Source of the DNA: an uncultured Candidatus Saccharibacteria bacterium | GTDB taxonomy: Bacteria; Patescibacteriota; Minisyncoccia; Phycocordibacterales; UBA9973 | Direction: 5' to 3' | DNA length: 54,791 nucleotides | Assembly: GCA_964610995.1 (NCBI GenBank) | Contig: CAZSWF010000003.1 | Location: forward strand, 1 to 54,791 | Shown: piece by piece, positions 1 through 54,791 of the stretch | Position numbering within the stretch: position 1 is the stretch's first letter | How the letters are laid out: every line of letters begins with the position of its first letter | Notes under the pieces: generated by a model | Database searches by the model: none | What the model was told of the DNA's origin: nothing | Seen by the model: the letters and a program-made list of their open reading frames with translations, nothing else | Made by a program: the position numbers and the translations under genes

Positions 1-2
1 GT

Positions 3-320
3 CTAAAAACTGAAAAGACTATCTTAAAGTTTGATGCTGAAAAGTCTCGTCTCTATGTAAAAGGAAAAGAGATAAAAGTTAAGAAGTTTGGGGATGAGTA
101 CCATACCTTACGGATAATTTTTGAAAACTCTAAAGACCTTAAAGATGATTGGTTTTTCTCTAGAATTGCAGAGAAGTATGACTCTGCGGGTAATTTAGAG
201 GACAAGAAATTCTATAATGCTGTTTATCAGATAAATCTTAAATGCAGTCGTGTTGGAATAGATGATTTCTTTCTTAAAACACGCCAGTCTGCCAAAATAA
301 ACTCTAAATACTTGTCTTAA
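3..320 (+). CDS. Hypothetical protein, C-terminal fragment (ORF open to window edge)
   Basis: Frame is open from nt 3 to TAA at 318-320 (LKTEKTILKFDAEK...KINSKYLS). No motif recognised. Confidence 0.4.
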   Translation, partial: LKTEKTILKFDAEKSRLYVKGKEIKVKKFGDEYHTLRIIFENSKDLKDDWFFSRIAEKYDSAGNLEDKKFYNAVYQINLKCSRVGIDDFFLKTRQSAKINSKYLS

Positions 321-385
321 AATTGGCTTAAGTCGTCTTAAGTAGGCCATAGAATAATCTTAGGTTACAACCTAAGGTTGTTTTT

Positions 386-562
386 ATGTTACCAAACGAA
401 GCTATAAAGGAATACCAGAAGTTATACGAAAAACGCTACGGTGTCGTTTTAAGCGATGCTGAGGCCTCTTTTCGTGCCAATAACCTTGTTAATTTCTATA
501 AGGCTACTCTGGGGTCGGAATCTTTAGAAATTCAAGCTCGGCAAAATTATGACAAAGATTAA
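386..562 (+). CDS. Small hypothetical protein (58 aa)
   Basis: ATG 386 to TAA 560-562 (MLPNEAIKEYQKLYEKRYG...). Below the ORF-track cutoff and overlaps the next ORF's start. Confidence 0.25.
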   Translation: MLPNEAIKEYQKLYEKRYGVVLSDAEASFRANNLVNFYKATLGSESLEIQARQNYDKD

Positions 563-908
563 CCCTAAAGGAATTTTTAGCCATAGGAGCTACACAATTG
601 AAGAGTTATCGGGTCTTATAAGTAAAAATCAAAAGACTTTATTGCGATGGATTGAAAATGGATTGAAAACTGTCCCAGAAAGCAAGAAGCCAATTCTTAT
701 AATGGGTTTTGACTTGAAAGAATTTCTAAAGAAAAAAAGTACAAAAAAGAAAATTAAATTAAATCGGAATCAGTTTTATTGTCTGTCTTGTAAAGGGGCT
801 GTTTATGCAAAAAAGGGTTCTCTGGGAAAGCTCAGTAACAGAAAAATAGGTGTATGTGCTGTCTGTACTGGGAAAGTAACAAGGATAATTAAACCCTACC
901 AAAAATGA
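549..908 (+). CDS. Hypothetical element protein, HTH-like N-terminus plus CxxC...CxxC zinc ribbon
   Basis: YTIEELSGLISKNQKTLLRWIENGL resembles an HTH. CLSC...CAVC makes a four-Cys ribbon. Confidence 0.5.
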   Translation: MTKINPKGIFSHRSYTIEELSGLISKNQKTLLRWIENGLKTVPESKKPILIMGFDLKEFLKKKSTKKKIKLNRNQFYCLSCKGAVYAKKGSLGKLSNRKIGVCAVCTGKVTRIIKPYQK

Positions 909-973
909 CTATAAGATATTCTCGTCTACTGTCTAAATGTCCATTATTAGTAATAACCTAAAATATAAGAAAA

Positions 974-2080
974 ATGACAAAAATTATTTATCAAAATGAA
1001 TTAAGGAAAAGAGAATTTTTTGAACACTTGAAAGGTGCTGAGGGTTTTGCTGAAAGCTCCATAAATATGTTTGCTGAAGCAATTGACCAATGGCAAAAAT
1101 TTTCAGGGAATGAAGATTTTGTTAATTTTAATAAGACTAAAGCAATAGAATTTGTCTCGTGGCTTAAAACAAGAGGCAGTAAAACACCATCAGGGCAAGT
1201 TTCTCTTGCAACCCAATATAACTACATTCGGCGTATCAAAAGATTTTTACAATGGCTTTCTGACCAGCCAAACTATAGAAAAATACTTAAAAGCGATATA
1301 AACTTTTTGCGTCTATCAAAAAAAGATATTCAGATTGCGACATCTGGCACTACTAAGCAAATACCAACGCTTGAAGAATTTAAGCAAATAATTGAAAGCA
1401 TTGAAGTTAAAAATGAAATAGATAATAGGGATAGAGCAATGATTTGCCTAACACTTATTACAGGTATTCGTATTTCAGCTTTAATCTCATTAAAAATGAA
1501 AAGTTTTGATAAGAAAAATAAGTTATTTGACCAAAATCCAGCAGACGGTGTGAAAACAAAAAACTCAAAAAGAATACCAACAACATTTTTTCCTATAGGC
1601 TGGGACAAAGCAGAAAAGTATTTTATAGAATGGTACGAGTACCTTGAATCAAAAGGTTTTCAGCCAGAAGACCCGATTTTTCCATCAACACTAAATCTTT
1701 TTGGTTCAGAAAGTAATGCTTATAGTAAAGAGTTTATTAGTAAGGAGTTTTGGGGCGGTACAAATGGAGCTAGAAAGATTTTTGAAAAAAGGTGTAAAAA
1801 TGCTGACTTACATTATTTTAATCCTCATTCGCTCCGCCACGCTGTAGTAAACATTTTAAGCAAAATAAGACTTACGGAAGAAGAGAAGAAAGCAATCAGC
1901 CTCAATCTCGGACACGCTAATATAGGTACTACTTTCGGGTCTTATGGCTATGGTAGTATGAGTGATAAGAATGCTATTGAAATTGTGCAAAGATTAAAAA
2001 ATCAAAGTGATAGCAAAAATCAAATGGGTATTTCAGACGAAGATAAGGTCGTATTAAAAAGGATAGCTAGTAGTATTTAA
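974..2080 (+). CDS. Tyrosine recombinase / phage-type integrase
   Basis: Has an N-terminal SAM-like region. Catalytic signatures are TGIRISAL (Arg), HSLRHA (His-x-x-Arg) and LGHANIGTTFGSYGY (His...Tyr). Confidence 0.85.
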   Translation: MTKIIYQNELRKREFFEHLKGAEGFAESSINMFAEAIDQWQKFSGNEDFVNFNKTKAIEFVSWLKTRGSKTPSGQVSLATQYNYIRRIKRFLQWLSDQPNYRKILKSDINFLRLSKKDIQIATSGTTKQIPTLEEFKQIIESIEVKNEIDNRDRAMICLTLITGIRISALISLKMKSFDKKNKLFDQNPADGVKTKNSKRIPTTFFPIGWDKAEKYFIEWYEYLESKGFQPEDPIFPSTLNLFGSESNAYSKEFISKEFWGGTNGARKIFEKRCKNADLHYFNPHSLRHAVVNILSKIRLTEEEKKAISLNLGHANIGTTFGSYGYGSMSDKNAIEIVQRLKNQSDSKNQMGISDEDKVVLKRIASSI

Positions 2081-2119
2081 CCACTTGCTATGTAAAGAAT
2101 AGTAAAGTATACTAGATGT

Positions 2120-2656
2120 ATGGAATACTTAGATATATGCGATAGTGAAGGAAATAAATTAGGATTTACAAAATCAAAAAAAGAAGTCCACGAGCAAGGA
2201 CTTTGGCACAGGTCAGTTCATATTTGGATTGTTAATTCAAAAAGAGAAGTGTTAATACAAAAGCGTTCCCCTTTAATGGATAATCACCCAAATGAATGGG
2301 ATATTTCTTCAGCAGGACACGTTTCTGCAGGCGAAGATGATATGACTTCAGCACAAAGAGAAGTAGAAGAAGAAATTGGATTAAAACTTTTGCCTGAAAA
2401 CTTTATTCTTATTGGGACAGTGAAGCAAACTTCAGAAAGAACAGGATATATCAATAAAGAAGTAAACCCTGTATATGTTGTAAAAATGGATTTAGAACCA
2501 AAAAAAATCAAGAAGCAGGAAGAAGAAGTTTCTGAGGTAAAATTCTTACCTTATAAAGAACTAAAAAAAGTTATTGAAGCAAAAGACCAAACTTTTGTTC
2601 AACATCCTGCAGAATATAAATTACTATTTGAATTTTTAGAAAAAAACTATGAATAA
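2120..2656 (+). CDS. Nudix hydrolase (IDI-like subfamily architecture)
   Basis: Perfect Nudix box Gx5Ex7REVxEExGL in GHVSAGEDDMTSAQREVEEEIGL. Confidence 0.85.
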   Translation: MEYLDICDSEGNKLGFTKSKKEVHEQGLWHRSVHIWIVNSKREVLIQKRSPLMDNHPNEWDISSAGHVSAGEDDMTSAQREVEEEIGLKLLPENFILIGTVKQTSERTGYINKEVNPVYVVKMDLEPKKIKKQEEEVSEVKFLPYKELKKVIEAKDQTFVQHPAEYKLLFEFLEKNYE

Positions 2657-2834
2657 AGTAAAAGAATTTTATACAGCCAAAGAATTGGCTGACAAGCTAC
2701 GAGTAAACATAATGACTATTTACCGATACATTGATGCTAAAAAGTTAAAGGCATATAAGCTCGGTAAGGAATTTAGAATTGATAAGAAAGAGTTTGACAG
2801 TTTCTTGAATAAGGCAAAAACTAATGGAAAATAA
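2649..2834 (+). CDS. Excisionase-family helix-turn-helix DNA-binding protein
   Basis: 61 aa. ELADKLRVNIMTIYRYIDAKKLKAYKLGKEFRIDKKEFDSFL matches the MerR-like excisionase HTH pattern. It overlaps both neighbouring genes. Confidence 0.7.
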   Translation: MNKVKEFYTAKELADKLRVNIMTIYRYIDAKKLKAYKLGKEFRIDKKEFDSFLNKAKTNGK

Positions 2835-4431
2835 AAGTATAAAAATGATATACGGTGGCTACCACAGAAAATCTACTGAATCTGAGGATAGACAGGTTCT
2901 TTCTATTGATTCTCAGATTGATGAGAGTAAGAAAATTGCAGATAGCTTGGGTATAAAAGTTAAGCCAGAACATATCCTTTCAGAATCAAAGTCAGCAAAA
3001 GTAACTGGCAAGCGATTAAAGTTTCAACAAATGTTGGGTATGATTGAGCGTGGAGAAATAAACGGAATCATTGTTTGGCACGCAGACAGACTTTCACGAA
3101 ATGCTATGGATTCTGCTTTGCTCATTGACCTCATAGATAAAGGAAAACTCATTGAAATAGTTACACCAGCCCAAACATTCAAAAATACTCCACTGGATAA
3201 ATTTATGTTTATGTTCCAGTGTAGTCAGGCGAAAATGGAGAATGATAAAAAGGGTGTTGATGTAACTAGAGGGCTACATAAAAAAGCTAGTATGGGAATG
3301 TATCCCGCCTCAGCACCTACGGGATATAAAAATGATAAGTACGCAGAAAAAGGAAACAAAGTACCTCTAGTAGATGAGGTAAGATTTCCTCTTGTTAGAC
3401 AAATGATAGACCTTATGCTTACAGGAAATTACACTGTTGCTGAAATATGGAGAATCGCAAAGAATGAATGGGGTTTTACTATGCCAAACGGTAAAAAAAT
3501 TAGTAGAGCTACAGTCTATAGAATTTTCTCAAACCATTTTTATTATGGAAGATACGAATACCCTATGGGTAGCGGTAAATGGTATGACGGTATTCATACT
3601 CCGATGATGGAGGTTGAGGAATATGACAAGATTCAATTTATACTTGGCAAGAAAGGTAAACCTAGACCAAAGATACACATCTTTGATTTTACTGGAATGA
3701 TGCATTGCGGAGAGTGCGGAGCGAGTATCACAGCTGAGACTAAAATAAAAAGGCAAAAAAATGGCAACATTCACACCTATGTTTATTATCATTGCACTAA
3801 AAGAATAAACCCTAACTGTACACAGGGGTCTATTGAGGAGAAAGAACTAAAGAAACAGATTGTGGCAGAAATTGAGAGTATAGAAATTCCAGCAGAATTT
3901 CATAGTTTTGCTATGAAGTGGTTTAAGAAAGAGAACGAGAAAGAAATTGATGGCCGTAATGCCATTATAAAAGCCAACGAGAAAGCCTACAAGGCTTGTC
4001 TAGTGAAGATTGATGGCTTAACTGATATGAGAGCGGGTGGTGAAATATCAGCCGAAGAATTTGCGGAAAGAAAAATAAAATTCCTTGCAGAAAAGAAACA
4101 GCTTGATAATTTATACGGTGATACAAGTAAGAGAGTAGACCGATGGTTAGATACTGCCGATGATATGTTTACCTTTATTGAAAATGCAAAAGATAAATTT
4201 GAAACTGGAACGATTCAAACAAGACGCTCAATACTTTCAACCTTAGGTTCAGACCTCATTCTTAAAGACAAAATACTCAGTATTGATATAGAAAAATCAC
4301 TCTTTCCATTAAAAAGAGTTTCAAAAGAGTTAAACGCAATTAGTAAACGGTTAGAACCTCTAAAAACTATTGATAAACAAAAGGAATTTGACCTTTTGTG
4401 CGAGAAAAATCTCGTTATGCGGAGGATGTGA
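2824..4431 (+). CDS. Large serine recombinase
   Basis: YHRKSTESEDRQVLSIDSQ (catalytic Ser region), WHADRLSRN, recombinase domain, Zn ribbon CGECG...YYHCTKR, coiled-coil tail. The stop codon lies inside the tRNA 3' end. Confidence 0.9.
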   Translation: MENKSIKMIYGGYHRKSTESEDRQVLSIDSQIDESKKIADSLGIKVKPEHILSESKSAKVTGKRLKFQQMLGMIERGEINGIIVWHADRLSRNAMDSALLIDLIDKGKLIEIVTPAQTFKNTPLDKFMFMFQCSQAKMENDKKGVDVTRGLHKKASMGMYPASAPTGYKNDKYAEKGNKVPLVDEVRFPLVRQMIDLMLTGNYTVAEIWRIAKNEWGFTMPNGKKISRATVYRIFSNHFYYGRYEYPMGSGKWYDGIHTPMMEVEEYDKIQFILGKKGKPRPKIHIFDFTGMMHCGECGASITAETKIKRQKNGNIHTYVYYHCTKRINPNCTQGSIEEKELKKQIVAEIESIEIPAEFHSFAMKWFKKENEKEIDGRNAIIKANEKAYKACLVKIDGLTDMRAGGEISAEEFAERKIKFLAEKKQLDNLYGDTSKRVDRWLDTADDMFTFIENAKDKFETGTIQTRRSILSTLGSDLILKDKILSIDIEKSLFPLKRVSKELNAISKRLEPLKTIDKQKEFDLLCEKNLVMRRM

Positions 4432-4504
4432 GATTCGAACTCACGGGCCGGTGAAGGCCGACGGTTTAGTAAACCGTTGATTTAAACCACTCATCCAATC
4501 CTCC
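4420..4504 (-). tRNA. Type II tRNA (long variable arm, G73; Ser-like) with apparent anticodon ACU
   Basis: Hand-folded: acceptor GGAGGAT/ATCCTCC, anticodon stem ACGGT/ACCGT, loop TTACTAA, variable arm GGCC..GGCC, T arm GTGAG-TTCGAAT-CTCAC. No CCA is encoded. Confidence 0.75.
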
Positions 4505-4553
4505 AGATATGGTCGAGGACGATTTTAGCATCATCGACCATTTTATGCGAGGG

Positions 4554-4952
4554 CTAGCTCACCCGCTCACATAGCGGGCGGTACTGCGCGCGGTGATGGT
4601 AGAGGAAGTAAATGTTGAGGAGCAACATAAGGTTCCCCATGAGCGCACCTCCGGTCAGTAGGCCTCCATCGAGAAATGCGTGAAATGCGACGATGTTGAT
4701 CGTGATCGGCAGGATCAATAGCGCTGCAAATCCTGCCCGTCCTCGCCAGAGAGACACGAGTGCAATCGCAAACACAAATGCATTGATATACATAATGTAT
4801 CCGCCTGCATAGATCGCACTGATGAATGCAAATGCCTCAGGGTTTGAGTACATGTCTGCAGTCGGTGTGGGAAATACCCCAAATGCGCCGAGGATCGGCA
4901 TGACGAGCAGTAGACTCAGTGCAACCTTACAAATCACGTAAAATGTTTTCAT
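4554..4952 (-). CDS. Small integral membrane protein (about 4 TM), family unassigned
   Basis: 132 aa, hydrophobic throughout. The ORF is uninterrupted in GC-richer host-like DNA. Confidence 0.6.
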   Translation of the reverse strand: MKTFYVICKVALSLLLVMPILGAFGVFPTPTADMYSNPEAFAFISAIYAGGYIMYINAFVFAIALVSLWRGRAGFAALLILPITINIVAFHAFLDGGLLTGGALMGNLMLLLNIYFLYHHRAQYRPLCERVS

Positions 4953-5012
4953 ACTATATATGGGCTCATTATGGATATGTATGTAGTGTAGCAGATACTA
5001 TATACCAAACGA

Positions 5013-5612
5013 CTATTTACGAAATGTTTTCTTTATAAACATACGCACCAGTACTGCGACGATAGAAATGGCAAGCATCGCGACAATGATCGTGATCGCC
5101 TTGGGGCCAAGGTATGCTGTGAACGCATTGCCGGCATACACTCCTACAAATCCCCACAGATATGATCCTATTAGACTGTAGACTATATATCGTCTCGTAC
5201 GCACACCCCTGATCGCGGCAAACAAAGACGGTGTCGAACGCACAACAGGCAGTAGTTTGCCAAAGATAGCGATGATCGCTAAGTGTCGATCAAAGAGGTC
5301 CCATGAACGCTGGTATTTCTCATGAGTAACAAATCGTGACACCCAAGACAAATGTCTAAACTTCCTCCCGAGCAAAAAACCAGTCATATCCCCCGCAAAA
5401 CTTGTCGTACCTACAACAAGTGCGGCAACAAGTGGTGAGAGTACTCCTTGTGCAGCGAGACTGCCTGCCAAGAGTGCGATAGTTCCTCCTGGCAACACCG
5501 ACCCAATAATGGGGAGACCTTCGGTAAAAGAAAATACTCCAAGAAACAGTAGTTGTATCGGCAACCCTACCGTTTGTGCTGCGTTGATGATAGTAGTAGA
5601 AAGATCTCCCAT
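5013..5612 (-). CDS. DedA/VTT-domain family membrane protein
   Basis: FSFTEGLPIIGSVLPGGTIALLAGSLAAQG and GRKFRH...LPVVR are typical of the DedA/SNARE-associated domain. Confidence 0.8.
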   Translation of the reverse strand: MGDLSTTIINAAQTVGLPIQLLFLGVFSFTEGLPIIGSVLPGGTIALLAGSLAAQGVLSPLVAALVVGTTSFAGDMTGFLLGRKFRHLSWVSRFVTHEKYQRSWDLFDRHLAIIAIFGKLLPVVRSTPSLFAAIRGVRTRRYIVYSLIGSYLWGFVGVYAGNAFTAYLGPKAITIIVAMLAISIVAVLVRMFIKKTFRK

Positions 5613-5707
5613 ATATTTACAAAATCACTACCACAGCCGCCAAAAAAATCGTTGTTATCATATATATACGTTACTACTATACGGTGCAGTGTAGCATGAT
5701 ACCGTTC

Positions 5708-6145
5708 CTAGATTTTTCTTGAATCATACGCCCAGTGTAGCAATGCCTGTCTTTGGCGTGGTCGGCAATGGACATCTCCAGCGCGGCAATTGTTCCTAAT
5801 CTGCATCACATGTCTGCGCATAGCCATCCATCTTTTTATTTGTCTCTCATCGTCCTGTGTCCTGCGTCCCATATAATATCTGCAGTACCACTGAAACCAC
5901 CCTCTTGGATCTTGTGAATTGATCCAACCTTTGGCCTGCCACACAGAAAGTGACTGACTAGCGTTAACATTAAAATAATTGAGTTCTTTATGCCTCTTTT
6001 TATCTGGAGAAAGTTTTGCATTCTTCCACCAACTTTTTGGATACTCTTGTGGCGTATCAGAAAAATATAGACCCCCAAAAACTCCAAGCTCAAGCATTTC
6101 TTTGGGAGTTAGATCTGGTTTAAATCGTTCATCAAATTTTGTCAT
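5708..6145 (-). CDS. Conserved-looking hypothetical protein (Trp/Arg-rich, 145 aa)
   Basis: Clean ORF with a TGgTAGAAT box about 30 nt upstream. No family assigned from memory. Confidence 0.55.
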   Translation of the reverse strand: MTKFDERFKPDLTPKEMLELGVFGGLYFSDTPQEYPKSWWKNAKLSPDKKRHKELNYFNVNASQSLSVWQAKGWINSQDPRGWFQWYCRYYMGRRTQDDERQIKRWMAMRRHVMQIRNNCRAGDVHCRPRQRQALLHWAYDSRKI

Positions 6146-6212
6146 TATGTGTTGATACCATATAGTATAAACTCATTCTACCATTTCAGCTTCCAATTTC
6201 GATTTCCAATTT

Positions 6213-6300
6213 TGGCGGAGACGATGGGATTCGAACCCATGAGGCTGTGACACCTACCCCCTTAGCAAGGGGGCACATTCGACCACTCTGACACGTCTCC
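6213..6300 (-). tRNA. tRNA-Ser(GCU), CCA encoded
   Basis: GGAGACG...anticodon stem CCCCC/GGGGG, loop TTGCTAA, long variable arm, T arm GGGTTCGAATCCC, ends ...CGTCTCCGCCA. Confidence 0.9.
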
Positions 6301-6385
6301 AATGGAGCTACTGTATCACGATTTGTGTATAGAAAAAACCCTAAAAGTTTATCTAAACTTTATCTCAGTAGTCTATGCTTTTAGG

Positions 6386-6775
6386 ATGAACGAATTTGAT
6401 ACATGGAACTACCTAAAAAAGAATATTGATTTACAAGAAGTAGCTCCGGATCGATTTCCAAAAGAAAGTGAAGTGTGGATGGCAAGTCTCGGTAAGAATA
6501 TTGGATACGAACAAAATGGATCTGGTGATGCATTTTCTCGCCCCATACTTATTGTTAAGAAATTTAACAATCATATGTTTTGGGTTGTACCTCTATCTAC
6601 GAAACAAAAATCGCTTGATTTCTATTTCAACTATACCGATCCGAACAACCAACACGTCTCTGCTATTCTTGCTCAAATGAAACTATGTAGTATTAAAAGA
6701 CTAAAAAGAAAGCTCTATTTCCTACCTCACGACTTGTTCTCTATGGTGAAAAAACAACTTATATCTTTTCTGTAA
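6386..6775 (+). CDS. PemK/MazF-like toxin-fold protein (no adjacent antitoxin)
   Basis: EVWMASLGKNIGYEQNGSGDAFSRPILIVKKFN...VVPLST fits the MazF/PemK core pattern. Start set at ATG 6386, because the ORF-track start at 6302 abuts the tRNA. Confidence 0.55.
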   Translation: MNEFDTWNYLKKNIDLQEVAPDRFPKESEVWMASLGKNIGYEQNGSGDAFSRPILIVKKFNNHMFWVVPLSTKQKSLDFYFNYTDPNNQHVSAILAQMKLCSIKRLKRKLYFLPHDLFSMVKKQLISFL

Positions 6776-6781
6776 AAACTC

Positions 6782-6807
6782 GAAATCCGCCTGTTGTGGC
6801 GGATTTC
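6782..6807 (+). terminator. 10-bp hairpin downstream of the MazF-like gene
   Basis: GAAATCCGCC-tgttgt-GGCGGATTTC. The T-tract is weak. Confidence 0.45.
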
Positions 6808-6875
6808 TCGGAGCCTTGCGGCACTTTGTATTTCAAGTATACCATTTCACACTTTCGCGTCAATGTGTTCTATCG

Positions 6876-6881
6876 TATACT
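6876..6881 (+). promoter_or_regulatory. -10 box TATACT, 6 nt before ATG 6888 (leaderless-type)
   Basis: tcgTATACTctacacATG. Confidence 0.45.
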
Positions 6882-6887
6882 CTACAC

Positions 6888-7457
6888 ATGCAGCCGATCA
6901 TCAAGTCTCGTTTCGAACAGTTTTCTGACGGTGTGTTTGCGATTGCGATCACGCTTCTGGCTATCGAGCTTCGTGCACCAGAGGTTGTCAGTCACGATAT
7001 TGTTCGAGCAGTTCGCGACCTCGCACCATTTGCACCATCGATCGCGACCTTTGTCACCTCATTTGTCACAATCGCAATCTTTTGGGTCAACCATCACCAA
7101 CTCACCGCGCTCCTACAAAAGATCACTCAGCGACGTATCTTGTGGGCAAACGTTCTCTTTTTACTGTTTGTCACACTGATCCCGTTTGTCACCCAAGCAC
7201 TCAGTTATGATCCTTTCAATTCTACTCGCATGATCGGATACTGTCTGGTACTCCTTGGTGGATCGATTTCATTTTCACTTTTACGATACTTTATTCATCG
7301 CAGTCTTGGAGAGACCGACATTCCTATGCGTCGCAGTGCCTTTGGCCCGATCGTATACCTACTGGCAGCATTTGTAGCGCTCGTCTCAGTTACTGCATGC
7401 TATATATTGGTCGCTATACCAGCGCTGTACTACTTTTTGCCCAAATCGAGCTCCTAG
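6888..7457 (+). CDS. TMEM175/DUF1211-family putative K+ channel
   Basis: RFEQFSDGVFAIAITLLAIEL signature at the N-terminus and 6 TM segments. Start refined to ATG 6888. Confidence 0.8.
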   Translation: MQPIIKSRFEQFSDGVFAIAITLLAIELRAPEVVSHDIVRAVRDLAPFAPSIATFVTSFVTIAIFWVNHHQLTALLQKITQRRILWANVLFLLFVTLIPFVTQALSYDPFNSTRMIGYCLVLLGGSISFSLLRYFIHRSLGETDIPMRRSAFGPIVYLLAAFVALVSVTACYILVAIPALYYFLPKSSS

Positions 7458-7549
7458 CTATCTTTCTAGGATATCCGTGGTATACTGTCTGGGTTGTAAT
7501 GAACCTCTCGAACAGGCGCGTTGCACGTTAGTAATAATCACAATCGTAC

Positions 7550-7843
7550 ATGAATAATAAAGTATTTGTTGGAAGTCTCTCATGGGGCACCACCAACGAT
7601 AGTCTCGCTGCACACTTTGCAGCTGCAGGCACCGTTACCAAAGCAGATGTCCTCTTGGACAAAATGACTGGCAAGAGCAAAGGCTTCGGCTTCGTTGAAT
7701 TTGCAACAGAAGCAGAAGCACAAGCTGCAGTTGATAAACTCAACCAAAGCGAGCTCGATGGCCGCACTATCTTTGTCGACTTGGCTCGCCCAAAGACAGA
7801 AGGTGGAGGCAACCGTGGAGGCGGATTTGACCGACGCGCATAA
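7550..7843 (+). CDS. RRM-type RNA-binding protein with Gly/Arg tail
   Basis: RNP-2 VFVGSL, RNP-1 KGFGFVEF, C-terminal GGGNRGGGFDRR. Confidence 0.9.
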   Translation: MNNKVFVGSLSWGTTNDSLAAHFAAAGTVTKADVLLDKMTGKSKGFGFVEFATEAEAQAAVDKLNQSELDGRTIFVDLARPKTEGGGNRGGGFDRRA

Positions 7844-7865
7844 TATAGAAACCTCTATATACGAG

Positions 7866-7890
7866 AACCCCGAGCAATCGGGGTTTTTGT
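7866..7890 (+). terminator. Intrinsic terminator after the RRM gene
   Basis: CCCCGA-gcaa-TCGGGG followed by TTTTT. Confidence 0.75.
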
Positions 7891-7895
7891 ATTGG

Positions 7896-7904
7896 TGCTA
7901 CACT
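7896..7904 (+). promoter_or_regulatory. Extended -10 TGcTACACT, 4-7 nt before the recG ATGATG
   Basis: ggTGcTACACTgagaATGATG. Confidence 0.45.
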
Positions 7905-7908
7905 GAGA

Positions 7909-10077
7909 ATGATGCCGAGCCTCTCATCCCCTCTCTCTACGATCATTCGCCTCAAAGAGACCACAACTACCGGGTTACGCAAACTCGGTATCCATACGAT
8001 AGAAGACCTACTCTATCATTTCCCTACTCGCTATGCCGATGCATCGAGCTTTGTTTCTATTGGCAGTCTGGTGGAAGGAGCAGAAGTGACCGTGCGTGGT
8101 CGCGTGTCGAAACTCAGCGCACGCAAAGGATGGAAGAGTAAGATGAACATGACCGAAGGTGTCGTCGAAGACGTCAGTGGCAACATACATGTCGTATGGT
8201 TCAACCAGCCATACCTCGCCTCGATGCTCCATGTCGGAGATGTCGTTGAGCTCACCGGTCGTGTCAGTCTATACAAAGACAAGCTCACTCTCACAAACCC
8301 AAGTCTACGTGAAGAAAAGGTACTCCCGATCGACAGTCACGACTCACTGTTTGGCACCGACGACAACGGCCCACTGACTCCTATCTATCCAGAAACCAAA
8401 GGCATTTCGAGCGAATGGTTGCGCCATACGATAGCTCGAGCACTCAGCGCACTCGCGGAAATCCCAGACCATATCCCGGCACATATTCTCAAGGAATACT
8501 CGCTCCCCTCGCTCAAATCCGCACTCGTATGGATCCACACACCCAAAACAAAAGCTGACGCGCAAAAAGCTCGCAAACGATTTGCATTTGACGAAATACT
8601 CCTCATCAACCTCACCCGTCAAAAAGACCGTGCCGAGATCGCTCAGAAAAAAGCGTACACCATCGACACTGCGAGTACCGACGTGCCGTATTTTGAAAAG
8701 CGATTCCCCTTTGAACTCACCAGCGCACAGCGCACCGCTACTGGTCATATACTCCACGACCTCGAACGCGACACGCCTATGTCACGACTCCTTGAAGGAG
8801 ATGTAGGGAGTGGCAAGACTGCAGTCGCAGCGATCGCAACGTATGCGACAGTGATGAACCGACCTAGTACCAATGGCAAAAAGCAAACGTTTGGCAACCT
8901 CCAGGTCGCATACATGGCACCGACCGAAATACTTGCAACGCAGCATTTCGAATCATTCATCGAATTCTTTAAAGGTACTGGTATCTCTATCGCACTCATC
9001 ACCGGAAGTGGTGCGCGCAAGTTCCCCACCAAGGTCGCTTCGAGTCGCACACCATGGACCGACATTTCTCGACCTCAACTAAAAAAGTGGATCAAAAACG
9101 GCGAGATACCAATAGTGATCGGCACGCACACACTCATCCAAAAGAGTCTCGAGTTCAAACACCTCGCACTCGCGATCATCGACGAGCAGCATCGCTTTGG
9201 GCTCAACCAACGCAAAGGCTTGGCGAAAAAAGACGCGCACTTCCCCCACCTGCTCTCCATGACTGCGACCCCGATACCCCGCACGCTTGCGCTGACTATA
9301 TACGGCGACCTCGATCTGTCGGTACTCGACCAAATGCCCAACGGCCGCAAACAACCCATCACCAAAATCATTTCTCCCACAGACCGTGACGCGGTCTATA
9401 CAGAGATACATACCGAGCTCGCAGATGGTCGCCAAGCATACGTGATCTGTCCACGCATCGATGAAGCAGATCCGGACAAAGCCAATGCAGTACAAGCCAA
9501 GTCTGTCGTCGCAGAAGCACGTCGCCTCCAAGAAAACGTGTTCACCCAGTATCGAGTCGGCGTGATTCATAGCAAAATGACCAAAGAAAAAAAGGAGTCT
9601 GTCATGCAGTCATTTGCGCGACACGAGATCGACATACTGGTTGCGACATCTGTCGTCGAAGTCGGAGTCAACGTGCCCAATGCAACACTCATGATCATCG
9701 AAGGCGCCGAACGATTTGGCCTCTCGCAGCTCCACCAGCTGCGTGGACGAGTCATGCGGAGCTCTCATCAGCCGTACTGCTACCTCTTTGCACAGAGCAA
9801 AAGTGATCGCACTCGCGAACGACTCGCATACTTTGTCAAAGCAAAAAACGGATTTGAACTCGCAGAGTATGATCTGACGATGCGTGGCACCGGTGAGCTC
9901 ACTGGTATGAAACAATGGGGAGTCTCCGACATGGGTATGGATGCACTGCGCAATCGCAAGCTCGTAGAAGCGGCGCGTCAGAGCGCAATACATATCATCG
10001 AGACAGATCCGACTCTCGCAGCGCATCCGCTCCTCCTTGAGCAGGTATCACGCATCGCACACATGCATTTCGAATAA
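7909..10077 (+). CDS. recG: ATP-dependent DNA helicase RecG
   Basis: Wedge/OB N-terminal domain, GDVGSGKT (motif I), DEQHRFG (motif II), QLRGRV (motif VI). 722 aa. Confidence 0.9.
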   Translation: MMPSLSSPLSTIIRLKETTTTGLRKLGIHTIEDLLYHFPTRYADASSFVSIGSLVEGAEVTVRGRVSKLSARKGWKSKMNMTEGVVEDVSGNIHVVWFNQPYLASMLHVGDVVELTGRVSLYKDKLTLTNPSLREEKVLPIDSHDSLFGTDDNGPLTPIYPETKGISSEWLRHTIARALSALAEIPDHIPAHILKEYSLPSLKSALVWIHTPKTKADAQKARKRFAFDEILLINLTRQKDRAEIAQKKAYTIDTASTDVPYFEKRFPFELTSAQRTATGHILHDLERDTPMSRLLEGDVGSGKTAVAAIATYATVMNRPSTNGKKQTFGNLQVAYMAPTEILATQHFESFIEFFKGTGISIALITGSGARKFPTKVASSRTPWTDISRPQLKKWIKNGEIPIVIGTHTLIQKSLEFKHLALAIIDEQHRFGLNQRKGLAKKDAHFPHLLSMTATPIPRTLALTIYGDLDLSVLDQMPNGRKQPITKIISPTDRDAVYTEIHTELADGRQAYVICPRIDEADPDKANAVQAKSVVAEARRLQENVFTQYRVGVIHSKMTKEKKESVMQSFARHEIDILVATSVVEVGVNVPNATLMIIEGAERFGLSQLHQLRGRVMRSSHQPYCYLFAQSKSDRTRERLAYFVKAKNGFELAEYDLTMRGTGELTGMKQWGVSDMGMDALRNRKLVEAARQSAIHIIETDPTLAAHPLLLEQVSRIAHMHFE

Positions 10078-10104
10078 AAAAACCCGTCATGTGAAATGAC
10101 GGGG
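10076..10104. terminator. Bidirectional hairpin terminator between recG and a convergent small gene
   Basis: AAAAAAA-CCCGTCAT-gtgaa-ATGACGGG. The T-run is on the minus-strand reading. Confidence 0.65.
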
Positions 10105-10126
10105 TAGTAAGTATTCAAAGGGGTAA

Positions 10127-10252
10127 TTATTTTGTCTTTGTTTGCTGCTCCCTGATCTCTGGACCTTCAGTACCGTCCTGCAAGATCGGCATTATTTTCC
10201 CAAGAGCTATCAAACCAAGAATTGCCAGAATGATGATAATCAACTTTTTCAT
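10127..10252 (-). CDS. Small membrane peptide (41 aa)
   Basis: MKKLIIIILAILGLIALGKI... Preceded by TGcTATAAT at 10285-10293 and followed by the terminator. Confidence 0.4.
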   Translation of the reverse strand: MKKLIIIILAILGLIALGKIMPILQDGTEGPEIREQQTKTK

Positions 10253-10284
10253 GTATATGATTTTTTGAGGTTTATTTAGATACA

Positions 10285-10293
10285 TTATAGCAC
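10285..10293 (-). promoter_or_regulatory. Extended -10 TGcTATAAT
   Basis: Minus strand reads ggTGcTATAATgtatc. Confidence 0.5.
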
Positions 10294-10355
10294 CTTTTGT
10301 ATGTCTTGTCAAATGCTTTTTTCGTGTTGTGGTACAAGGCTTTTGACAAAATAGT

Positions 10356-11345
10356 CTATATTCTAAACTCGATCACATCTCCGTCTTTGACGATGTATTC
10401 TTTGCCTTCAGTACGCACCTTGCCGCGGGCTTTGGCTTCAACATAACTTCCCGCTGCGATGAGATCTGTGTACGCTACTACTTCTGCTCGGATAAACTTA
10501 TCTTTGAAATCAGTATGGATCGCAGTACCCGCGATAGGTGCACTACTGCCTACTTTGATAGTCCATGCACGTGTCTCGTCTTCTCCTGTTGTGAAAAATG
10601 TCTCAAGTCCGAGAAGCTTGTATGCACCACTGATCAGATCATCAAACCCTTTTTCAAATACGCTATCGATCTTTACAAATGCGCCCGGCACATCAAACAC
10701 TACATTTTCATTTGCCTCAGATGTGTTGAGCACGTAGAGCATTGGCTTGAGTGTGAGCAAGTTGAGTGACTTGATCATAAACCTTTCTTCGTCAGTCGGC
10801 TGTGCTTCTGTTGCAAGCTTGCCAGCTTCGAGTACCGCTTCGATACGTTTGAGCAACTCTTCTTCTTTGATCGCTTCTTTGTCCCCCTTTTTCACATCCT
10901 TGGACAGTGTACCGATACGCTTGGAGACTATTTCCATATCAGCGAGTATGAGCTCGAGGTTGATCACTCCAATGTCTGAGAGTGGGTCGACCTTGTTTGC
11001 CACATGTATCACAGACGGATCTTGGAAGGTGCGCACCACATGTGCGATCGCGTCGACTTCACGAATGTTGGTGAGGAATTTATTGCCCAAGCCTTCTCCT
11101 TTTGACGCACCTGCCACGAGGCCGGCAATGTCGACAAACTCGATGGCTGCAGGAATAGTTTTTGCACTCTTTGAAAAGTCAGATAGCTTCTGTAGTCGCT
11201 CATCAGGCACTGGCACAATACCGACCGATGGATCAATCGTACAAAATGGGTAGTTCTCAGCCGGCACGCTCTTTTTCGTAAGCGCGTTAAACAGTGTACT
11301 TTTCCCCACGTTTGGGAGCCCGACGATACCTATAGAAAGTGACAT
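10356..11345 (-). CDS. ychF: Ribosome-binding ATPase YchF
   Basis: GIVGLPNVGKSTLFNALT P-loop, NYPFCTIDP, C-terminal TGS-like ...KDGDVIEFRI. Confidence 0.85.
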   Translation of the reverse strand: MSLSIGIVGLPNVGKSTLFNALTKKSVPAENYPFCTIDPSVGIVPVPDERLQKLSDFSKSAKTIPAAIEFVDIAGLVAGASKGEGLGNKFLTNIREVDAIAHVVRTFQDPSVIHVANKVDPLSDIGVINLELILADMEIVSKRIGTLSKDVKKGDKEAIKEEELLKRIEAVLEAGKLATEAQPTDEERFMIKSLNLLTLKPMLYVLNTSEANENVVFDVPGAFVKIDSVFEKGFDDLISGAYKLLGLETFFTTGEDETRAWTIKVGSSAPIAGTAIHTDFKDKFIRAEVVAYTDLIAAGSYVEAKARGKVRTEGKEYIVKDGDVIEFRI

Positions 11346-11353
11346 AGGATTTG

Positions 11354-11362
11354 ATACTACCA
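11354..11362 (-). promoter_or_regulatory. Extended -10 TGgTAGTAT, 8 nt before the ychF ATG
   Basis: TGgTAGTATcaaatcctATG on the minus strand. Confidence 0.4.
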
Positions 11363-11375
11363 GATTTTCATAAAA

Positions 11376-11864
11376 TTATACAATCCCCTTTTGTATCCTC
11401 CTTTCTCTTATTGTTAGATGATCACTTTCTATTTGCTCTCGTATATCTTCCCAAGATTGTGTTTCAATTTTCTTTACATGTGTCAAAGGAACCCTAACAT
11501 CAGGCAAGGTAATATCAAACTCTTCCCAAATATTATTCTGTTCATTAAAAACAGAGATCCACGCATGATCAACTGAGTACAAGTTTTCACCATGAATAAA
11601 ATTTACTTTCCTCCCGATATATCTAAGCATTTCAGCTGCAATAGTCGCAACCGCACCGCAACTCGTCATACCACACTCAAATGCGTCACTTGGAGATGTG
11701 AAGCGGGATTCGATAATAGTTTTTGGTTGGCGCTTTTTCTCTATAGGGATAGTTTGTTCATGCTCTATGATAAAATTTCGGATCGCAAGAACAATATCTC
11801 TATTTGTAGAATATGTAGAATCAAACTCTTTAGCCTTTGTATGTAAATACTCGAGCGTATCCAT
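11376..11864 (-). CDS. Transglutaminase-like cysteine peptidase-fold protein (putative)
   Basis: Cys-His-Asp arrangement: GMTSCGAVATIAAEMLRYIG, DHAWISVF, WEEFDIT. Sits in an AT-rich segment. Confidence 0.55.
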   Translation of the reverse strand: MDTLEYLHTKAKEFDSTYSTNRDIVLAIRNFIIEHEQTIPIEKKRQPKTIIESRFTSPSDAFECGMTSCGAVATIAAEMLRYIGRKVNFIHGENLYSVDHAWISVFNEQNNIWEEFDITLPDVRVPLTHVKKIETQSWEDIREQIESDHLTIRERRIQKGIV

Positions 11865-11870
11865 GTGTAT

Positions 11871-12176
11871 TTATTTCTTCCCCATCAACTGCATCAACGG
11901 TGCAAGCTCTGCACGATACTTTGCTATCTGACTTTTGTACTTTTCCATAACTGTCACCGCTGCATACATTTCTTGCATACCACCCTTTTTCTTTTCTTCG
12001 ATCTCTTTTTGGATGTTTTCAAACAACGCCTTTACTTCAGAGTTTGATTCCAATGTCTTGAGTGACTGTGCGAGTTCAGGGTTTTCTGAAAGCTGTTGTG
12101 CGATCTGTTCTGCCTGCTCCTTGGGCACGCCCTTCATTTGAAGGGTCTTTTTTATAAAAAATGATTTTAATCCCAT
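11871..12176 (-). CDS. Hypothetical helical protein (101 aa)
   Basis: Start set at MGLKSFF... The upstream part of the 240-aa track ORF is antisense to the UDG gene. TGcTATAGT lies 9 nt upstream. Confidence 0.5.
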   Translation of the reverse strand: MGLKSFFIKKTLQMKGVPKEQAEQIAQQLSENPELAQSLKTLESNSEVKALFENIQKEIEEKKKGGMQEMYAAVTVMEKYKSQIAKYRAELAPLMQLMGKK

Positions 12177-12185
12177 AGTCCTCAG

Positions 12186-12194
12186 ACTATAGCA
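12186..12194 (-). promoter_or_regulatory. Extended -10 TGcTATAGT, 9 nt before ATG 12176
   Basis: Minus strand reads TGcTATAGTctgaggactATG. Confidence 0.4.
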
Positions 12195-12203
12195 AAATGT
12201 GGG

Positions 12204-12209
12204 TATACT
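12204..12209 (+). promoter_or_regulatory. -10 TATACT, 6 nt before the UDG ATG (leaderless-type)
   Basis: gggTATACTgtacacATG. Confidence 0.45.
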
Positions 12210-12215
12210 GTACAC

Positions 12216-12794
12216 ATGGCGACAGCAACAGAGCTCAAAGCTCTCCATGACCACTGGCACGAGGTCAACACTTGCGCGCTCAAGGCGACCGCTACACGCC
12301 CGGTCTATGGTGATGGCAACGCTGCCGCACGAGTAGTGTTCATAGGTGAAGCACCAGGAAAAAAGGAAGACGAAACAGGAATACCATTTGTCGGTGCTGC
12401 TGGGAAATTTCTCGCAGAGATGCTCGAGTCTGTCGGAATGAAGCGTGAGGACATCTATATCACCAACATCGTCAAATACCGCCCACCCAACAACCGCGAT
12501 CCTGAGCCCGAAGAAAAAGATGCATGTCGCGAGTGGCTGCACGCAGAGATCGCTCTGATCAATCCAGACCTGATCGTCTTTCTCGGACGACATTCTATGA
12601 ATGACTTTTTCCCAACTGAAAAAATATCAAATGTACACGGCAAACTACTTGTTAAAAAGTTTCCACACATCGCAACTACTCATTTCCTCCCGCTCTATCA
12701 CCCTGCAGCGGCACTGTACAATGGCGCACTGCGTGCGCAACTCCTAAAAGACTTTGCAATAATCCCAAAACTACTTAAAGAAATAGGGAAATAA
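12216..12794 (+). CDS. udg: Uracil-DNA glycosylase, family 4
   Basis: GEAPGKKEDETGIPFVGAAGKFL motif A and HPAAALY motif B. Confidence 0.85.
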   Translation: MATATELKALHDHWHEVNTCALKATATRPVYGDGNAAARVVFIGEAPGKKEDETGIPFVGAAGKFLAEMLESVGMKREDIYITNIVKYRPPNNRDPEPEEKDACREWLHAEIALINPDLIVFLGRHSMNDFFPTEKISNVHGKLLVKKFPHIATTHFLPLYHPAAALYNGALRAQLLKDFAIIPKLLKEIGK

Positions 12795-12821
12795 AAAATG
12801 CAGAACAGGGATGTTCTGCAT
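12792..12821. terminator. Bidirectional terminator between the UDG gene and a convergent AT-rich gene
   Basis: ATGCAGAACA-ggga-TGTTCTGCAT with an A-run upstream (a T-run on the minus strand). Confidence 0.7.
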
Positions 12822-12834
12822 TAGAGTAATACAT

Positions 12835-13353
12835 TCATACTTTAAATTCTCGCCAATTTCTCGTTGCGCCGAAATGAAAAAAAGATCGCAGGGGTTTTTT
12901 CTTTGCAGCTTTTTCTCGTGCTTCTATTTCTTCGGGATTGTCTGGACACCATTCTTTTCGTTGATGATCCAGATTAATTTTCTGACGAACAACAGGCTCG
13001 ACTTTCTTACTAAACATTTTTTCTTTCTTTTCACCTAAGAATACTGGTATCGGTTCTTGTTGAGGAATAAGTTTTTGTACCCATTGACCGGGCTGTATCG
13101 TATTGAGCCCATCTTTAAATGATTCTTTTTTTCTTGGATTACTCAACGATTCTTCTATCTCTTTACTTATGGGTGCAAGCAGGGACCAGTCTTCATTATG
13201 AGAAGTGTCGTCGAGTTCAAAGTGAAATACTTTACCTTGTGTATCTTCATGATACCTCGTAAGAAAAGTTCTCTTGAAACAATATCGAAACTGAGAGAAA
13301 AATTGCTGAAATTTTAGAAACACGACATTAAGATGTGTACTATTATTTTCCAT
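12835..13353 (-). CDS. Hypothetical protein (172 aa), AT-rich cassette
   Basis: Clean ORF with a canonical promoter upstream and a terminator downstream. No motif recognised. Confidence 0.5.
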   Translation of the reverse strand: MENNSTHLNVVFLKFQQFFSQFRYCFKRTFLTRYHEDTQGKVFHFELDDTSHNEDWSLLAPISKEIEESLSNPRKKESFKDGLNTIQPGQWVQKLIPQQEPIPVFLGEKKEKMFSKKVEPVVRQKINLDHQRKEWCPDNPEEIEAREKAAKKKPLRSFFHFGATRNWREFKV

Positions 13354-13395
13354 TATGTTCTTTTTTAAGTGCGGTTAGTTAATGAGTTTTTTACT

Positions 13396-13423
13396 ATTAT
13401 ACCCAAATATAAGAAATAGTCAA
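13396..13423 (-). promoter_or_regulatory. Canonical sigma70-type promoter TTGACT-16-TATAAT
   Basis: Minus strand reads cgcaTTGACTatttcttatatttgggTATAATag. Confidence 0.6.
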
Positions 13424-13437
13424 TGCGCTCAGCTACA

Positions 13438-14673
13438 CTACTCTAGCGCACACCCCCCATGTATTTTGCGATACTTTTTACCCTTTTGGAATACTCGGAA
13501 CACGTATGTAAGTGGGACAATGTGCGTGAAGTATCGAAAATCAATCACCGAGCGCAGTATCCACGGTATCCAGCCTGTCATGACAAATGACCCATGATTA
13601 AAGACTGCCCACCCTACCCCGATCGGGATCACAAACGATGGTTTGACCGGCTTGTACGACGTCGTAGGCTTGCGCAGGATCATCGCATGTATTTGTCGTG
13701 CAGTATGTGTACCGTGATCGATCGCAGTCTGTGCGAGCCCACTATAGGTAGTAGCTGCACCATCTCCGATCACAAACACGTGGTCGTCTCCTGGGAGCGT
13801 GAGTGTCGGCGATACGACGACTCGCTTGCGCTCATCAAATACCACTCCAGGTATTTGAGTAAATGCAGTGTTGATACGCGTCCCTGCAGTCCAGATGACG
13901 GTGCGAGCGTTGACCGACATGTCTTTGAGGAAGACTTCAGTGACTTCTTGCTCGGCGAGTGTGCGGTTGACGAATATATTAACCCCCATTTTGCGTAGGC
14001 GTGCCTCGGCCAGACGCGAGACCTTGGGTGGAAGTGTAGGAAGCACACGAGGGTTTGACTCGATGAGGTCGATCGTGACAAAACTCGGATCTACCCCGTG
14101 CTCGATCGCAACCGTGGTCAGGTAACTACGCAAATCTCCTGCGAGCTCTACACCTGATGGCCCTCCACCAACGATAAGTACGTGGAGCATCGAGACGAGG
14201 TCTTCTCGGGGCACGGTCTGCGCCTTGGCAAAGAGTTCACAAAAATGTCGTTTAAGTCTAAGTGCAGCAGATACCGACTTGAAACTATGGGAGAGCTCGG
14301 GCAGACCTTTGATATTGAAAAAGTTGGTCTCACTACCGAGTGCGAGTACGAGATAGTCATACTCGATTTCTCTCGTCGTATCGCCCTCTTGTACCTGTAT
14401 CACTTGCCGAGTCTGGTCGAGCCCTGTATAGAGGGCTTGGACTACGGTGACGTCGCGTGTACCTACGATGTCTCGTACCGGGACCGAGACCTCGATAGCG
14501 AGTGCTCCGGTGACGAGCTTGTAGAGAGCTGGGTAGTACTCAAACACGGGGTCCTTGGTCACCAGTGTGATCGCGACTCGAGTATGGAGCTTGTGGAGGG
14601 TCTTGATGGTTTCGATCCCGGCAAAGCCACTACCAACGACAACGACATGGGGGGTACTGGCTGGTGAATGCAT
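13438..14673 (-). CDS. ndh: Type II NADH dehydrogenase (NDH-2) family flavoprotein
   Basis: VVVVGSGFAGIE and IVGGGPSGVELAG dinucleotide-binding motifs. Start refined to the Met before HSPASTPHVVVVG (TGcTATACT 6 nt upstream). Confidence 0.85.
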   Translation of the reverse strand: MHSPASTPHVVVVGSGFAGIETIKTLHKLHTRVAITLVTKDPVFEYYPALYKLVTGALAIEVSVPVRDIVGTRDVTVVQALYTGLDQTRQVIQVQEGDTTREIEYDYLVLALGSETNFFNIKGLPELSHSFKSVSAALRLKRHFCELFAKAQTVPREDLVSMLHVLIVGGGPSGVELAGDLRSYLTTVAIEHGVDPSFVTIDLIESNPRVLPTLPPKVSRLAEARLRKMGVNIFVNRTLAEQEVTEVFLKDMSVNARTVIWTAGTRINTAFTQIPGVVFDERKRVVVSPTLTLPGDDHVFVIGDGAATTYSGLAQTAIDHGTHTARQIHAMILRKPTTSYKPVKPSFVIPIGVGWAVFNHGSFVMTGWIPWILRSVIDFRYFTHIVPLTYVFRVFQKGKKYRKIHGGCALE

Positions 14674-14679
14674 GAGCGT

Positions 14680-14688
14680 AGTATAGCA
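14680..14688 (-). promoter_or_regulatory. Extended -10 TGcTATACT, 6 nt before the ndh ATG (leaderless-type)
   Basis: Minus strand reads TGCTATACTacgctcATG. Confidence 0.5.
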
Positions 14689-14717
14689 GCCTTGTATGGC
14701 AAGGCAAAAACGTCGTG

Positions 14718-14723
14718 TATACT
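14718..14723 (+). promoter_or_regulatory. -10 TATACT, 6 nt before in-frame GTG 14730
   Basis: gtgTATACTtgtaagGTG. It lies inside the longer track ORF, which starts at 14715. Confidence 0.35.
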
Positions 14724-14729
14724 TGTAAG

Positions 14730-15275
14730 GTGCAGAACCCTCATTCGTCACAAGAGAAGATCGATCCCCGACAACCCGATGTAGAAAGACTCTTCCCTGA
14801 GCTGGTGGAGCGATACCAAGACGCTATCTTTCGATTTATATACTTCCGAGTATCCAACCGAGCTATCGCGGTGGATATCACCCAAGACACCTTCACCAAG
14901 ACTTGGATCTACCTGCGCAACGGCAATACCATCGAGTACCCCGAAGCATTTCTCTATCGAGCAGCGAAAAACGCGCTCATCGATTATTATAAAAAAGAGA
15001 AATCTGGCTCACTCGATAGTATGGTCGAAGCAGGCTTTGACCCAGCATCTCACAAAGATACCGACGAAGTACTACGCCACGATGATATTGCGACGATTCG
15101 ATCACTCCTTGAGACACTCGACGAAGATAGTCGACAAATCATTTTCTTGCGATACACCGAAGAAAAGCCGATCGAAGAAATCGCAGCACTTTATGGAAAA
15201 AGTACCAACGCAATGACTGTCTACATCCATCGGATCATCAAAAAACTGCGCGAGACCTATAACGAACAATCATGA
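14730..15275 (+). CDS. ECF-type RNA polymerase sigma factor (sigma-70 family)
   Basis: Region 2 is DAIFRFIYFRV...AVDITQDTF; region 4 is RQIIFLRYTEEKPIEEIAALYGKSTNAMTVYIHR. The start could be GTG 14715 or GTG 14730. Confidence 0.8.
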   Translation: MQNPHSSQEKIDPRQPDVERLFPELVERYQDAIFRFIYFRVSNRAIAVDITQDTFTKTWIYLRNGNTIEYPEAFLYRAAKNALIDYYKKEKSGSLDSMVEAGFDPASHKDTDEVLRHDDIATIRSLLETLDEDSRQIIFLRYTEEKPIEEIAALYGKSTNAMTVYIHRIIKKLRETYNEQS

Positions 15276-16024
15276 AATACAACTTCGAACAACTCAATAC
15301 GCTCCGATCACTGAAACTCTCTGAAGAAGAACGAGGGCTTGTTCGAGCACATGTTCACTATCTCATGACCAACACTCCGATACAACGCGCAGTTCCATCA
15401 CTATTTCAACGCGGACTTCATCATGGTCTACGCATCGCACTATCAAGTTTTGCATTTTTCATATTTGTCGGAGGATTTGTGTCTGCAGTTGCAGCCAACG
15501 CACTCCCTGGAGATCCACTCTATCCGGTAAAGGTGAGTTTCAACGAAGAAATCCAGCTTTTCTTTCAAAAGACGCCTGAGAAAAAAGTAGCGTACAACGC
15601 AAAGCGTGTCGAAGCTCGTGTCAATGAGATCAAAACACTTGCAGAAACCAAAACACTGACCAAGGCAAACCAAGCAACCGTCCAAAAAGCGCTCGACGCA
15701 CACATCAAAGACCTTTCTGCAGATCTCACAACGCTTAGTGATACTGCACCATCAGCAGCACTCGCAGTCACTACTACGCTCGAAGACGCCCTCAAAGCAA
15801 ACAAGGCTATCCTCGAAACAGATACTGATCCTGCAACAGAAATTGCTGTTCAAGCAGTCACCAACACAATCCAAGAAGTTTCTAATCAAGAAGTAAAAAT
15901 CATTTCAAAAGAAATCGATGCTATCTCAGCAGATATTACCGCAACCACAACTACAGCTATAGATCCTGCACTCGAGCTGCCTACGAACGAGACTCCTCCT
16001 CTAAGTACTCCTGTCGAGCCATAA
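15272..16024 (+). CDS. Membrane-anchored putative anti-sigma factor (DUF5667-like ectodomain)
   Basis: ATGA start/stop overlap with the sigma gene, single TM (ALSSFAFFIFVGGFVSAV), then PGDPLYPVK... helical repeats. The functional call rests on position. Confidence 0.5.
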   Translation: MKYNFEQLNTLRSLKLSEEERGLVRAHVHYLMTNTPIQRAVPSLFQRGLHHGLRIALSSFAFFIFVGGFVSAVAANALPGDPLYPVKVSFNEEIQLFFQKTPEKKVAYNAKRVEARVNEIKTLAETKTLTKANQATVQKALDAHIKDLSADLTTLSDTAPSAALAVTTTLEDALKANKAILETDTDPATEIAVQAVTNTIQEVSNQEVKIISKEIDAISADITATTTTAIDPALELPTNETPPLSTPVEP

Positions 16025-17315
16025 CACGCTCAAGGAGTATCGACAAGCCGATAACGAACAACGCAACCGCACCAAAGATATATGCTCTGGTGCGGTTTCG
16101 TATGGGAGTATCCGATGTTTCTGGTGTTGTCTCATCAGTCACTGTATCTACATTTTCAGGGTACTCATATTCTGCATTTTCTTCATAGGTTGCAGCGAGC
16201 ACTTCACTGGCTACTGGAGGTGTAGTAGTAGCAACGACGCTTCCGCTCGGATCAACGAGTAGTACACTTGCCGGCTGCCCGATCGAAAGTACAGTAAATG
16301 GCAGCGTCATTGATGACTTTGCAGCTACCATAGTCATGTCGGGTACGGGGACCTTGATGGCAGTCGTCACAAAGTACCACCCAGAGAGATCAATATCATT
16401 CGATGACGTATTTTTGATTTCTACTGCTTGCTGATCTCGAATCGAGAGTGTGATACTCGGTGCAATGACCGATACTTTTTGTGTACCTTTGAGTGCATTG
16501 TTGGGGTTGGTCGGGTCAGTATAGAGAAATGAAATGATATAGGTACCTGGGTAGCGATACGTATGCGTGAGTTCTTCACTTTTGGTTTGCCAGTACCGAG
16601 TACCATCTCCCATGTTCCATGTATACGTGCCATAAAGTACGTTGTATCCGTATTCAAACACCGGATACGCCTTGTACGTGTAGGGCTGACCTACATACAC
16701 ACTTTTGGGAATCGTAAATGCGATATGTGGCTGGTTGGGTGAGACCTTGGGTATAGGATACGGATCTTGCTCAATAGACGTGGTCGTCGCCACTGTACCA
16801 CTAGTCGGTTCTCCATTATCAGAAAGTCCTGCTTTGGGGGTTGCAACAGCAGTCACCCACTCACCGTCTGTCCACTGCATCGTCGCCTTGGTATTTGCAT
16901 CTCCTGCTGGCCACCCATCTGCAAAGCTGAGACTCTCTATCGTAGTACCACTGGTATCCGTGAGCACCAGGTCTTCGCCAGTGTTGGCAAATCCGCTTGC
17001 ACCAAATGCTCCTGCCTCATCATTGACTCCAGGTACAGCATCCGGTGCGCTCGCTGTCGTTCGTTCAACGAGTAAATACTCGCCTGCGCCGATAGACTTG
17101 GTCATGGTAAATATCACCGCACCATCGCCCTGCACAAGTCGCCACCCTGCAAGGTCAACACTATCTGCTCCATCATTGTAGAGCTCAAACCATTCTGAAT
17201 ACTGACTCGCAGCAGTTCCCATCCATGCAACTTCGGTCACACGCACTGCTGCACGCGCTACAAGCGGTATACCTATCTGTATACACAGCGCACAGAACCA
17301 TAGTATGTATTTCAT
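15981..17315 (-). CDS. Secreted, membrane-anchored lamin-tail-domain (x2) plus PKD-domain protein
   Basis: Signal peptide; LTD VRVTEVAWMG...EWFELYNDGADSVDLAGWRL; PKD YTWNMGDGT...HTYRYPGTYIISF; second LTD-like VEIKNTSSNDIDLSGWYF; C-terminal TM. Confidence 0.7.
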   Translation of the reverse strand: MKYILWFCALCIQIGIPLVARAAVRVTEVAWMGTAASQYSEWFELYNDGADSVDLAGWRLVQGDGAVIFTMTKSIGAGEYLLVERTTASAPDAVPGVNDEAGAFGASGFANTGEDLVLTDTSGTTIESLSFADGWPAGDANTKATMQWTDGEWVTAVATPKAGLSDNGEPTSGTVATTTSIEQDPYPIPKVSPNQPHIAFTIPKSVYVGQPYTYKAYPVFEYGYNVLYGTYTWNMGDGTRYWQTKSEELTHTYRYPGTYIISFLYTDPTNPNNALKGTQKVSVIAPSITLSIRDQQAVEIKNTSSNDIDLSGWYFVTTAIKVPVPDMTMVAAKSSMTLPFTVLSIGQPASVLLVDPSGSVVATTTPPVASEVLAATYEENAEYEYPENVDTVTDETTPETSDTPIRNRTRAYIFGAVALFVIGLSILLERVMARQEYLEEESRS

Positions 17316-19240
17316 TACTCCAATACTTTTTGCAGTTGCTCAGATGAGACTTCTGCAGTATTCGGAGACACTTGCTTAGGCTGATATGCGGCAGGCGCTT
17401 CTGGACTCGGAGGCGCAGTAGCCGGACGAGGTGCAGGTGGTGGAGTGACAGTAGCTACGTCTTTGAGAGCGCCTTGGAGCGCTGCCTTGAGTAGGTCGCG
17501 ATTTTTCTCTGTAGGACCACGCTCAGCATGCTTGACTGGCATGACCACTTCTCGTAGTGGTTTCTCTCCTATGAATGGTGCCTCTGGTGCCTTTTTCTCT
17601 GGCACGATCAGTGTCGGTGTGGTGGTGTCGATTGCATCGAGGAGCTGCTTGAGCTCGGGAGAAGTCGTCACTGTGACCTCGTGTGTATGGGTGACCTGCT
17701 CTTTGTCGTGCACCACGACAGTGTTCGTTGGTGCTGGTGCGGCGGGCTTGGGCAACACCTTTGCAAATGGTTTGTGTACTTCGTCTGTAGGTCGTGGAGC
17801 TTGGCTCTTGAACAAGCCACGCGCAGGAGTGCTGTTGCGAATAAATCCTGTAGCAGGCTGCTCACGTGCAATGAATGGTCGTGGTGTTTGTACTTCGACA
17901 AATTTCTTTTTCGGTTTCTCGTCGGCCATGCGGTCGCCAGCACCCTCTGCGAACCAGTCAGCGATGTTTTTCTCTACGACTTCTTTGGGGTTGGCATATG
18001 CTGCACGTGAGCTCTCGATCGCTTGGTTGCGGAAGGTAATCGCAGGGCGCGCAAGTGGTGGCAGTGTGCGCGCAGAAAAAGGTTGTGAACCAATGTCGTT
18101 GATCATGAGGGACAAATAAATCTCTGCCATACCCAGGTTGATGATGTCGTTGGCAGTAAACTGCGGTGCAAATACTTTTTCCAAAAGCTCTGCATCGAGC
18201 GGGCCCACACGAAATGATATCGTCGTACCCACGTTGCCAAACACTGCATCACGTACCTTTTCTTCCATTTGTGCGACATACTGGTGCGCAATAATGAGTG
18301 CAAGTTTGTACTTGCGCGCCTCAGCCAAGATGTCGGCAAATGTTTCGTTGGCAAATGACTGAAACTCGTCGACGTAGAAATAAAAGTTGGGTAGTCCCCC
18401 CATCCGACTCGATGACAACTCAGCACGACTCATAGCAGCAAGGTAAATCTTGGTGATGATCATACTACCGAGAAGTGAAGTGTTGGTGTCTCCAATACGT
18501 CCTTTGGAGAGGTTGATGATCAATATCTTTTGCTCATCCATCACCTGACGGATATCAAACGTCGACTTGGCTTGCCCGATGATGTTGCGCACGAGCGGGT
18601 TGGCGGTGAACTGTCCGATTTTGTTCTGGATCGCAGGCACTGCCTCGGCTGCCATACGCTCGGTATAGTTGGCAAACTCTTCGGTCCAGAATGCTTTGAC
18701 TGCAGCATCGGTGATGTTGTCGACAACCTTTTTACGAAATGCTTTTTCTGAAAGCATGCGGTTGACCCCGAGCAGTGTGGCACCAGGATACTCAAGGAGT
18801 GCGAGCAAGGTGTTGGTAAGGATGTACTCCATACGAGCAGACCATGCGTCTACCCATATTTTCTTGAACGTACTCATGAGCCCCGATACTACCAAGTGTC
18901 GGCGATCTGCACCTACGTCTTCGAGTACGTTGAACGAGATCGGGTTGTCGGTATCAAACGGCGCGAGATACACCACGTCTTTGATACGGTGCTCAGGGAT
19001 GTACTCGAGCATTTTCTCAGCAAATGATCCGTGTGGATCGAGCACCGCGACACCTTCACCATGTGCGATGTCTTGGATCGCCATGTTCTCAAGCAGTGTG
19101 GACTTACCCACACCAGATTTACCGATCACATACATGTGGCGGGTGCGGTCGCGACTTTTTATACCAAACTTGATACGCTGCCCTCTCGCATCGGTTTCGG
19201 CAAAGTACGTAACATGCTCCGGATCATAGGGAACGGTCAT
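17315..19240 (-). CDS. VirD4/TraD/TrwB-like (type IV coupling protein-like) P-loop ATPase with Pro/Ala-rich tail
   Basis: Walker A VIGKSGVGKST, Walker B FYFYVDEFQSF, HQY motif. No TM seen. Start refined to MTVPYDPEH (TGcTATACT 10 nt upstream). Confidence 0.7.
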   Translation of the reverse strand: MTVPYDPEHVTYFAETDARGQRIKFGIKSRDRTRHMYVIGKSGVGKSTLLENMAIQDIAHGEGVAVLDPHGSFAEKMLEYIPEHRIKDVVYLAPFDTDNPISFNVLEDVGADRRHLVVSGLMSTFKKIWVDAWSARMEYILTNTLLALLEYPGATLLGVNRMLSEKAFRKKVVDNITDAAVKAFWTEEFANYTERMAAEAVPAIQNKIGQFTANPLVRNIIGQAKSTFDIRQVMDEQKILIINLSKGRIGDTNTSLLGSMIITKIYLAAMSRAELSSSRMGGLPNFYFYVDEFQSFANETFADILAEARKYKLALIIAHQYVAQMEEKVRDAVFGNVGTTISFRVGPLDAELLEKVFAPQFTANDIINLGMAEIYLSLMINDIGSQPFSARTLPPLARPAITFRNQAIESSRAAYANPKEVVEKNIADWFAEGAGDRMADEKPKKKFVEVQTPRPFIAREQPATGFIRNSTPARGLFKSQAPRPTDEVHKPFAKVLPKPAAPAPTNTVVVHDKEQVTHTHEVTVTTSPELKQLLDAIDTTTPTLIVPEKKAPEAPFIGEKPLREVVMPVKHAERGPTEKNRDLLKAALQGALKDVATVTPPPAPRPATAPPSPEAPAAYQPKQVSPNTAEVSSEQLQKVLE

Positions 19241-19250
19241 AGGTATGTAC

Positions 19251-19259
19251 AGTATAGCA
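19251..19259 (-). promoter_or_regulatory. Extended -10 TGcTATACT, 10 nt before ATG 19240
   Basis: Minus strand reads TGcTATACTgtacatacctATG. Confidence 0.45.
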
Positions 19260-19270
19260 AATAAAGAATT

Positions 19271-19294
19271 AAAAAAACCGCTATTGCTAGCGGT
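19271..19294 (-). terminator. Intrinsic terminator after the 219-aa gene
   Basis: Minus strand reads ACCGCTA-gcaa-TAGCGGT followed by TTTTTTT. Confidence 0.7.
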
Positions 19295-19311
19295 GACAGT
19301 GTTTTGAAAAA

Positions 19312-19971
19312 TCACTGACGGTGTAAAAGATTATCTGGGGTTCGCGGACGTCGAACTATTCTTAAATCCTTTTCTCTTCTTATAATTCCAAACCTTGGTC
19401 TTATTGTTTTTTGATAATACTGGCGAATTCGCTTGGTTTTCAAAATTTCGGATCTTATTTTATCTGGAATCGAATGGTAAAAAGAAATTTTTTCCTTAGT
19501 ATTAACCGAAACCCAATTGTAATTTCGATCCAATGTACCCTTAAGCTCCATTCGCTGCTTCTTTGCATCAATCGGCCGATGATTCAATGCGTGTACCAAG
19601 AATGTGATTTCATCACAGACCCTATACATAAAATCATCTCCAACTCTTTTGAAATAAGATGTATAAACAGCTTTTTCTCCTACGCCTTTTTTTAAAGTAA
19701 CAATGCGTATCCAGATCCTGCCGGTTTTTGTAAAATTCTTCACTTTCCTATCATAAGATGATCGAATCTTTATTTTATATCCGTTGATCTCTTTTTTAAA
19801 AGAAACTTGATTTTTTGTTTCTTGAACCCGAGGTAAATCTAATTCATCATAGTCAATAATTTCTTTGACCTGCAATTCTTCTTCGGATGTAATTTCATCA
19901 AAACCAAGTTTCTTACAGTAATATTCTAGTTTATTGAAAAGCATTCTTGCTTCTGTTTTACTAATTTTCAT
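19312..19971 (-). CDS. Hypothetical basic protein (219 aa), AT-rich cassette
   Basis: Clean ORF, Lys/Arg-rich C-terminus, own TGgTATTAT box (20012-20020) and own terminator. Confidence 0.55.
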   Translation of the reverse strand: MKISKTEARMLFNKLEYYCKKLGFDEITSEEELQVKEIIDYDELDLPRVQETKNQVSFKKEINGYKIKIRSSYDRKVKNFTKTGRIWIRIVTLKKGVGEKAVYTSYFKRVGDDFMYRVCDEITFLVHALNHRPIDAKKQRMELKGTLDRNYNWVSVNTKEKISFYHSIPDKIRSEILKTKRIRQYYQKTIRPRFGIIRREKDLRIVRRPRTPDNLLHRQ

Positions 19972-20030
19972 CTATTTTAATTTTAAGGTTCAAAATATTT
20001 TTATCGTTTATATAATACCACATATTTACA

Positions 20031-20061
20031 AAAAAGAAAGACCGCTCGTTACGGTCTTTCT
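20031..20061 (-). terminator. Intrinsic terminator
   Basis: Minus strand reads GAAAGACCG-taacgag-CGGTCTTTC followed by TTTTT. Confidence 0.75.
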
Positions 20062-20078
20062 ACTATCGGCATTGTCTA

Positions 20079-20141
20079 TTATTTCGCTGCTTTCTTGGGT
20101 TTCTTTTTATCTTTTTGTTGTCGGTTGTTACCTTTGGCCAT
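20079..20141 (-). CDS. Candidate 20-aa lysine-rich sORF (MAKGNNRQQKDKKKPKKAAK)
   Basis: ATG 20141 to TAA 20079. The strong terminator lies 18 nt downstream and a TATAAA box 10 nt upstream. Found by eye, not in the ORF track. Confidence 0.3.
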   Translation of the reverse strand: MAKGNNRQQKDKKKPKKAAK

Positions 20142-20182
20142 ACTCAAAATATTTATATTGGTACATGTATAGTATACGTCTG

Positions 20183-21865
20183 TTAGCCTTTTCCTTCAAG
20201 CACCATCATCATGCGCGCGATGCGCAACTCGTCGTATGAGTATCGATCCTTGAACACTTCACGAATAGGAGTAAGTTGCGATGTATCTGCAGCAATGAAT
20301 GCATGCTTTATGTCGCTGTAGCCTTTGCCAATACGTTCGGTGATCAAATACGCGATGTCGTCATAGGCAAGTCTGCGCTGCATGACGAGTTTCTCTAGGT
20401 GGCCAAATATAGTGGTGGGTGCCAAGTCGCGCTCTTTGCTTATAGTTTTGATCGGTTTACCCTGGAGTACGAGCATGAGAGTAGCCTCGAGTGTGTCGAC
20501 TTTTTCTTTCTTTTGTTTCGATACCTTTTTGCTCACGGTACCACCACAGGCGAGGATGAAGTTGCGATGCATCATCTCACGCTCATCTCTGGGGATGTCG
20601 CCAAACATCACTGCGGCAGCTTCTGACTGTTGGACAAATGTGCTATCGATAGCGAGTATGCGCGGATGGACCTGAAACGTGCGCTCGTTCCATCCGAGTA
20701 AATGAAGCCCGTCGAGTGTGCGCACCCGAGACAGTGCCACGTAGCCTTGCCCGTACTCAAACACTTCGCGCAGATCCATGACTGCACTGTCGAGCGACAT
20801 ACCCTGACTCTTGTGGATAGTGATCGCCCATGCGAGCCGCAGCGGGATCTGGGTGATGCGTGCTTTTTCTTTACCGTTTTCTTCGACGATCCACGACTCG
20901 GGTTCTATGGTGATGCGGTCTCCGCTTTTGGTCTCGATCACCGGGTACTTGGTCATCGACTCAAACGATACTACGGTACCGAGCGTGCCATTGACGTATC
21001 CTTTTTGAACATTGTTTTTCGTACACATGACTGTTGCACCCACTTTGAGCATGAGTTTCTCGGGCGAGAGGCATCCCTTTTGCAATGCGGCGACGAGCGA
21101 GTCCTTACCTTTGCTTGTCATAGTATAGATAGTCGGGAGACTATCGAGCTTGCTGAGCTCATGATCGTTGATCGTGTCTACGTCGGTGTTGTGTGAAAAG
21201 AGGCGCGTGAGTGTCGCGTCGGGGTCGAGAGCGTCGTCTGCGTCGTAGCGCCGACGCTCGAGGTGTTGATGATGCGCATCACTGTACGTATTTTTGCGAA
21301 TTGCAGAAAGTACTGACAGAAACTCATGATCACTCTGACGATGCTGCTCGGTCAGATAGCAGATCACCGGTTGCATACGGCGCCACGCATCACTCTCAAA
21401 CGCAAAGCGCGCCTGATCCCCACTTCTGCTCACTGGTGGTAGTTGAAAGAAGTCTCCGACGAGCACCACCTGTATCCCCCCAAATGCTTCATCACGGCTG
21501 CGCATCTCGCGACAGAGTATGTCGATCATATCGAGTATCGTTGCATCGATCATAGAGACTTCGTCGATGATGAGTACCTTGGTGTTCTGAATGCGCTTAA
21601 CCAGATACTCAGTTGTCGTGAGCTGATCAAGGTCATACGGACCTAGAGATCTTCGAATACCAATGCCACTCCATGAATGAATAGTTTGTCCATGAATATG
21701 TGTGGCTGCGATACCAGTCGATGCAGTGATCGCAGGCTCGACACCATGCGCTCGCAGATATGCCACGTACTGGTTGATCGTATGTGTTTTACCCGCACCA
21801 GGTTCTCCAGTGAGAAATACGTTTGCTCCAGTTTTGAGTATATCGAGCGCTTGGGCTTGGGTCAT
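20183..21865 (-). CDS. Pif1/RecD-like SF1B DNA helicase with C-terminal HTH-like domain
   Basis: FLTGEPGAGKTH, LIIDEVSMI, VLVGDFFQLPPV, ITIHKSQGMSLD. Start refined to MTQAQALDIL. Confidence 0.8.
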   Translation of the reverse strand: MTQAQALDILKTGANVFLTGEPGAGKTHTINQYVAYLRAHGVEPAITASTGIAATHIHGQTIHSWSGIGIRRSLGPYDLDQLTTTEYLVKRIQNTKVLIIDEVSMIDATILDMIDILCREMRSRDEAFGGIQVVLVGDFFQLPPVSRSGDQARFAFESDAWRRMQPVICYLTEQHRQSDHEFLSVLSAIRKNTYSDAHHQHLERRRYDADDALDPDATLTRLFSHNTDVDTINDHELSKLDSLPTIYTMTSKGKDSLVAALQKGCLSPEKLMLKVGATVMCTKNNVQKGYVNGTLGTVVSFESMTKYPVIETKSGDRITIEPESWIVEENGKEKARITQIPLRLAWAITIHKSQGMSLDSAVMDLREVFEYGQGYVALSRVRTLDGLHLLGWNERTFQVHPRILAIDSTFVQQSEAAAVMFGDIPRDEREMMHRNFILACGGTVSKKVSKQKKEKVDTLEATLMLVLQGKPIKTISKERDLAPTTIFGHLEKLVMQRRLAYDDIAYLITERIGKGYSDIKHAFIAADTSQLTPIREVFKDRYSYDELRIARMMMVLEGKG

Positions 21866-21916
21866 GTGGGGATAGTGTACTACAGGGAGATAAAAATAAA
21901 ATAAAACCCATGTATA

Positions 21917-21944
21917 CAAAAACCCCGCTACAATTGCAGCGGGG
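21917..21944 (-). terminator. Intrinsic terminator after the lipoprotein gene
   Basis: Minus strand reads CCCCGCT-gcaattgt-AGCGGGG followed by TTTTTG. Confidence 0.7.
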
Positions 21945-21969
21945 TCATTTTCCATAATTCAATACAATA

Positions 21970-23157
21970 CTAATACCTTCTGAGGGCAGACCTGGTATGT
22001 AAAATGGTGGGCTGGATTGTCATATCCAGCTTGTATCCATTTCTCCATCCCGCAGAGCTGAGCCCATAACTACCTACTGTTGCTGTACCAGGAACAACTA
22101 CCTTCCATGCGAAGTTTTGCCTGTACTGGTTTGCGCCACTATTTGCAGTAGCTGAACTGTACACCTTGATCCAGTTGCCATATACAGTACCTTTGTTGAG
22201 GTATACATGACTCGCAGGAGGCAGACTGAGGTCTTCGACTGGTTCTGCTTGAAATAAATCAGGATCAGTACTTGGGCCAAAATCTTGAGGTGTACCACTA
22301 ATAGTGATTTTCATCCAATTGGTGAATTCGATGGCTCCATATCCTGCTTTGTACACTATCTGAAATTTTCTGTGTGCAGTTACTACTTCAGATATAGTCG
22401 ACATGAAGTTTCCTAAACTATCACTATCGATAATGTCGACAGAGTCAGTGATGTTGCGTACACCAGATTCGTCTTCAATGTGTACTTTGAGATCTTGAAA
22501 ATAAAGACCTGAAGGTGTGCCGTTGTCGATAAATGCTGTTCGTATTGCAGGAGGGCCCTTGATAGCGAGACGCTTATCAACCGGAGCGGTGAATTTCACA
22601 ATTACAAGCTCACGTTCTACTCCATCAACAATCGGATCAGTAGACACTGGCAATGTTTCTATCACCGGAGCATCTCCATATCCAAACACTGTTTTCTGAC
22701 AAAGAGTATTTGGTGTAAGCCCATTGTTATACTGATCAAATACCTGCACGTACGTCGTCACTGTTCCAAAGAATAGCGCCGGCGCAGTTGCACGAAGTTT
22801 TACCGTAGTCTTCCCTTTAGGAAAAACCTGTAATGGCCACGTACCGTCCATAAAATACGGATGGGTTTTCACTACAGAATCAGTAGCGCTAAAGTGGTAC
22901 ACGATTTCCAGATCCTTTAACTTGCTGGGATCAAAGTCACTTTGAAATGTATTGGCAATAGAGATAGGCATTTCCGTATTTGTCACCACCTCTATGGTGT
23001 ACAACGGTATCTTTTGGGATGGCGTTGCGGCAGAGTATGCACTTACAATAGAGGTTAGTGTCGCGGTCGGTTCTACCGGAGTATCAGGTACTGATTCTTT
23101 TTTGCAAGCAGCAAAGAAAACAAGTGCGGAGGCACAATAGAATGCGATTTTTTTCAT
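21970..23157 (-). CDS. Putative lipoprotein (395 aa), function unknown
   Basis: MKKIAFYCASALVFFAAC lipobox-like signal. The rest is beta-rich with no recognised domain. Confidence 0.6.
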   Translation of the reverse strand: MKKIAFYCASALVFFAACKKESVPDTPVEPTATLTSIVSAYSAATPSQKIPLYTIEVVTNTEMPISIANTFQSDFDPSKLKDLEIVYHFSATDSVVKTHPYFMDGTWPLQVFPKGKTTVKLRATAPALFFGTVTTYVQVFDQYNNGLTPNTLCQKTVFGYGDAPVIETLPVSTDPIVDGVERELVIVKFTAPVDKRLAIKGPPAIRTAFIDNGTPSGLYFQDLKVHIEDESGVRNITDSVDIIDSDSLGNFMSTISEVVTAHRKFQIVYKAGYGAIEFTNWMKITISGTPQDFGPSTDPDLFQAEPVEDLSLPPASHVYLNKGTVYGNWIKVYSSATANSGANQYRQNFAWKVVVPGTATVGSYGLSSAGWRNGYKLDMTIQPTILHTRSALRRY

Positions 23158-23223
23158 ATTGATTGTTTTATAGTTTTTGAAATGAGCTTGTTCTCTTTGA
23201 GGCAGAGATAGCCGTTTGTGCGC

Positions 23224-23252
23224 ATATTAGCACATATTTGTGCAAAAGTCAA
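23224..23252 (-). promoter_or_regulatory. Canonical promoter TTGACT-17-TAATAT (with upstream TG)
   Basis: Minus strand reads TTGACTtttgcacaaatatgtgcTAATAT, about 66 nt before the lipoprotein ATG. Confidence 0.55.
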
Positions 23253-23259
23253 TATCTTG

Positions 23260-23332
23260 TCCGCCCGCATGGACTTGAACCATGGACCACCGAGGTATAA
23301 GCTCGGCGCTCTACCAACTGAGCTACAGGCGG
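23260..23332 (-). tRNA. tRNA with anticodon UAU (Ile-AUA decoding by anticodon)
   Basis: Hand-folded: CCGCCTG/CGGGCGG acceptor, D arm GCTC-AGTTGGTA-GAGC, anticodon stem CCGAG/CTCGG, loop CTTATAC, T arm CATGG-TTCAAGT-CCATG, A73. No CCA is encoded. Confidence 0.75.
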
Positions 23333-23414
23333 AGAACCAGTCAATTCTATACGCGACCGGCAAAAAAAGAAACCCTTGTATCCCCCCAATATGGATATCT
23401 GGTACAATCCCTAT

Positions 23415-23891
23415 ATGATGAATGAATTTGTAGCAAAAAAGCTCGGAGAAGTATTGGCATTTACTAGCGTTGGCACCGACACGATAGAGCGTGGACGCGC
23501 TGCACTCGTCGAGGCGCTCGGTGCCGACAAGGTACAGGAAATGGAAGAAAAAAATCGCCTCCATGGCGAAACAGTAATCAAGGTGGCAACAGAGGCAGGT
23601 GTCATCGACACTACACTCACCAAGGCCGCAAAGACCGAAGACAAACTCAAGGCAATGCGCGATCTATACGTCGGCGATCAGTGGGACAATGCGACTGAGC
23701 TCCTCGAATGGAGTGGATTCTTTGAAGGAGCAGCGATCGTGCACTGGAACCTAGTCAAGGGCTGTGCGCAGGCGCTCGACAACGAAAACCTCCTCTTGCT
23801 CTGCCAAGAAGGAGTCACCTGGCACTACGAGCTCCTCGAAATGGGTGAAAGCGAACTCGAACAAGAAGGCGCCGACAAAGCTATGGTGTAA
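23415..23891 (+). CDS. Hypothetical acidic helical protein (158 aa)
   Basis: Start set at MMNEFVAKK, downstream of the tRNA. No motif recognised. Confidence 0.5.
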   Translation: MMNEFVAKKLGEVLAFTSVGTDTIERGRAALVEALGADKVQEMEEKNRLHGETVIKVATEAGVIDTTLTKAAKTEDKLKAMRDLYVGDQWDNATELLEWSGFFEGAAIVHWNLVKGCAQALDNENLLLLCQEGVTWHYELLEMGESELEQEGADKAMV

Positions 23892-24903
23892 ATGTTTTCG
23901 TCACCAGCATACTTTCATCAAATGGTATGAGTGCCTGTGGAATAAACTGACGAGACAACGTACTCACCTGTTCTGTATGGGTGAGTGCTTTTGTTTCTGG
24001 ATCGATAGACACAGTCGCGACCATACCGCGCATCGTGTGTGGTGAGAAGTATTGGTCGAAAATGAAGTTGCCGAGACTATAGTAAATGAGCTTGCCATTG
24101 TATTCCTCTACACGCTGCATGACGTGTGGGTGATGTCCTACAACAATATCAACTCCCGCGTCGACGAGCGAGCGAGCAGTCTTTTGCTGTCGAGTACTCG
24201 CCGGAGAATACTCATTGCCCCAGTGTACTGACATGACAAGTACATCCACGCCTTCTTTTGCACGAGCAACTATGGCTGCCATGTCGGGATCTGATGCAAG
24301 TAGTATGCCCGGTTTCGTTTCTGTTGCAGCAAGCCAGTTGGGACCCACGTCAGTCGCGGCCAAGAACCCGACTTTGACACCACGCACATCAATCACAGTT
24401 GGTGTTCTCACATCAGCGTACCGCTCTCCTGCTCCTGTATAGGAGATGTTGTTTGTCGTCAGTTGCGCGAGTGACTCGAGAAATCCTTCCATTGCCCAGT
24501 CTCCTACATGGTTGTTGGCAAATGACACGATATCAAAACCCGCCATACGCAATGCACCGAGACTCACTGGATCCATACGAAACGAAAACCGACTACCAAC
24601 ATTTCTCCCGCCATATGCGACCGAGCCTTCGAGGTTGCCAAAGGTGATATCGGATTCATTGAGATATGAAGTCTGCGCAAAAAGTGCACTATACTCTCCT
24701 CCAAAATTATTTTCGATACTCCGCCTGACCCCTCGATCCATCATGATATCTCCGACAAATGTAAGTGTGACAGGTTTGGGCTTACTCGATAGCGGGAGAA
24801 TCTGATGATCAGAACTCGTTGGAAACACTGCGTACCCTACTACAACTGCACACGCAATAACACCAATAACACTATACTTCAATTTTCTTGAGAGGAATGC
24901 CAT
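23881..24903 (-). CDS. CapA-family metallophosphatase-fold protein (poly-gamma-glutamate synthesis-like)
   Basis: N-terminal TM, LTFVGDIMMDRG, FGNLEG, FANNHVGDW, HWGNEY, VGHHPHV. Confidence 0.8.
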   Translation of the reverse strand: MAFLSRKLKYSVIGVIACAVVVGYAVFPTSSDHQILPLSSKPKPVTLTFVGDIMMDRGVRRSIENNFGGEYSALFAQTSYLNESDITFGNLEGSVAYGGRNVGSRFSFRMDPVSLGALRMAGFDIVSFANNHVGDWAMEGFLESLAQLTTNNISYTGAGERYADVRTPTVIDVRGVKVGFLAATDVGPNWLAATETKPGILLASDPDMAAIVARAKEGVDVLVMSVHWGNEYSPASTRQQKTARSLVDAGVDIVVGHHPHVMQRVEEYNGKLIYYSLGNFIFDQYFSPHTMRGMVATVSIDPETKALTHTEQVSTLSRQFIPQALIPFDESMLVTKTFTP

Positions 24904-26740
24904 GGGTAGTGAGGATCGCTTCGTACTCTGCTTGTTCGAGTGTTTCGACTTCGATCAGTTTTTGCGCGATCACATCGAGGATGGCTCGATGCTCTATGAG
25001 TACTTGCGTCGCACGAGCGAGACTTTCGTCCAAAATCCGTTTGATTTCTTGGCCAATGATGCGCGCAGATTCATGATCGGGCTTATCTCGATCAAACTGC
25101 TCACCAAACACTCCACGCCCACCTTCGTGCTCAAGTGCCACAGGCCCTATCAGATCACTCATACCCCACCTTGTAACCATAGCTCGCGCAAGTCCTGTTG
25201 CGACTTGGAGGTCGTTGGACGGTCCAGTGGTCGTGTCTCCGTACACAAGTTTCTCTGCAGCGTAGCCACCCATCGACATAGCGAGATCATCGAGGAACTC
25301 TGCCCTGGTCTGAAGCTTGCGCTCTTCGAGCGGTATTTTCATTGTGTATCCTCCTGCACGACCGCGTGCGACGATCGATATTTTGTGCACTGGATCTGCA
25401 TATGGGAGTACAGACGCCACAAGTGCATGTCCTGCTTCATGGTATGCAGTGAGTGCTTTTTCTTTTTTTGTAAACAGATGACTTTGACGTTCTGGTCCCA
25501 TCATCACTTTTTCAATAGAACGCACGAGATCAAATTGTGAAATCTTTTTTCTATTTTCTCGTGCAGCAAGGATCGCACCCTCGTTCATGAGCGAAAAGAG
25601 ATCTGCACCAGAGAACCCAGGAGTGCGCTCTGCGATCACTTTAAGGTTTACATCTTCACCAAATGGTTTCTTTGTAGAATGAACTTCAAGTATTTCTTCG
25701 CGGTCGCGGCGATCTGGGAGATCGAGGATGACTCGTCGATCAAAACGTCCCGGACGCAGAAGCGCAGGATCAAGCACATCGCTACGGTTGGTAGCGGCGA
25801 TCATGATCACCTTGTCGTTGGGTTCAAAGCCGTCCATTTCCACCAATATCTGGTTGAGTGTTTGCTCACGTTCATCGTTGCCTCCTCCGTAGCCACTGCC
25901 GCGCATACGACCGACCGCATCGATCTCATCAATAAAGATAATAGCTGGAGCTGCACGCTTTGCCATTTTAAACAGATCGCGAACACGGCTTGCTCCTACA
26001 CCGACAAACATTTCGACAAACTCAGATCCTGATAAATGAAAGAATGGTACATTGGCCTCCCCTGCTACTGCGCGAGCAAGAAGAGTCTTACCGGTACCAG
26101 GACTACCAGTCAGAAGTACGCCTTTGGGGATACGTGCGCCGATGTCGAGAAACTTCTTGGGGTTCTTGAGGAAGTCCACGATTTCTTTGAGTTCTTCTTT
26201 TGCTTCGCGAGCACCCGCGACATCTTTGAACGTGACTTTGTTGTTCTTGTCATTAGGGTCAGTGACACGCGCCTTGGACTGACCAAAACTAAATGCTTGC
26301 ATACCTGCACCTTTGGCTTGTCGTGACAACATCCAAAAGAAAAATATGATGAGTACTACAGGTAATATGATCGGCAATATGGATAGGAAAAAGAATCCTA
26401 CTGATGATTGTGATGCGATAGAGATATCTACTGCAGCAAGTTTTGCAGCATCAACACCATAACTTACCAGTGTCTCAGTGAGTGCTGCATCTGGCTCCTT
26501 TTTAGAAGTGAGTACTGTCTCGTCAGTTTTGGTGATCGAGAGATCTCCGCCATCGATACTGATAGCTGTGACTTCTCCGGCGCTGACCATTCGCGCTACT
26601 TCAGTAATACTGACCTCGGTAGGCTTGGTAGTGCTCACACGGCTCACTGCTGAGTACAGCACACTAATACCCGCAAATATAAGCAGTGTGGTGAAAAGAT
26701 ATGAAGACAACGGACGCTTTGGTTTCTGTTTGGATGGCAT
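24872..26740 (-). CDS. ftsH: ATP-dependent zinc metalloprotease FtsH
   Basis: Two N-terminal TMs, AAA+ [29 protein letters not shown] region, HEAGHA zinc site. Start refined to MPSKQKPK. Confidence 0.92.
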
Positions 26741-26749
26741 AGTGCAGAT

Positions 26750-26758
26750 AGTATAGCA
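26750..26758 (-). promoter_or_regulatory. Extended -10 TGcTATACT, 9 nt before the ftsH ATG
   Basis: Minus strand reads TGcTATACTatctgcactATG. Confidence 0.45.
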
Positions 26759-26785
26759 AAAACCACCCAAATGGGTGGTTTTTCT
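26757..26785 (-). terminator. Intrinsic terminator after the 877-aa surface protein gene
   Basis: CCACCC-aaat-GGGTGG flanked by A- and T-runs. Confidence 0.7.
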
Positions 26786-26803
26786 TTGAAATAGCAAGAG
26801 CGA

Positions 26804-29437
26804 CTATTGTGCTTGCAGTGCTTGGACTTGCTGTAGAAGCCTGTTTGCTTCGGCAGTGGTTGTTGCCCGAGATACTTGCTGTAGAAGCTCAAGCGCTTGG
26901 AGAGATGAGACCGGTGTTGTTGTAGTAGGCTCAGTTGGGAGTGTACTGCCACTCGTTCTACTTGTAGTAGTGGTCCGCGCTGCAGTGTAGAGAACCAGGT
27001 TTCTTGTTGCGACCCATCCATCAGGAGCAAATGAGAAATCAAGTTTGTACCAAATGTACCCATTGTTACTAACTGGTCCACCGATCACTGTACCTATCAT
27101 TCCTTTTGACTGTGTACCAAGGATAGTACCAGTAGCTCCCACGGTTGGGTTTGCGCGTACATTTACTCGTGCAGTGGTCTTGTACTGTACAGTTACTGGA
27201 AGGGTTGTGACTGATACAGGAGTAGACTGTGCTGTTTCGTCACAATCACAAGGGTAAATAGCAGATACTGCATATGTATATGTAGTGTTTGCGACCACAT
27301 CAGTATCAACATACGTAGTAGCTGGTCCTACTGTATGACCGATGTTTACGCCATTTTTCCAAAGCTCATAGCCATATACTGGGCCACTAGAGTTCCATGA
27401 AAGGGTAACACTTGTTGAAGATGTTGCTGTTGCTGTAAGTCCTGTTGGGATACTTGGAGTAGTTGAGGCGTTACTGACAGTGAAGCTTCGAGTTGCGGTT
27501 GTTGAAACATTGCCAGCAGCGTCACGTGCAACTGCAGTCCATGTGTGTGATCCATCTGCTACACCAGTCGTAATCCATGATGCACTGTATGGTGCGGTCG
27601 TGTCGGTAGTGTGGAGAATACCGTCGAGAGTAAATGCAACACTTGCAACTCCAACGTTGTCAGAAGCATCAGCGGTAACTGTCGTTGTACCTGAAACAGT
27701 CGCGCCAGATGCAGGACTTGTAAATGAAACGGTAGGAGCGGTAGTGTCGGCAGGAGGAGTAACTGTGTTGTTTACGATGACAGTAGTCGTTGCAGTACCG
27801 GTGTTTCCAGCTGCATCGCGAGCTACTGCAGTGAGTGTGTATGTACCATTTGCGACACTAGTAGTAGTCCAGCTCACACTGTATGGACTGGTGGTGTCTT
27901 CGCTTCCGAGGTTTGCACCATTGAGCTTAAACTGGACACCGACAACAACATTGCTGTTGTCTGCTGCATTTGCAGAAACAGTAGTTGTACCTGAAACAGT
28001 CGCGCCAGATGCAGGACTGGTGAATACCACAGTTGGTGGAGTTGTGTCTGGTGCTGGTGTACCGCTCGTGTATTCATATGAGCCAATATCAGGAGCAGAC
28101 CCCTGTGGAACAGTGACCCCTGCGATATCCTTTGTAATACCGACATTTGTTCCAGCGTTGATCAGTGGAGAGGTCGATACTGGATAGTAGTTCCAGTTTT
28201 CAGGAGCACCTGTTGTAGATGAGAACAGTGTCGCAGAAGTACTTATTTCATTTGAGTTAAGAGTAAAACCAGGAATACTGTTGTTTGAGAGTTTGTACGC
28301 ATTGTACGTATGACTTATTGCACCATTTGAAGATGCAACATCAACACCGTTTGAGAGTTGAAAGACATTATTTTTCAAATCCAATATTACAGGACAAGGA
28401 GTAGGAGTAGGGCATGGAAGAGATCCGCCAATCATTCTACTTTCAGGAACGTACGGCGCAGCAGTACCTATCACAGTGTTGTTGTGAAACTTCCATCCAC
28501 TAAACGTTGCTCCGAGACCTCGGTTGTCCGGCTGGAAGTAAAAGAGTGAACCTGTATTGATAAGTTTGTTGTATGCGTACGTGTTGTTGATACTATCTCC
28601 CGCTATCTCAGTGAGTCCAACACAGTTTGAGATAGTGTTGTACGCAATAAGGTTGTTGTTGGTACCAGTACCATAGAGCTCGATTGCTCCACCATCGTAG
28701 CCATAGTCATAACTAGGAGCCCAACATCCTTCAAAGGTGTTGTTGGTCACTGTATTTCCAGCAGTTCCAATCGTAACAGGGTTTGCACCGTAGTCTTGGT
28801 CATCTCCGTTACCTACTTGCGTACAAACACCACTACTGTTGAATGAACTACAGGTGTTTACGAGCATGCGGAGGTTGGTGATAGTAGAGCTGTCCAATGT
28901 GTTGTTTGGTCCAAAGAAAACGATAGCTGCTCCAGAGAGTTCAATCGTCATGTTTTTGATCGTCACATAGCTACCATATACGGTAAATACGCGTTGGATC
29001 TTTGCCATTTGTGCATGGTTTGGATCAGCAGCATTTAGTGTTGGGTCGGTAACATTGAACCCATCAAATACAAGGTGTGACACATTTGATCCAATGAAAA
29101 AGAGGTTTTGGATAGTGCTTCCTGTTCCAGTAAAGGTAGGAGCTGCCCCTGTACCGTATGTGTTGAAGGTAATAGGGTTACCAGAAACACCAGAACGATT
29201 AATATTTAATGTTCCTGTGTAGTTTGTATTGGTACCGCGCTTGAAGCTCACGATATCGCCTGGCTGAAGTGTTGCGCTCTGTACCTGAGAGAGTGTTTTC
29301 CAAGGAGTATTGATACCTCCGTTTGATGTTGATCCAGTGTAACTAGAGTCAACATAGTACTGTGCTGCTTGTGCTGCCTGTGCAAAGCCAAACACAACCA
29401 CAAGTGAGAGAACTGTTAATCGAATGAAATATTTCAT
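26804..29437 (-). CDS. Secreted multidomain surface protein: right-handed beta-helix, 2 Ig-like, FN3, SH3b-like, Thr-rich tail
   Basis: Signal peptide; repeated NN-rich beta-helix turns; duplicated TSPASGATVSGTTTV...AVARDAAGN modules; FN3-like PTGLTATATSSTSVTLSW; SH3b-like VNVRANPTV...GYIWYKL. Confidence 0.75.
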   Translation of the reverse strand: MKYFIRLTVLSLVVVFGFAQAAQAAQYYVDSSYTGSTSNGGINTPWKTLSQVQSATLQPGDIVSFKRGTNTNYTGTLNINRSGVSGNPITFNTYGTGAAPTFTGTGSTIQNLFFIGSNVSHLVFDGFNVTDPTLNAADPNHAQMAKIQRVFTVYGSYVTIKNMTIELSGAAIVFFGPNNTLDSSTITNLRMLVNTCSSFNSSGVCTQVGNGDDQDYGANPVTIGTAGNTVTNNTFEGCWAPSYDYGYDGGAIELYGTGTNNNLIAYNTISNCVGLTEIAGDSINNTYAYNKLINTGSLFYFQPDNRGLGATFSGWKFHNNTVIGTAAPYVPESRMIGGSLPCPTPTPCPVILDLKNNVFQLSNGVDVASSNGAISHTYNAYKLSNNSIPGFTLNSNEISTSATLFSSTTGAPENWNYYPVSTSPLINAGTNVGITKDIAGVTVPQGSAPDIGSYEYTSGTPAPDTTPPTVVFTSPASGATVSGTTTVSANAADNSNVVVGVQFKLNGANLGSEDTTSPYSVSWTTTSVANGTYTLTAVARDAAGNTGTATTTVIVNNTVTPPADTTAPTVSFTSPASGATVSGTTTVTADASDNVGVASVAFTLDGILHTTDTTAPYSASWITTGVADGSHTWTAVARDAAGNVSTTATRSFTVSNASTTPSIPTGLTATATSSTSVTLSWNSSGPVYGYELWKNGVNIGHTVGPATTYVDTDVVANTTYTYAVSAIYPCDCDETAQSTPVSVTTLPVTVQYKTTARVNVRANPTVGATGTILGTQSKGMIGTVIGGPVSNNGYIWYKLDFSFAPDGWVATRNLVLYTAARTTTTSRTSGSTLPTEPTTTTPVSSLQALELLQQVSRATTTAEANRLLQQVQALQAQ
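27481..28045 (-). repeat. Tandem duplication (period 300 nt / 100 aa) encoding two Ig-like modules
   Basis: The identical 32-mer gtacctgaaacagtcgcgccagatgcaggact occurs at 27687-27718 and 27987-28018. Confidence 0.85.
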
Positions 29438-29532
29438 AAATGTAAACTAATGCTGTTTATACGGTACCTACTAATAACCTACATATGATACCAAGCATAT
29501 ATAGGCAACACAATCACTAATCCCCAGCTCCG

Positions 29533-29541
29533 TGATACTAT
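29533..29541 (+). promoter_or_regulatory. Extended -10 TGaTACTAT, 7 nt before the smpB ATG (leaderless-type)
   Basis: cgTGaTACTATctacactATG. Confidence 0.5.
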
Positions 29542-29548
29542 CTACACT

Positions 29549-29983
29549 ATGGAGTATCTCCGCAACAAAAAAGCAACCTTTGACTATAACCTCGACGACA
29601 CCTACGAGTGCGGCGTCTCGCTCCTTGGTACCGAAGTAAAGAGTGTCAAAGCTCACCATGGATCACTCTCTGGTGCATACGTATCTATCGTAGACGGCGA
29701 GCTAGTGCTGCTGGGCGCGCACATACCTGCCTGGCAAGAGAAAAATGCGCCAGCAGATTTCGACCCATACCGCACCCGTACCCTCCTCGTCCACAAAAAG
29801 GAGCTTGCTGAGCTCGCAAAGCAGCTCAAAACGAAAGGTTTGACGATCATACCCGTCTCCCTGTATGGTAAAGGCACGGGTATCAAAGCGCAGGTGGCGC
29901 TCGCCCGTGGGAAAAAGACCTTTGACAAACGAGCAACTATCAAAAACCGCGACCTCGACCGAGAGGCTCGCCGTGGAGAATAG
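29549..29983 (+). CDS. smpB: SsrA-binding protein SmpB
   Basis: NKKATFDY...GTEVKS...LLVHKKEL...GLTIIPVSLY...KAQVALARGKK. tmRNA follows directly. Confidence 0.92.
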   Translation: MEYLRNKKATFDYNLDDTYECGVSLLGTEVKSVKAHHGSLSGAYVSIVDGELVLLGAHIPAWQEKNAPADFDPYRTRTLLVHKKELAELAKQLKTKGLTIIPVSLYGKGTGIKAQVALARGKKTFDKRATIKNRDLDREARRGE

Positions 29984-29996
29984 CTCATATATATAT

Positions 29997-30389
29997 GGGG
30001 ATGCTTGGTTTCGACATCATACATGTCGATCTACTCATGCATGCCGAGCATGGACGTACTCTCGTAAACCGTCGTCCAGACACGATATCTGGCAACAGCA
30101 TCGCTAAGGTGAAGTCTCCATTTGCTAACGCATTTGGCTTCGCTCCAGCACTCGCCTAATTTAGGTCAGTCTGGTGTCCTCTGTGTAGACTTCCGATATA
30201 CATATGAGGGCAACATTCATCGGAATAGGACGTAGTACCTGCTTCAGTACTGCTCCAAACTAGTCGAAGCTCGGGAAGGATGTCGTTTTGTACAGCCTTG
30301 AGACACCTTCCTAACCACGAGACTGTACTACGCATGGAGAAATGATGGATCAGGTACGATGCACGGGGGTTCGATTCCCCCCATCTCCA
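29997..30389 (+). ncRNA. ssrA: tmRNA (SsrA)
   Basis: 5' GGGGATG pairs with 3' CATCTCC, including the G3:U70 Ala identity pair. T arm is GGGGGTTCGATTCCCCC. Internal tag frame ends ...FAPALA-TAA (stop at 30157-30159). Confidence 0.88.
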
Positions 30390-30469
30390 CACTTGATTTT
30401 TTTGTATAATATGTAATAATATGCAAAAATAAATTTAACCCCATTCTTTACACAAAAAACTGACAACTT

Positions 30470-30781
30470 ATGCCACTTGCAGAACAAGTATCTCAAGCAC
30501 GCATCGGCCAACCTGCCGATTTGAACCATGCACTCATCAACCTCAATGAGTTAAGGCTCCCAACAAAAGATTTCAGAAACTTATCGCAAAAAGAAGCGAT
30601 ACAAAAATGTCTCGAGGAACGAAAACCAAATGATGTATCTGGCTTTACGATCAATTATCGAACAGGAACAGTAAGGATCCTATCCCTAAAAACTGCACAT
30701 ATCCCCTCTGGTCACCCGCAAATCGTTCAGATAATCGGCAAAACAGGCTTTGGCATTATGAGAAGTCATTTATCAGTTTAG
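30470..30781 (+). CDS. Hypothetical protein (103 aa), AT-richer cassette after tmRNA
   Basis: Clean ORF followed by a terminator. No motif recognised. Confidence 0.45.
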   Translation: MPLAEQVSQARIGQPADLNHALINLNELRLPTKDFRNLSQKEAIQKCLEERKPNDVSGFTINYRTGTVRILSLKTAHIPSGHPQIVQIIGKTGFGIMRSHLSV

Positions 30782-30803
30782 TTCATGTAAAAACCTTTCT
30801 AAG

Positions 30804-30834
30804 TCCACCTATTCTTGTATGGGTGGATTTTTTA
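30804..30834 (+). terminator. Intrinsic terminator
   Basis: TCCACCT-10 nt-GGGTGGA followed by TTTTTTATTT. Overlaps the truB 3' end on the other strand. Confidence 0.6.
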
Positions 30835-31582
30835 TTTCATAGGCGCCGATCACTGTTCGATTGATCGAAAGTGCAAGTGCGGGCATATCGAGCTCTTGCC
30901 CAAGCCACTGTGCGAGTGAGCGCATGTAGGTACCCGACGAAGCAGTAATGACGAGTGTGACAATAGGGAGCGCCCGATTACCATACTGGCTACGTACTTC
31001 TTTCCATCTTTCAATAATTTCTTTTTGTCTAAAATCACCTTGTACCTTTTGTATATCTTGGACTACCTCATCAGCAAGCTCGGCGACTGAACTTGATTCG
31101 ATTTTTTTCACAACTACTTCTTTTATACGAATCTTTTTACGTGGTACTTTTACTGTATTTCCCTCCCGAGCATGGACAAAGAGAGGCTTACCCTCTACTG
31201 GTACTGAGGAGTACATAGGGTACGGGAGCTCGGTGATACTATGCATTTTTTGGACTTTTTCTTTGATCTCTTGCTCTAGTATATCTTTGAGTACAGGATC
31301 AGTCACAAAACCAAGAGGGTCGTGGGTGTCTGAACCGACGCCGAGTAGTATTTCTACTACGTACGTCTTTTCAAGTCCTAAAAGTTTATCTTTTTGGAAT
31401 CGATCCTCTCCTGCAAGCACGAGTACAAGTCCTTCTGCCATAGGATCGAGTCTGCCCGCGTACGTAAGCTTGGTATCTGGACCAAGGTTGTGCTCGCTAC
31501 GGAAACGCTCAAGGAGTACAGCGAGTGTTTCGCCACGCTCTTTATATACAAGAAATATTCCTGAAAATGGTTGACTTTGCAT
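30809..31582 (-). CDS. truB: TruB-like tRNA pseudouridine synthase
   Basis: GIFLVYKERGET..., catalytic Asp motif YAGRLDPMAEGL. 257 aa. Confidence 0.65.
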   Translation of the reverse strand: MQSQPFSGIFLVYKERGETLAVLLERFRSEHNLGPDTKLTYAGRLDPMAEGLVLVLAGEDRFQKDKLLGLEKTYVVEILLGVGSDTHDPLGFVTDPVLKDILEQEIKEKVQKMHSITELPYPMYSSVPVEGKPLFVHAREGNTVKVPRKKIRIKEVVVKKIESSSVAELADEVVQDIQKVQGDFRQKEIIERWKEVRSQYGNRALPIVTLVITASSGTYMRSLAQWLGQELDMPALALSINRTVIGAYEIKNPPIQE

Positions 31583-31623
31583 AGCTTTTTTAGTATTATG
31601 AAGACTCTAGCACAAGATCTATT

Positions 31624-32169
31624 TTGAAGGAACGACTCAACAACCAGATACGCGCGACTGAGGTTCGTGTCATTGACGCCGAGGGAACAAACATCGGTAT
31701 TTTGCCGTTGATAGAAGCGCTCACTATGGCGCACGACCAGGGCGTAGACCTCATCGAGATCAACCCCGACGCCAAGCCACCAATCTGCAAGATCATGGAG
31801 TACGGCAAATACCAGTACGAGCTCAAGAAAAAGGCCCAAAAAGCAAAAAGTGGCGCCAAAACGACCGAAACCAAGAGTATCCAGATCAAGGTAGGTACCG
31901 GAGACCACGACCTCGAACTCAAGGCACGCCAGGCCTCTGGCTGGCTCAAGGAGGGGCACCGTATCAAGGTAGAGCTCTACCTCCGCGGACGCTCCAAAGG
32001 TATGCAGGAAGGCTTCCTCAGGGAGCGACTTGACCGGGTCTTGCATTTTGTGACAGAACACTATAAGATAGCTGAACCACACAAGCGCTCTCCCAAGGGG
32101 CTTGCTGTCGTCATCGAGCGAGACAGGGGGTCCAAGGACAAACCAGTAGCTTCAGAACCGACACAATAA
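31624..32169 (+). CDS. infC: Translation initiation factor IF-3
   Basis: RLNNQIRATEVRVIDAEG..., KPPICKIMEYGKYQYE. Non-ATG start (TTG 31624, with in-frame ATT at 31621). Confidence 0.9.
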   Translation: MKERLNNQIRATEVRVIDAEGTNIGILPLIEALTMAHDQGVDLIEINPDAKPPICKIMEYGKYQYELKKKAQKAKSGAKTTETKSIQIKVGTGDHDLELKARQASGWLKEGHRIKVELYLRGRSKGMQEGFLRERLDRVLHFVTEHYKIAEPHKRSPKGLAVVIERDRGSKDKPVASEPTQ

Positions 32170-32170
32170 T

Positions 32171-32374
32171 ATGAGTAGTAAAACCAACAAATCATTTGCC
32201 AAGCGTCTCAAGGTCACATCGACTGGTAAAATCCTCGCGCGTAAGCCAGGGTTCAACCACTTCAACGCCAAGCAGTCTCGGACCAAGCAGCTCGCTGGCA
32301 AGAAACCTGTCGCCTTTCATATGACCAACAAGGCTATCAGTCGCTTCATCTCGACAGGAACATTTCAAAAATAA
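32171..32374 (+). CDS. rpmI: 50S ribosomal protein L35
   Basis: KTNKSFAKRLKVTSTGKILARKPGFNHF. Sits between infC and rplT. Confidence 0.9.
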   Translation: MSSKTNKSFAKRLKVTSTGKILARKPGFNHFNAKQSRTKQLAGKKPVAFHMTNKAISRFISTGTFQK

Positions 32375-32384
32375 CTAACCATTT

Positions 32385-32729
32385 ATGACACGAGTAAAAC
32401 GAGGAACCATAGCAAATAAACGTCGCAAAAACACTCTTTCTCAGACAAAGGGGTATCGTTTTGGTCGATCAACAAAAGAAGCGCAAGCAAAAGAAGCAAT
32501 CGCTCATGCAGGAACGTACGCATTTGCACACCGCCGCGACAAGAAAGCTGATGCTCGCAAACTCTGGAACACTCGTATCAATGCAGCAGTTCGTGCAGAA
32601 GGTACAACCTACTCAGTGTTTATGAGTAAGCTCACCAAGGCAGGTATCGGGCTCGACCGCAAGATCCTCTCAGGCCTTGCTCAGACACACCCAGCAAGCT
32701 TCAAGCGAGTATTGGACAAAGTAAAATAA
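32385..32729 (+). CDS. rplT: 50S ribosomal protein L20
   Basis: MTRVKRGTIANKRRKN...AFAHRRDKK...W..RINAA. Confidence 0.92.
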   Translation: MTRVKRGTIANKRRKNTLSQTKGYRFGRSTKEAQAKEAIAHAGTYAFAHRRDKKADARKLWNTRINAAVRAEGTTYSVFMSKLTKAGIGLDRKILSGLAQTHPASFKRVLDKVK

Positions 32730-32730
32730 T

Positions 32731-32760
32731 AAAATCCCCTCATTTGAGGGGATTTTATTT
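32731..32760. terminator. Bidirectional terminator between rplT and the convergent ABC-F gene
   Basis: AAAA-TCCCCTC-attt-GAGGGGA-TTTTATTT. Confidence 0.8.
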
Positions 32761-34261
32761 ATCTCAGCTCTTCGACGATTTCTTCGAGATCTTTGTGACG
32801 TTCTTTGATTGTCTGATTTTTGATCAACCAAAATACTTTTTCCTTGAGATCTTGGATGAATTCGTAGTCGTGAGTGACAAGGAGAATCGTACTCTTTGAC
32901 GCGTTGCACGCATCGAGCAATATCTGCCACGTGACTTCGTCGAGGTGGTTGGTCGGTTCGTCGAGAATGATGAAGTCAGGACTTGCCCCAAAGACAAGTG
33001 CAAAGCGTACCCGCATGCGCTCCCCTCCTGAGAGACTGTGAATCTTGGTATCCATTTTCTCCACGATAAACTTCATCATGCCGAGCACTGCTCGCGCACT
33101 TTTCTCATCTTTGTTGAGACCCTCCATCACCACCTCTACTGGTGTCATGTCCGGGTCAAACTCAGCATGCTGATCAAAGTATGCGTGAGTGACCTCTGGT
33201 GTCCACGCTATCGTGCCACCTGCAAGCGGCAAGTGTCCGGTGAGGCATTTGAGAAACGTAGACTTGCCAGAGCCGTTTCTGCCGAGCAGTACAATATGCT
33301 CACCCGTGCGTATATCGAGTGTGAGGTCTCGGAAAATATGACCCTTGGTATACCCAAACGATGCATCAGTGACTCTACAAAGTAGCTTGCCATCATGCAG
33401 TGCGTTGTTGTTCTGTCGAAGCTTGATCTTTGTTTGGCGATCTTCGGGGCGGCTTTCCTCTTTGTGTTTTTGTTTGAGCTCTGCAAGCTCTTGTTTTGTT
33501 TTGAGATACTTTGCGACATCTTTGCCACGAAACGCCTTGGATTCGAGGATACCTATCGTGCTTTGTATCTGTCGTATACGTTTACTCTCCACATCATACT
33601 GTCGTTGCATACCGCCGATGCGCGCAAGCTTGGCATCGATGTAGTCTTGGTACCCACCTTCTGAAATATGCGCTTTGCCCATGGCTACCTCAACGACTTT
33701 GTCTGCGACTGCATCGATCATGCGGCGATCGTGAGAGACAAAGAGCACGCCACCTTTGTACGTTTGGAGTACCTTGATCAGCTCGAGACGACTGATGATG
33801 TCGAGGTGGTTTTCTGGTTCATCGAGGAGTAAGAAGTCTGGCGCAGTAGCGATCCCGACTGACAACGTGAGCACCTTTTGTTGTCCTCCTGAGAGTGAAC
33901 CGGCTATCGCATCCGATACCTTTTGGAGATTGAATCCGAGCTTTGTACTTGTCTCATATACTTTTTTAAATAATGAAAGACCAGCATACTTGGTAATATA
34001 TGCTTCAACGGTGAGTTCGGCATCTGCTTGTGCAAACTCTTGGGCGACATAGTACGTACGAATGTGCGTATTTTTTTCAATACTACCACCTGTGGGTTCG
34101 ATCGTACCCGCAATGATCTTGAGCATCGTCGACTTACCAGTGCCGTTTTCGCCTACAATACAAATACGCTCGCCTTCTGCAAACTTGATCGACACACCAG
34201 AGAGTACCGTGCGCTCGAGAAACGCGTGAGAAATATTTTTAAGTGAGATAGTTTTTGCCAT
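32759..34261 (-). CDS. ABC-F family ATPase (two ABC domains, no TMD)
   Basis: Two Walker A motifs (GENGTGKST, GRNGSGKST), two signatures (LSGGQQ, LSGGER) and a charged linker between them. Confidence 0.88.
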   Translation of the reverse strand: MAKTISLKNISHAFLERTVLSGVSIKFAEGERICIVGENGTGKSTMLKIIAGTIEPTGGSIEKNTHIRTYYVAQEFAQADAELTVEAYITKYAGLSLFKKVYETSTKLGFNLQKVSDAIAGSLSGGQQKVLTLSVGIATAPDFLLLDEPENHLDIISRLELIKVLQTYKGGVLFVSHDRRMIDAVADKVVEVAMGKAHISEGGYQDYIDAKLARIGGMQRQYDVESKRIRQIQSTIGILESKAFRGKDVAKYLKTKQELAELKQKHKEESRPEDRQTKIKLRQNNNALHDGKLLCRVTDASFGYTKGHIFRDLTLDIRTGEHIVLLGRNGSGKSTFLKCLTGHLPLAGGTIAWTPEVTHAYFDQHAEFDPDMTPVEVVMEGLNKDEKSARAVLGMMKFIVEKMDTKIHSLSGGERMRVRFALVFGASPDFIILDEPTNHLDEVTWQILLDACNASKSTILLVTHDYEFIQDLKEKVFWLIKNQTIKERHKDLEEIVEELR

Positions 34262-34264
34262 GGA

Positions 34265-35032
34265 TTATAAAACGGTCAGAATCTCTGCACCTGTCTCTGT
34301 GATCAGTACTGTATGTTCAAAGTGGGCACTGCGAGAACCATCCGACGTCTTGAGCGTGTATCCATCATTCATTAAAATTACGTTCTCAGAACCTCGGGTA
34401 AGCATCGGCTCTATTGCGATCACCATACCGGGCTTGAGTTCGACCCCTTTCCCCTTTTTGCCATAGTTGGGTATATAGGGGTCTTCGTGGATCGCGCGAC
34501 CCACTCCGTGACCAGAGAGATCTCGCACGATGCCAAGCTTGTATGGTCGCACATACTGCTCTATCGCATACCCAATGTCTCCGACAGTAGCACCAGGCAC
34601 AATAGCTGCAATACCTTCTGCCAAAGCCTGCTCAGTAACAGCAATGAGCTCTTTGTCCTTGGCAGCGACCTTCTCTCCTACTGCCACCGTCACTGCGTGA
34701 TCGAGGAACATACCGTCATACTGGAGCCCCAAGTCGAGTGCGACAATGTCACCGTCTCGCAGTACGCGATCGCTCGGGATACCGTGCACCACTTCATCGT
34801 TGATAGATGTAATGAGTGTCGCTGGGTATGGACGATCAGCATCCTCGGGTTTGTACCCGAGAAATGCTGGTATGCAGCCTGCCTCGAGGATGAGTCGGCG
34901 TGCAAGCGCATCAAGCTCCTTGGTAGTAACCCCAACCACAGCCGCCTTTGCAACCTCACGCAAAATACGAGCGAGTATTGGACCGCCTTTCTTGAGTCGT
35001 TCTATTTCATTGTCTGTTTTGATAATAATCAT
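34265..35032 (-). CDS. map: Methionine aminopeptidase, type I
   Basis: VVHGIP, DIVALDLG, GHGVGRAIHEDP, VIAIEPM, FEHTVLIT metal-ligand pattern. Confidence 0.92.
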   Translation of the reverse strand: MIIIKTDNEIERLKKGGPILARILREVAKAAVVGVTTKELDALARRLILEAGCIPAFLGYKPEDADRPYPATLITSINDEVVHGIPSDRVLRDGDIVALDLGLQYDGMFLDHAVTVAVGEKVAAKDKELIAVTEQALAEGIAAIVPGATVGDIGYAIEQYVRPYKLGIVRDLSGHGVGRAIHEDPYIPNYGKKGKGVELKPGMVIAIEPMLTRGSENVILMNDGYTLKTSDGSRSAHFEHTVLITETGAEILTVL

Positions 35033-35055
35033 AAAAATAGTTTCATCGTTTGTTC

Positions 35056-35152
35056 GACGAACAATACTTTTGCCGTCGCGTATTTTTCTGCTGAAAAATC
35101 GCTCACTCTCGGGCCAGTCGCCCTGCGAGAGACGGCAAAAGTATTGTTCGTC
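35056..35152. repeat. 97-nt element closed by a perfect 22-bp inverted repeat with two internal hairpins (adk-map intergenic)
   Basis: gacgaacaatacttttgccgtc (35056-35077) is the exact reverse complement of 35131-35152. The inner hairpins are about 9 bp each. Confidence 0.8.
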
Positions 35153-35158
35153 TCATCA

Positions 35159-35752
35159 CTACTCCAGCCCTAGCCTGTCACAAATATCCTTGTGGATCTC
35201 ATCGATCGTGCGCTCCCCATTGATCTCGAGGAAGTCGACGTCGGGAGATGCCTTGAGCATATCTATCGCTGGCATGACGTTGGCATGAAACCATGCAATA
35301 CGCTCTGCCCGATCGTGTCCATCAAGGTCATCGGGGCGGCCACGTCCGATGAGTCGTTCATTGCTCCACGCGTCTCCTACCGAGAGAAATATGACGTGCA
35401 GCTTCCATCCATAAAACTCTGCCGCAGAGATGAGTACTGGCACCTCAGATGAAACACGTGGCGTACCATCGATAAACACAAACGATTGACCTGTGTATTG
35501 ACTGATCAGTTCATGACTCCACACATGGATACCGATAAATGCTGGTGGGAGCTTGCCCTCGTCCATCAAAGCCTTGGTCTGGGTAGCGGTATACGAATCG
35601 GTCGCACTAAATGCACGAAAGATTGCTCCGGTCTCGAGATGAAGTATCTCATCGGTAGGATACAGTGCGCGAACTTTTTCTTGGAACAGTGCAGCCTGTG
35701 TGCCCTTGCCAGCACCAGACTGTCCGATAAATATATAGGCTTGTTTTTGCAT
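35159..35752 (-). CDS. adk: Adenylate kinase-like nucleoside monophosphate kinase
   Basis: P-loop GQSGAGKGTQ, IDGTPRV (compare DGFPR). Occupies the canonical secY-adk-map position. Confidence 0.7.
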   Translation of the reverse strand: MQKQAYIFIGQSGAGKGTQAALFQEKVRALYPTDEILHLETGAIFRAFSATDSYTATQTKALMDEGKLPPAFIGIHVWSHELISQYTGQSFVFIDGTPRVSSEVPVLISAAEFYGWKLHVIFLSVGDAWSNERLIGRGRPDDLDGHDRAERIAWFHANVMPAIDMLKASPDVDFLEINGERTIDEIHKDICDRLGLE

Positions 35753-35758
35753 ACCTAG

Positions 35759-35767
35759 AGTATAGCA
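35759..35767 (-). promoter_or_regulatory. Extended -10 TGcTATACT, 6 nt before the adk ATG (leaderless-type)
   Basis: Minus strand reads TGcTATACTctaggtATG. It lies in the 24-nt secY-adk spacer. Confidence 0.45.
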
Positions 35768-35776
35768 GCTGCTCCT

Positions 35777-37048
35777 TTAGTATTCAGCCATTGCTGCCTG
35801 GGCACTGATGCGACGAATGAGGTCAATCACAACAGATACAACGATCAACAGTGATGTACCCCCAACTGCAAATGCAGTAATACCGGTGGCTGTACGGACG
35901 ATAAGCGGGAGAACTGCGACGACACCGAGGAACACAGAACCGACAAGCGTGATGCGAGTAACAATAGTAGCGAGATAATTGTTGGTCGCATCTCCTGGGC
36001 GAATACCAGGGACGAACGCACCATTTTTCTGAAGGTTGGTTGCAATCTGCTTGGGATCAAAAGTCACTGCTGTATAAAAGTACGTAAAGAATACCACGAG
36101 TACGAAGTACACTACTGAGTACAAAAGTGTGTTCTGCAAGAAGCTCGTCAGACCCTGCCCTATCGACTGTAGTCGTAGCGACTGTGATGTCTGAAAAATA
36201 CCAGCGAGAAACTGTGGGAACAAGAGCAATGATGATGCAAAGATGATCGGCATAACACCGGTCTGAGTCAGTCGCAACGGAAGGTAACTTTCGTTGCCAC
36301 CAAGCGTGCGGATACCGCGCACCTGTCGAGCATAGGTTACCGGGACCGGTCGCTCTGCTTCATAAATGTACACAACACCCACGATCACGAGCAGTCCAAC
36401 CGCAAGATACAACAATACTACTGGAATCTGATCAGGTGTAAGTGTGAACAAAAATTGAGAGATTTTAGCTGGAATTTGCGCCAAGATACCCGCCATAATG
36501 ATCAGCGATGTACCGTTACCAATACCAAACTCGTTGATAAGTTCTGCAAGCCACAAGAGAAGCATCGAGCCACCCACAATGATAGCAATGTTGGAAATGA
36601 GCTGCGTACTGGAAAGGAAGCCAATCCCGCCCTGACTCTGGAGATACTTGATGAATGAAAATGCCTGCAATGCTGCGATCGGTACTGAGAGTAGTCTGAT
36701 GTATTGGTTGAAGGTGCGACGTCCTGCTTCCCCGCTTTCTTGCATGAGCTCTTTGACAGAAGGCACCATCATAGAGAGTACCTGCATGATAATAGATGCG
36801 GTGATGTATGGCCCAAGCCCAAGCATGACAATAGAAAATGTCGAGAGTCCTCCACCAGAGAGAATGTTGAAAAGTCCGAGGAACTGGTTGCTCGCTAGAA
36901 ATTGGTTGAGTCGTGCAACATCAACTCCTGGTACAGGAATAACTGCAAGAAAACGAAACACAAATAAAATACCAACAACAAAAAGGATCTTGGTTCGAAG
37001 TGATCGATCAGTGACAATGGTTTTAAGTTTTCTTACAAATCCAATCAT
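35777..37048 (-). CDS. secY: Preprotein translocase subunit SecY
   Basis: 10-TM profile, LGLGPYITASII, GIGNGTSLIIMAGI. Operon position fits. Confidence 0.93.
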   Translation of the reverse strand: MIGFVRKLKTIVTDRSLRTKILFVVGILFVFRFLAVIPVPGVDVARLNQFLASNQFLGLFNILSGGGLSTFSIVMLGLGPYITASIIMQVLSMMVPSVKELMQESGEAGRRTFNQYIRLLSVPIAALQAFSFIKYLQSQGGIGFLSSTQLISNIAIIVGGSMLLLWLAELINEFGIGNGTSLIIMAGILAQIPAKISQFLFTLTPDQIPVVLLYLAVGLLVIVGVVYIYEAERPVPVTYARQVRGIRTLGGNESYLPLRLTQTGVMPIIFASSLLLFPQFLAGIFQTSQSLRLQSIGQGLTSFLQNTLLYSVVYFVLVVFFTYFYTAVTFDPKQIATNLQKNGAFVPGIRPGDATNNYLATIVTRITLVGSVFLGVVAVLPLIVRTATGITAFAVGGTSLLIVVSVVIDLIRRISAQAAMAEY

Positions 37049-37050
37049 GC

Positions 37051-37485
37051 TTATTTTATAATACCACCTGATGCCTCAATTTTTGCTTTTGCGGCAGCGG
37101 TTGCAGTACAGTCATAACAGACAACGGCATGCGTGATCTCACCACCTGCGAGGATCTTGACCATAGGTAGGACGCCTTTTGTTCGACGGATAAGTCCCTT
37201 TGCAAGAAGTGCTGCAGGAGTAACTGATGCGCCATTCTCAAATGCTTTTGCGATACTACCTACACTGACAGTTGCAGGAGTTGCACCGAATGCCTTGAAG
37301 CTGTTCTTGCCGCGACCGCGAAGCTTGGGGTACTTCTTGATCATGTCACGGATTTCGGGACGGATAGAGTGACCAGCACGCGCTTTTTGCCCTTTGGTAC
37401 CACGACCAGAGGTCTTGCCATGTACTCCGCCGCGACCGACGAGTTTGGGTTTTTTATTCTTGTGTGTTCGGGTGAGCATGTTCAT
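37051..37485 (-). CDS. rplO: 50S ribosomal protein L15
   Basis: VGRGGVHGKTSGRGTKGQKAR. Confidence 0.9.
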   Translation of the reverse strand: MNMLTRTHKNKKPKLVGRGGVHGKTSGRGTKGQKARAGHSIRPEIRDMIKKYPKLRGRGKNSFKAFGATPATVSVGSIAKAFENGASVTPAALLAKGLIRRTKGVLPMVKILAGGEITHAVVCYDCTATAAAKAKIEASGGIIK

Positions 37486-37488
37486 ATA

Positions 37489-38070
37489 TTATGCCTCTTT
37501 TTTTTCTTCTACTTTTACCTCTGGTGCCGCTTCTACTTTGAGACCAAAGACGTGCTTGGTAGCGACCTTTTCGAGAGCTCGCATACAGGCTCGAGCAGTA
37601 TTGAGTTTGTTTTTACTACCTGAGACTACTTTACCAGAAATATCTTTGAGTCCAGCAAGTGTCACAATGTCGCGAAGCGCAGCACCTACCACGAGCCCCT
37701 TACCTTGGTTTGGGAACAACATGACACGTGATGCATTGTACTTGGCTGCGATATCATGTGGGATGGAGTTGGTCTTGGTCGCCTTGATCTTGATTGCGTG
37801 CTTCTTTGCATCCTTGAGCGCCTTGGCAATAGCAAGTGCAGTGTCATTACCCTTCCCTGTACCAAGTCCTACCATACCTTTTTTGTCTCCGATAATCATT
37901 GAAACAGCAAAGCTCATACGACGCCCACCAGCAACCACACGGGTCACTCGACGAATATCGAGAATCTTTTGGTCGACATCCTTGACGCGATCACCAAATG
38001 ATCTGCCGCCGTCTCGTCGTGGACGTCGTTCTGGTCGAGATGAAGTTGTAGGGGTAGTTGGTGTAGTCAT
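37489..38070 (-). CDS. rpsE: 30S ribosomal protein S5 (with a basic/Thr-Pro N-terminal extension)
   Basis: IRRVTRVVAGGRRMSFAVSMIIGDKKGMVGLGTGKG. Confidence 0.9.
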   Translation of the reverse strand: MTTPTTPTTSSRPERRPRRDGGRSFGDRVKDVDQKILDIRRVTRVVAGGRRMSFAVSMIIGDKKGMVGLGTGKGNDTALAIAKALKDAKKHAIKIKATKTNSIPHDIAAKYNASRVMLFPNQGKGLVVGAALRDIVTLAGLKDISGKVVSGSKNKLNTARACMRALEKVATKHVFGLKVEAAPEVKVEEKKEA

Positions 38071-38076
38071 ACTGTA

Positions 38077-38421
38077 TTAAAAATTAAGTCCTCCTTCTCG
38101 TGCTGCATCAGCAAATGCCTTGATGCGACCCGCATACTTGAAACCGTTGCGATCAAACACTACTGCTTCGATGCCTTTTTGCTTGGCATCAACTGCGAGT
38201 GCCTTGCCTGCAATGATTGCAGCTTCTACTTTGGAACCCTTGGTACCTTGGGTAGAGATAGCAGCGATCGTCACTGCTGCCACATCATCAATGAGCTGTG
38301 CGTAGAGTGCAGTGTTGGAACGAAACACTGAGAGACGTGGGCGGACACTTGTGCCAGAGATACTCGCACGGATCTTGCGCTTGTTGTGGATTCTTTTTTG
38401 TTGGGGGGTAAGTCGTGTCAT
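38077..38421 (-). CDS. rplR: 50S ribosomal protein L18
   Basis: RPRLSVFRSNTALYAQLIDD...FDRNGFKYAGRIKAFADAAREGGL. Confidence 0.9.
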   Translation of the reverse strand: MTRLTPQQKRIHNKRKIRASISGTSVRPRLSVFRSNTALYAQLIDDVAAVTIAAISTQGTKGSKVEAAIIAGKALAVDAKQKGIEAVVFDRNGFKYAGRIKAFADAAREGGLNF

Positions 38422-38430
38422 ATGCGTGTG

Positions 38431-38964
38431 TTATGCGGTCTTCTTGCCGGCCTTGCGTCGGATTACTTCGTTGTCGTATCGAAAACCTTTTCCTTTGTAG
38501 GGTTCTGGCTTTTTGAGCGCGCGCACCTTGGCAGAGAACTGCCCTACCAGCTCTTTGTCGATACCGGTAAAGGTAATGTTGTTCTTTTCTGCGGTTACGG
38601 TCAAGCCTGCTGGGATAGCAACAACGACAGGGTGAGAAAATCCGAGTGCGAGATGAAGGTCGCTTCCCTTTACTTCACTTTTAAATCCAACTCCTTCGAG
38701 AATGAGCTTCTTGGTGTAGGGCTTGTTGACACCCTCAATCATGTTCTTGGTATGAGATGCGTGGGTACCCCAGATTGCACGAGCAAATGGATCATCGCCT
38801 TTCTGTGCAAAGGTAACCATACCATCAGCAATGGTGATCGTGACGTGTTCAGGCAAAGCCTTTTCGAGTGTGCCAAGTGGCCCTTTCACACGGAGCAGGC
38901 CGTCTGTGTAGGTGACTTCGGTATTTGCAGGTATTACTAGCTGTTGTTTTCCAATTCGACTCAT
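38431..38964 (-). CDS. rplF: 50S ribosomal protein L6
   Basis: MSRIGKQQLVIPANTEV...KPEPYKGKGFRY. Confidence 0.9.
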   Translation of the reverse strand: MSRIGKQQLVIPANTEVTYTDGLLRVKGPLGTLEKALPEHVTITIADGMVTFAQKGDDPFARAIWGTHASHTKNMIEGVNKPYTKKLILEGVGFKSEVKGSDLHLALGFSHPVVVAIPAGLTVTAEKNNITFTGIDKELVGQFSAKVRALKKPEPYKGKGFRYDNEVIRRKAGKKTA

Positions 38965-38971
38965 ATATGTA

Positions 38972-39367
38972 TTACCAAATCATAAATAACACTTCTCCTC
39001 CGACCACTTCTTTGCGTGCCTGCTTGTCGCTGAGTATTCCCTTTGGAGTAGAGAGTACGAGCATGCCGTGACCATTTTTCACCTGGTGAATGTCGTGCAC
39101 ACCGAGGTAGCTGCGTCGAGACGGCTTACTCATACGCTTCACATCGTGAATACGTGGTTCTGCACCACGGTATGCGAGCTCGATCTCCAGTACAGGGACG
39201 TTGTTCTTTTCGGTCTTTTTAGAGACATCGGAGACATAGCCATGTTCTTTGAGACACATCGCAATAGCGTGCTTGAGCTTAGAAAACGGTACTACCACGC
39301 TCTTTTTAGAGACGAGAGCGCCGTTTTTCATCGTATTGATCATGTTTGCGATAGGGTCAGTAGTCAT
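38972..39367 (-). CDS. rpsH: 30S ribosomal protein S8
   Basis: DPIANMINTMKNG...GGEVLFMIW. Confidence 0.9.
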   Translation of the reverse strand: MTTDPIANMINTMKNGALVSKKSVVVPFSKLKHAIAMCLKEHGYVSDVSKKTEKNNVPVLEIELAYRGAEPRIHDVKRMSKPSRRSYLGVHDIHQVKNGHGMLVLSTPKGILSDKQARKEVVGGEVLFMIW

Positions 39368-39371
39368 AGTA

Positions 39372-39557
39372 TTACCAAGAACTCTTGCGGATACCTGGGA
39401 TCATGCCGTCGTTGGCAAGCTCTCGGAAACAGATACGGCAGAGACCAAAGTCTCGCATGTATCCGTGTCGTCGACCACAGCGAAAACAGCGGTTCACCGC
39501 TCGAGTACTGTATTTAGGCGTCTTTTGGGAACGCGCGATAGTTGAGGTCTTTGCCAT
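39372..39557 (-). CDS. rpsN: 30S ribosomal protein S14, zinc-binding type Z
   Basis: 61 aa. [23 protein letters not shown] (CxxC...CxxC). Confidence 0.9.
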
Positions 39558-39654
39558 AGGTTCGGTCCCCCTTGGAATATCGCATGGATTTTTCTCTAAG
39601 CTTCCCCGAAAGGTTGCTCAGAGAGAAACTCATGGATTACCAAAGAGTCTGCAT

Positions 39655-39683
39655 ATCCTAGCAGATGGGAGCAGTCGTGTCAA
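39655..39683 (-). promoter_or_regulatory. Putative promoter TTGACA-17-TAGGAT upstream of rpsN
   Basis: Minus strand reads ttatTTGACAcgactgctcccatctgcTAGGATatg, immediately after the CPBP-gene terminator. Confidence 0.45.
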
Positions 39684-39712
39684 ATAAAAGGGACCGCAGC
39701 ATCTGCGATCCC
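39684..39712 (-). terminator. Intrinsic terminator after the CPBP-like gene, inside the spc cluster
   Basis: Minus strand reads GGGATCGCAG-atg-CTGCGGTCCC (one mismatch) followed by TTTTATTT. Confidence 0.7.
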
Positions 39713-39716
39713 TGTG

Positions 39717-40427
39717 TTACGCCCAAATAGGCGTAAATACTTTTACATAAATAACAAAGGCATTGAAAATACTGTGGGTCATCCACGCAAAAAGGTAGTT
39801 GGGCTGAAAATAGTACAGAGGTGTCACCACTGCACTAAAGACGAATGTCGCAGGGAGTACTACTTCGGGGTTGGAGAAAAATATGTGCGCTCCGGTAAAA
39901 AAGATAACAACAATACCACAGACTATCCCCCACCGATGTGGCGAGAAGATGTCTTTCATCTTTTTTATAAGATACGCACTAAAGAGAAACTGCTGCATCC
40001 CCGTACAAATAAGTACTGATACGAGAAATTTCCACGAAACCCCCTCTGAGGAAATAATACTTTCCCGAACGGGCACAAACTTATGTGCATATGCAAAACA
40101 TAGAGCACCAATGAATATCAACATGGAATAATACGGTAACCCTTTGGTGATGTTTTTCCAATGAAACCCGATCTCAACAAGTGACCATGTGTTGGTAATA
40201 ACTGCTCGTCGCACACCAAGCCCAATCGTACAAAATACGATCCCGAGAATAATAGGGTTGTACTGCACAGGAATGATTCCTACCCATAACAAGAGTACTG
40301 CGGTTGCTGGGAATGCGAAAACGCTCCCGAGCTTTTTCAATGTCTGTGTCGCTTCTAAAGGTACTTGTGTATACATATGATACTTTTTCTTTACTCTACT
40401 CTTGTCTGTAGAAAAATCAAATAACAA
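39717..40427 (-). CDS. CPBP (CAAX protease)-like intramembrane protein, motif 1 apparently degenerate
   Basis: Multi-TM. FFTGAHIF and MTHSIFNAF resemble CPBP motifs 2/3, but QQFLFSAYL sits where EExxxR is expected. Confidence 0.55.
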   Translation of the reverse strand: MLFDFSTDKSRVKKKYHMYTQVPLEATQTLKKLGSVFAFPATAVLLLWVGIIPVQYNPIILGIVFCTIGLGVRRAVITNTWSLVEIGFHWKNITKGLPYYSMLIFIGALCFAYAHKFVPVRESIISSEGVSWKFLVSVLICTGMQQFLFSAYLIKKMKDIFSPHRWGIVCGIVVIFFTGAHIFFSNPEVVLPATFVFSAVVTPLYYFQPNYLFAWMTHSIFNAFVIYVKVFTPIWA

Positions 40428-40450
40428 AACTCCCCACTAGTGTAGGGAGG
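40422..40450 (-). terminator. Hairpin plus T-run after rplE
   Basis: Minus strand reads CTCCC-tacactagtg-GGGAG followed by TTTTGTT. Confidence 0.45.
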
Positions 40451-40472
40451 ATTGTAGTAGTACGTCGATCTA

Positions 40473-41003
40473 TTATTTCTTGAACGGAATACCGAGATAC
40501 GTAAAGAATCGGAGGGCTTCATCACGGTCTTTTGCAGTAGAGACAAGCGTGATCGCAAATCCGAACACATCCTTGAGGTCTTCGTCAGATGTTTCTGGAA
40601 AAATGGTGTGTTCTTTGATACCGATGGTCATGTTGCCGATATTGTCGACAGCTTTAGGATCAATACCACGGAAGTCCTTGGTACGAGGAATCGCAATGTT
40701 GATGAGCTTGTCCACGAAGTGGAGCATGCGTGCACCACGGAGCGTCACCGCAACCCCGATCGGGTCGCCTTGGCGAACCTTGAAGCTTGCAACTGACTTT
40801 TTCGCAGAACGTACAGTCGGTCGCTGACCCGTGATACGAGTGAGACGGTCCATAATGACGTCGTTTTTCGTGCGATCTTTCTTCATACCAGAACCAGTAC
40901 CACTAGAGATAATAATCTTGGTCAGACGAGGTGCACCAAGGACACTTGAGTAGCCTGGAAGTACGGTATGTGTAGTATCTTGTTTTTGCTTGATGATTTC
41001 CAT
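40473..41003 (-). CDS. rplE: 50S ribosomal protein L5
   Basis: ITGQRPTVRSAKKSVASFKVRQGDPIGVAVTLRG...PRTKDFRG. Confidence 0.9.
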   Translation of the reverse strand: MEIIKQKQDTTHTVLPGYSSVLGAPRLTKIIISSGTGSGMKKDRTKNDVIMDRLTRITGQRPTVRSAKKSVASFKVRQGDPIGVAVTLRGARMLHFVDKLINIAIPRTKDFRGIDPKAVDNIGNMTIGIKEHTIFPETSDEDLKDVFGFAITLVSTAKDRDEALRFFTYLGIPFKK

Positions 41004-41013
41004 ATGAAAACTC

Positions 41014-41244
41014 TTATTTCTTTACTGCTTTCTTTTCAGTCAGCTTGAGGTTGGAATGATGAATCGACGCTTCTCGCTCTACAATAGAACCTTTTTCGGT
41101 CTTGCTTTTTGCACGAACGTGGATCTTTACTTTGTTGACGCCATCAACGATCGCTCGATCGCCGATAATACGTGCAACAGGACCCTTGGCACCTTTGTGC
41201 TTGCCGGTTATTACTATTACGTTGTCTCCTTTTTTGATATGCAT
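41014..41244 (-). CDS. rplX: 50S ribosomal protein L24 (short, 76 aa)
   Basis: MHIKKGDNVIVITGKHKGAKGPV (KOW motif). The upstream part of the track ORF overlaps rplN and is rejected. Confidence 0.85.
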   Translation of the reverse strand: MHIKKGDNVIVITGKHKGAKGPVARIIGDRAIVDGVNKVKIHVRAKSKTEKGSIVEREASIHHSNLKLTEKKAVKK

Positions 41245-41245
41245 A

Positions 41246-41617
41246 TTACAAAACCTCTGGTGCCAATGACACGATTTTCTGATAGCCGAGCTCACCAATC
41301 TCGCGAGGGATCGGGCCAAAGATACGACCAGCCTTTGGTTCTTTCTTTCCCTTTTCGATGAGGACAACTGCGTTGTCATCGAAACGAATGTATGAACCAT
41401 CTTTGCGGCGAAATGCGCTCTTTTGACGAACTACTACTGCGTAGAGTACATCCTTTTTCTTTACGGTCTTGCGAGGCTCTGCTACTTTGACTGAGATAAC
41501 TACGACATCACCAATACCAGCATAGCGGCGCTTACTCCCACCGAGGACCTTGAAGACCTTGCCGATCTTTCCTCCAGCGTTGTCAGTGATTTTTACGATT
41601 GTTCCATCTTGTACCAT
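41246..41617 (-). CDS. rplN: 50S ribosomal protein L14
   Basis: MVQDGTIVKITDNAGGK...IRFDDNAVVLI. Confidence 0.92.
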   Translation of the reverse strand: MVQDGTIVKITDNAGGKIGKVFKVLGGSKRRYAGIGDVVVISVKVAEPRKTVKKKDVLYAVVVRQKSAFRRKDGSYIRFDDNAVVLIEKGKKEPKAGRIFGPIPREIGELGYQKIVSLAPEVL

Positions 41618-41621
41618 ATAA

Positions 41622-41882
41622 TTAACTCTGTTGTACGTTATCCGCTACGACGACGAAGCGCTTGTCCTTGGACAGGGGTCGTGTCTCGCGCAGCTCTACT
41701 ACATCTCCGACCTTGTGACTGTTGTCTTCGTCATGCGCCTTGAACTTCTTGGTGATCTTGTAGTACTTTTTGTATTTAGGATGCTGCACAAAGCGCGTCA
41801 CTGCGACAACGATAGTTTTATCCATCTTGTCTGAGACGACGGTTCCTTTGAGTGTTTTGGTTGTATTGGTTTCTGGTTTCAT
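41622..41882 (-). CDS. rpsQ: 30S ribosomal protein S17
   Basis: [18 protein letters not shown]...HPKYKKY...HDEDN..KVGDVV. Confidence 0.9.
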
Positions 41883-41897
41883 ATAGTTATACTCGCG

Positions 41898-42314
41898 TTA
41901 TACTCTCTCGACGACGCGTGTTTTAAGTGGGAGCTTGGTTCCCGCCTTGCGCAATGCTTCTCGTGCGATGACTTCGGTAACACCATCTACTTCAAAGATG
42001 ATGCGTCCTGGGAGCACTTCCATGCAGTATCCATCGAGATCGCCCTTGCCTCCTCCCATGGGTACTTCGGCAGGCTTTGAGGTGATAGGACGGTCAGGAA
42101 ATACACGGATCCACATACGGCCAGTCTTGCCGAGGTGTCGAGATGCTGCCTTGCGGGCTGCTTCGATCTGGTTTGAGGTGATACGAGCGAGTGACTCAGT
42201 CTTGAGACCAAATGATCCAAAGCTGATGGTAGTACCACGTGTCTCTATACGACCTTCCATCTTGGTTCGTTTCTTTTGCCATTTTCTAAATTTTACCTTT
42301 TTTGGGAATAACAT
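41898..42314 (-). CDS. rplP: 50S ribosomal protein L16
   Basis: MLFPKKVKFRKWQKKR...MGGGKGD. Confidence 0.92.
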   Translation of the reverse strand: MLFPKKVKFRKWQKKRTKMEGRIETRGTTISFGSFGLKTESLARITSNQIEAARKAASRHLGKTGRMWIRVFPDRPITSKPAEVPMGGGKGDLDGYCMEVLPGRIIFEVDGVTEVIAREALRKAGTKLPLKTRVVERV

Positions 42315-42317
42315 ACA

Positions 42318-43001
42318 TTAACTCTTGGTCTGTCTACCATCTTGATCTTTGGCAAAGACTTGTCCTTTGTAAATCCAGACCTTAATACCGATCACACCGT
42401 ATGCGAGGTTTGCGCGCTCACGAGCAAAGTCGATGTCTGCACGAATAGTCTGAAGCGGAATAGATCCACGCTTGAGCTCTTCACTTCGTGAGATTTCAGC
42501 CCCTCCGAGTCGTCCTCCGAGATAAAACTTCACTCCTTGTACGCCGCGTACTGCCATCACCTTTTCGATGAGCTGCTTCATGACACGTCGGTATGGGAGA
42601 CGCTTTTCGAGGCCTTCTGCGATCATGTATGCGACGATCTTTGCGTCAGCATCAGGACTGGTGACTTCGACGATTTCGAGCCGGATATCGTCAGTGACCG
42701 TGAGCTTTGCTCGTTTGAGTGCAGTCTGTATGTCTGCCTTGAGTTTGGTCGCACCTTCACCAGATCGACCGATGATCATACCAGGGCGAGACGTGCGTAG
42801 TGCTACACGAATAGCTTTCTGACTTCGTTCGATTTCCACACTTGAGATGTATGATCCACGCAGACGCTTGTCGAGGTAGCCACGGATCGTGACGTCTACC
42901 TTGAGATTCTGAACGTAGTTTTTGTCAGTTGCAAACCAGCGGCTTTTCCAGTCGCGGAGTGTTACAAGACGGTGTGAATATGGGTGGACAACTTTAGACA
43001 T
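42318..43001 (-). CDS. rpsC: 30S ribosomal protein S3
   Basis: VHPYSHRLVTLRDWKSRWFA, KH domain GMIIGRSGEG. Confidence 0.92.
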   Translation of the reverse strand: MSKVVHPYSHRLVTLRDWKSRWFATDKNYVQNLKVDVTIRGYLDKRLRGSYISSVEIERSQKAIRVALRTSRPGMIIGRSGEGATKLKADIQTALKRAKLTVTDDIRLEIVEVTSPDADAKIVAYMIAEGLEKRLPYRRVMKQLIEKVMAVRGVQGVKFYLGGRLGGAEISRSEELKRGSIPLQTIRADIDFARERANLAYGVIGIKVWIYKGQVFAKDQDGRQTKS

Positions 43002-43006
43002 ATAGA

Positions 43007-43360
43007 TTATTTACTCTGCTTCTTAACCTTCTTGGGTGCAGCCTGCGCCAAGGTCACGGTCACATGACTGAGCCGTTTGTTGATCGGAGTTGCACGACCC
43101 ATCGCACGAGGCATAGAGCGCTTCATGACGAGGCCTTTGTTTACTTCTACGTTTTTAACTACAAGAGTCGAAACATCTGCACCTGCTACAACCGCATTGG
43201 CAGCGGCACTTTTGATAAGTTTCTGCATAGGGAGCGCACCACGCTTGACCATGTATGAGAGCGTAGTGTCTGCATCAGCAACACTCTTGCCTTTCACGGC
43301 ATTTGCCACAAGGCGGACCTTGCGAGGAGATTGTTTGTAGTTGGTGAGTGTGGCTTTCAT
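43007..43360 (-). CDS. rplV: 50S ribosomal protein L22
   Basis: YKQSPRKVRLVANAVKGKSV...GRATPINKRLSHVTV. Confidence 0.9.
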   Translation of the reverse strand: MKATLTNYKQSPRKVRLVANAVKGKSVADADTTLSYMVKRGALPMQKLIKSAAANAVVAGADVSTLVVKNVEVNKGLVMKRSMPRAMGRATPINKRLSHVTVTLAQAAPKKVKKQSK

Positions 43361-43411
43361 GGTTAATTTGGTGTAATTATTTCCCTGAGTTTAGTATAAA
43401 AATCTGAGAGG

Positions 43412-43759
43412 TTATTTTTTCTTGGCGTCAGCAGTTGTTGCCTTTGCGGACTTTGCTGCTGAGATTTCAGCTTCTTTTTTCTTTTGATCGATATCTTTCT
43501 GCATCTTACCACCGTGTCGAGTAAACTTGCGGGTGGGTGAAAACTCTCCCAAACGGTGCCCTACCATGTCTTCGGTCACGAGGACGTCGATGTGTTGCTT
43601 GCCGTTGTGTACGCCAAAGGTAAATCCGACCATTTGTGGAGCGATCTGACTTGCGCGAGCCCAGGTCTTGATGACGCCAGCTGACATAGGCGCTTTGCCC
43701 TCAATCTTCTTGAGGAGCTTTTCATCAATATACGGGCCTTTGGCGAGTGATCGTGTCAT
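43412..43759 (-). CDS. rpsS: 30S ribosomal protein S19 (Lys-rich C-terminal extension)
   Basis: [15 protein letters not shown]...[29 protein letters not shown]. Confidence 0.9.
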
Positions 43760-43778
43760 TTCGGTGGTTTCTTTGGTA

Positions 43779-43802
43779 GAAAAAAAGAAGCTCTTACGAG
43801 CT
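43779..43802 (-). terminator. Weak hairpin plus long T-run between the TA toxin and rpsS
   Basis: Minus strand reads AGCTC-gtaa-GAGCT followed by TCTTTTTTT. Confidence 0.35.
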
Positions 43803-43847
43803 GATGTATAGTAGCAAATTCTAAACCAATGTCAAATACCAGGCGCC

Positions 43848-44108
43848 CTATCGATAAATATCATGATCCCCTATGAAATAGAACGTTGCTTCAGAACCAT
43901 TCCTTTCAAATTCAAATACAATCCTATAGCTATAATCCACCGAAAAAGCCCACAAATCACGTAATTCACCATGGAGCTTATGTGTTTTAAGGCTTGTAGC
44001 AAAAGGATTTTTTAGAAAGACGGCTTCTTTCTTTTTTGCTTTGATCTGTATTGGTCGTGGTACTTTTCTGTACTCTCTTTTAAATCGTGCTGTATAAAAG
44101 ATTTCCAT
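43848..44108 (-). CDS. RelE/ParE-superfamily toxin
   Basis: 86 aa. ...KLHGELRDLWAFSVDYSYRIVFEF...YFIGDHDIY pattern. Lies 8 nt after the antitoxin gene. Confidence 0.75.
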   Translation of the reverse strand: MEIFYTARFKREYRKVPRPIQIKAKKKEAVFLKNPFATSLKTHKLHGELRDLWAFSVDYSYRIVFEFERNGSEATFYFIGDHDIYR

Positions 44109-44116
44109 ACAGCAAT

Positions 44117-44335
44117 CTATTTCAATAAATCGTCCAAGGAGTTCAGTCGGTACCGTTTTCCGGCCTTCGCATCTCGCTGACTTGCCTTGATCTCTCGGAT
44201 AATAGCCCGCTCTTTGAGCATACGTACTGCATCGCGCATAAATTCGCTTGTTGAGGTGTACATGCCACTCTCGACAATCTCGTCGATTTCTTTCTTGAGC
44301 GCAGGAGAAACGGATATAGACAATATTTGTCGCAT
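44117..44335 (-). CDS. Ribbon-helix-helix (CopG/ParD-like) antitoxin
   Basis: MRQILSISVSPALKKEIDEIVESGMYTSTSEFMRDAVR. Start refined (TGtTACAGT 6 nt upstream). Confidence 0.7.
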   Translation of the reverse strand: MRQILSISVSPALKKEIDEIVESGMYTSTSEFMRDAVRMLKERAIIREIKASQRDAKAGKRYRLNSLDDLLK

Positions 44336-44341
44336 AGAGCT

Positions 44342-44350
44342 ACTGTAACA
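44342..44350 (-). promoter_or_regulatory. Extended -10 TGtTACAGT, 6 nt before the antitoxin ATG (leaderless-type)
   Basis: Minus strand reads TGtTACAGTagctctATG. Confidence 0.4.
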
Positions 44351-44357
44351 CAATGTA

Positions 44358-44756
44358 TTACAGCAATACAAGGACCTTCGGTACAAATACGATCAGACCC
44401 ACGACTACTGCACCCACCACCGTCAGGAGTACCGCCCCTGCAGCCACATCCTTGGTGTCACGGGCATAGGGGTGGTAGGTAGGGCTCGTAAGATCTATAT
44501 CGATCTCGAGCGCAGTGTTGAAGCCCTCTGCGACCAGTACCGACGTGATCGCCAGCACAAGTACCGCCCACTCCCCTGGACTGATCTGTAGTACAAAGCC
44601 GAGCACTACTACTACCACTGCTGCAAGTGCATGCACCCACGCATTGTGCTGTGTCCGGAAAATGATCGCTATCCCCCGCAGCGCATGCCGGAAGCTCTGC
44701 GCCCGTGCAATGATAGAGAAGCGTTTCTTTTCGGACATGGGTGAAGGTGTGTTCAT
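44358..44756 (-). CDS. dgkA: Prokaryotic diacylglycerol/undecaprenol kinase family (DgkA-like) membrane protein
   Basis: FRHALRGIAIIFRTQHNAWVH, 3 TM, EGFNTALE, DTKDVAAGAVLL. Confidence 0.8.
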   Translation of the reverse strand: MNTPSPMSEKKRFSIIARAQSFRHALRGIAIIFRTQHNAWVHALAAVVVVVLGFVLQISPGEWAVLVLAITSVLVAEGFNTALEIDIDLTSPTYHPYARDTKDVAAGAVLLTVVGAVVVGLIVFVPKVLVLL

Positions 44757-44762
44757 AGAGGA

Positions 44763-44768
44763 AGTATA
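44763..44768 (-). promoter_or_regulatory. -10 TATACT, 6 nt before the dgkA ATG (leaderless-type)
   Basis: Minus strand reads cgaTATACTtcctctATG. Confidence 0.4.
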
Positions 44769-44785
44769 TCGTGCATTGAGACAAA

Positions 44786-44811
44786 TAAAAAAGCCCTCTC
44801 GATGTGAGAGG
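44786..44811 (-). terminator. Intrinsic terminator after the 141-aa gene
   Basis: Minus strand reads CCTCTC-acatc-GAGAGG, then gc and TTTTTTATTT. Confidence 0.65.
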
Positions 44812-44819
44812 ACTATTTC

Positions 44820-45245
44820 TTAGCCAAGGACAAGTTTTGCTTCTATTACTTGCCCGCGAACCGCATAGTGCCCAGTAATAGTCGCAAACCCGTCTAGTGC
44901 CCGTTCAATGGTTGCGAACATTATCTGCAGGCTTCCGTGATCTTTTGGTGTAACACTGTGTGCAGCCTTTCCGGTATTGAATGCAGAAAATATTATCTGC
45001 TTCGAATCTTTCAACCTATTGTGCTCATCAAAATTGGCTTTCACCAACCGATCGAAATCAAGGAATGCAAACTGTGGGAAAGAATGCGTAATCTGGGGAC
45101 ATTTTTTGGCTATCCTCTCCTTGAGAACTTTTACAATTTCACCAATGGAATTCTTATTTTTCCATTGAAATGTAGCACCGGTCCATAACATAGACGTAAC
45201 CGTGTCCATGAAAGGGCCTTTGTAAACTTGGGATGAATGGTTCAT
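44820..45245 (-). CDS. Hypothetical protein (141 aa), orphan cassette
   Basis: Clean ORF with its own promoter and terminator. No motif recognised. Confidence 0.55.
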   Translation of the reverse strand: MNHSSQVYKGPFMDTVTSMLWTGATFQWKNKNSIGEIVKVLKERIAKKCPQITHSFPQFAFLDFDRLVKANFDEHNRLKDSKQIIFSAFNTGKAAHSVTPKDHGSLQIMFATIERALDGFATITGHYAVRGQVIEAKLVLG

Positions 45246-45263
45246 GTTTTTTAAATTTGGGTG

Positions 45264-45292
45264 ATTTTATAGTGTTTGAGTTGGAATGTCAA
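45264..45292 (-). promoter_or_regulatory. Promoter TTGACA-17-TAAAAT fused to the upstream terminator T-run
   Basis: Minus strand reads ttttatttTTGACAttccaactcaaacactaTAAAATcac. Confidence 0.5.
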
Positions 45293-45321
45293 AAATAAAA
45301 AACCCTCCGATTAAGAGGGTT
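45291..45321 (-). terminator. Intrinsic terminator after the 117-aa gene
   Basis: Minus strand reads AACCCTC-ttaatcg-GAGGGTT followed by TTTTTATTTTT. Confidence 0.7.
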
Positions 45322-45417
45322 TGAGATGTCATTTTTTCTGAATGTTTTTATAGACCAGCATATTGCTCTCATGTGTCTCAAGCAGTCCCCTGAAAGCCCG
45401 GCGATGGTGTCGCCCTT

Positions 45418-45771
45418 CTACACCCGACAAAAAGTGATACTTTTCCAATAACTTTTGTATTCTTGCCACTGTATCTTTGCGATAGGTACTTTGCATCGAT
45501 ACAAAACAAATGATTCGTCGGACACGTTTCTCCGAGTAAACTTTTTTTTATGAAGTCGTGTCTCAACACATAGTATATTGGCAAGTTCTCCAGCAGAGTC
45601 ATCCGACAGTGCAAGAAGTACATCAAACAACTCTTTGTGTGTTGCGTTCATACATACTCCCACGACGTGTAGTAAAAACAATGGTTCTGAAGAGTACAAA
45701 AGATCAATAAGATCTGCATCAATCTGATCAATAGAAATGATGGAAGTCTGTTCGTTATATATCTTTTTCAT
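45418..45771 (-). CDS. Hypothetical protein (117 aa), orphan cassette
   Basis: Clean ORF with its own promoter and terminator. No motif recognised. Confidence 0.5.
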   Translation of the reverse strand: MKKIYNEQTSIISIDQIDADLIDLLYSSEPLFLLHVVGVCMNATHKELFDVLLALSDDSAGELANILCVETRLHKKKFTRRNVSDESFVLYRCKVPIAKIQWQEYKSYWKSITFCRV

Positions 45772-45787
45772 ATGTAGTTTTTTCTCG

Positions 45788-45815
45788 ATAGTACTCTTTT
45801 ATGAGGCGTTGTCAA
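45788..45815 (-). promoter_or_regulatory. Promoter TTGACA-16-TACTAT fused to the upstream terminator T-run
   Basis: Minus strand reads ttttttTTGACAacgcctcataaaagagTACTATcg. Confidence 0.5.
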
Positions 45816-45841
45816 AAAAAAGAACCGGTAAAAACCGGTTC
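45814..45841 (-). terminator. Intrinsic terminator after the helicase gene
   Basis: Minus strand reads GAACCGGT-tttt-ACCGGTTC followed by TTTTTTTT. Confidence 0.8.
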
Positions 45842-45852
45842 GATGTAAAGAA

Positions 45853-48800
45853 CTATATTTTCTTCTTTCTTGTATAAAGAACATTATTTAAACTATAAAG
45901 AACATCATCTCCGACTCCTTCCAACTTTAACTTTTTAGCAACCCTATAAAGAAACTCTTTATCAACCTTTCCTTTTTCGATAGCTAACACCTGGGCTATA
46001 AAACCAGCTCCTTTACCAAATTGCCCGAAAGACATAGCTTTGAAATCGGCGTTTGGTATATTAACCAGATCTTTATAACTCATTATTCCGTTCTTTTTAA
46101 GTTCTTCTGTATAAACAATATTCTTATCCTCATCTGAAGGCATCCATCCAAGCCATATTGCGAGTTCGTCCATAACAGAAAAAGTAATACGTTTAAATAT
46201 CTTATTCAGAGAGAAACGTAAAAACTTTGATGCTTTGCCTAATGAACCAAACTCCATACTTCTAAACTTTACTGGCCTTATTTTTTTTAACTCCCAATAA
46301 TTAAAGATACCGTAGTCAGCCAGTATTTTCTTAGCTAATTCTTTTTTACCTTCATCACTAGTTAGCCAGCCAAGTTTAGAGGATACTTGGTCTAAATCAA
46401 TATTATCAATTCGAATGCTGGTATTATGAGGAATATCAAGAATCCTACCAAGTAACATTACACCTGAACCAATTTCTCCGAACTTAGTCATACCGAGCTT
46501 TCTTTTTCCAAAGCCTATTAAGCTACTGTGATCAACAATGCCTCGTTTTGCAAGTAACTCTTTTAGGTAATCTATCTTAGACCACCCTAAATATTCTGCC
46601 GCCAATTCGAGTTTGCTTCTTGTTAGATTGGTAGCTGGCTCTTTAAGAATAATTGAGAAAAACTTCTGACCGTGACCAATGACGCCATATTTTAAAGCCT
46701 TCAATTTTAACATATCGTACTTTTTTAAGTCGCCGTAGCTTCGTATGTTATGTTTAGCTAGTTCTAAGAGGTAATGTTCTTTTTTCTGTTCCTCTGATAA
46801 TTCCCAACCTAGTATCGATGCAATTTTTTCATACAATACAACTGTATTCAAATCAAAGGATCTTGTATTAAGAATCGCACCAGCAAAGTTTTTGATTTTC
46901 TTAAAATCTCCAAACTCTACTTTTCCTAGCTGAAAAAGAGAAAACGAAACAAGACTCCAGTAATCGGTAATACCATGTTTTCTAAACTCTTCTTTGTATT
47001 TATTAATTCGTTCCTCTTCAGAGGGCATCCAATTGATTTTTTTAGCAACTTCATTAAGCGTATCGTAAGTAACAATAAATTTCTTATAATTCTTTTGTCC
47101 GATACGAACACCTAAATATCTACAAAAATAAATTGGGGAGCTAAAAACTCCAAAGTTTAACCTTGTAAATTTAAAAGTGCCAAATTTATAAACTAGATCC
47201 CAATAATCATTTATACCATTCAACTTTAACTGCTCCTTTGCCATTTCAATAAGGTTCCCCTTTTCTTTCATCAATTCATGCGACTTCACGCTTTTGTTTT
47301 CGATGAACTCAATACTTTTAACAGGAATCAGTTCTTTGAGATTAATTTGTTCAGGGCCATATACGCCTTGACCAAGGTAACCACGGATAAATCCTGCAAG
47401 TTCTTTTTCTTCATCAGTGAGACTTTCCCAGACTTTCTTCCAGGTTAATCCTTGCTTAAGGAGAGTGAATATTTTCATTTCAACTTCACGCTGTCCTGTA
47501 TACCCAGCAACAAGGCCGCCATTGAGATAAATATTTACCCCGAAAATTGAAAGAAGAGATCCGATCTCATGTCGTTCACTTTTAAATACACCATCAACCA
47601 CCAAGAGATCTTCCCCTGGAATGAAGCGGGTACCCCGACCAATTTCCTGGACTGATTTCCAAAGTGCTGAAACACTGTATGGGCGAAAACTCAAGATACC
47701 ATTAATTTCTGGAACATCTGCACCCTCACCAAGTTTTTCACTCGTGAACATGATAGTCGTCTCATTATTATGATATCGATCCATGCGACGATTGAATTCG
47801 GTCATCCCAATTTCACCACTGACATAATCAGCGATAAAGTTTACACCGTCTCCATGTTTTTCATCGATCAACTGCTTGAGTTCATTATTACAGAAGAATG
47901 ACAACTCCTCAGCAATTTTTATTCGATCAACGAATACTAACCATTTACGGTCAATTACTGATTTTGCGCCAACTGCAGTAAGTACCTCATTATCCTTAAC
48001 AAAAAGCTCTTCAAGAATTGCTTTCATTATAGGGATATTTTTAGCAACCACTTTTGCTGTTTGCTGTACCGGTAATTCTCTTGTCTGAGACTTTACAGAT
48101 GTTAGATCTATATATGTCCGAGCATTGATATACCGTACTGGCTTAAGTTCTCTGCGGTTTATGCACTCAAGGATACTTGCATGATATGCAAGACGTTCAT
48201 GATATGGAACAATTTCACCATTTTCTTCTTCGGGCTTGATAGCTTCAAAGAATATGAAAGGATTATTCCATCTCTGCCCTTTTGTTGTTGCAGAACCACC
48301 TACAAAAAATGCGGTATGCATTTTGTTTTCAAGGATAATACGAATACGATCAGTTACCCGATGCGATTCGTCACATACTACTAATCCAGCTTTTTTCTTA
48401 TACAGAATATCTACTGTCTTAGTTGTAAGACCTTGATAGCATGCCAGAGTTACCTTAGCATTTTTCTCAAACTCTTTTGACGATCCTGATCTACCCGCAA
48501 GAATTCTAATGTCATCATCAGAGAACATCGGAAGCCACATTTTTACATCTCCATATATCAACGGTTCATCGTCATCATCTTCTGATAACAATGCTGGCAA
48601 ACCAATCATTTGGTCTGCAATATTGATACGGGATGTAAACAGTGTAATTTCAAATTTCTCTTCGACACCAAATACTCGCAGTGTGTCATAGAAGGCACGA
48701 ATAATCGCACCCCAGATCATTGACTTACCTGCACCTGTTGGAATTTCTACCAAAGGGCGTGTAAACCAATGTTCAAAAGCTTTAATGATTGCTTGAAGCG

Positions 48801-49080
48801 CTTCACGCTGAGTTTGCCTCCATGGACGCTCTATACCATACTGTAGTGGATTGAGCGTTTTTTTGAGTTGAGTAATGAAGTAATCCCGAATTTTTTCAAC
48901 CTCCAATAAGGAGATCATGAAATTGCTGATATATTCATCTTGGTCAAGATTGGGAGAAAATTCTTGTTCTGCCCAATCTTTTCGATTCATACCTTCAGGC
49001 AGGGAGAACCCATTACCTAAAGCAATTCCAGTCAAGTTTTCTATAACCTGTACTGGTTTGTTTGCTAGTAAATTTTTCAT
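45853..49080 (-). CDS. SF2 (DEAD/DEAH, ResIII-like) helicase/translocase with six C-terminal ~74-aa tandem repeats of unknown family
   Basis: PTGAGKS (aa 114-120), CDESH (236-240), SAT (263-265), QEIGRGTR (478-485). Aa ~605-1055 is the repeat array. Very AT-rich. Confidence 0.85.
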   Translation of the reverse strand: MKNLLANKPVQVIENLTGIALGNGFSLPEGMNRKDWAEQEFSPNLDQDEYISNFMISLLEVEKIRDYFITQLKKTLNPLQYGIERPWRQTQREALQAIIKAFEHWFTRPLVEIPTGAGKSMIWGAIIRAFYDTLRVFGVEEKFEITLFTSRINIADQMIGLPALLSEDDDDEPLIYGDVKMWLPMFSDDDIRILAGRSGSSKEFEKNAKVTLACYQGLTTKTVDILYKKKAGLVVCDESHRVTDRIRIILENKMHTAFFVGGSATTKGQRWNNPFIFFEAIKPEEENGEIVPYHERLAYHASILECINRRELKPVRYINARTYIDLTSVKSQTRELPVQQTAKVVAKNIPIMKAILEELFVKDNEVLTAVGAKSVIDRKWLVFVDRIKIAEELSFFCNNELKQLIDEKHGDGVNFIADYVSGEIGMTEFNRRMDRYHNNETTIMFTSEKLGEGADVPEINGILSFRPYSVSALWKSVQEIGRGTRFIPGEDLLVVDGVFKSERHEIGSLLSIFGVNIYLNGGLVAGYTGQREVEMKIFTLLKQGLTWKKVWESLTDEEKELAGFIRGYLGQGVYGPEQINLKELIPVKSIEFIENKSVKSHELMKEKGNLIEMAKEQLKLNGINDYWDLVYKFGTFKFTRLNFGVFSSPIYFCRYLGVRIGQKNYKKFIVTYDTLNEVAKKINWMPSEEERINKYKEEFRKHGITDYWSLVSFSLFQLGKVEFGDFKKIKNFAGAILNTRSFDLNTVVLYEKIASILGWELSEEQKKEHYLLELAKHNIRSYGDLKKYDMLKLKALKYGVIGHGQKFFSIILKEPATNLTRSKLELAAEYLGWSKIDYLKELLAKRGIVDHSSLIGFGKRKLGMTKFGEIGSGVMLLGRILDIPHNTSIRIDNIDLDQVSSKLGWLTSDEGKKELAKKILADYGIFNYWELKKIRPVKFRSMEFGSLGKASKFLRFSLNKIFKRITFSVMDELAIWLGWMPSDEDKNIVYTEELKKNGIMSYKDLVNIPNADFKAMSFGQFGKGAGFIAQVLAIEKGKVDKEFLYRVAKKLKLEGVGDDVLYSLNNVLYTRKKKI
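45916..47268 (-). repeat. Coding tandem repeat array: six ~69-81-aa units
   Basis: Anchors are NGINDYWDL(621), HGITDYWSL(702), HNIRSYGDL(777), RGIVDHSSL(846), YGIFNYWEL(923), NGIMSYKDL(997). LGW/INW Trp residues fall at 684, 759, 833, 905 and 979. Confidence 0.8.
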
Positions 49081-49089
49081 TATGCAGGC

Positions 49090-49096
49090 CCTCCTT
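49090..49096 (-). promoter_or_regulatory. Canonical Shine-Dalgarno AAGGAGG, 9 nt before the helicase ATG
   Basis: Minus strand reads ggccAAGGAGGgcctgcataATG. The SD sits in the loop of a GGCC/GGCC mini-hairpin. I saw no comparably strong SD at the other gene starts I inspected by eye. Confidence 0.6.
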
Positions 49097-49135
49097 GGCC
49101 GTTTTTAAAGAGTTTTGTGAATATTATTTTTTATT

Positions 49136-49165
49136 TATATAACCATGAATATAGATATAAGTCAA
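49136..49165 (-). promoter_or_regulatory. Putative promoter TTGACT-18-TATATA for the helicase
   Basis: Minus strand reads atTTGACTtatatctatattcatggtTATATAaat, just after the rplB terminator. Confidence 0.4.
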
Positions 49166-49181
49166 TATCATTGCCTAATAC

Positions 49182-49207
49182 AAAAACCACCCATACGGGT
49201 GATTTTT
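49182..49207 (-). terminator. Intrinsic terminator directly after rplB
   Basis: Minus strand reads CACCC-gtat-GGGTG followed by GTTTTTG. Confidence 0.6.
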
Positions 49208-49213
49208 GAGAGA

Positions 49214-50050
49214 TTATTTCTTCCCAACTTTTCGTCTCGTGATGACGTCGTTGTTTGAGTATTTCTTGGGAGTACGAGTCTTGCGACCGCCGGTGACCTT
49301 GCCCCACAGTGTCTTGGGACGCTTGGTACCACGGCCTTGTACACCTTCACCACCACCGTATGGGTGATCGACAGGGTTCATGGCAGTACCTCGGACGGTA
49401 GGACGGATACCCTTCCATCGTGAGCGACCAGCCTTACCATAGCGAACGAGCTTGTTCTCGTCATTGGAAACTGTACCGAGTGTTGCCCAGCAGGTGTCCT
49501 GTACGCGTCTGATCTCGGTCGATGGCATCTTGAGCTGCGTGTAGCCGTCGTTTTGCGCAATAACCTGCGCAAATGAACCTGCTGATCGGACCATCTTTGC
49601 GCCAGCACCTGGCTTGATCTCAATGTTGTATACAAATGCACCACTAGGGATCGCTGCAAGTGGGAGGCGGTTGCCTTGCTCGATAGGAGCAGTCGCAGAA
49701 ACGGTGAACATGTCTCCTACTTTCACACCCTTGGGGAGTACGACGTAGCGCTTTTCACCATCACGGTAGATCGCAAGTCCAATAAATGCAGAACGGTTTG
49801 GGTCGTATTCGATCGAATCAATACGTGCGGGAATGTCATGCTTGTTGTACAAAAAGTCTACATCACGGTAGAGACGCTTGTTGCCTCCCCCTTTGTGACG
49901 AGTGGTGATACGACCCATGTTGTTGCGGCCCACGTGTCGCTTGCGACCCTTGGTCAATGCCTTGAGTGGAGTAGTGCGAGTCAACACCTTGCGATAGTCA
50001 ATCGTAAGTGTTTGTCTCTGTCCTGGTGATGTGGGTTTGCGTGATTTCAT
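49214..50050 (-). CDS. rplB: 50S ribosomal protein L2
   Basis: GRNNMGRITTRHKGGG...MNPVDHPYGGGEG. Confidence 0.93.
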   Translation of the reverse strand: MKSRKPTSPGQRQTLTIDYRKVLTRTTPLKALTKGRKRHVGRNNMGRITTRHKGGGNKRLYRDVDFLYNKHDIPARIDSIEYDPNRSAFIGLAIYRDGEKRYVVLPKGVKVGDMFTVSATAPIEQGNRLPLAAIPSGAFVYNIEIKPGAGAKMVRSAGSFAQVIAQNDGYTQLKMPSTEIRRVQDTCWATLGTVSNDENKLVRYGKAGRSRWKGIRPTVRGTAMNPVDHPYGGGEGVQGRGTKRPKTLWGKVTGGRKTRTPKKYSNNDVITRRKVGKK

Positions 50051-50074
50051 AAAATTCTTGTTATCTGTGCATTA

Positions 50075-50398
50075 TTACATGATGTCTATTTTGACACCCT
50101 TGGCGACGGTGACGTACGCTTTCTTGGACTTGCGGGCAACCCCGAGCACTCCCTTGCGCCAAAATGTCTTGGGTTTGACATTTACGGTGTGCACCTTGAG
50201 TGGCTTGTGTTTGTATTGTGCGAAAAATGCTTTTGCGATTTCGTTTTTGGTCATGCCAAATACGACGTCAAAGGTGTACGTGTTCATACTACCGAGCTTT
50301 GCAGCCTTTTCGGTGATGCGAGGTTTGCGAATGACACTGATGGGAGTCTTCACTTCTTGCTCGGTCTTGAGTTGTGTTGTTTTGGTAGCCATATACAA
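50075..50398 (-). CDS. rplW: 50S ribosomal protein L23
   Basis: IRKPRITEKAAKL...YTFDV....K.EI. Sits between rplD and rplB. Confidence 0.85.
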   Translation of the reverse strand: MYMATKTTQLKTEQEVKTPISVIRKPRITEKAAKLGSMNTYTFDVVFGMTKNEIAKAFFAQYKHKPLKVHTVNVKPKTFWRKGVLGVARKSKKAYVTVAKGVKIDIM

Positions 50399-50401
50399 AT
50401 A

Positions 50402-51103
50402 TTATTTCATCTTTGACTCAAGTGTTGGCACTATCTGAGCCGGGTCGACCATGACAATGTGGCGATAGCCCAAAAGCATTGTCGGGTTGAGCTCAAGTGC
50501 AGTCGTGATAGTCACTCCTGGAAGGTTCGCGAAGCTCTTGGTGACGGTGTCTTGGAGAGCTGGGACTACAATGAGAGCGTTGGTGCGCTTTTCTGAGTCG
50601 ATCGCTGCAAAGCCGTCAGCTTTTGCAAATGCCTTGAGTACGAGGTCTGCATCCTTGGTCTTGATCGCAGGGAGTGAGAGCGTATCTACAAAGAGCATGC
50701 TGCCCATCGCATACTTGCGTGAGAGTACGGTGTAGAGTGCTTTGACGCGAGATTTCTTGTTGATCTTTTTTGAGTAGTCTTTGTCATTGCGAGGACCAAA
50801 AGTGATACCTCCACCTGTCCAGATCGGACTACGGTTGGAACCGTGTCGAGCCTGACCAGTACCTTTTTGCTTCCATGGCTTCTTGCCACCACCAGAAACT
50901 TCTGAACGGTCCTTGGTATGTGCAGTACCTGCCCGCTTGTTTGCGGCCATACTCGTGATCACTTGGTGAACGAGGTCTGCGTTCCATGGTGCGCCAAATA
51001 CCTTCTCAGAGAGAGTAATAGTCCCCGCTTTTGCACCCTTTTGCGAGTAGAGTGTTGCTTCGAGAGATACTGCCTTTTTGGTTGTTTGTTTTGATGTAGC
51101 CAT
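50402..51103 (-). CDS. rplD: 50S ribosomal protein L4
   Basis: RAGTAHTKDRSEVSGGGKKPWKQKGTGQARHGSNRSPIWTGGG. Confidence 0.92.
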   Translation of the reverse strand: MATSKQTTKKAVSLEATLYSQKGAKAGTITLSEKVFGAPWNADLVHQVITSMAANKRAGTAHTKDRSEVSGGGKKPWKQKGTGQARHGSNRSPIWTGGGITFGPRNDKDYSKKINKKSRVKALYTVLSRKYAMGSMLFVDTLSLPAIKTKDADLVLKAFAKADGFAAIDSEKRTNALIVVPALQDTVTKSFANLPGVTITTALELNPTMLLGYRHIVMVDPAQIVPTLESKMK

Positions 51104-51114
51104 ATAAATACTCG

Positions 51115-51729
51115 TTATGCGGTCGCACTTACGATGCGTACAAGAGAGCCTCGTCGACCAGGGACAGCTCCGCCAATAAAGATAGTATCTCCTTCTACTG
51201 CCACAACCTTGAGACCTTTGACAGTCACAGTGTCTCCACCGGTGCGTCCTGCCATGCGCATACCCTTGACCACGCGGCCTCCAGCGCGACCTGGTCCTCC
51301 ACCGATCGATCCTGCTTCGCGTTCAGAGTGTTTCTGACCGTGAGATCGAGGACCGCCATGGAAACCATGTCGCTTGACCACACCTTGGAAGCCTTTTGAC
51401 TTTGATGTGCCGGTGACGATCACGTCATCTCCTGCAGCAAATGCGTCTGCTGACATAGTGTCACCTGACGCTACTACTGGGTTGTCAGTACGAAACTCTT
51501 GTACTACCTTGTATGCCTTGCCTCCGAGAGAACCTATTTCTGCCTTGGTGCGGCGTGACTCTTTTTGATCTCCGGTTGCTACTTGTACAGCACTATAGCC
51601 ATCGCTTTCGATAGTCTTGATCCGGGTGACAGTGTTTTGCTCCACCTTGATAGCGGTCACAGGATATACCACGCCTTTGTCGTCAAAGCGCTGGGTCATA
51701 TTGATTTTTGTGCCGATGATAAATTTCAT
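51115..51729 (-). CDS. rplC: 50S ribosomal protein L3
   Basis: GTKINMTQRFD...GTSKSKGFQGVVKRHGF.GG..SHG. Confidence 0.92.
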   Translation of the reverse strand: MKFIIGTKINMTQRFDDKGVVYPVTAIKVEQNTVTRIKTIESDGYSAVQVATGDQKESRRTKAEIGSLGGKAYKVVQEFRTDNPVVASGDTMSADAFAAGDDVIVTGTSKSKGFQGVVKRHGFHGGPRSHGQKHSEREAGSIGGGPGRAGGRVVKGMRMAGRTGGDTVTVKGLKVVAVEGDTIFIGGAVPGRRGSLVRIVSATA

Positions 51730-51803
51730 ATGTTCTTGCCTGCCACCTGGGCGGGTATTGGACCATTTTTACAAACGTTAGCTACGTTTTAATTGGTAGG
51801 AGG

Positions 51804-51831
51804 ATTATACACGCATTGTTATTTTATGCAA
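51804..51831 (-). promoter_or_regulatory. Promoter TTGCAT-16-TATAAT upstream of rplC
   Basis: Minus strand reads cTTGCATaaaataacaatgcgtgTATAATcc, about 70 nt before the rplC ATG. Confidence 0.55.
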
Positions 51832-52001
51832 GAGGGTGTTATGCTCTACATAACGGAGTAGGAAATGAGCACCTACTTACTGGTTTACCAGCCGGCTTTA
51901 GGGCTTAGTGTTCATGTAGAACATCAACAAAATAGACGATTTTGTTCTTTTACCCAATCAAAACTTAGTATTTTAGTACATGATGTTAAGAACATTCACC
52001 A

Positions 52002-52032
52002 CAAACCCGCCTCGTACGAGGGGGTTTTATTT
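52002..52032. terminator. Hairpin with a strong T-run on the plus strand, just past the PG-binding gene stop
   Basis: AAACCC(g)CCTC-gtac-GAGGGGGTTT followed by TATTTT on the plus strand. On the minus strand it is followed only by TTTG. Confidence 0.55.
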
Positions 52033-52038
52033 TGTTCA

Positions 52039-52464
52039 TTATCGAGATATTGAAGGAATAGGAGCAACTGGTATTTTATCGTAAATACATTTTGGAGTGA
52101 ATAATAATCCAGATCCATAACCAGTAGGTTGAGGTGCGACATATTTTGCGTATTCTGCATTAAAGAATGCTCGGGTCAGTGGCCCAACAAATCCTGTACT
52201 ACTAATACTATTGTCTGCTTGTAGTTTCTTTACTGCTCCAAAGGTGACCGACCCAAAGTATCCAGTGAGTTGTGTTTGAGTAGAAATATACCCATGTGAC
52301 TGAAGATATTCTTGGAGAAACTGAACATCGGGATCACAAAGACCGCGAGAAAGATTTTTATTTAATGGTCTATTTGGATATGGCGCTCCTGCCGCTAATA
52401 CACCAAAAGTGCCGAACGCGAATGATGTAAGTAAGGTTATTATAATTATTTTTTTCATACACAT
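52039..52464 (-). CDS. Secreted peptidoglycan-binding (PG_binding_1-like) domain protein
   Basis: Signal peptide KKIIIITLLTSFAFGTFGVLA. DVQFLQEYLQSHGYI...GYFGSVTFGAVKKLQ...GFVGPLT. Confidence 0.7.
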   Translation of the reverse strand: MCMKKIIIITLLTSFAFGTFGVLAAGAPYPNRPLNKNLSRGLCDPDVQFLQEYLQSHGYISTQTQLTGYFGSVTFGAVKKLQADNSISSTGFVGPLTRAFFNAEYAKYVAPQPTGYGSGLLFTPKCIYDKIPVAPIPSISR

Positions 52465-52505
52465 AAAGAATATATCATTTTTTTATTTTATCAAAAATAT
52501 ATAGC

Positions 52506-52526
52506 AAAAACTCCCCTTTCGGGGAG
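52506..52526 (-). terminator. Intrinsic terminator directly after rpsJ
   Basis: Minus strand reads CTCCCC-gaaa-GGGGAG followed by TTTTTG. Confidence 0.7.
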
Positions 52527-52555
52527 TGTTTGCTGAGTATGTTCTTTTGGTGAAC

Positions 52556-52906
52556 CTACATCATTTTGACATCGATATCGACACCTGATGGCATTGAGAG
52601 GTTTGTGAGCGCCTCAATGACCTTGGGTGATGGATTTTCAATGTCGATCAGTCGCTTGTGTACTCGCATCTCGAACTGCTCACGAGCATTTTTGTAGATG
52701 AAGGGAGAGCGGTTGACCGTGTATTTCTTGATTTCAGTTGGCAGCGGGATCGGTCCTCGGACGACTGCGTCGTAGCGAGTAGCGGTGTCCACGATCTGCT
52801 TGACTGAAGCATCGAGAATCTTGTTTTCATAGGCTCGGACTCGGATACGGAGCATGCTCTGTACCTCTGTACCTGCTTTTGATTTTGTTGGTGTTTTTGT
52901 TGCCAT
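52556..52906 (-). CDS. rpsJ: 30S ribosomal protein S10 (short N-terminal extension)
   Basis: [14 protein letters not shown]...RGPIPLPT...[12 protein letters not shown]. Confidence 0.92.
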
Positions 52907-52996
52907 AGTGAATGAACTCGGTATGTGTCGGGGTGGTATGGGTGGGTTCGTCTGTTTCTACGCCATACTCCCTACTTCGATACCATGTGTCTATAC

Positions 52997-54187
52997 TTAC
53001 GCAATAATCTTGGTTACAACACCAGCACCGACTGTGCGGCCACCTTCACGGATCGCAAAGCGCATCTGGTCTTCCATCGCTACTGGTACGACCAGCTTCA
53101 CGACGATTTTGACAGTGTCTCCTGGCATGACCATTTCGGTACCTGCAGGGAGGGTTACTTCACCGGTTACGTCAGTTGTACGGATGTAGAACTGAGGCTT
53201 GTAGCCGTTGACAAATGGAGTGTGTCGTCCACCTTCTTCCTTCTTGAGGACGTAGACTTCACCTTCAAACTCGGTGTGAGGCTTCACAGAACCGCTCTTG
53301 CAGAGCACCTGACCACGAGTGAGATCTTCTTTCTTTGCACCTCGGAGGAGAATACCTGCGTTGTCGCCGGCCATACCTTCTTGGAGGTTTTTGTTAAACA
53401 TTTCGATACCGGTCACTGTTGTTTTTGCAGTGTCTTTGATACCGACGATTTCGATTTCTTCACCGACTTTCACTGTTCCACGTTCGATACGACCAGTGAC
53501 CACAGTACCTCGGCCTTCGATAGAAAAGATGTCTTCGATCGGCATAAGGAATGGTTTGTCGATTTCACGTTCTGGAAGTGGGATGTAGGTGTCGAGTGCG
53601 TTGGTGAGTTCGAGAACCTTTTGTGCCCACGGATCATCAATAGATGTTGATTCGAGTGCCTTGAGTCCTGATCCACGGATCACTGGACAATCCTTGTCAA
53701 AGCCTTGTTTTGCAAGGATTTCACGGATTTCTTCTTCGACGAGGTCGATCATGTCTTTGTCGTCAACCATGTCGCACTTGTTGAGGAACACAATGATTTT
53801 TGGCACACCAACTTGCTTCGCAAGAAGGATGTGTTCACGGGTCTGTGGCATCGCACCATCGGTCGCTGCAACCACGATGATTGCACCGTCCATCTGCGCT
53901 GCACCAGTGATCATGTTCTTGATGTAGTCAGCGTGACCTGGCGCATCGATGTGCGCATAGTGACGAGTTGCTGTTTCGTACTCGTTGTGGGAAATGTTGA
54001 TCGTAATACCACGAGCTTTTTCTTCGGGTGCGCCGTCAATGTCGCCGACTCCCTTGAGCTTCACGGTGTTTCCTGCCATGTTCAACACATGAAGGATTGC
54101 TGCAGTAAGCGTCGTCTTACCATGGTCAACGTGACCGATAGTACCGACGTTTACGTGCGGCTTATCTCGCTTAAATTCTCCTGCCAT
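52997..54187 (-). CDS. tuf: Elongation factor Tu
   Basis: [31 protein letters not shown]. Start refined to [11 protein letters not shown]. Confidence 0.95.
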
Positions 54188-54211
54188 ATAATATATTTTA
54201 ATTTTTACTAA

Positions 54212-54263
54212 TAAACAAACAAAAACAATCAACCCGACTCTCGTCAGGCACAAAATTGATTGT
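54212..54263 (-). promoter_or_regulatory. 5'-leader stem-loop followed by a U-rich tract between the tuf promoter and tuf
   Basis: Minus strand reads ACAATCAA-uuuugug-CCUGAC-gaga-GUCGGG-UUGAUUGU followed by UUUUGUUUGUUU. The pairing is better on the minus strand (a U-G pair versus a C-A mismatch). Confidence 0.5.
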
Positions 54264-54268
54264 CCCCT

Positions 54269-54297
54269 ATGATACCGGTGTGTGGGGGCTTTGTCAA
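54269..54297 (-). promoter_or_regulatory. Promoter TTGACA-17-TATCAT upstream of tuf
   Basis: Minus strand reads ttaTTGACAaagcccccacacaccggTATCATag, right after the upstream terminator. Confidence 0.55.
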
Positions 54298-54304
54298 TAA
54301 AATA

Positions 54305-54333
54305 CAAAAAGTGCCAGATATACATCTGGCACT
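54305..54333 (-). terminator. Intrinsic terminator after the 111-aa gene
   Basis: Minus strand reads AGTGCCAGAT-gtat-ATCTGGCACT followed by TTTTTG. Confidence 0.8.
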
Positions 54334-54347
54334 ACGTTGTGTTGAAG

Positions 54348-54683
54348 CTATGCAACAGTTCCCGAAAGCATATTAATAACTACTGCAACGTTGTCTACAT
54401 GCTTGGACCCATGACAGTTGCCAGGGATAAATACTGTTTTTTTATCCCCTCTGGCATCTGTTTCAACCTTGAAGTCGCCCAATAAAATTCTTTCTTTCGT
54501 CAATAACGATAGTCTCAGCGGGGTACGACTTTTGTCGTCTTGCTCGTACCTTACTGAATACTTCGCTCCATTGATTGATGCTTCTCCTTCAAACACATTG
54601 TTTGAGGTTTCCTGAGGTAAATCTATGTTTTTAGAAAAAAAATTACCCAGATTTTGTGGGGGAATACTACTTACACTTTTCAT
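54348..54683 (-). CDS. Hypothetical protein (111 aa), AT-rich cassette upstream of tuf
   Basis: Clean ORF flanked by terminators on both sides. No motif recognised. Confidence 0.5.
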   Translation of the reverse strand: MKSVSSIPPQNLGNFFSKNIDLPQETSNNVFEGEASINGAKYSVRYEQDDKSRTPLRLSLLTKERILLGDFKVETDARGDKKTVFIPGNCHGSKHVDNVAVVINMLSGTVA

Positions 54684-54735
54684 AACTATATAAAATTTTA
54701 ATTTTAATTATTGTAACAAATTTTTTTCTTTTGTC

Positions 54736-54769
54736 AAAAAAAATACCGAGCTGTACTATAGCTCGGTAT
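54736..54769 (-). terminator. Intrinsic terminator of an upstream (off-window) minus-strand gene, T-run running into TTGACA
   Basis: Minus strand reads ATACCGAGCT-atagtac-AGCTCGGTAT followed by TTTTTTTTGACA. Confidence 0.75.
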
Positions 54770-54791
54770 TTGGGTAGATACTTAGAATGTA

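Follow-up and report, generated by a model that had tools for sequence, protein, structure and literature searches.

In this lineage of ultra-small bacteria, the Paceibacteria, the S10-spc array very probably consists of linked modules, each with its own terminator and its own promoter; within it, the rplB|rpsS junction would be an ancestral boundary as well as a gene slot that has been filled in layers. Judging from the predicted signals, the modules would be tuf-rpsJ, rplC-rplB, rpsS-rplE and rpsN onward, and not one or two long operons. In the window (the whole 54,791-nt stretch of DNA that was analysed, with all of its genes on the minus strand), rplB, coding for L2 (49214-50050; Pfam Ribosomal_L2_N 3e-31, Ribosomal_L2_C 5e-49), closes the upstream module rplC-rplD-rplW-rplB, and rpsS, coding for S19 (43412-43759; Ribosomal_S19 4.5e-32), opens the module rpsS-rplV-rpsC-rplP-rpsQ-rplN-rplX-rplE. 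The spacer between them occupies exactly 43760-49213 (5454 bp, versus 16 bp in E. coli K-12) and holds six genes, coding for a predicted 1075-aa SF2 helicase, orf117, orf141, DgkA, an RHH protein and a RelE-like protein. The rpmC gene is missing from the array, the rplP-rpsQ spacer being 15 nt, and no L29-like sequence was found anywhere in the window.

The separation of rplB from rpsS by six genes, as reported in an earlier sequence-only reading, is real. That reading had also called for a check of contiguity, and the block borders have been recovered in independent assemblies from four sequencing runs. Two Logan contigs from two other runs match the window at 100% identity and cross rplB-helicase-orf117-orf141-dgkA, L081 over 49361-44576 and L082 over 49361-45588. 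A third contig, L088, is 99.8% identical over 44690-43463 and runs from dgkA through the RHH and RelE genes into rpsS.

The adjacency of rplB and rpsS is one of the most conserved gene-pair arrangements of prokaryotes, and marker-gene and synteny studies often take it for granted; the sequence-only reading likewise took the two genes to be neighbours in essentially all bacteria, which fails in this lineage. We have taken as relatives the 80 best RplB matches, all from Parcubacteria/Paceibacteria and most of them metagenome-assembled genomes, in which the gap ORFs were called mechanically. In 63 Paceibacteria relatives, rplB and rpsS lie a median of 1012 bp and at most 8.1 kb apart. The gap exceeds 300 bp in 51 and 2 kb in 16 of them; in the remaining 12 it is 300 bp or less, meaning that the boundary needs no cargo. 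The other junctions in these 63 genomes are tight, with at most five gaps above 300 bp each, except for rplE-rpsH (median 961 bp) and rpsJ-rplC (above 300 bp in 11/63). Terminator-like hairpins follow rplB in 48 of 72 relatives, rplE in 25 of 49 and rpsJ in 17 of 63, and follow internal genes in no more than 5%, except for rplO (12%).

The contents of the gap are highly variable among the relatives. Most of the gap ORFs are singletons (133/177), and the Pfam families met with include DAGK (12 members), DUF3298 (7), OMPdecase, MS channel, PemK, L10/L12 and pur/pyr genes, with rplJ-rplL, truD or nucleotide-synthesis genes occupying the gap in some genomes. In 24 of the 63 relatives, the gap carries an ORF of 100 aa or more in antisense orientation, and such ORFs make up 35 of the 112 gap ORFs of that size. 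Taken as a pattern in sequence, the rplB|rpsS junction appears as an old boundary between two separately transcribed ribosomal units, at which unrelated genes come and go. By the same comparison, no working operon appears to have been split by the block, as had been proposed, since the break, the terminator and the predicted rpsS promoter with its leader hairpin are common to most of the 60-plus Paceibacteria relatives.

A hairpin resembling an intrinsic terminator directly follows rplB (49181-49208; A-tract, CACCC-GUAU-GGGUG, U-tract), with a folding energy of -16.1 kcal/mol (z = -4.3), in agreement with the earlier call of a terminator at this point. On the other side of the spacer, a promoter at 43808-43835 precedes rpsS, with a TTGACA -35 element (43835-43830), a 16-nt spacer, and a TGc motif plus a TACTAT -10 element (43813-43808). 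It matches the consensus at 10 of 12 positions, has the TG two bases before the -10, and is conserved in 53-55 of 64 upstream regions; homology to the genomes L001, L002 and L091 also resumes at this promoter. The earlier reading, which had found no convincing promoter for rpsS, is not upheld on this point, and how the distal half of the operon is transcribed, which had been left open, is no open problem at the sequence level, since rpsS carries its own near-consensus and conserved promoter. In the mechanism that we propose, rplB would end in a strong intrinsic terminator and rpsS would start from its own near-consensus, sigma-70-type promoter with a TG motif. With both flanks transcriptionally self-sufficient, DNA placed between them would be without polar effect on the ribosomal genes, and the spacer could for this reason have become a slot of gene gain, loss and replacement. 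The rpsS promoter and the terminators are presumably active.

The predicted rpsS transcript begins, at about +1, with a short GC hairpin (AGCUC-GUAA-GAGCU, 43802-43789) followed by a U-rich run (43788-43780), with a folding energy of -6.8 kcal/mol (z = -3.1); the leader is short and has no Shine-Dalgarno sequence. A hairpin plus T-run was found downstream of the promoter in 53 of the 55 promoter-bearing relatives (versus 2.1 ± 1.3 in shuffles), with a distance of 5-9 nt from the -10 to the start of the stem in 48 of these 53. The hairpin gave a covariation score of 0.365, versus 0.156 in shuffles (0/500) and at most 0.143 when slid, with two-sided changes in all seven pairs, the alignment being fitted to a covariance model and so leaning towards the structure; in a plain MAFFT alignment, covariation was weak (0.172 versus 0.122) because of register shifts, and the covariance-model alignment was used instead. 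The covariance model produced 79 matches in 1.1 Mb, located upstream of rpsS (53), tuf (19), rpsN (6) and rplC (1), and a similarly phased promoter-hairpin arrangement heads tuf and rpsN. With Rfam, neither a scan of the whole window at the gathering threshold nor one of 43300-44000 at E up to 10 gave a match at the rpsS leader.

This hairpin may stabilise the 5′ end of the mRNA, insulate rpsS against read-through or act as an attenuator. By its sequence it resembles a weak terminator, which, if efficient, would oppose rpsS expression. It could also be merely the terminator of the upstream gene with no role in rpsS expression, a reading consistent with its terminator-like form and with the lack of any other terminator between the upstream gene and rpsS in the window, L001 and L002. 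We consider this unlikely, however, since the phasing after the -10 would place the hairpin at the 5′ end of the rpsS mRNA, it is present even where the rplB terminator lies just upstream, the phased arrangement recurs at tuf and rpsN, and the stem sequences are conserved within subclades well above the neutral-spacer expectation.

Two known leader types are worth comparing with the rpsS element. The E. coli S10 operon has an L4-controlled leader attenuator of about 170 nt preceding rpsJ; in both, a hairpin and then a U-run lie a short way before the ribosomal gene that opens the unit, but the rpsS element is only about 23 nt long, starts at about +1, precedes rpsS, and has similar counterparts before tuf and rpsN. 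Bacterial mRNAs can also be stabilised by 5′-terminal stem-loops, as in the ompA leader. The rpsS hairpin is, like these, short, predicted to lie a few nucleotides from the 5′ end, and part of a highly expressed mRNA, but it is followed by a U-run and is hence terminator-like.

The array carries two further boundaries of the same kind. At rpsJ|rplC (52039-52527), a terminator after rpsJ (52527-52510) is followed by a gene for an AT-rich 141-aa peptidoglycan-binding protein (52039-52464; PG_binding_1 8.5e-12, GC 0.38), and L091 has 22 nt in place of about 690 bp of the window. At rplE|rpsN (39372-40449), a terminator (40449-40430), a gene for a CAAX/Rce1-like membrane protein (39717-40427) and a promoter (39683-39655) precede rpsN (39372-39557). 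With predicted terminators after rpsJ and rplB, and predicted promoters before rplC and rpsS, the region does not match the canonical single-unit S10 operon. A wider reading is possible, if on balance doubtful: the S10-spc array may have been re-cut at rpsJ|rplC, rplB|rpsS and rplE|rpsN across Paceibacteria, and possibly wider Patescibacteria; the cassette of consensus promoter, 5′-terminal hairpin, U-run and short leader without Shine-Dalgarno sequence that would head every new unit may represent an undescribed family of cis-regulatory leaders, one that insulates the modules and, through attenuation or stabilisation, controls how they are expressed; and this insulation may make the inter-module spaces the landing pads that new genes prefer in the lineage. 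In the literature searched, neither an rplB|rpsS split nor such leaders were found described for Patescibacteria, an absence that does not prove novelty.

Three layers can be distinguished within the slot. The oldest would be dgkA (44358-44768), a family-level resident that would be expressed from a leaderless -10 promoter immediately following the terminator of rplB. Its product matches DAGK_prokar over the full length (9.7e-33, 112.5 bits versus a cut-off of 22.3, profile positions 1-102 of 102), and its GC content is 0.554. The -10 element TATACT (44768-44763) is followed after 6 nt by the ATG at 44756, and this layout, pointed out earlier, is indeed shared by other gene starts of the window and by dgkA of the relatives, since most of those with dgkA in the slot have a hexamer resembling a -10 some 6 nt ahead of the ATG. 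The gene occupies the slot in 12 relatives (13 genomes counting the window), and its identity to the window copy tracks RplB identity. By these sequence comparisons, dgkA appears as an old resident of the slot, and not an insertion peculiar to the window genome.

The second layer would be the RHH/RelE-type pair between dgkA and the rpsS promoter (43848-44335), of which the closest genome, L091, has a very divergent allele. The predicted antitoxin (44117-44335, 72 aa; RHH_1 2.7e-07, 30.7 bits versus a cut-off of 20.5; ParD-family TIGR02606 2.6e-10) comes first, and is followed after an 8-nt spacer by the co-oriented, putative RelE-like toxin (43848-44108, 86 aa), which matches the PHROG RelE-like toxin at 1.7e-07, with HigB-like, YafQ, ParE_like and TIGR02385 all below their cut-offs. 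L091 carries a homologous RHH/toxin pair in the identical position, with only 36% and 51% identity. The description of dgkA and this pair as GC-richer is correct for dgkA and for the RHH gene (0.466), but not for the RelE gene, which is AT-rich (0.349).

The newest layer would be a 4.4-kb AT-rich segment (44769-49195) that holds the helicase gene, orf117 and orf141, with a promoter and a terminator for each gene; its point of entry would be the 3′ half of the terminator behind rplB. Homology to L091 ends at 49196 and resumes at 44768, with only 27 nt in between in that genome, and the GC contents of the three genes (0.365, 0.37 and 0.425, respectively) lie below those of the flanks (about 0.5). 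On this sequence evidence, the segment appears to be a recent insertion. The gene orders fit such layering, with rplB-dgkA-rpsS in L092 and L093 and rplB-dgkA-RHH-toxin-rpsS in L091, to which the window adds the helicase gene, orf117 and orf141. The absence from L091 and the GC contrast support the earlier view of the block as a mosaic of unequal origin with partly recent accessory gain. A block ancestral in close relatives had been named as the finding that would speak against that reading, and this was found in half: the break and dgkA are ancestral, and the helicase-orf117-orf141 segment is not. The contig L089 was also considered as proof of a helicase-free strain of the same species but was not accepted as such, as its sequence is a mosaic, matching L091 exactly over the first 150 nt, and may be a chimeric short-read contig.

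Absence from L091 and deviant GC content (0.37-0.43 versus about 0.5) are island-like traits of the segment at 44769-49195. No integrase, transposase or recombinase was found among the six block proteins with Pfam, PHROGs, PADLOC or NCBIfam, no tRNA lies within 20 kb of the block, and a search for flanking att-like direct repeats returned only short, low-identity matches that are consistent with chance. Integration hotspots flanked by core genes are a general concept of bacterial genome organisation, and the slot resembles them in its constant place amid conserved genes, in cargo that varies among relatives and deviates in composition where recent, and in a putative toxin-antitoxin pair. Unlike them, it has ribosomal protein genes as flanks and housekeeping cargo in some relatives, and the searches found no integrase, no tRNA and no att repeats.

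Other origins of the block can be weighed against this layered slot. The AT-rich segment missing from the closest genome and the 16-bp spacing in model bacteria would fit a single recent insertion, mobile or accessory, in which all six genes arrived together, broke an intact S10 operon and left rpsS-rplE without a proper promoter. Such an event is nonetheless very improbable: the break with its terminator and rpsS promoter is older than the block and common to most relatives, L091 has dgkA and a putative toxin-antitoxin pair without the helicase, the block consists of at least three layers and not one element, and neither integrase, transposase nor flanking repeats were found. It is already contradicted by L091, L092 and the 63-genome survey. 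A contig chimeric at the block borders could be suspected from the metagenomic source, the sharp GC drop inside the block and the mixture of window-like and L091-like sequence in L089, but the near-perfect identity of L081, L082 and L088 across the block, together with gaps of similar kind in relatives, leaves such an artefact practically no credence. The slot genes might also be functionally tied to the ribosomal modules, with dgkA or the helicase co-regulated with translation, or the helicase acting in ribosome or RNA metabolism, so that their position would be selected and not merely tolerated. The persistence of dgkA in 13 genomes and the rplJ-rplL, truD and nucleotide-synthesis genes of some relatives would fit, yet we regard a tie of this kind as improbable, since the contents are overwhelmingly non-recurrent and often antisense, the slot genes each have their own signals and are insulated by terminators, and the four helicase homologues with examined contexts sit in unrelated places.

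Small sets of unrelated genes have been described between strictly ordered translation operons, such as bfd-bfr, which separates str from S10, and tusDCB, which lies between rpoBC and str (2019, PMC6735719). The present case is alike in that unrelated genes lie between ordered translation genes with the flanking order kept. Those insertions, however, are at classical operon borders, except for nrdHEF inside the rpoBC operon, whereas the window borders lie inside what are single operons in model bacteria, rplB|rpsS and rpsJ|rplC in S10 and rplE|rpsN in spc, and the slot, unlike those cases, has differing cargo at one point in most genomes of a class-level lineage. A whole lineage appears to carry a fixed and insulated break at rplB-rpsS with fast-changing cargo, suggesting that a core ribosomal array can be modularised once its parts carry their own signals. 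That island predictors assign ribosomal genes to 'genomic islands' in Patescibacteria (PMC12455944) may have its explanation in this slot. It also offers a concrete and easily found locus to study gene gain and loss in unculturable organisms, and is a warning to binning and annotation pipelines that such gaps should not count as misassemblies. For Paceibacteria, the conserved cassette of promoter and hairpin is a ready candidate for a first expression signal that lends itself to experiment.

Turning to the genes of the AT-rich segment, each inserted gene had been said to have its own terminator, which is correct for these three (45841-45822, 45322-45300 and 44814-44792) and not for dgkA, RHH and RelE, for which the window sequence has no terminator before the rpsS leader hairpin. 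The helicase terminator has an 8-bp stem with five GC pairs and a T8 run that enters the -35 of orf117. The orf117 unit (45418-45815) comprises a promoter TTGACA-16-TACTAT (45815-45788) and a CDS at 45418-45771, and the orf141 unit (44792-45292) a promoter TTGACA-17-TAAAAT (45292-45264) and a CDS at 44820-45245. No family match was obtained for orf117 in Pfam, PHROGs, PADLOC or NCBIfam, and orf141 is an orphan, with itself and one weak match among 1.84 billion representative proteins; tblastn of both against all fetched loci gave nothing.

The helicase gene (45853-49080) is preceded by a GGAGG Shine-Dalgarno sequence (49094-49090) and a putative promoter TTGACT-18-TATATA (49136-49165), read from the sequence as a weak match that is not conserved elsewhere. 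Its product has a predicted N-terminal ResIII/Helicase_C motor (ResIII 3.5e-14, 53.5 bits, above the cut-off; Helicase_C 3.6e-04, 21.2 bits versus a cut-off of 23.5; PHROG 16 DNA helicase 3e-25) and about six C-terminal repeats of about 77 aa each from about residue 600. A Pfam search at E up to 10 returned nothing meaningful for the repeats, orf117 or orf141, a search of solved structures with the helicase sequence found no relative, and neither did scans of viral contigs with the helicase and with orf141. Assignment to an anti-phage defence system was rejected, as PADLOC gave only marginal partial matches (DinG, 21 bits over 37 residues; Cas6b and Csm3, E about 0.006-0.008). Only 14 other homologues of the helicase were found, and the four whose contexts were examined (P0002, P0004, P0007 and P0008) show neither a conserved three-gene cassette nor a ribosomal location. 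In one of these contexts, a serine recombinase and an OLD-family nuclease are encoded close to the helicase homologue.

In the window, whose host group is the Patescibacteria (CPR), Parcubacteria/Paceibacteria (RplB is matched best by metagenome-assembled genomes with labels such as Nomurabacteria, Paceibacterota and Kaiserbacteria), the ribosomal array lies on the minus strand. It starts with tuf, rpsJ and a 141-aa peptidoglycan-binding protein, continues with rplC, rplD, rplW and rplB (49214-50050), and resumes after an interval of 5454 bp with rpsS (43412-43759), rplV, rpsC, rplP, rpsQ, rplN, rplX and rplE, 3′ of which lie a CAAX/Rce1-like membrane protein, rpsN, rpsH, rplF, rplR, rpsE, rplO and secY. 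The interval holds six genes, namely an SF2 helicase (1075 aa, with about six C-terminal repeats of about 77 aa each), two small ORFs of 117 and 141 aa (orf117 and orf141), dgkA, an RHH antitoxin and a RelE-like toxin. Gene calls and independent contigs confirm that this block, reported at 43760-49213 by the sequence-only reading, is real, with coordinates and gene list correct. In Logan assemblies of two other runs, contigs L081 and L082 match window 49361-44576 and 49361-45588 with 100% identity, covering the rplB end, helicase, orf117, orf141 and dgkA start, and one from a third run (L088) matches 44690-43463 at 99.8% identity, a stretch reaching from dgkA past RHH and RelE into rpsS. Contiguity is thus upheld and an assembly artefact ruled out.

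To place this interval among relatives, 80 loci around RplB relatives (60–90% identity) were surveyed, with 20 cluster genes placed by tblastn; gap statistics refer to the 63 loci with both rplB and rpsS. The median rplB-rpsS gap is 1012 bp and the largest 8097 bp, with 51/63 loci above 300 bp and 16/63 above 2 kb. The presumed adjacency of the two genes holds for E. coli K-12, where the spacer is 16 bp, but not for the window's lineage; the split is unusual compared with model bacteria, not within this lineage. All other junctions of the array are tight among these relatives save rplE-rpsH (median 961 bp, versus about 190 bp needed for rpsN) and rpsJ-rplC (>300 bp in 11/63 loci). The breakpoints fall inside what are classically the S10 and spc operons, and the class-level group shares them. 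Gap contents vary greatly, 133 of the 177 clustered ORFs being singletons; the Pfam families that recur are DAGK_prokar (12), DUF3298 (7), OMPdecase (4), a mechanosensitive-channel domain (4), PemK (3), L10 (3) and L12 (2). In 24/63 relatives the gap contains an antisense ORF no shorter than 100 aa, and co-transcription through the gap is therefore ruled out there. In some relatives (loci L070, L074, L078 and L079) the gap carries genes with ribosomal L10 and L7/L12 domains as well as one for OMP decarboxylase. In two further relatives found via DgkA (L092 and L093), rplE has a surface protein about 1400 aa long on its 3′ side; in L092 (region 14138-20396) it is followed by T4SS coupling-protein genes, so the array is broken there.

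Terminator-like hairpins (hairpin plus T-run no more than 90 nt past the stop codon) follow rplB in 48/72 loci, rplE in 25/49 and rpsJ in 17/63, while internal genes show them in at most 5% each, but rplO in 12%. In the window, the rplB hairpin lies at 49208-49181 (−16.1 kcal/mol). The AT-rich accessory genes show a further arrangement, in which the terminator T-run merges into the next gene's −35 (TTTTTTGACA; 45822-45815, 45300-45292, 54741-54737), giving a compact terminator-promoter fusion.

At the start of the next module, 64 regions upstream of rpsS were examined and 55 had a promoter-like match, 53 of which share one arrangement: TTGAC(A/T), 16–18 nt, (TTTGC)TAnTAT, then a GC hairpin 4 bp or longer, followed by a T-rich run (2.1 ± 1.3 cases expected by chance, with the downstream 50 nt shuffled). 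The stem starts 5–9 nt after the −10 in 48/53 cases, at about +1 of the predicted transcript, and the rpsS ATG follows a median of 16 nt further on, without a Shine-Dalgarno sequence. On the minus strand of the window these elements are TTGACA (43835-43830), TGc plus TACTAT (−10; 43816-43808), the hairpin AGCUC-GUAA-GAGCU (43802-43789, −6.8 kcal/mol), a U-run (43788-43780) and the ATG (43759). The "weak TTGACA-19-TATACA" noted earlier was a mis-parse of this near-consensus, conserved promoter; the transcription of rpsS-rplE, which had been called open, thus has a clear answer at the sequence level in a predicted promoter of its own. DNA homology with L091, the closest genome, and with two surveyed loci (L001 and L002) restarts at or just inside this promoter (43823-43836), regardless of upstream content.

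When both strands of 1.1 Mb were scanned with a covariance model built from the rpsS leaders, 79 matches emerged; every one is on the same strand as the ribosomal genes and lies no more than 250 nt upstream of rpsS (53, window included), tuf (19), rpsN (6) or rplC (1). No Rfam family matched the leader. All seven hairpin pairs show two-sided changes, with a covariation score of 0.365 versus 0.156 shuffled (0/500) and ⩽0.143 for slid partners, in a model-fitted alignment that is biased towards structure; a plain MAFFT alignment gave weak covariation support. As for function, we infer that a hairpin phased at +1 would fit a 5′-terminal stabilising stem-loop, and that its terminator-like form would suit a role in blocking read-through that comes from cargo genes, or in weak attenuation. 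In the window, tuf shares this promoter-then-hairpin design, with its own TTGACA-17-TATCAT promoter, a hairpin that is long here (−18.6 kcal/mol) and then a T-rich run (54185-54297); in relatives the tuf hairpin has a conserved sequence of its own, AACTGCA...TGCAGTT.

The block had been read as splitting the S10 operon, but a fresh disruption is unsupported, since the break is common in the 63-locus survey and the boundary signals are conserved. Most likely, the array is modular with tolerant inter-module spacers: each module would end in a terminator and start with its own promoter-hairpin cassette, so that DNA inserted between modules would have no polar effect, and the spacers could therefore accumulate and exchange genes. 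The block is best regarded as unremarkable cargo in an inter-module slot that is ancestral and insulated. All three boundaries are occupied in the window, by the peptidoglycan-binding gene, the six-gene block and the CAAX protease. Our literature search found no paper describing such breakpoints within the S10 and spc operons across a class-level group; the lineage-wide modularisation and conserved promoter-hairpin cassette, which are the point of interest rather than the block itself, look undescribed, though they extend phenomena already known. One study finds ribosomal protein genes and tuf to be over-represented in the genomic islands predicted for Patescibacteria (PMC12455944), which a modular array could explain.

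The block itself consists of at least three layers of different age, judging from presence and absence in closer genomes found by DgkA search (L091-L093), segment composition and a divergent toxin-antitoxin pair. L092 and L093 have the order rplB-dgkA-rpsS (DgkA 81% identical). L091 (GCA_964432275.1; DgkA 94%, ribosomal DNA 84–92% identical) has rplB, 58 bp, dgkA, RHH, an 87-aa toxin and rpsS, and its slot lacks the helicase, orf117 and orf141. By alignment, the extra segment spans window 49195-44769 (4427 bp, versus 27 nt in L091), and its junction falls inside the rplB terminator, in the 3′ half. The segment is AT-rich, with a GC of 0.365 (helicase), 0.37 (orf117) and 0.425 (orf141), whereas dgkA has 0.554 and the ribosomal genes about 0.5. 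The L091 toxin-antitoxin pair is homologous to that of the window, and its identity of 36% and 51% beside a 94%-identical DgkA suggests allele replacement within the slot. No integrase, transposase, tRNA or flanking repeats were found at the block. A search of 1.84 billion representative proteins with orf141 gave nothing beyond itself and one weak hit, and the four fetched contexts of helicase homologues are unrelated places in other CPR genomes. A further Logan contig (L089, 1-1094) is a mosaic: its first 150 nt (rplB terminator 3′ arm, TATACT, dgkA start) are identical to L091 and the remainder is 98.75% identical to the window and 78% to L091, making it a recombinant haplotype without the helicase or else a short-read contig that is chimeric. 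Other AT-rich stretches (1-4000 and 19000-20500; GC 0.32–0.37 versus a window mean of 0.45) may also be recently acquired.

At rpsJ-rplC (52039-52527), the AT-rich 141-aa PG_binding_1 protein (GC 0.38, signal-like N-terminus) lies behind a terminator; L091 has 22 nt and no such gene at this point, which makes it the second module boundary with a recent insertion. In the rplE-rpsN boundary region (39372-40449), the CAAX/Rce1-like gene is absent from L001 and present only as fragments in L091; a TTGACA-17-TAGGAT promoter (39683-39655) comes after it, and a leader of some 97 nt leads from there to rpsN, which encodes a 61-aa zinc-type S14.

Twelve fetched relatives carry dgkA between rplB and rpsS, with DgkA identity to the window tracking that of RplB. 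In most of them dgkA lies directly behind a terminator hairpin (that of rplB where the two adjoin), and a −10-like hexamer, typically TGTATACT or TGTATAAT, precedes its ATG by about 6 nt, a predicted leaderless layout; the window retains TATACT-6-ATG (44768-44754). TATACT (or TACTAT) lies 6–7 nt before the ATG of several long ORFs, including adk, such starts occurring at 2120, 6888, 12216, 14673, 26740, 29549, 35752 and 44756, which suggests widespread leaderless mRNAs in this genome. Ribosomal genes (37000-52000) lack a Shine-Dalgarno sequence, most beginning 2–6 nt past the preceding stop (TAAnnATG-type coupling), whereas in the foreign helicase gene GGAGG stands 9 nt before the ATG.

rpmC (L29) is absent between rplP and rpsQ (15-nt spacer, 41882-41898), and no L29-like sequence was found anywhere in the window. 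Its loss in relatives (rplP-rpsQ gap 9–87 nt, versus about 240 nt elsewhere) largely coincides with the clade having dgkA in the rplB-rpsS slot; L033, L035 and L092 have dgkA and keep an L29-sized gap, with L29 annotated in L092. rpmD (L30) is likewise absent between rpsE and rplO (37485-37489). ARAGORN predicts tRNA-Ile with anticodon TAT (23259-23332) and tRNA-Ser with anticodon ACT (4419-4504), both of which are uncommon in bacteria.

Follow-up and report, generated by a model that had tools for sequence, protein, structure and literature searches.

The closest described relatives of the protein studied here are enzymes with superfamily 2 (SF2) motors. RadD (YejH), HsdR, Hef and the phage family phrog_16 resemble it in their RecA-like motor domains, with motifs I, II (DExH), III and VI. 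A second point of comparison is the design of enzymes that carry tandem HhH arrays. Methanopyrus topoisomerase V, for example, has 12 (HhH)2 domains, and HhH-type folds occur elsewhere in the HhH domain of NAD-ligase, RNAP alpha-CTD, NusA AR and Rad51-N. Our protein shares their design logic, in which small helical modules form a basic array behind a nucleic-acid enzyme. Finally, its orthologues P0003 and P0004 carry another tandem module, INT_rpt (PF14882), for which we know of no established function.

The gene belongs to a bacterium of the candidate phyla radiation (CPR) and lies between rplB and rpsS in the window (the whole analyzed stretch of 54,791 nucleotides). Its immediate neighbours are rplB and two orphan ORFs. 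Table 1 collects the features of the locus. A sequence-only reading of this DNA had described a 1075-aa SF2 helicase with a complete motor, and motifs I, II, III and VI are present at the predicted sites. Residue invariance was called from an alignment of 10 orthologues (A1). Pfam ResIII matches aa 87-266 (E = 3.5e-14, 53.5 bits against a cutoff of 22.5). Helicase_C on aa 375-486 reaches 21.2 bits, slightly under its cutoff of 23.5, and the orthologues reach 30-34 bits. The best library match of the motor is phrog_16, 'DNA helicase' (PHROGs, E = 3e-25). The best PDB match of the family profile is RadD (6jde, E = 3.9e-13), followed by the type I R subunit and Hef. Judged by these matches, the protein belongs to the SF2 helicases/translocases (ResIII/DEAD plus Helicase_C). 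More precisely, its motor falls in the broad ResIII clade, alongside RadD, type I restriction HsdR subunits and the phrog_16 phage DNA helicases.

Table 1. Features of the helicase-repeat gene and its surroundings (window coordinates).
Feature	Coordinates	Strand	Basis or remark
Helicase-repeat protein CDS, 1075 aa, stop codon included	45853..49080	-	ATG start
N-terminal extension, aa 1-86, family-specific, motif ENLTGIALGNGF.LP	48823..49080	-	Conserved among the 10 orthologues in A1
SF2 DExH motor, aa 87-486, ResIII + Helicase_C	47623..48822	-	Pfam, PHROGs and PDB profile matches
Motif I / Walker A, PTGAGKS, aa 114-120	48721..48741	-	P114, T115, G116, G118, K119, S120 invariant in A1
Motif II, CDESH (DExH), aa 236-240	48361..48375	-	D237, E238, H240 invariant in A1
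Motif III, SAT, aa 263-265	48286..48294	-	Invariant in A1
Motif VI, QEIGRGTR, aa 478-485	47626..47649	-	Q478, G481, R482, G483, R485 invariant in A1
Post-motor region, aa 487-605, conserved, ends in SIEFIE junction	47266..47622	-	Orthologue comparison
Repeat unit 1, aa 606-684	47029..47265	-	38.0 bits, E = 8e-14, profile without the query's own units
Repeat unit 2, aa 685-759	46804..47028	-	65.4 bits; 46% identical to positionally equivalent P0022 unit
Repeat unit 3, aa 760-833	46582..46803	-	56.5 bits; 51% identical to P0022 unit 2
Repeat unit 4, aa 834-905	46366..46581	-	47.2 bits
Repeat unit 5, aa 906-979	46144..46365	-	62.3 bits
Repeat unit 6, aa 980-1056	45913..46143	-	54.4 bits; 67% identical to last P0022 unit
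Shine-Dalgarno AAGGAGG, 9 nt upstream of ATG	49090..49096	-	Sequence and scan of ORF starts
TTGACT, -35-like hexamer, putative promoter	49160..49165	-	Read from the sequence; not reported by the scan
Intrinsic-terminator-like hairpin GAACCGGTTTTTACCGGTTC + T8 tail, 11 nt past stop codon	45814..45841	-	Terminator scan
Terminator-like hairpin after rplB, separates the helicase from the upstream ribosomal genes	49188..49201	-	Terminator scan
Two orphan ORFs in the low-GC insert: 117 aa (45418-45771), 141 aa (44820-45245)	44820..45771	-	No family match; GC 0.37 and 0.425

The resemblance to these enzymes stops at the motor. The PDB matches of the family profile are confined to it, with no RadD-like C-terminal region aligned. 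Three parts are specific to the family: the N-terminal 86 aa (no Pfam match), the region after the motor, and the entire C-terminal half. We rejected an assignment to the RadD DNA repair helicase, as the equivalog model (NCBIfam RadD NF053632) gives 25.5 bits against a cutoff of 720. Likewise, a type I restriction R subunit was rejected. The EcoAI HsdR model (NF046051) scores 29 bits against 550, Pfam detects no nuclease or other effector domain in the protein, and neither hsdM nor hsdS is found among the neighbours.

The C-terminal part begins after the SIEFIE junction, which precedes the C-terminal arrays in all orthologues. Six consecutive units of about 74 aa had been read here by eye. They are real and contiguous, cover aa 606-1056 and measure 72-79 aa each. 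The tryptophan anchors (aa 684, 759, 833, 905 and 979) are separated by 75, 74, 72 and 74 residues, in agreement with the spacing of 72-75 aa read earlier. For a non-circular test, an HMM was trained on about 409 units taken from other proteins, leaving out those of the query. Against this model, the six units total 305 bits (38.0-65.4 bits each). Among 200 shuffled versions of the C-terminal half, the highest score was 6.3 bits. Identity between units of the array is only 23-34%, and no repeat was found in it at the DNA level. The units are conserved by position. The array of P0022 is colinear (49.6% identical over 407 aa), and P0023 is colinear over all six units at 38%, though its motor is only 22% identical. 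A conserved hairpin of the unit, F-G-x-(F/Y)-G-K-G, lies between helices, and helix 1 is joined to helix 2 by an 'L-x-x-x-G-I' turn. With a pI of 9.55 and a net charge of +24, the array is basic; the motor has a pI of 5.6.

The repeat had been claimed to match no described family, and the searches agree. The region of aa 560-1075 has no match in Pfam, NCBIfam or PADLOC. Its sole match in PHROGs is a weak one to phrog_29818, a family of unknown function. For the consensus unit, the best Pfam match is HHH_5 (E = 0.098). The best PDB profile match of the unit is RNAP alpha-CTD (E = 0.41), and NusA AR and Rad51-N are also among the weak top matches. Neither of the two best is significant, and no known DNA- or RNA-binding family matches the unit significantly. 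The classical HTH families sigma-70 r4, HTH_26 and HTH_3 appear only with four concatenated identical consensus units, from sub-threshold scores summed over 72 families. These matches fall across the unit junction (LEEIADKLGW|SEEEKK), and none of the three families matches the real protein in Pfam.

A model of the repeat was also compared with known structures. AlphaFold predicts two units (5 and 6) with a pLDDT of 96.4 and a pTM of 0.86, and with five helices in each. Unit 6 modelled as a single unit has a pLDDT of 87.4. Foldseek finds no structural neighbour of the unit (E>2, TM<=0.33), and the two-unit model has none in PDB or BFVD. The matches of the single unit have E>3 and a TM of about 0.3. 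The five-helix module of about 74 residues is a previously undescribed domain. The modules abut without linkers and have a predicted fixed relative orientation. This packing suggests a rod or a solenoid, not beads on a string.

Two better-known motifs resemble part of the unit. The unit start (EL.K.GI..Y..L) had been likened to SAP/HeH, and it would share with these the order of helix, Gly-containing turn and second helix. However, the SAP motif has about 35 aa and the unit is a five-helix domain of 74 aa. Pfam gives no SAP or HeH match at E<=10 for single units or for the whole array, and Foldseek gives no such fold, so this claim is not supported. In the case of HhH hairpins, the 'L-x-x-x-G-I' turn is similar. 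Nevertheless, the unit differs in its length of 72-75 aa and in its five helices, which follow another order. HhH and (HhH)2 domains were rejected, with no significant profile, a TM of about 0.3 or lower, and none found by the two-unit model. The HhH resemblance is only a lead.

We made an exhaustive HMM search of the unit over 1.84 billion representatives, a search that had been suggested for this repeat. The unit is present in 130 proteins (protein clusters) at E<=1e-3 and in 110 at E<=1e-10. Each protein has from 1 to 13 tandem units, usually several, and mostly as C-terminal arrays. All members with an assignable origin belong to Patescibacteria. SF2 helicases of at least three or four subfamilies carry the unit, as do small HTH-like heads and sigma-70 factors. 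In 35 proteins, the N-terminal region shares one BLAST cluster with the motor region of the query, a cluster that spans several helicase subtypes by sequence. ResIII or DEAD is found in 20-24 of the 68 unit-bearing proteins scanned with Pfam. An unknown head of about 116 aa precedes the array in 31 proteins, and heads of 70-95 aa do so in 16 (HTH/excisionase-like by eye, with no family match). Sigma-70 r2 and r4 domains are present in two unit-bearing proteins, and three combine INT_rpt with the repeat unit.

The array could be a protein-protein scaffold that recruits the motor to a protein complex, as TPR, Sel1 or HEAT solenoids do. Basic helical repeats can also mediate such contacts. Scaffolds typically consist of all-alpha tandem repeats that pack rigidly, as is predicted here (pTM 0.86), and no DNA-binding fold is significantly similar. 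In addition, many family members are little more than the head of about 116 aa plus an array, and one Peregrinibacteria locus has four adjacent paralogues of the family. However, the positive charge is consistent (median pI 8.96 across 415 repeat units). The partner domains identified (helicases, sigma-70) all act on nucleic acid, the small unassigned heads being HTH-like only by eye. The position of the array is also interchangeable with INT_rpt and HTH_17-like arrays in the orthologues. We consider a scaffold unlikely.

The comparison of orthologues shows this exchange. The closest ones by motor (50-62% identical) continue from the same junction into arrays of other small modules. That of P0003 is INT_rpt (E = 1e-42), and P0002 has a weak HTH_17 match. 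More distant orthologues (28-39%) retain 1-5 units of the query's type. P0003 and P0004 keep the SIEFIE junction, are 60-62% identical to the query in the motor over about 600 aa, and also continue into tandem small helical modules. However, the type of module differs. Comparing the new unit with 15 INT_rpt units of the orthologues, hhalign gives a probability of 5.9%, from an alignment limited to a 17-column 'helix-GI' segment. With this value and no Pfam match in the query, INT_rpt membership was rejected.

The locus presents its own expression signals. The Shine-Dalgarno had been described as the strongest, and it ranks at the top of the 55 ORFs checked, 44 of which have none. This genome hardly uses such sites, and that of the helicase is unique in the window. 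The strong terminator after the gene was also found by the scan, with its hairpin at 45822-45841 followed by the T8 tail. The promoter claim stands in part. The TTGACT hexamer is present, but the scan accepted no -10 element under its rules, and the region has no more promoter-like sites than chance would give (13 against 15.9 expected). The gene is not the most AT-rich in the window, as had been stated. Its GC of 0.365 is the ninth lowest of 55 ORFs, and the ORF at 2120-2656 is lower (0.313). The two orphan ORFs (GC 0.37 and 0.425) have no family match in Pfam, PADLOC, PHROGs or NCBIfam, and are absent from all other helicase loci.

The surrounding S10 operon had been called ultra-conserved. 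On the contrary, the gap between L2 and S19 varies from 85 bp to 7.4 kb in 62 related Patescibacteria. There, it holds ordinary genes: diacylglycerol kinase (DAGK), family-2 glycosyltransferase (GT2), polysaccharide deacetylase, amidohydrolase and Mur ligase genes, as well as genes for amino-acid kinase and aldehyde dehydrogenase proteins (ProB/ProA-like). This junction is a general cargo hotspot in the lineage. In a relative with an 87% identical L2, the gap holds only DAGK, and another one (90%) has GT2 and deacetylase cargo instead. The insertion site is an integration-tolerant gap between rplB and the resident diacylglycerol-kinase gene of the lineage. The suggestion of horizontal acquisition is plausible, given a GC3 of 0.30 against 0.53 in rplB and rpsS, the unique Shine-Dalgarno, and other cargo or none in the two closest relatives. 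The helicase is an accessory gene, which probably came by horizontal transfer from another, lower-GC Patescibacterium.

A GC break at the borders of the insert could also indicate an assembly artefact joining foreign DNA to the ribosomal operon. Nevertheless, two independent per-run assemblies reproduce 44576-49361 at 100% identity, with both junctions included, and the identical protein occurs on two independent Logan contigs. A chimera is therefore unlikely. The gene had also been proposed as a captured phage or plasmid helicase, that is, a replicative or recombination enzyme of an integrated mobile element, and phrog_16 as best library match favours this origin. However, the phage, plasmid and IMG/VR matches are generic SF2 cores at 21-30% identity and never include the repeats. 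Neither an integrase gene nor any replication, structural or transfer gene lies in the insert, and a search for direct repeats flanking it found none. We rejected a prophage or plasmid replication helicase. Mobile element and artefact together are largely refuted and highly improbable.

Another proposal was a defence effector. A single-gene system against phages or mobile elements would sense foreign nucleic acid with the array, and the motor would execute or signal the defence. The gene would have arrived in a small defence island with the RelE-like and RHH pair found by Pfam about 1.5 kb away. This pair, the low-GC insert with its own expression signals, and the sporadic and rare presence of the gene among genomes are in line with it. 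The array swaps between close orthologues also resemble the diversified target-recognition modules of conflict systems. However, the sole match in PADLOC-DB 2.0 is a 35-residue Walker-A segment to type IV DinG (21 bits), and membership in a known anti-phage system was rejected. Defence partner genes are absent from the query locus and from eight homologue loci. None of these eight neighbourhoods has restriction, methylase, nuclease, Cas or other defence genes, nor a conserved partner or a defence island, and the protein itself lacks a nuclease or other effector domain. The toxin-antitoxin pair and the helicase are separate insertions, because the resident DAGK gene lies between them. Furthermore, P0007 and P0008 share upstream neighbours (Dus and a RuvB_N/DNA_pol3_delta2 protein), which suggests vertical inheritance in one lineage. 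A defence role is doubtful.

The homologue neighbourhoods contain housekeeping genes (YchF, UDG, Dus, a DNA polymerase III clamp-loader subunit, sigma-70 and RNase). In the eight examined, no conserved gene neighbourhood points to a pathway. Some observations would fit an RNA helicase or RNP remodeller, whose array binds structured RNA such as rRNA, with a role in ribosome biogenesis. The gene lies between rplB and rpsS, and DExH SF2 motors include RNA helicases. P0007 and P0008 are beside an RNB-domain RNase (RNase II/R) or near RNase III genes, a caveat for the preference for DNA over RNA. By eye, both have dsRBD-like segments after their single unit, which Pfam does not confirm. On the other hand, terminator-like hairpins on both sides and its own Shine-Dalgarno insulate the gene. 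No orthologue was found in a ribosomal operon among the loci examined, and in relatives the L2-S19 gap is filled by unrelated metabolic and cell-wall genes. The nearest characterized motors (RadD, HsdR, Hef and phage replication-module helicases) act on DNA, and the other partners of the unit, sigma-70 domains and by-eye HTH/excisionase-like heads, point to DNA. Such an RNA role is quite unlikely.

The reading that we prefer, to which we give a probability of about one half, is an accessory SF2 translocase of DNA whose tether is a new repeat array that binds nucleic acid. The protein would be an ATP-driven DExH translocase or helicase of nucleic acid, with a basic C-terminal array fused to it. 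For the array, nucleic-acid binding is the best inference, because it is basic, because its fusion partners are helicases, HTH-like heads and sigma factors, and because the orthologues bear INT_rpt or HTH_17-like arrays at the same position. The contact with nucleic acid, most likely duplex DNA, would run along an extended surface. In this way, the motor would be loaded, tethered or targeted by the array, and would act with greater affinity or processivity on a particular substrate. The array probably holds the motor on DNA. The ORF, its motifs, the repeat, the distribution and fusion partners of the domain, the confidence of its predicted fold, its charge and its context are direct results, and from them we infer the nucleic-acid binding, the preference for DNA and the cellular role of the protein. 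This role would be an accessory one, in DNA repair, recombination, replication restart or transcription-coupled DNA work.

The unit of about 74 residues may be specific to Patescibacteria. By analogy with TALE, PUF or mTERF arrays, a more speculative and rather improbable idea is that the unit has a new fold and that its copies form a rigid, modular solenoid able to read nucleic acid. If true, each positionally conserved unit would contact one defined segment of an extended DNA or RNA target. The array would be a reused 'address module' that directs several kinds of protein (helicases, sigma factors and small HTH proteins) to one shared class of genomic sites. Likewise, the INT_rpt arrays of the orthologues would be interchangeable modules with other specificities.

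The gene at 45853..49080 of the minus strand is an unbroken ORF with an ATG start. Its 1075-aa product joins an SF2 motor to an accessory repeat array, and this array holds a new domain family. The motor is complete and lies in the N-terminal half; the sequence-only reading had described it, followed by six C-terminal units, and was correct. Against the PDB, a helicase-family profile found RadD as the nearest characterised motor (E 3.9e-13), and further the type I R subunit and Hef. The phage 'DNA helicase' family phrog_16 also matches the query motor (E 3e-25). However, the query scores far under the NCBIfam equivalog cutoffs of RadD (25.5 against 720) and EcoAI HsdR (29 against 550). Therefore, the motor is a distinct branch of the RadD/HsdR/Hef/phrog_16 clade, not a member.

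Coordinates of the features in the query protein, the window and the homologue loci
Feature	Position	Strand	Remark
Motif I	aa 114		PTGAGKS, SF2 motor
Motif II	aa 236		CDESH, SF2 motor
Motif III	aa 263		SAT, SF2 motor
Motif VI	aa 478		QEIGRGTR, SF2 motor
ResIII	aa 87-266		Pfam, E 3.5e-14
Helicase_C	aa 375-486		slightly below Pfam cutoff
Unit 1	aa 606-684		ends in Trp 684
Unit 2	aa 685-759		ends in Trp 759
Unit 3	aa 760-833		ends in Trp 833
Unit 4	aa 834-905		ends in Trp 905
Unit 5	aa 906-979		ends in Trp 979
Unit 6	aa 980-1056
HTH-like unit junction (example)	aa 970-995 (window ~46096-46173)
rplB	49214-50050		upstream flank of helicase gap
rpsS	43412-43759		other flank of helicase gap
rplB-rpsS gap	43760-49213
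Palindrome with SD in its loop	49087-49100		GGCC-AAGGAG-GGCC
RelE/ParE-like toxin (86 aa, GC 0.349) and RHH antitoxin	43848-44386		between DAGK and rpsS
Promoter-like site	43808-43835		TTGACA-16-TACTAT, upstream of rpsS
Segment in two assemblies	44576-49361		100%
ORFs with SD match >=6 nt	35159-35752; 37489-38070		besides helicase
tmRNA gene	29997-30392	+	116.5 bits
tRNA genes	4420-4504; 6216-6300; 23260-23332	-
Low-GC block	1-4000		GC 0.31-0.37
ORFs of the block	549-908; 974-2080; 2120-2656		more AT-rich than helicase
ORF of the block	2824-4431		GC 0.359, marginally below helicase (0.365)
Four array genes, PMDG01000063.1	L091 3303-10208
Two array genes	L092 2630-5543
Second SF2 helicase, P0006 contig	L102 3784-6237	-	817 aa
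P0018	L106 7001-9484

The six units are contiguous. The repeat stood as it was first perceived; the phase did not, and the borders are shifted to a 'PSEEE' start and an 'LGW' end. Single units in orthologues share both limits. With an HMM built only from the units of other proteins, the query units scored 38-65 bits each and together 305 bits. Of 200 shuffled C-terminal halves, none exceeded 6.3 bits, and the query repeat is far above chance. The units are mutually 23-34% identical, and no DNA-level tandem repeat was found in the array region. Because of these two results, we consider them old duplications. The unit consensus is SEEEKKEKYREALAKHGITDRESLLKKGVKKFKKLDFGPFGKGKAFASAILGKTVKNITKETLEEIADKLGW. 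Its best-conserved positions are L13, G17-I18, D20-R21, L24, F32, F37, G41-K42-G43, F46, L51-G52, L63, A67 and L70-G71-(W/F).

AlphaFold models present five helices per unit. Unit 6 alone, with a 10-sequence alignment, had a pLDDT of 87.4 and a pTM of 0.75; for units 5-6, with a 45-sequence alignment, the values were 96.4 and 0.86. The unit is thus predicted, at high confidence, as a compact domain. The two-unit pTM points to a fixed orientation between neighbouring units. The end of one unit and the start of the next (L..IA..LGW-x-S-EE....Y) resemble a classical helix-turn-helix, like sigma-70 region 4, a likeness detected only in artefact-prone scans of concatenated consensus units. Such concatenates also gave a Pfam signal for 72 small-helical families, which we set aside as an artefact of score summation.

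No domain described in the libraries searched corresponds to the unit, and the one match of the C-terminal half, a weak one, is to the PHROGs family phrog_29818, which has no assigned function. Pfam, NCBIfam and PADLOC gave no match on aa 560-1075, single units at permissive thresholds included. The SAP/HeH assignment proposed from sequence found no support in the Pfam tests on units. The F-G-x-F-G-K-G hairpin and the 'L...GI' turn led us to suspect an (HhH)2 or alpha-CTD-like fold. This membership is unsupported: Foldseek searches with the single-unit and two-unit models against the PDB, and with the two-unit model against BFVD, returned no neighbour (all E>2, TM<=0.33), and the matches of a 111-unit profile to the full set of PDB sequences stayed below threshold (DNA polymerase gamma fingers, E 0.3; RNAP alpha-CTD, E 0.41). 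Likewise, hhalign gave no kinship with INT_rpt (Pfam PF14882; probability 5.9%). No description of the unit repeat, nor of what INT_rpt does, was found in the literature searched.

The distribution of the unit was obtained from an exhaustive HMM search with a ten-unit profile against 1.84 billion representative proteins. It recovered 130 proteins at E<=1e-3 and 110 at E<=1e-10. A word-indexed homologue search had no match with the same profile, and with the C-terminal half it returned only P0018, a protein with INT_rpt, eight units and no helicase. The 415 full units that we mapped occur in arrays, nearly always C-terminal, of 1-13 members (usually several) that abut without linkers. In 35 proteins the partner is an SF2 helicase, and BLAST groups their N-terminal regions in a single cluster together with the query motor region. 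By sequence, the helicases bearing units are of several subtypes; among 68 Pfam-scanned proteins, ResIII or DEAD occurs in 20-24 and SWI2_SNF2 in 10. Other proteins carry a helical head of ~116 aa without assigned family (31 proteins), or heads of 70-95 aa (WAEYL...TIRRRL) that look HTH/excisionase-like by eye (16 proteins). Finally, two proteins join sigma-70 r2 and r4 domains with units, and three have INT_rpt and the unit in one polypeptide.

A genome scan, made with a subset of 19 'FPPYGKG' units, hit Patescibacteria throughout among the named organisms, Peregrinibacteria among them. The family appears to be confined to CPR bacteria. In one Peregrinibacteria MAG contig, four neighbouring genes all bear arrays behind short N-terminal heads, and at a second locus (L092) two neighbouring genes do so; these are tandem paralogue clusters. 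No relative was found in IMG/VR with the motif FPP[FY]GKGxA. When phage and plasmid records were searched with the whole protein, they matched only the motor and never the repeats. A mobile-element helicase, close as the motor is to phrog_16, shares with an assembly artefact the last place among four alternatives. For the artefact, two independent per-run assemblies reproduce the segment and span both junctions; therefore, the chimera raised by the sequence-only reading is unlikely.

For the motor region (aa 1-605), P0002-P0006 are orthologues at 50-62% identity, P0007 and P0008 at 38-39%, and about ten more at 26-36%. Besides the motor, all orthologues share an N-terminal extension specific to the family and a region after the motor that ends in 'SIEFIE'. 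What follows this junction differs. INT_rpt arrays occupy it in P0003 (E 1e-42) and P0004, and an INT_rpt-like array in P0006. P0002 has a 'PPKDW...NP.WF...YHP' repeat with a weak HTH_17 match, and P0005 has one unit plus this repeat. P0007-P0009 present one unit and other sequence, and more distant members one to five units. Since the unit is unrelated to INT_rpt by hhalign, different small-module arrays fill one structural position in one helicase family. INT_rpt, the 'integrase repeat unit', was found here on the helicases P0003 and P0004 and on the non-helicase P0018, not on integrases, and its name may be misleading. On the P0006 contig, a second SF2 helicase lies ~850 bp from the query-helicase orthologue and has the Pfam families DEAD, ResIII, SWI2_SNF2 and Helicase_C, as in P0016.

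P0023 has a six-unit array colinear with that of the query at 38% identity, although the motors are only 22% identical. The fragment P0022 is colinear with query units 2-6 at 49.6%. By these alignments, the array travels as a block. The best match of every query unit (45-67%) is a unit of another protein; in the case of units 3, 5 and 6, it is the positionally equivalent one of P0022. This individual conservation suggests that the units are not interchangeable.

The source is a Patescibacterium of Paceibacteria/Nomurabacteria type, whose L2 is 90% and 87% identical to that of two MAGs. Its rplB-rpsS gap contains the helicase, two orphan ORFs (orf117 and orf141), a prokaryotic diacylglycerol kinase (DAGK) and the RelE-like/RHH pair. 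The 'ultra-conserved' operon context claimed earlier is not supported by 62 related genomes, in which the L2-S19 gap goes from 85 bp to 7.4 kb. At least 12 of these genomes have a resident DAGK in the gap, and the other cargo consists of metabolic or cell-wall genes: in the larger gaps, a GT2 glycosyltransferase, polysaccharide deacetylase, amidohydrolase and Mur ligase, and also amino-acid kinase and aldehyde dehydrogenase proteins (ProB/ProA-like). The 87%-L2 relative has DAGK alone, and the 90%-L2 relative carries different cargo between L2 and DAGK. The junction is an insertion-tolerant site in general in Paceibacteria-like Patescibacteria, so it is no marker of defence cargo. The defence effector, second in likelihood among the alternatives, had been argued from this setting. 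The argument is unsupported: eight homologue loci present no conserved neighbour and no defence genes, and PADLOC on the query gave nothing meaningful.

The helicase has a GC of 0.365 and a GC3 of 0.30 (rplB, 0.52 and 0.53). Rather than being the most AT-rich gene in the window, it ranks ninth lowest in GC. Its strong Shine-Dalgarno (SD) was confirmed as the only one among 55 ORFs: 44 have no match of at least 4 nt within 25 nt upstream, and three, the helicase included, have matches of at least 6 nt. The palindrome around it could occlude or present the ribosome-binding site. Terminator-like hairpins lie on both sides of the gene. By low GC, SD and hairpins, the helicase forms with orf117 and orf141 a probable lineage-specific insertion. 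No homologues of these two ORFs were found near other family members, and direct or inverted repeats at the flanks, sought as scars of insertion, were limited to short chance-level matches. The RelE/RHH pair represents another low-GC insertion, distinct from that of the helicase. Its antitoxin is listed with a TTG start that overlaps the 3' end of DAGK; an internal ATG (MRQILS...) is therefore the likelier start. The low-GC block at the window's beginning may be another acquired island.

The most economical reading of the query is an accessory DNA translocase/helicase, whose motor would be tethered or targeted by a putative nucleic-acid-binding array. Several features argue for this binding. 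The array has a pI of 9.55 and a net charge of +24 (motor pI 5.6; median unit pI 8.96). Helicases and sigma-70, the partners identified, work on nucleic acid; the small unassigned heads look HTH-like. In orthologues, INT_rpt or HTH_17-like arrays can stand in place of the array. Finally, a conserved glycine-lysine hairpin sits between the helices of the unit. An RNA remodeller is third in likelihood among the alternatives. The leading alternative to a nucleic-acid tether is a protein-interaction scaffold; the charge and the partners listed here favour the tether.

Simple multivalent tethers do not usually have position-conserved units, an array better conserved than the motor or whole arrays swapped between close orthologues; these three features give reason to test for specificity. 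A modular solenoid that reads sequence or structure would be compatible with the positional conservation and the predicted rigid packing, but we consider it improbable.

Much of bacterial diversity belongs to the Patescibacteria (CPR), and for the majority of their proteins no function is assigned. In them, the domain recurs as arrays on nucleic-acid machinery: several SF2 helicase subfamilies and sigma-70 factors. It also recurs on proteins whose small heads look HTH-like. Should the unit bind DNA, it would provide motors and transcription factors with a new accessory module that loads or targets them, and about 130 protein clusters would be annotated at once.
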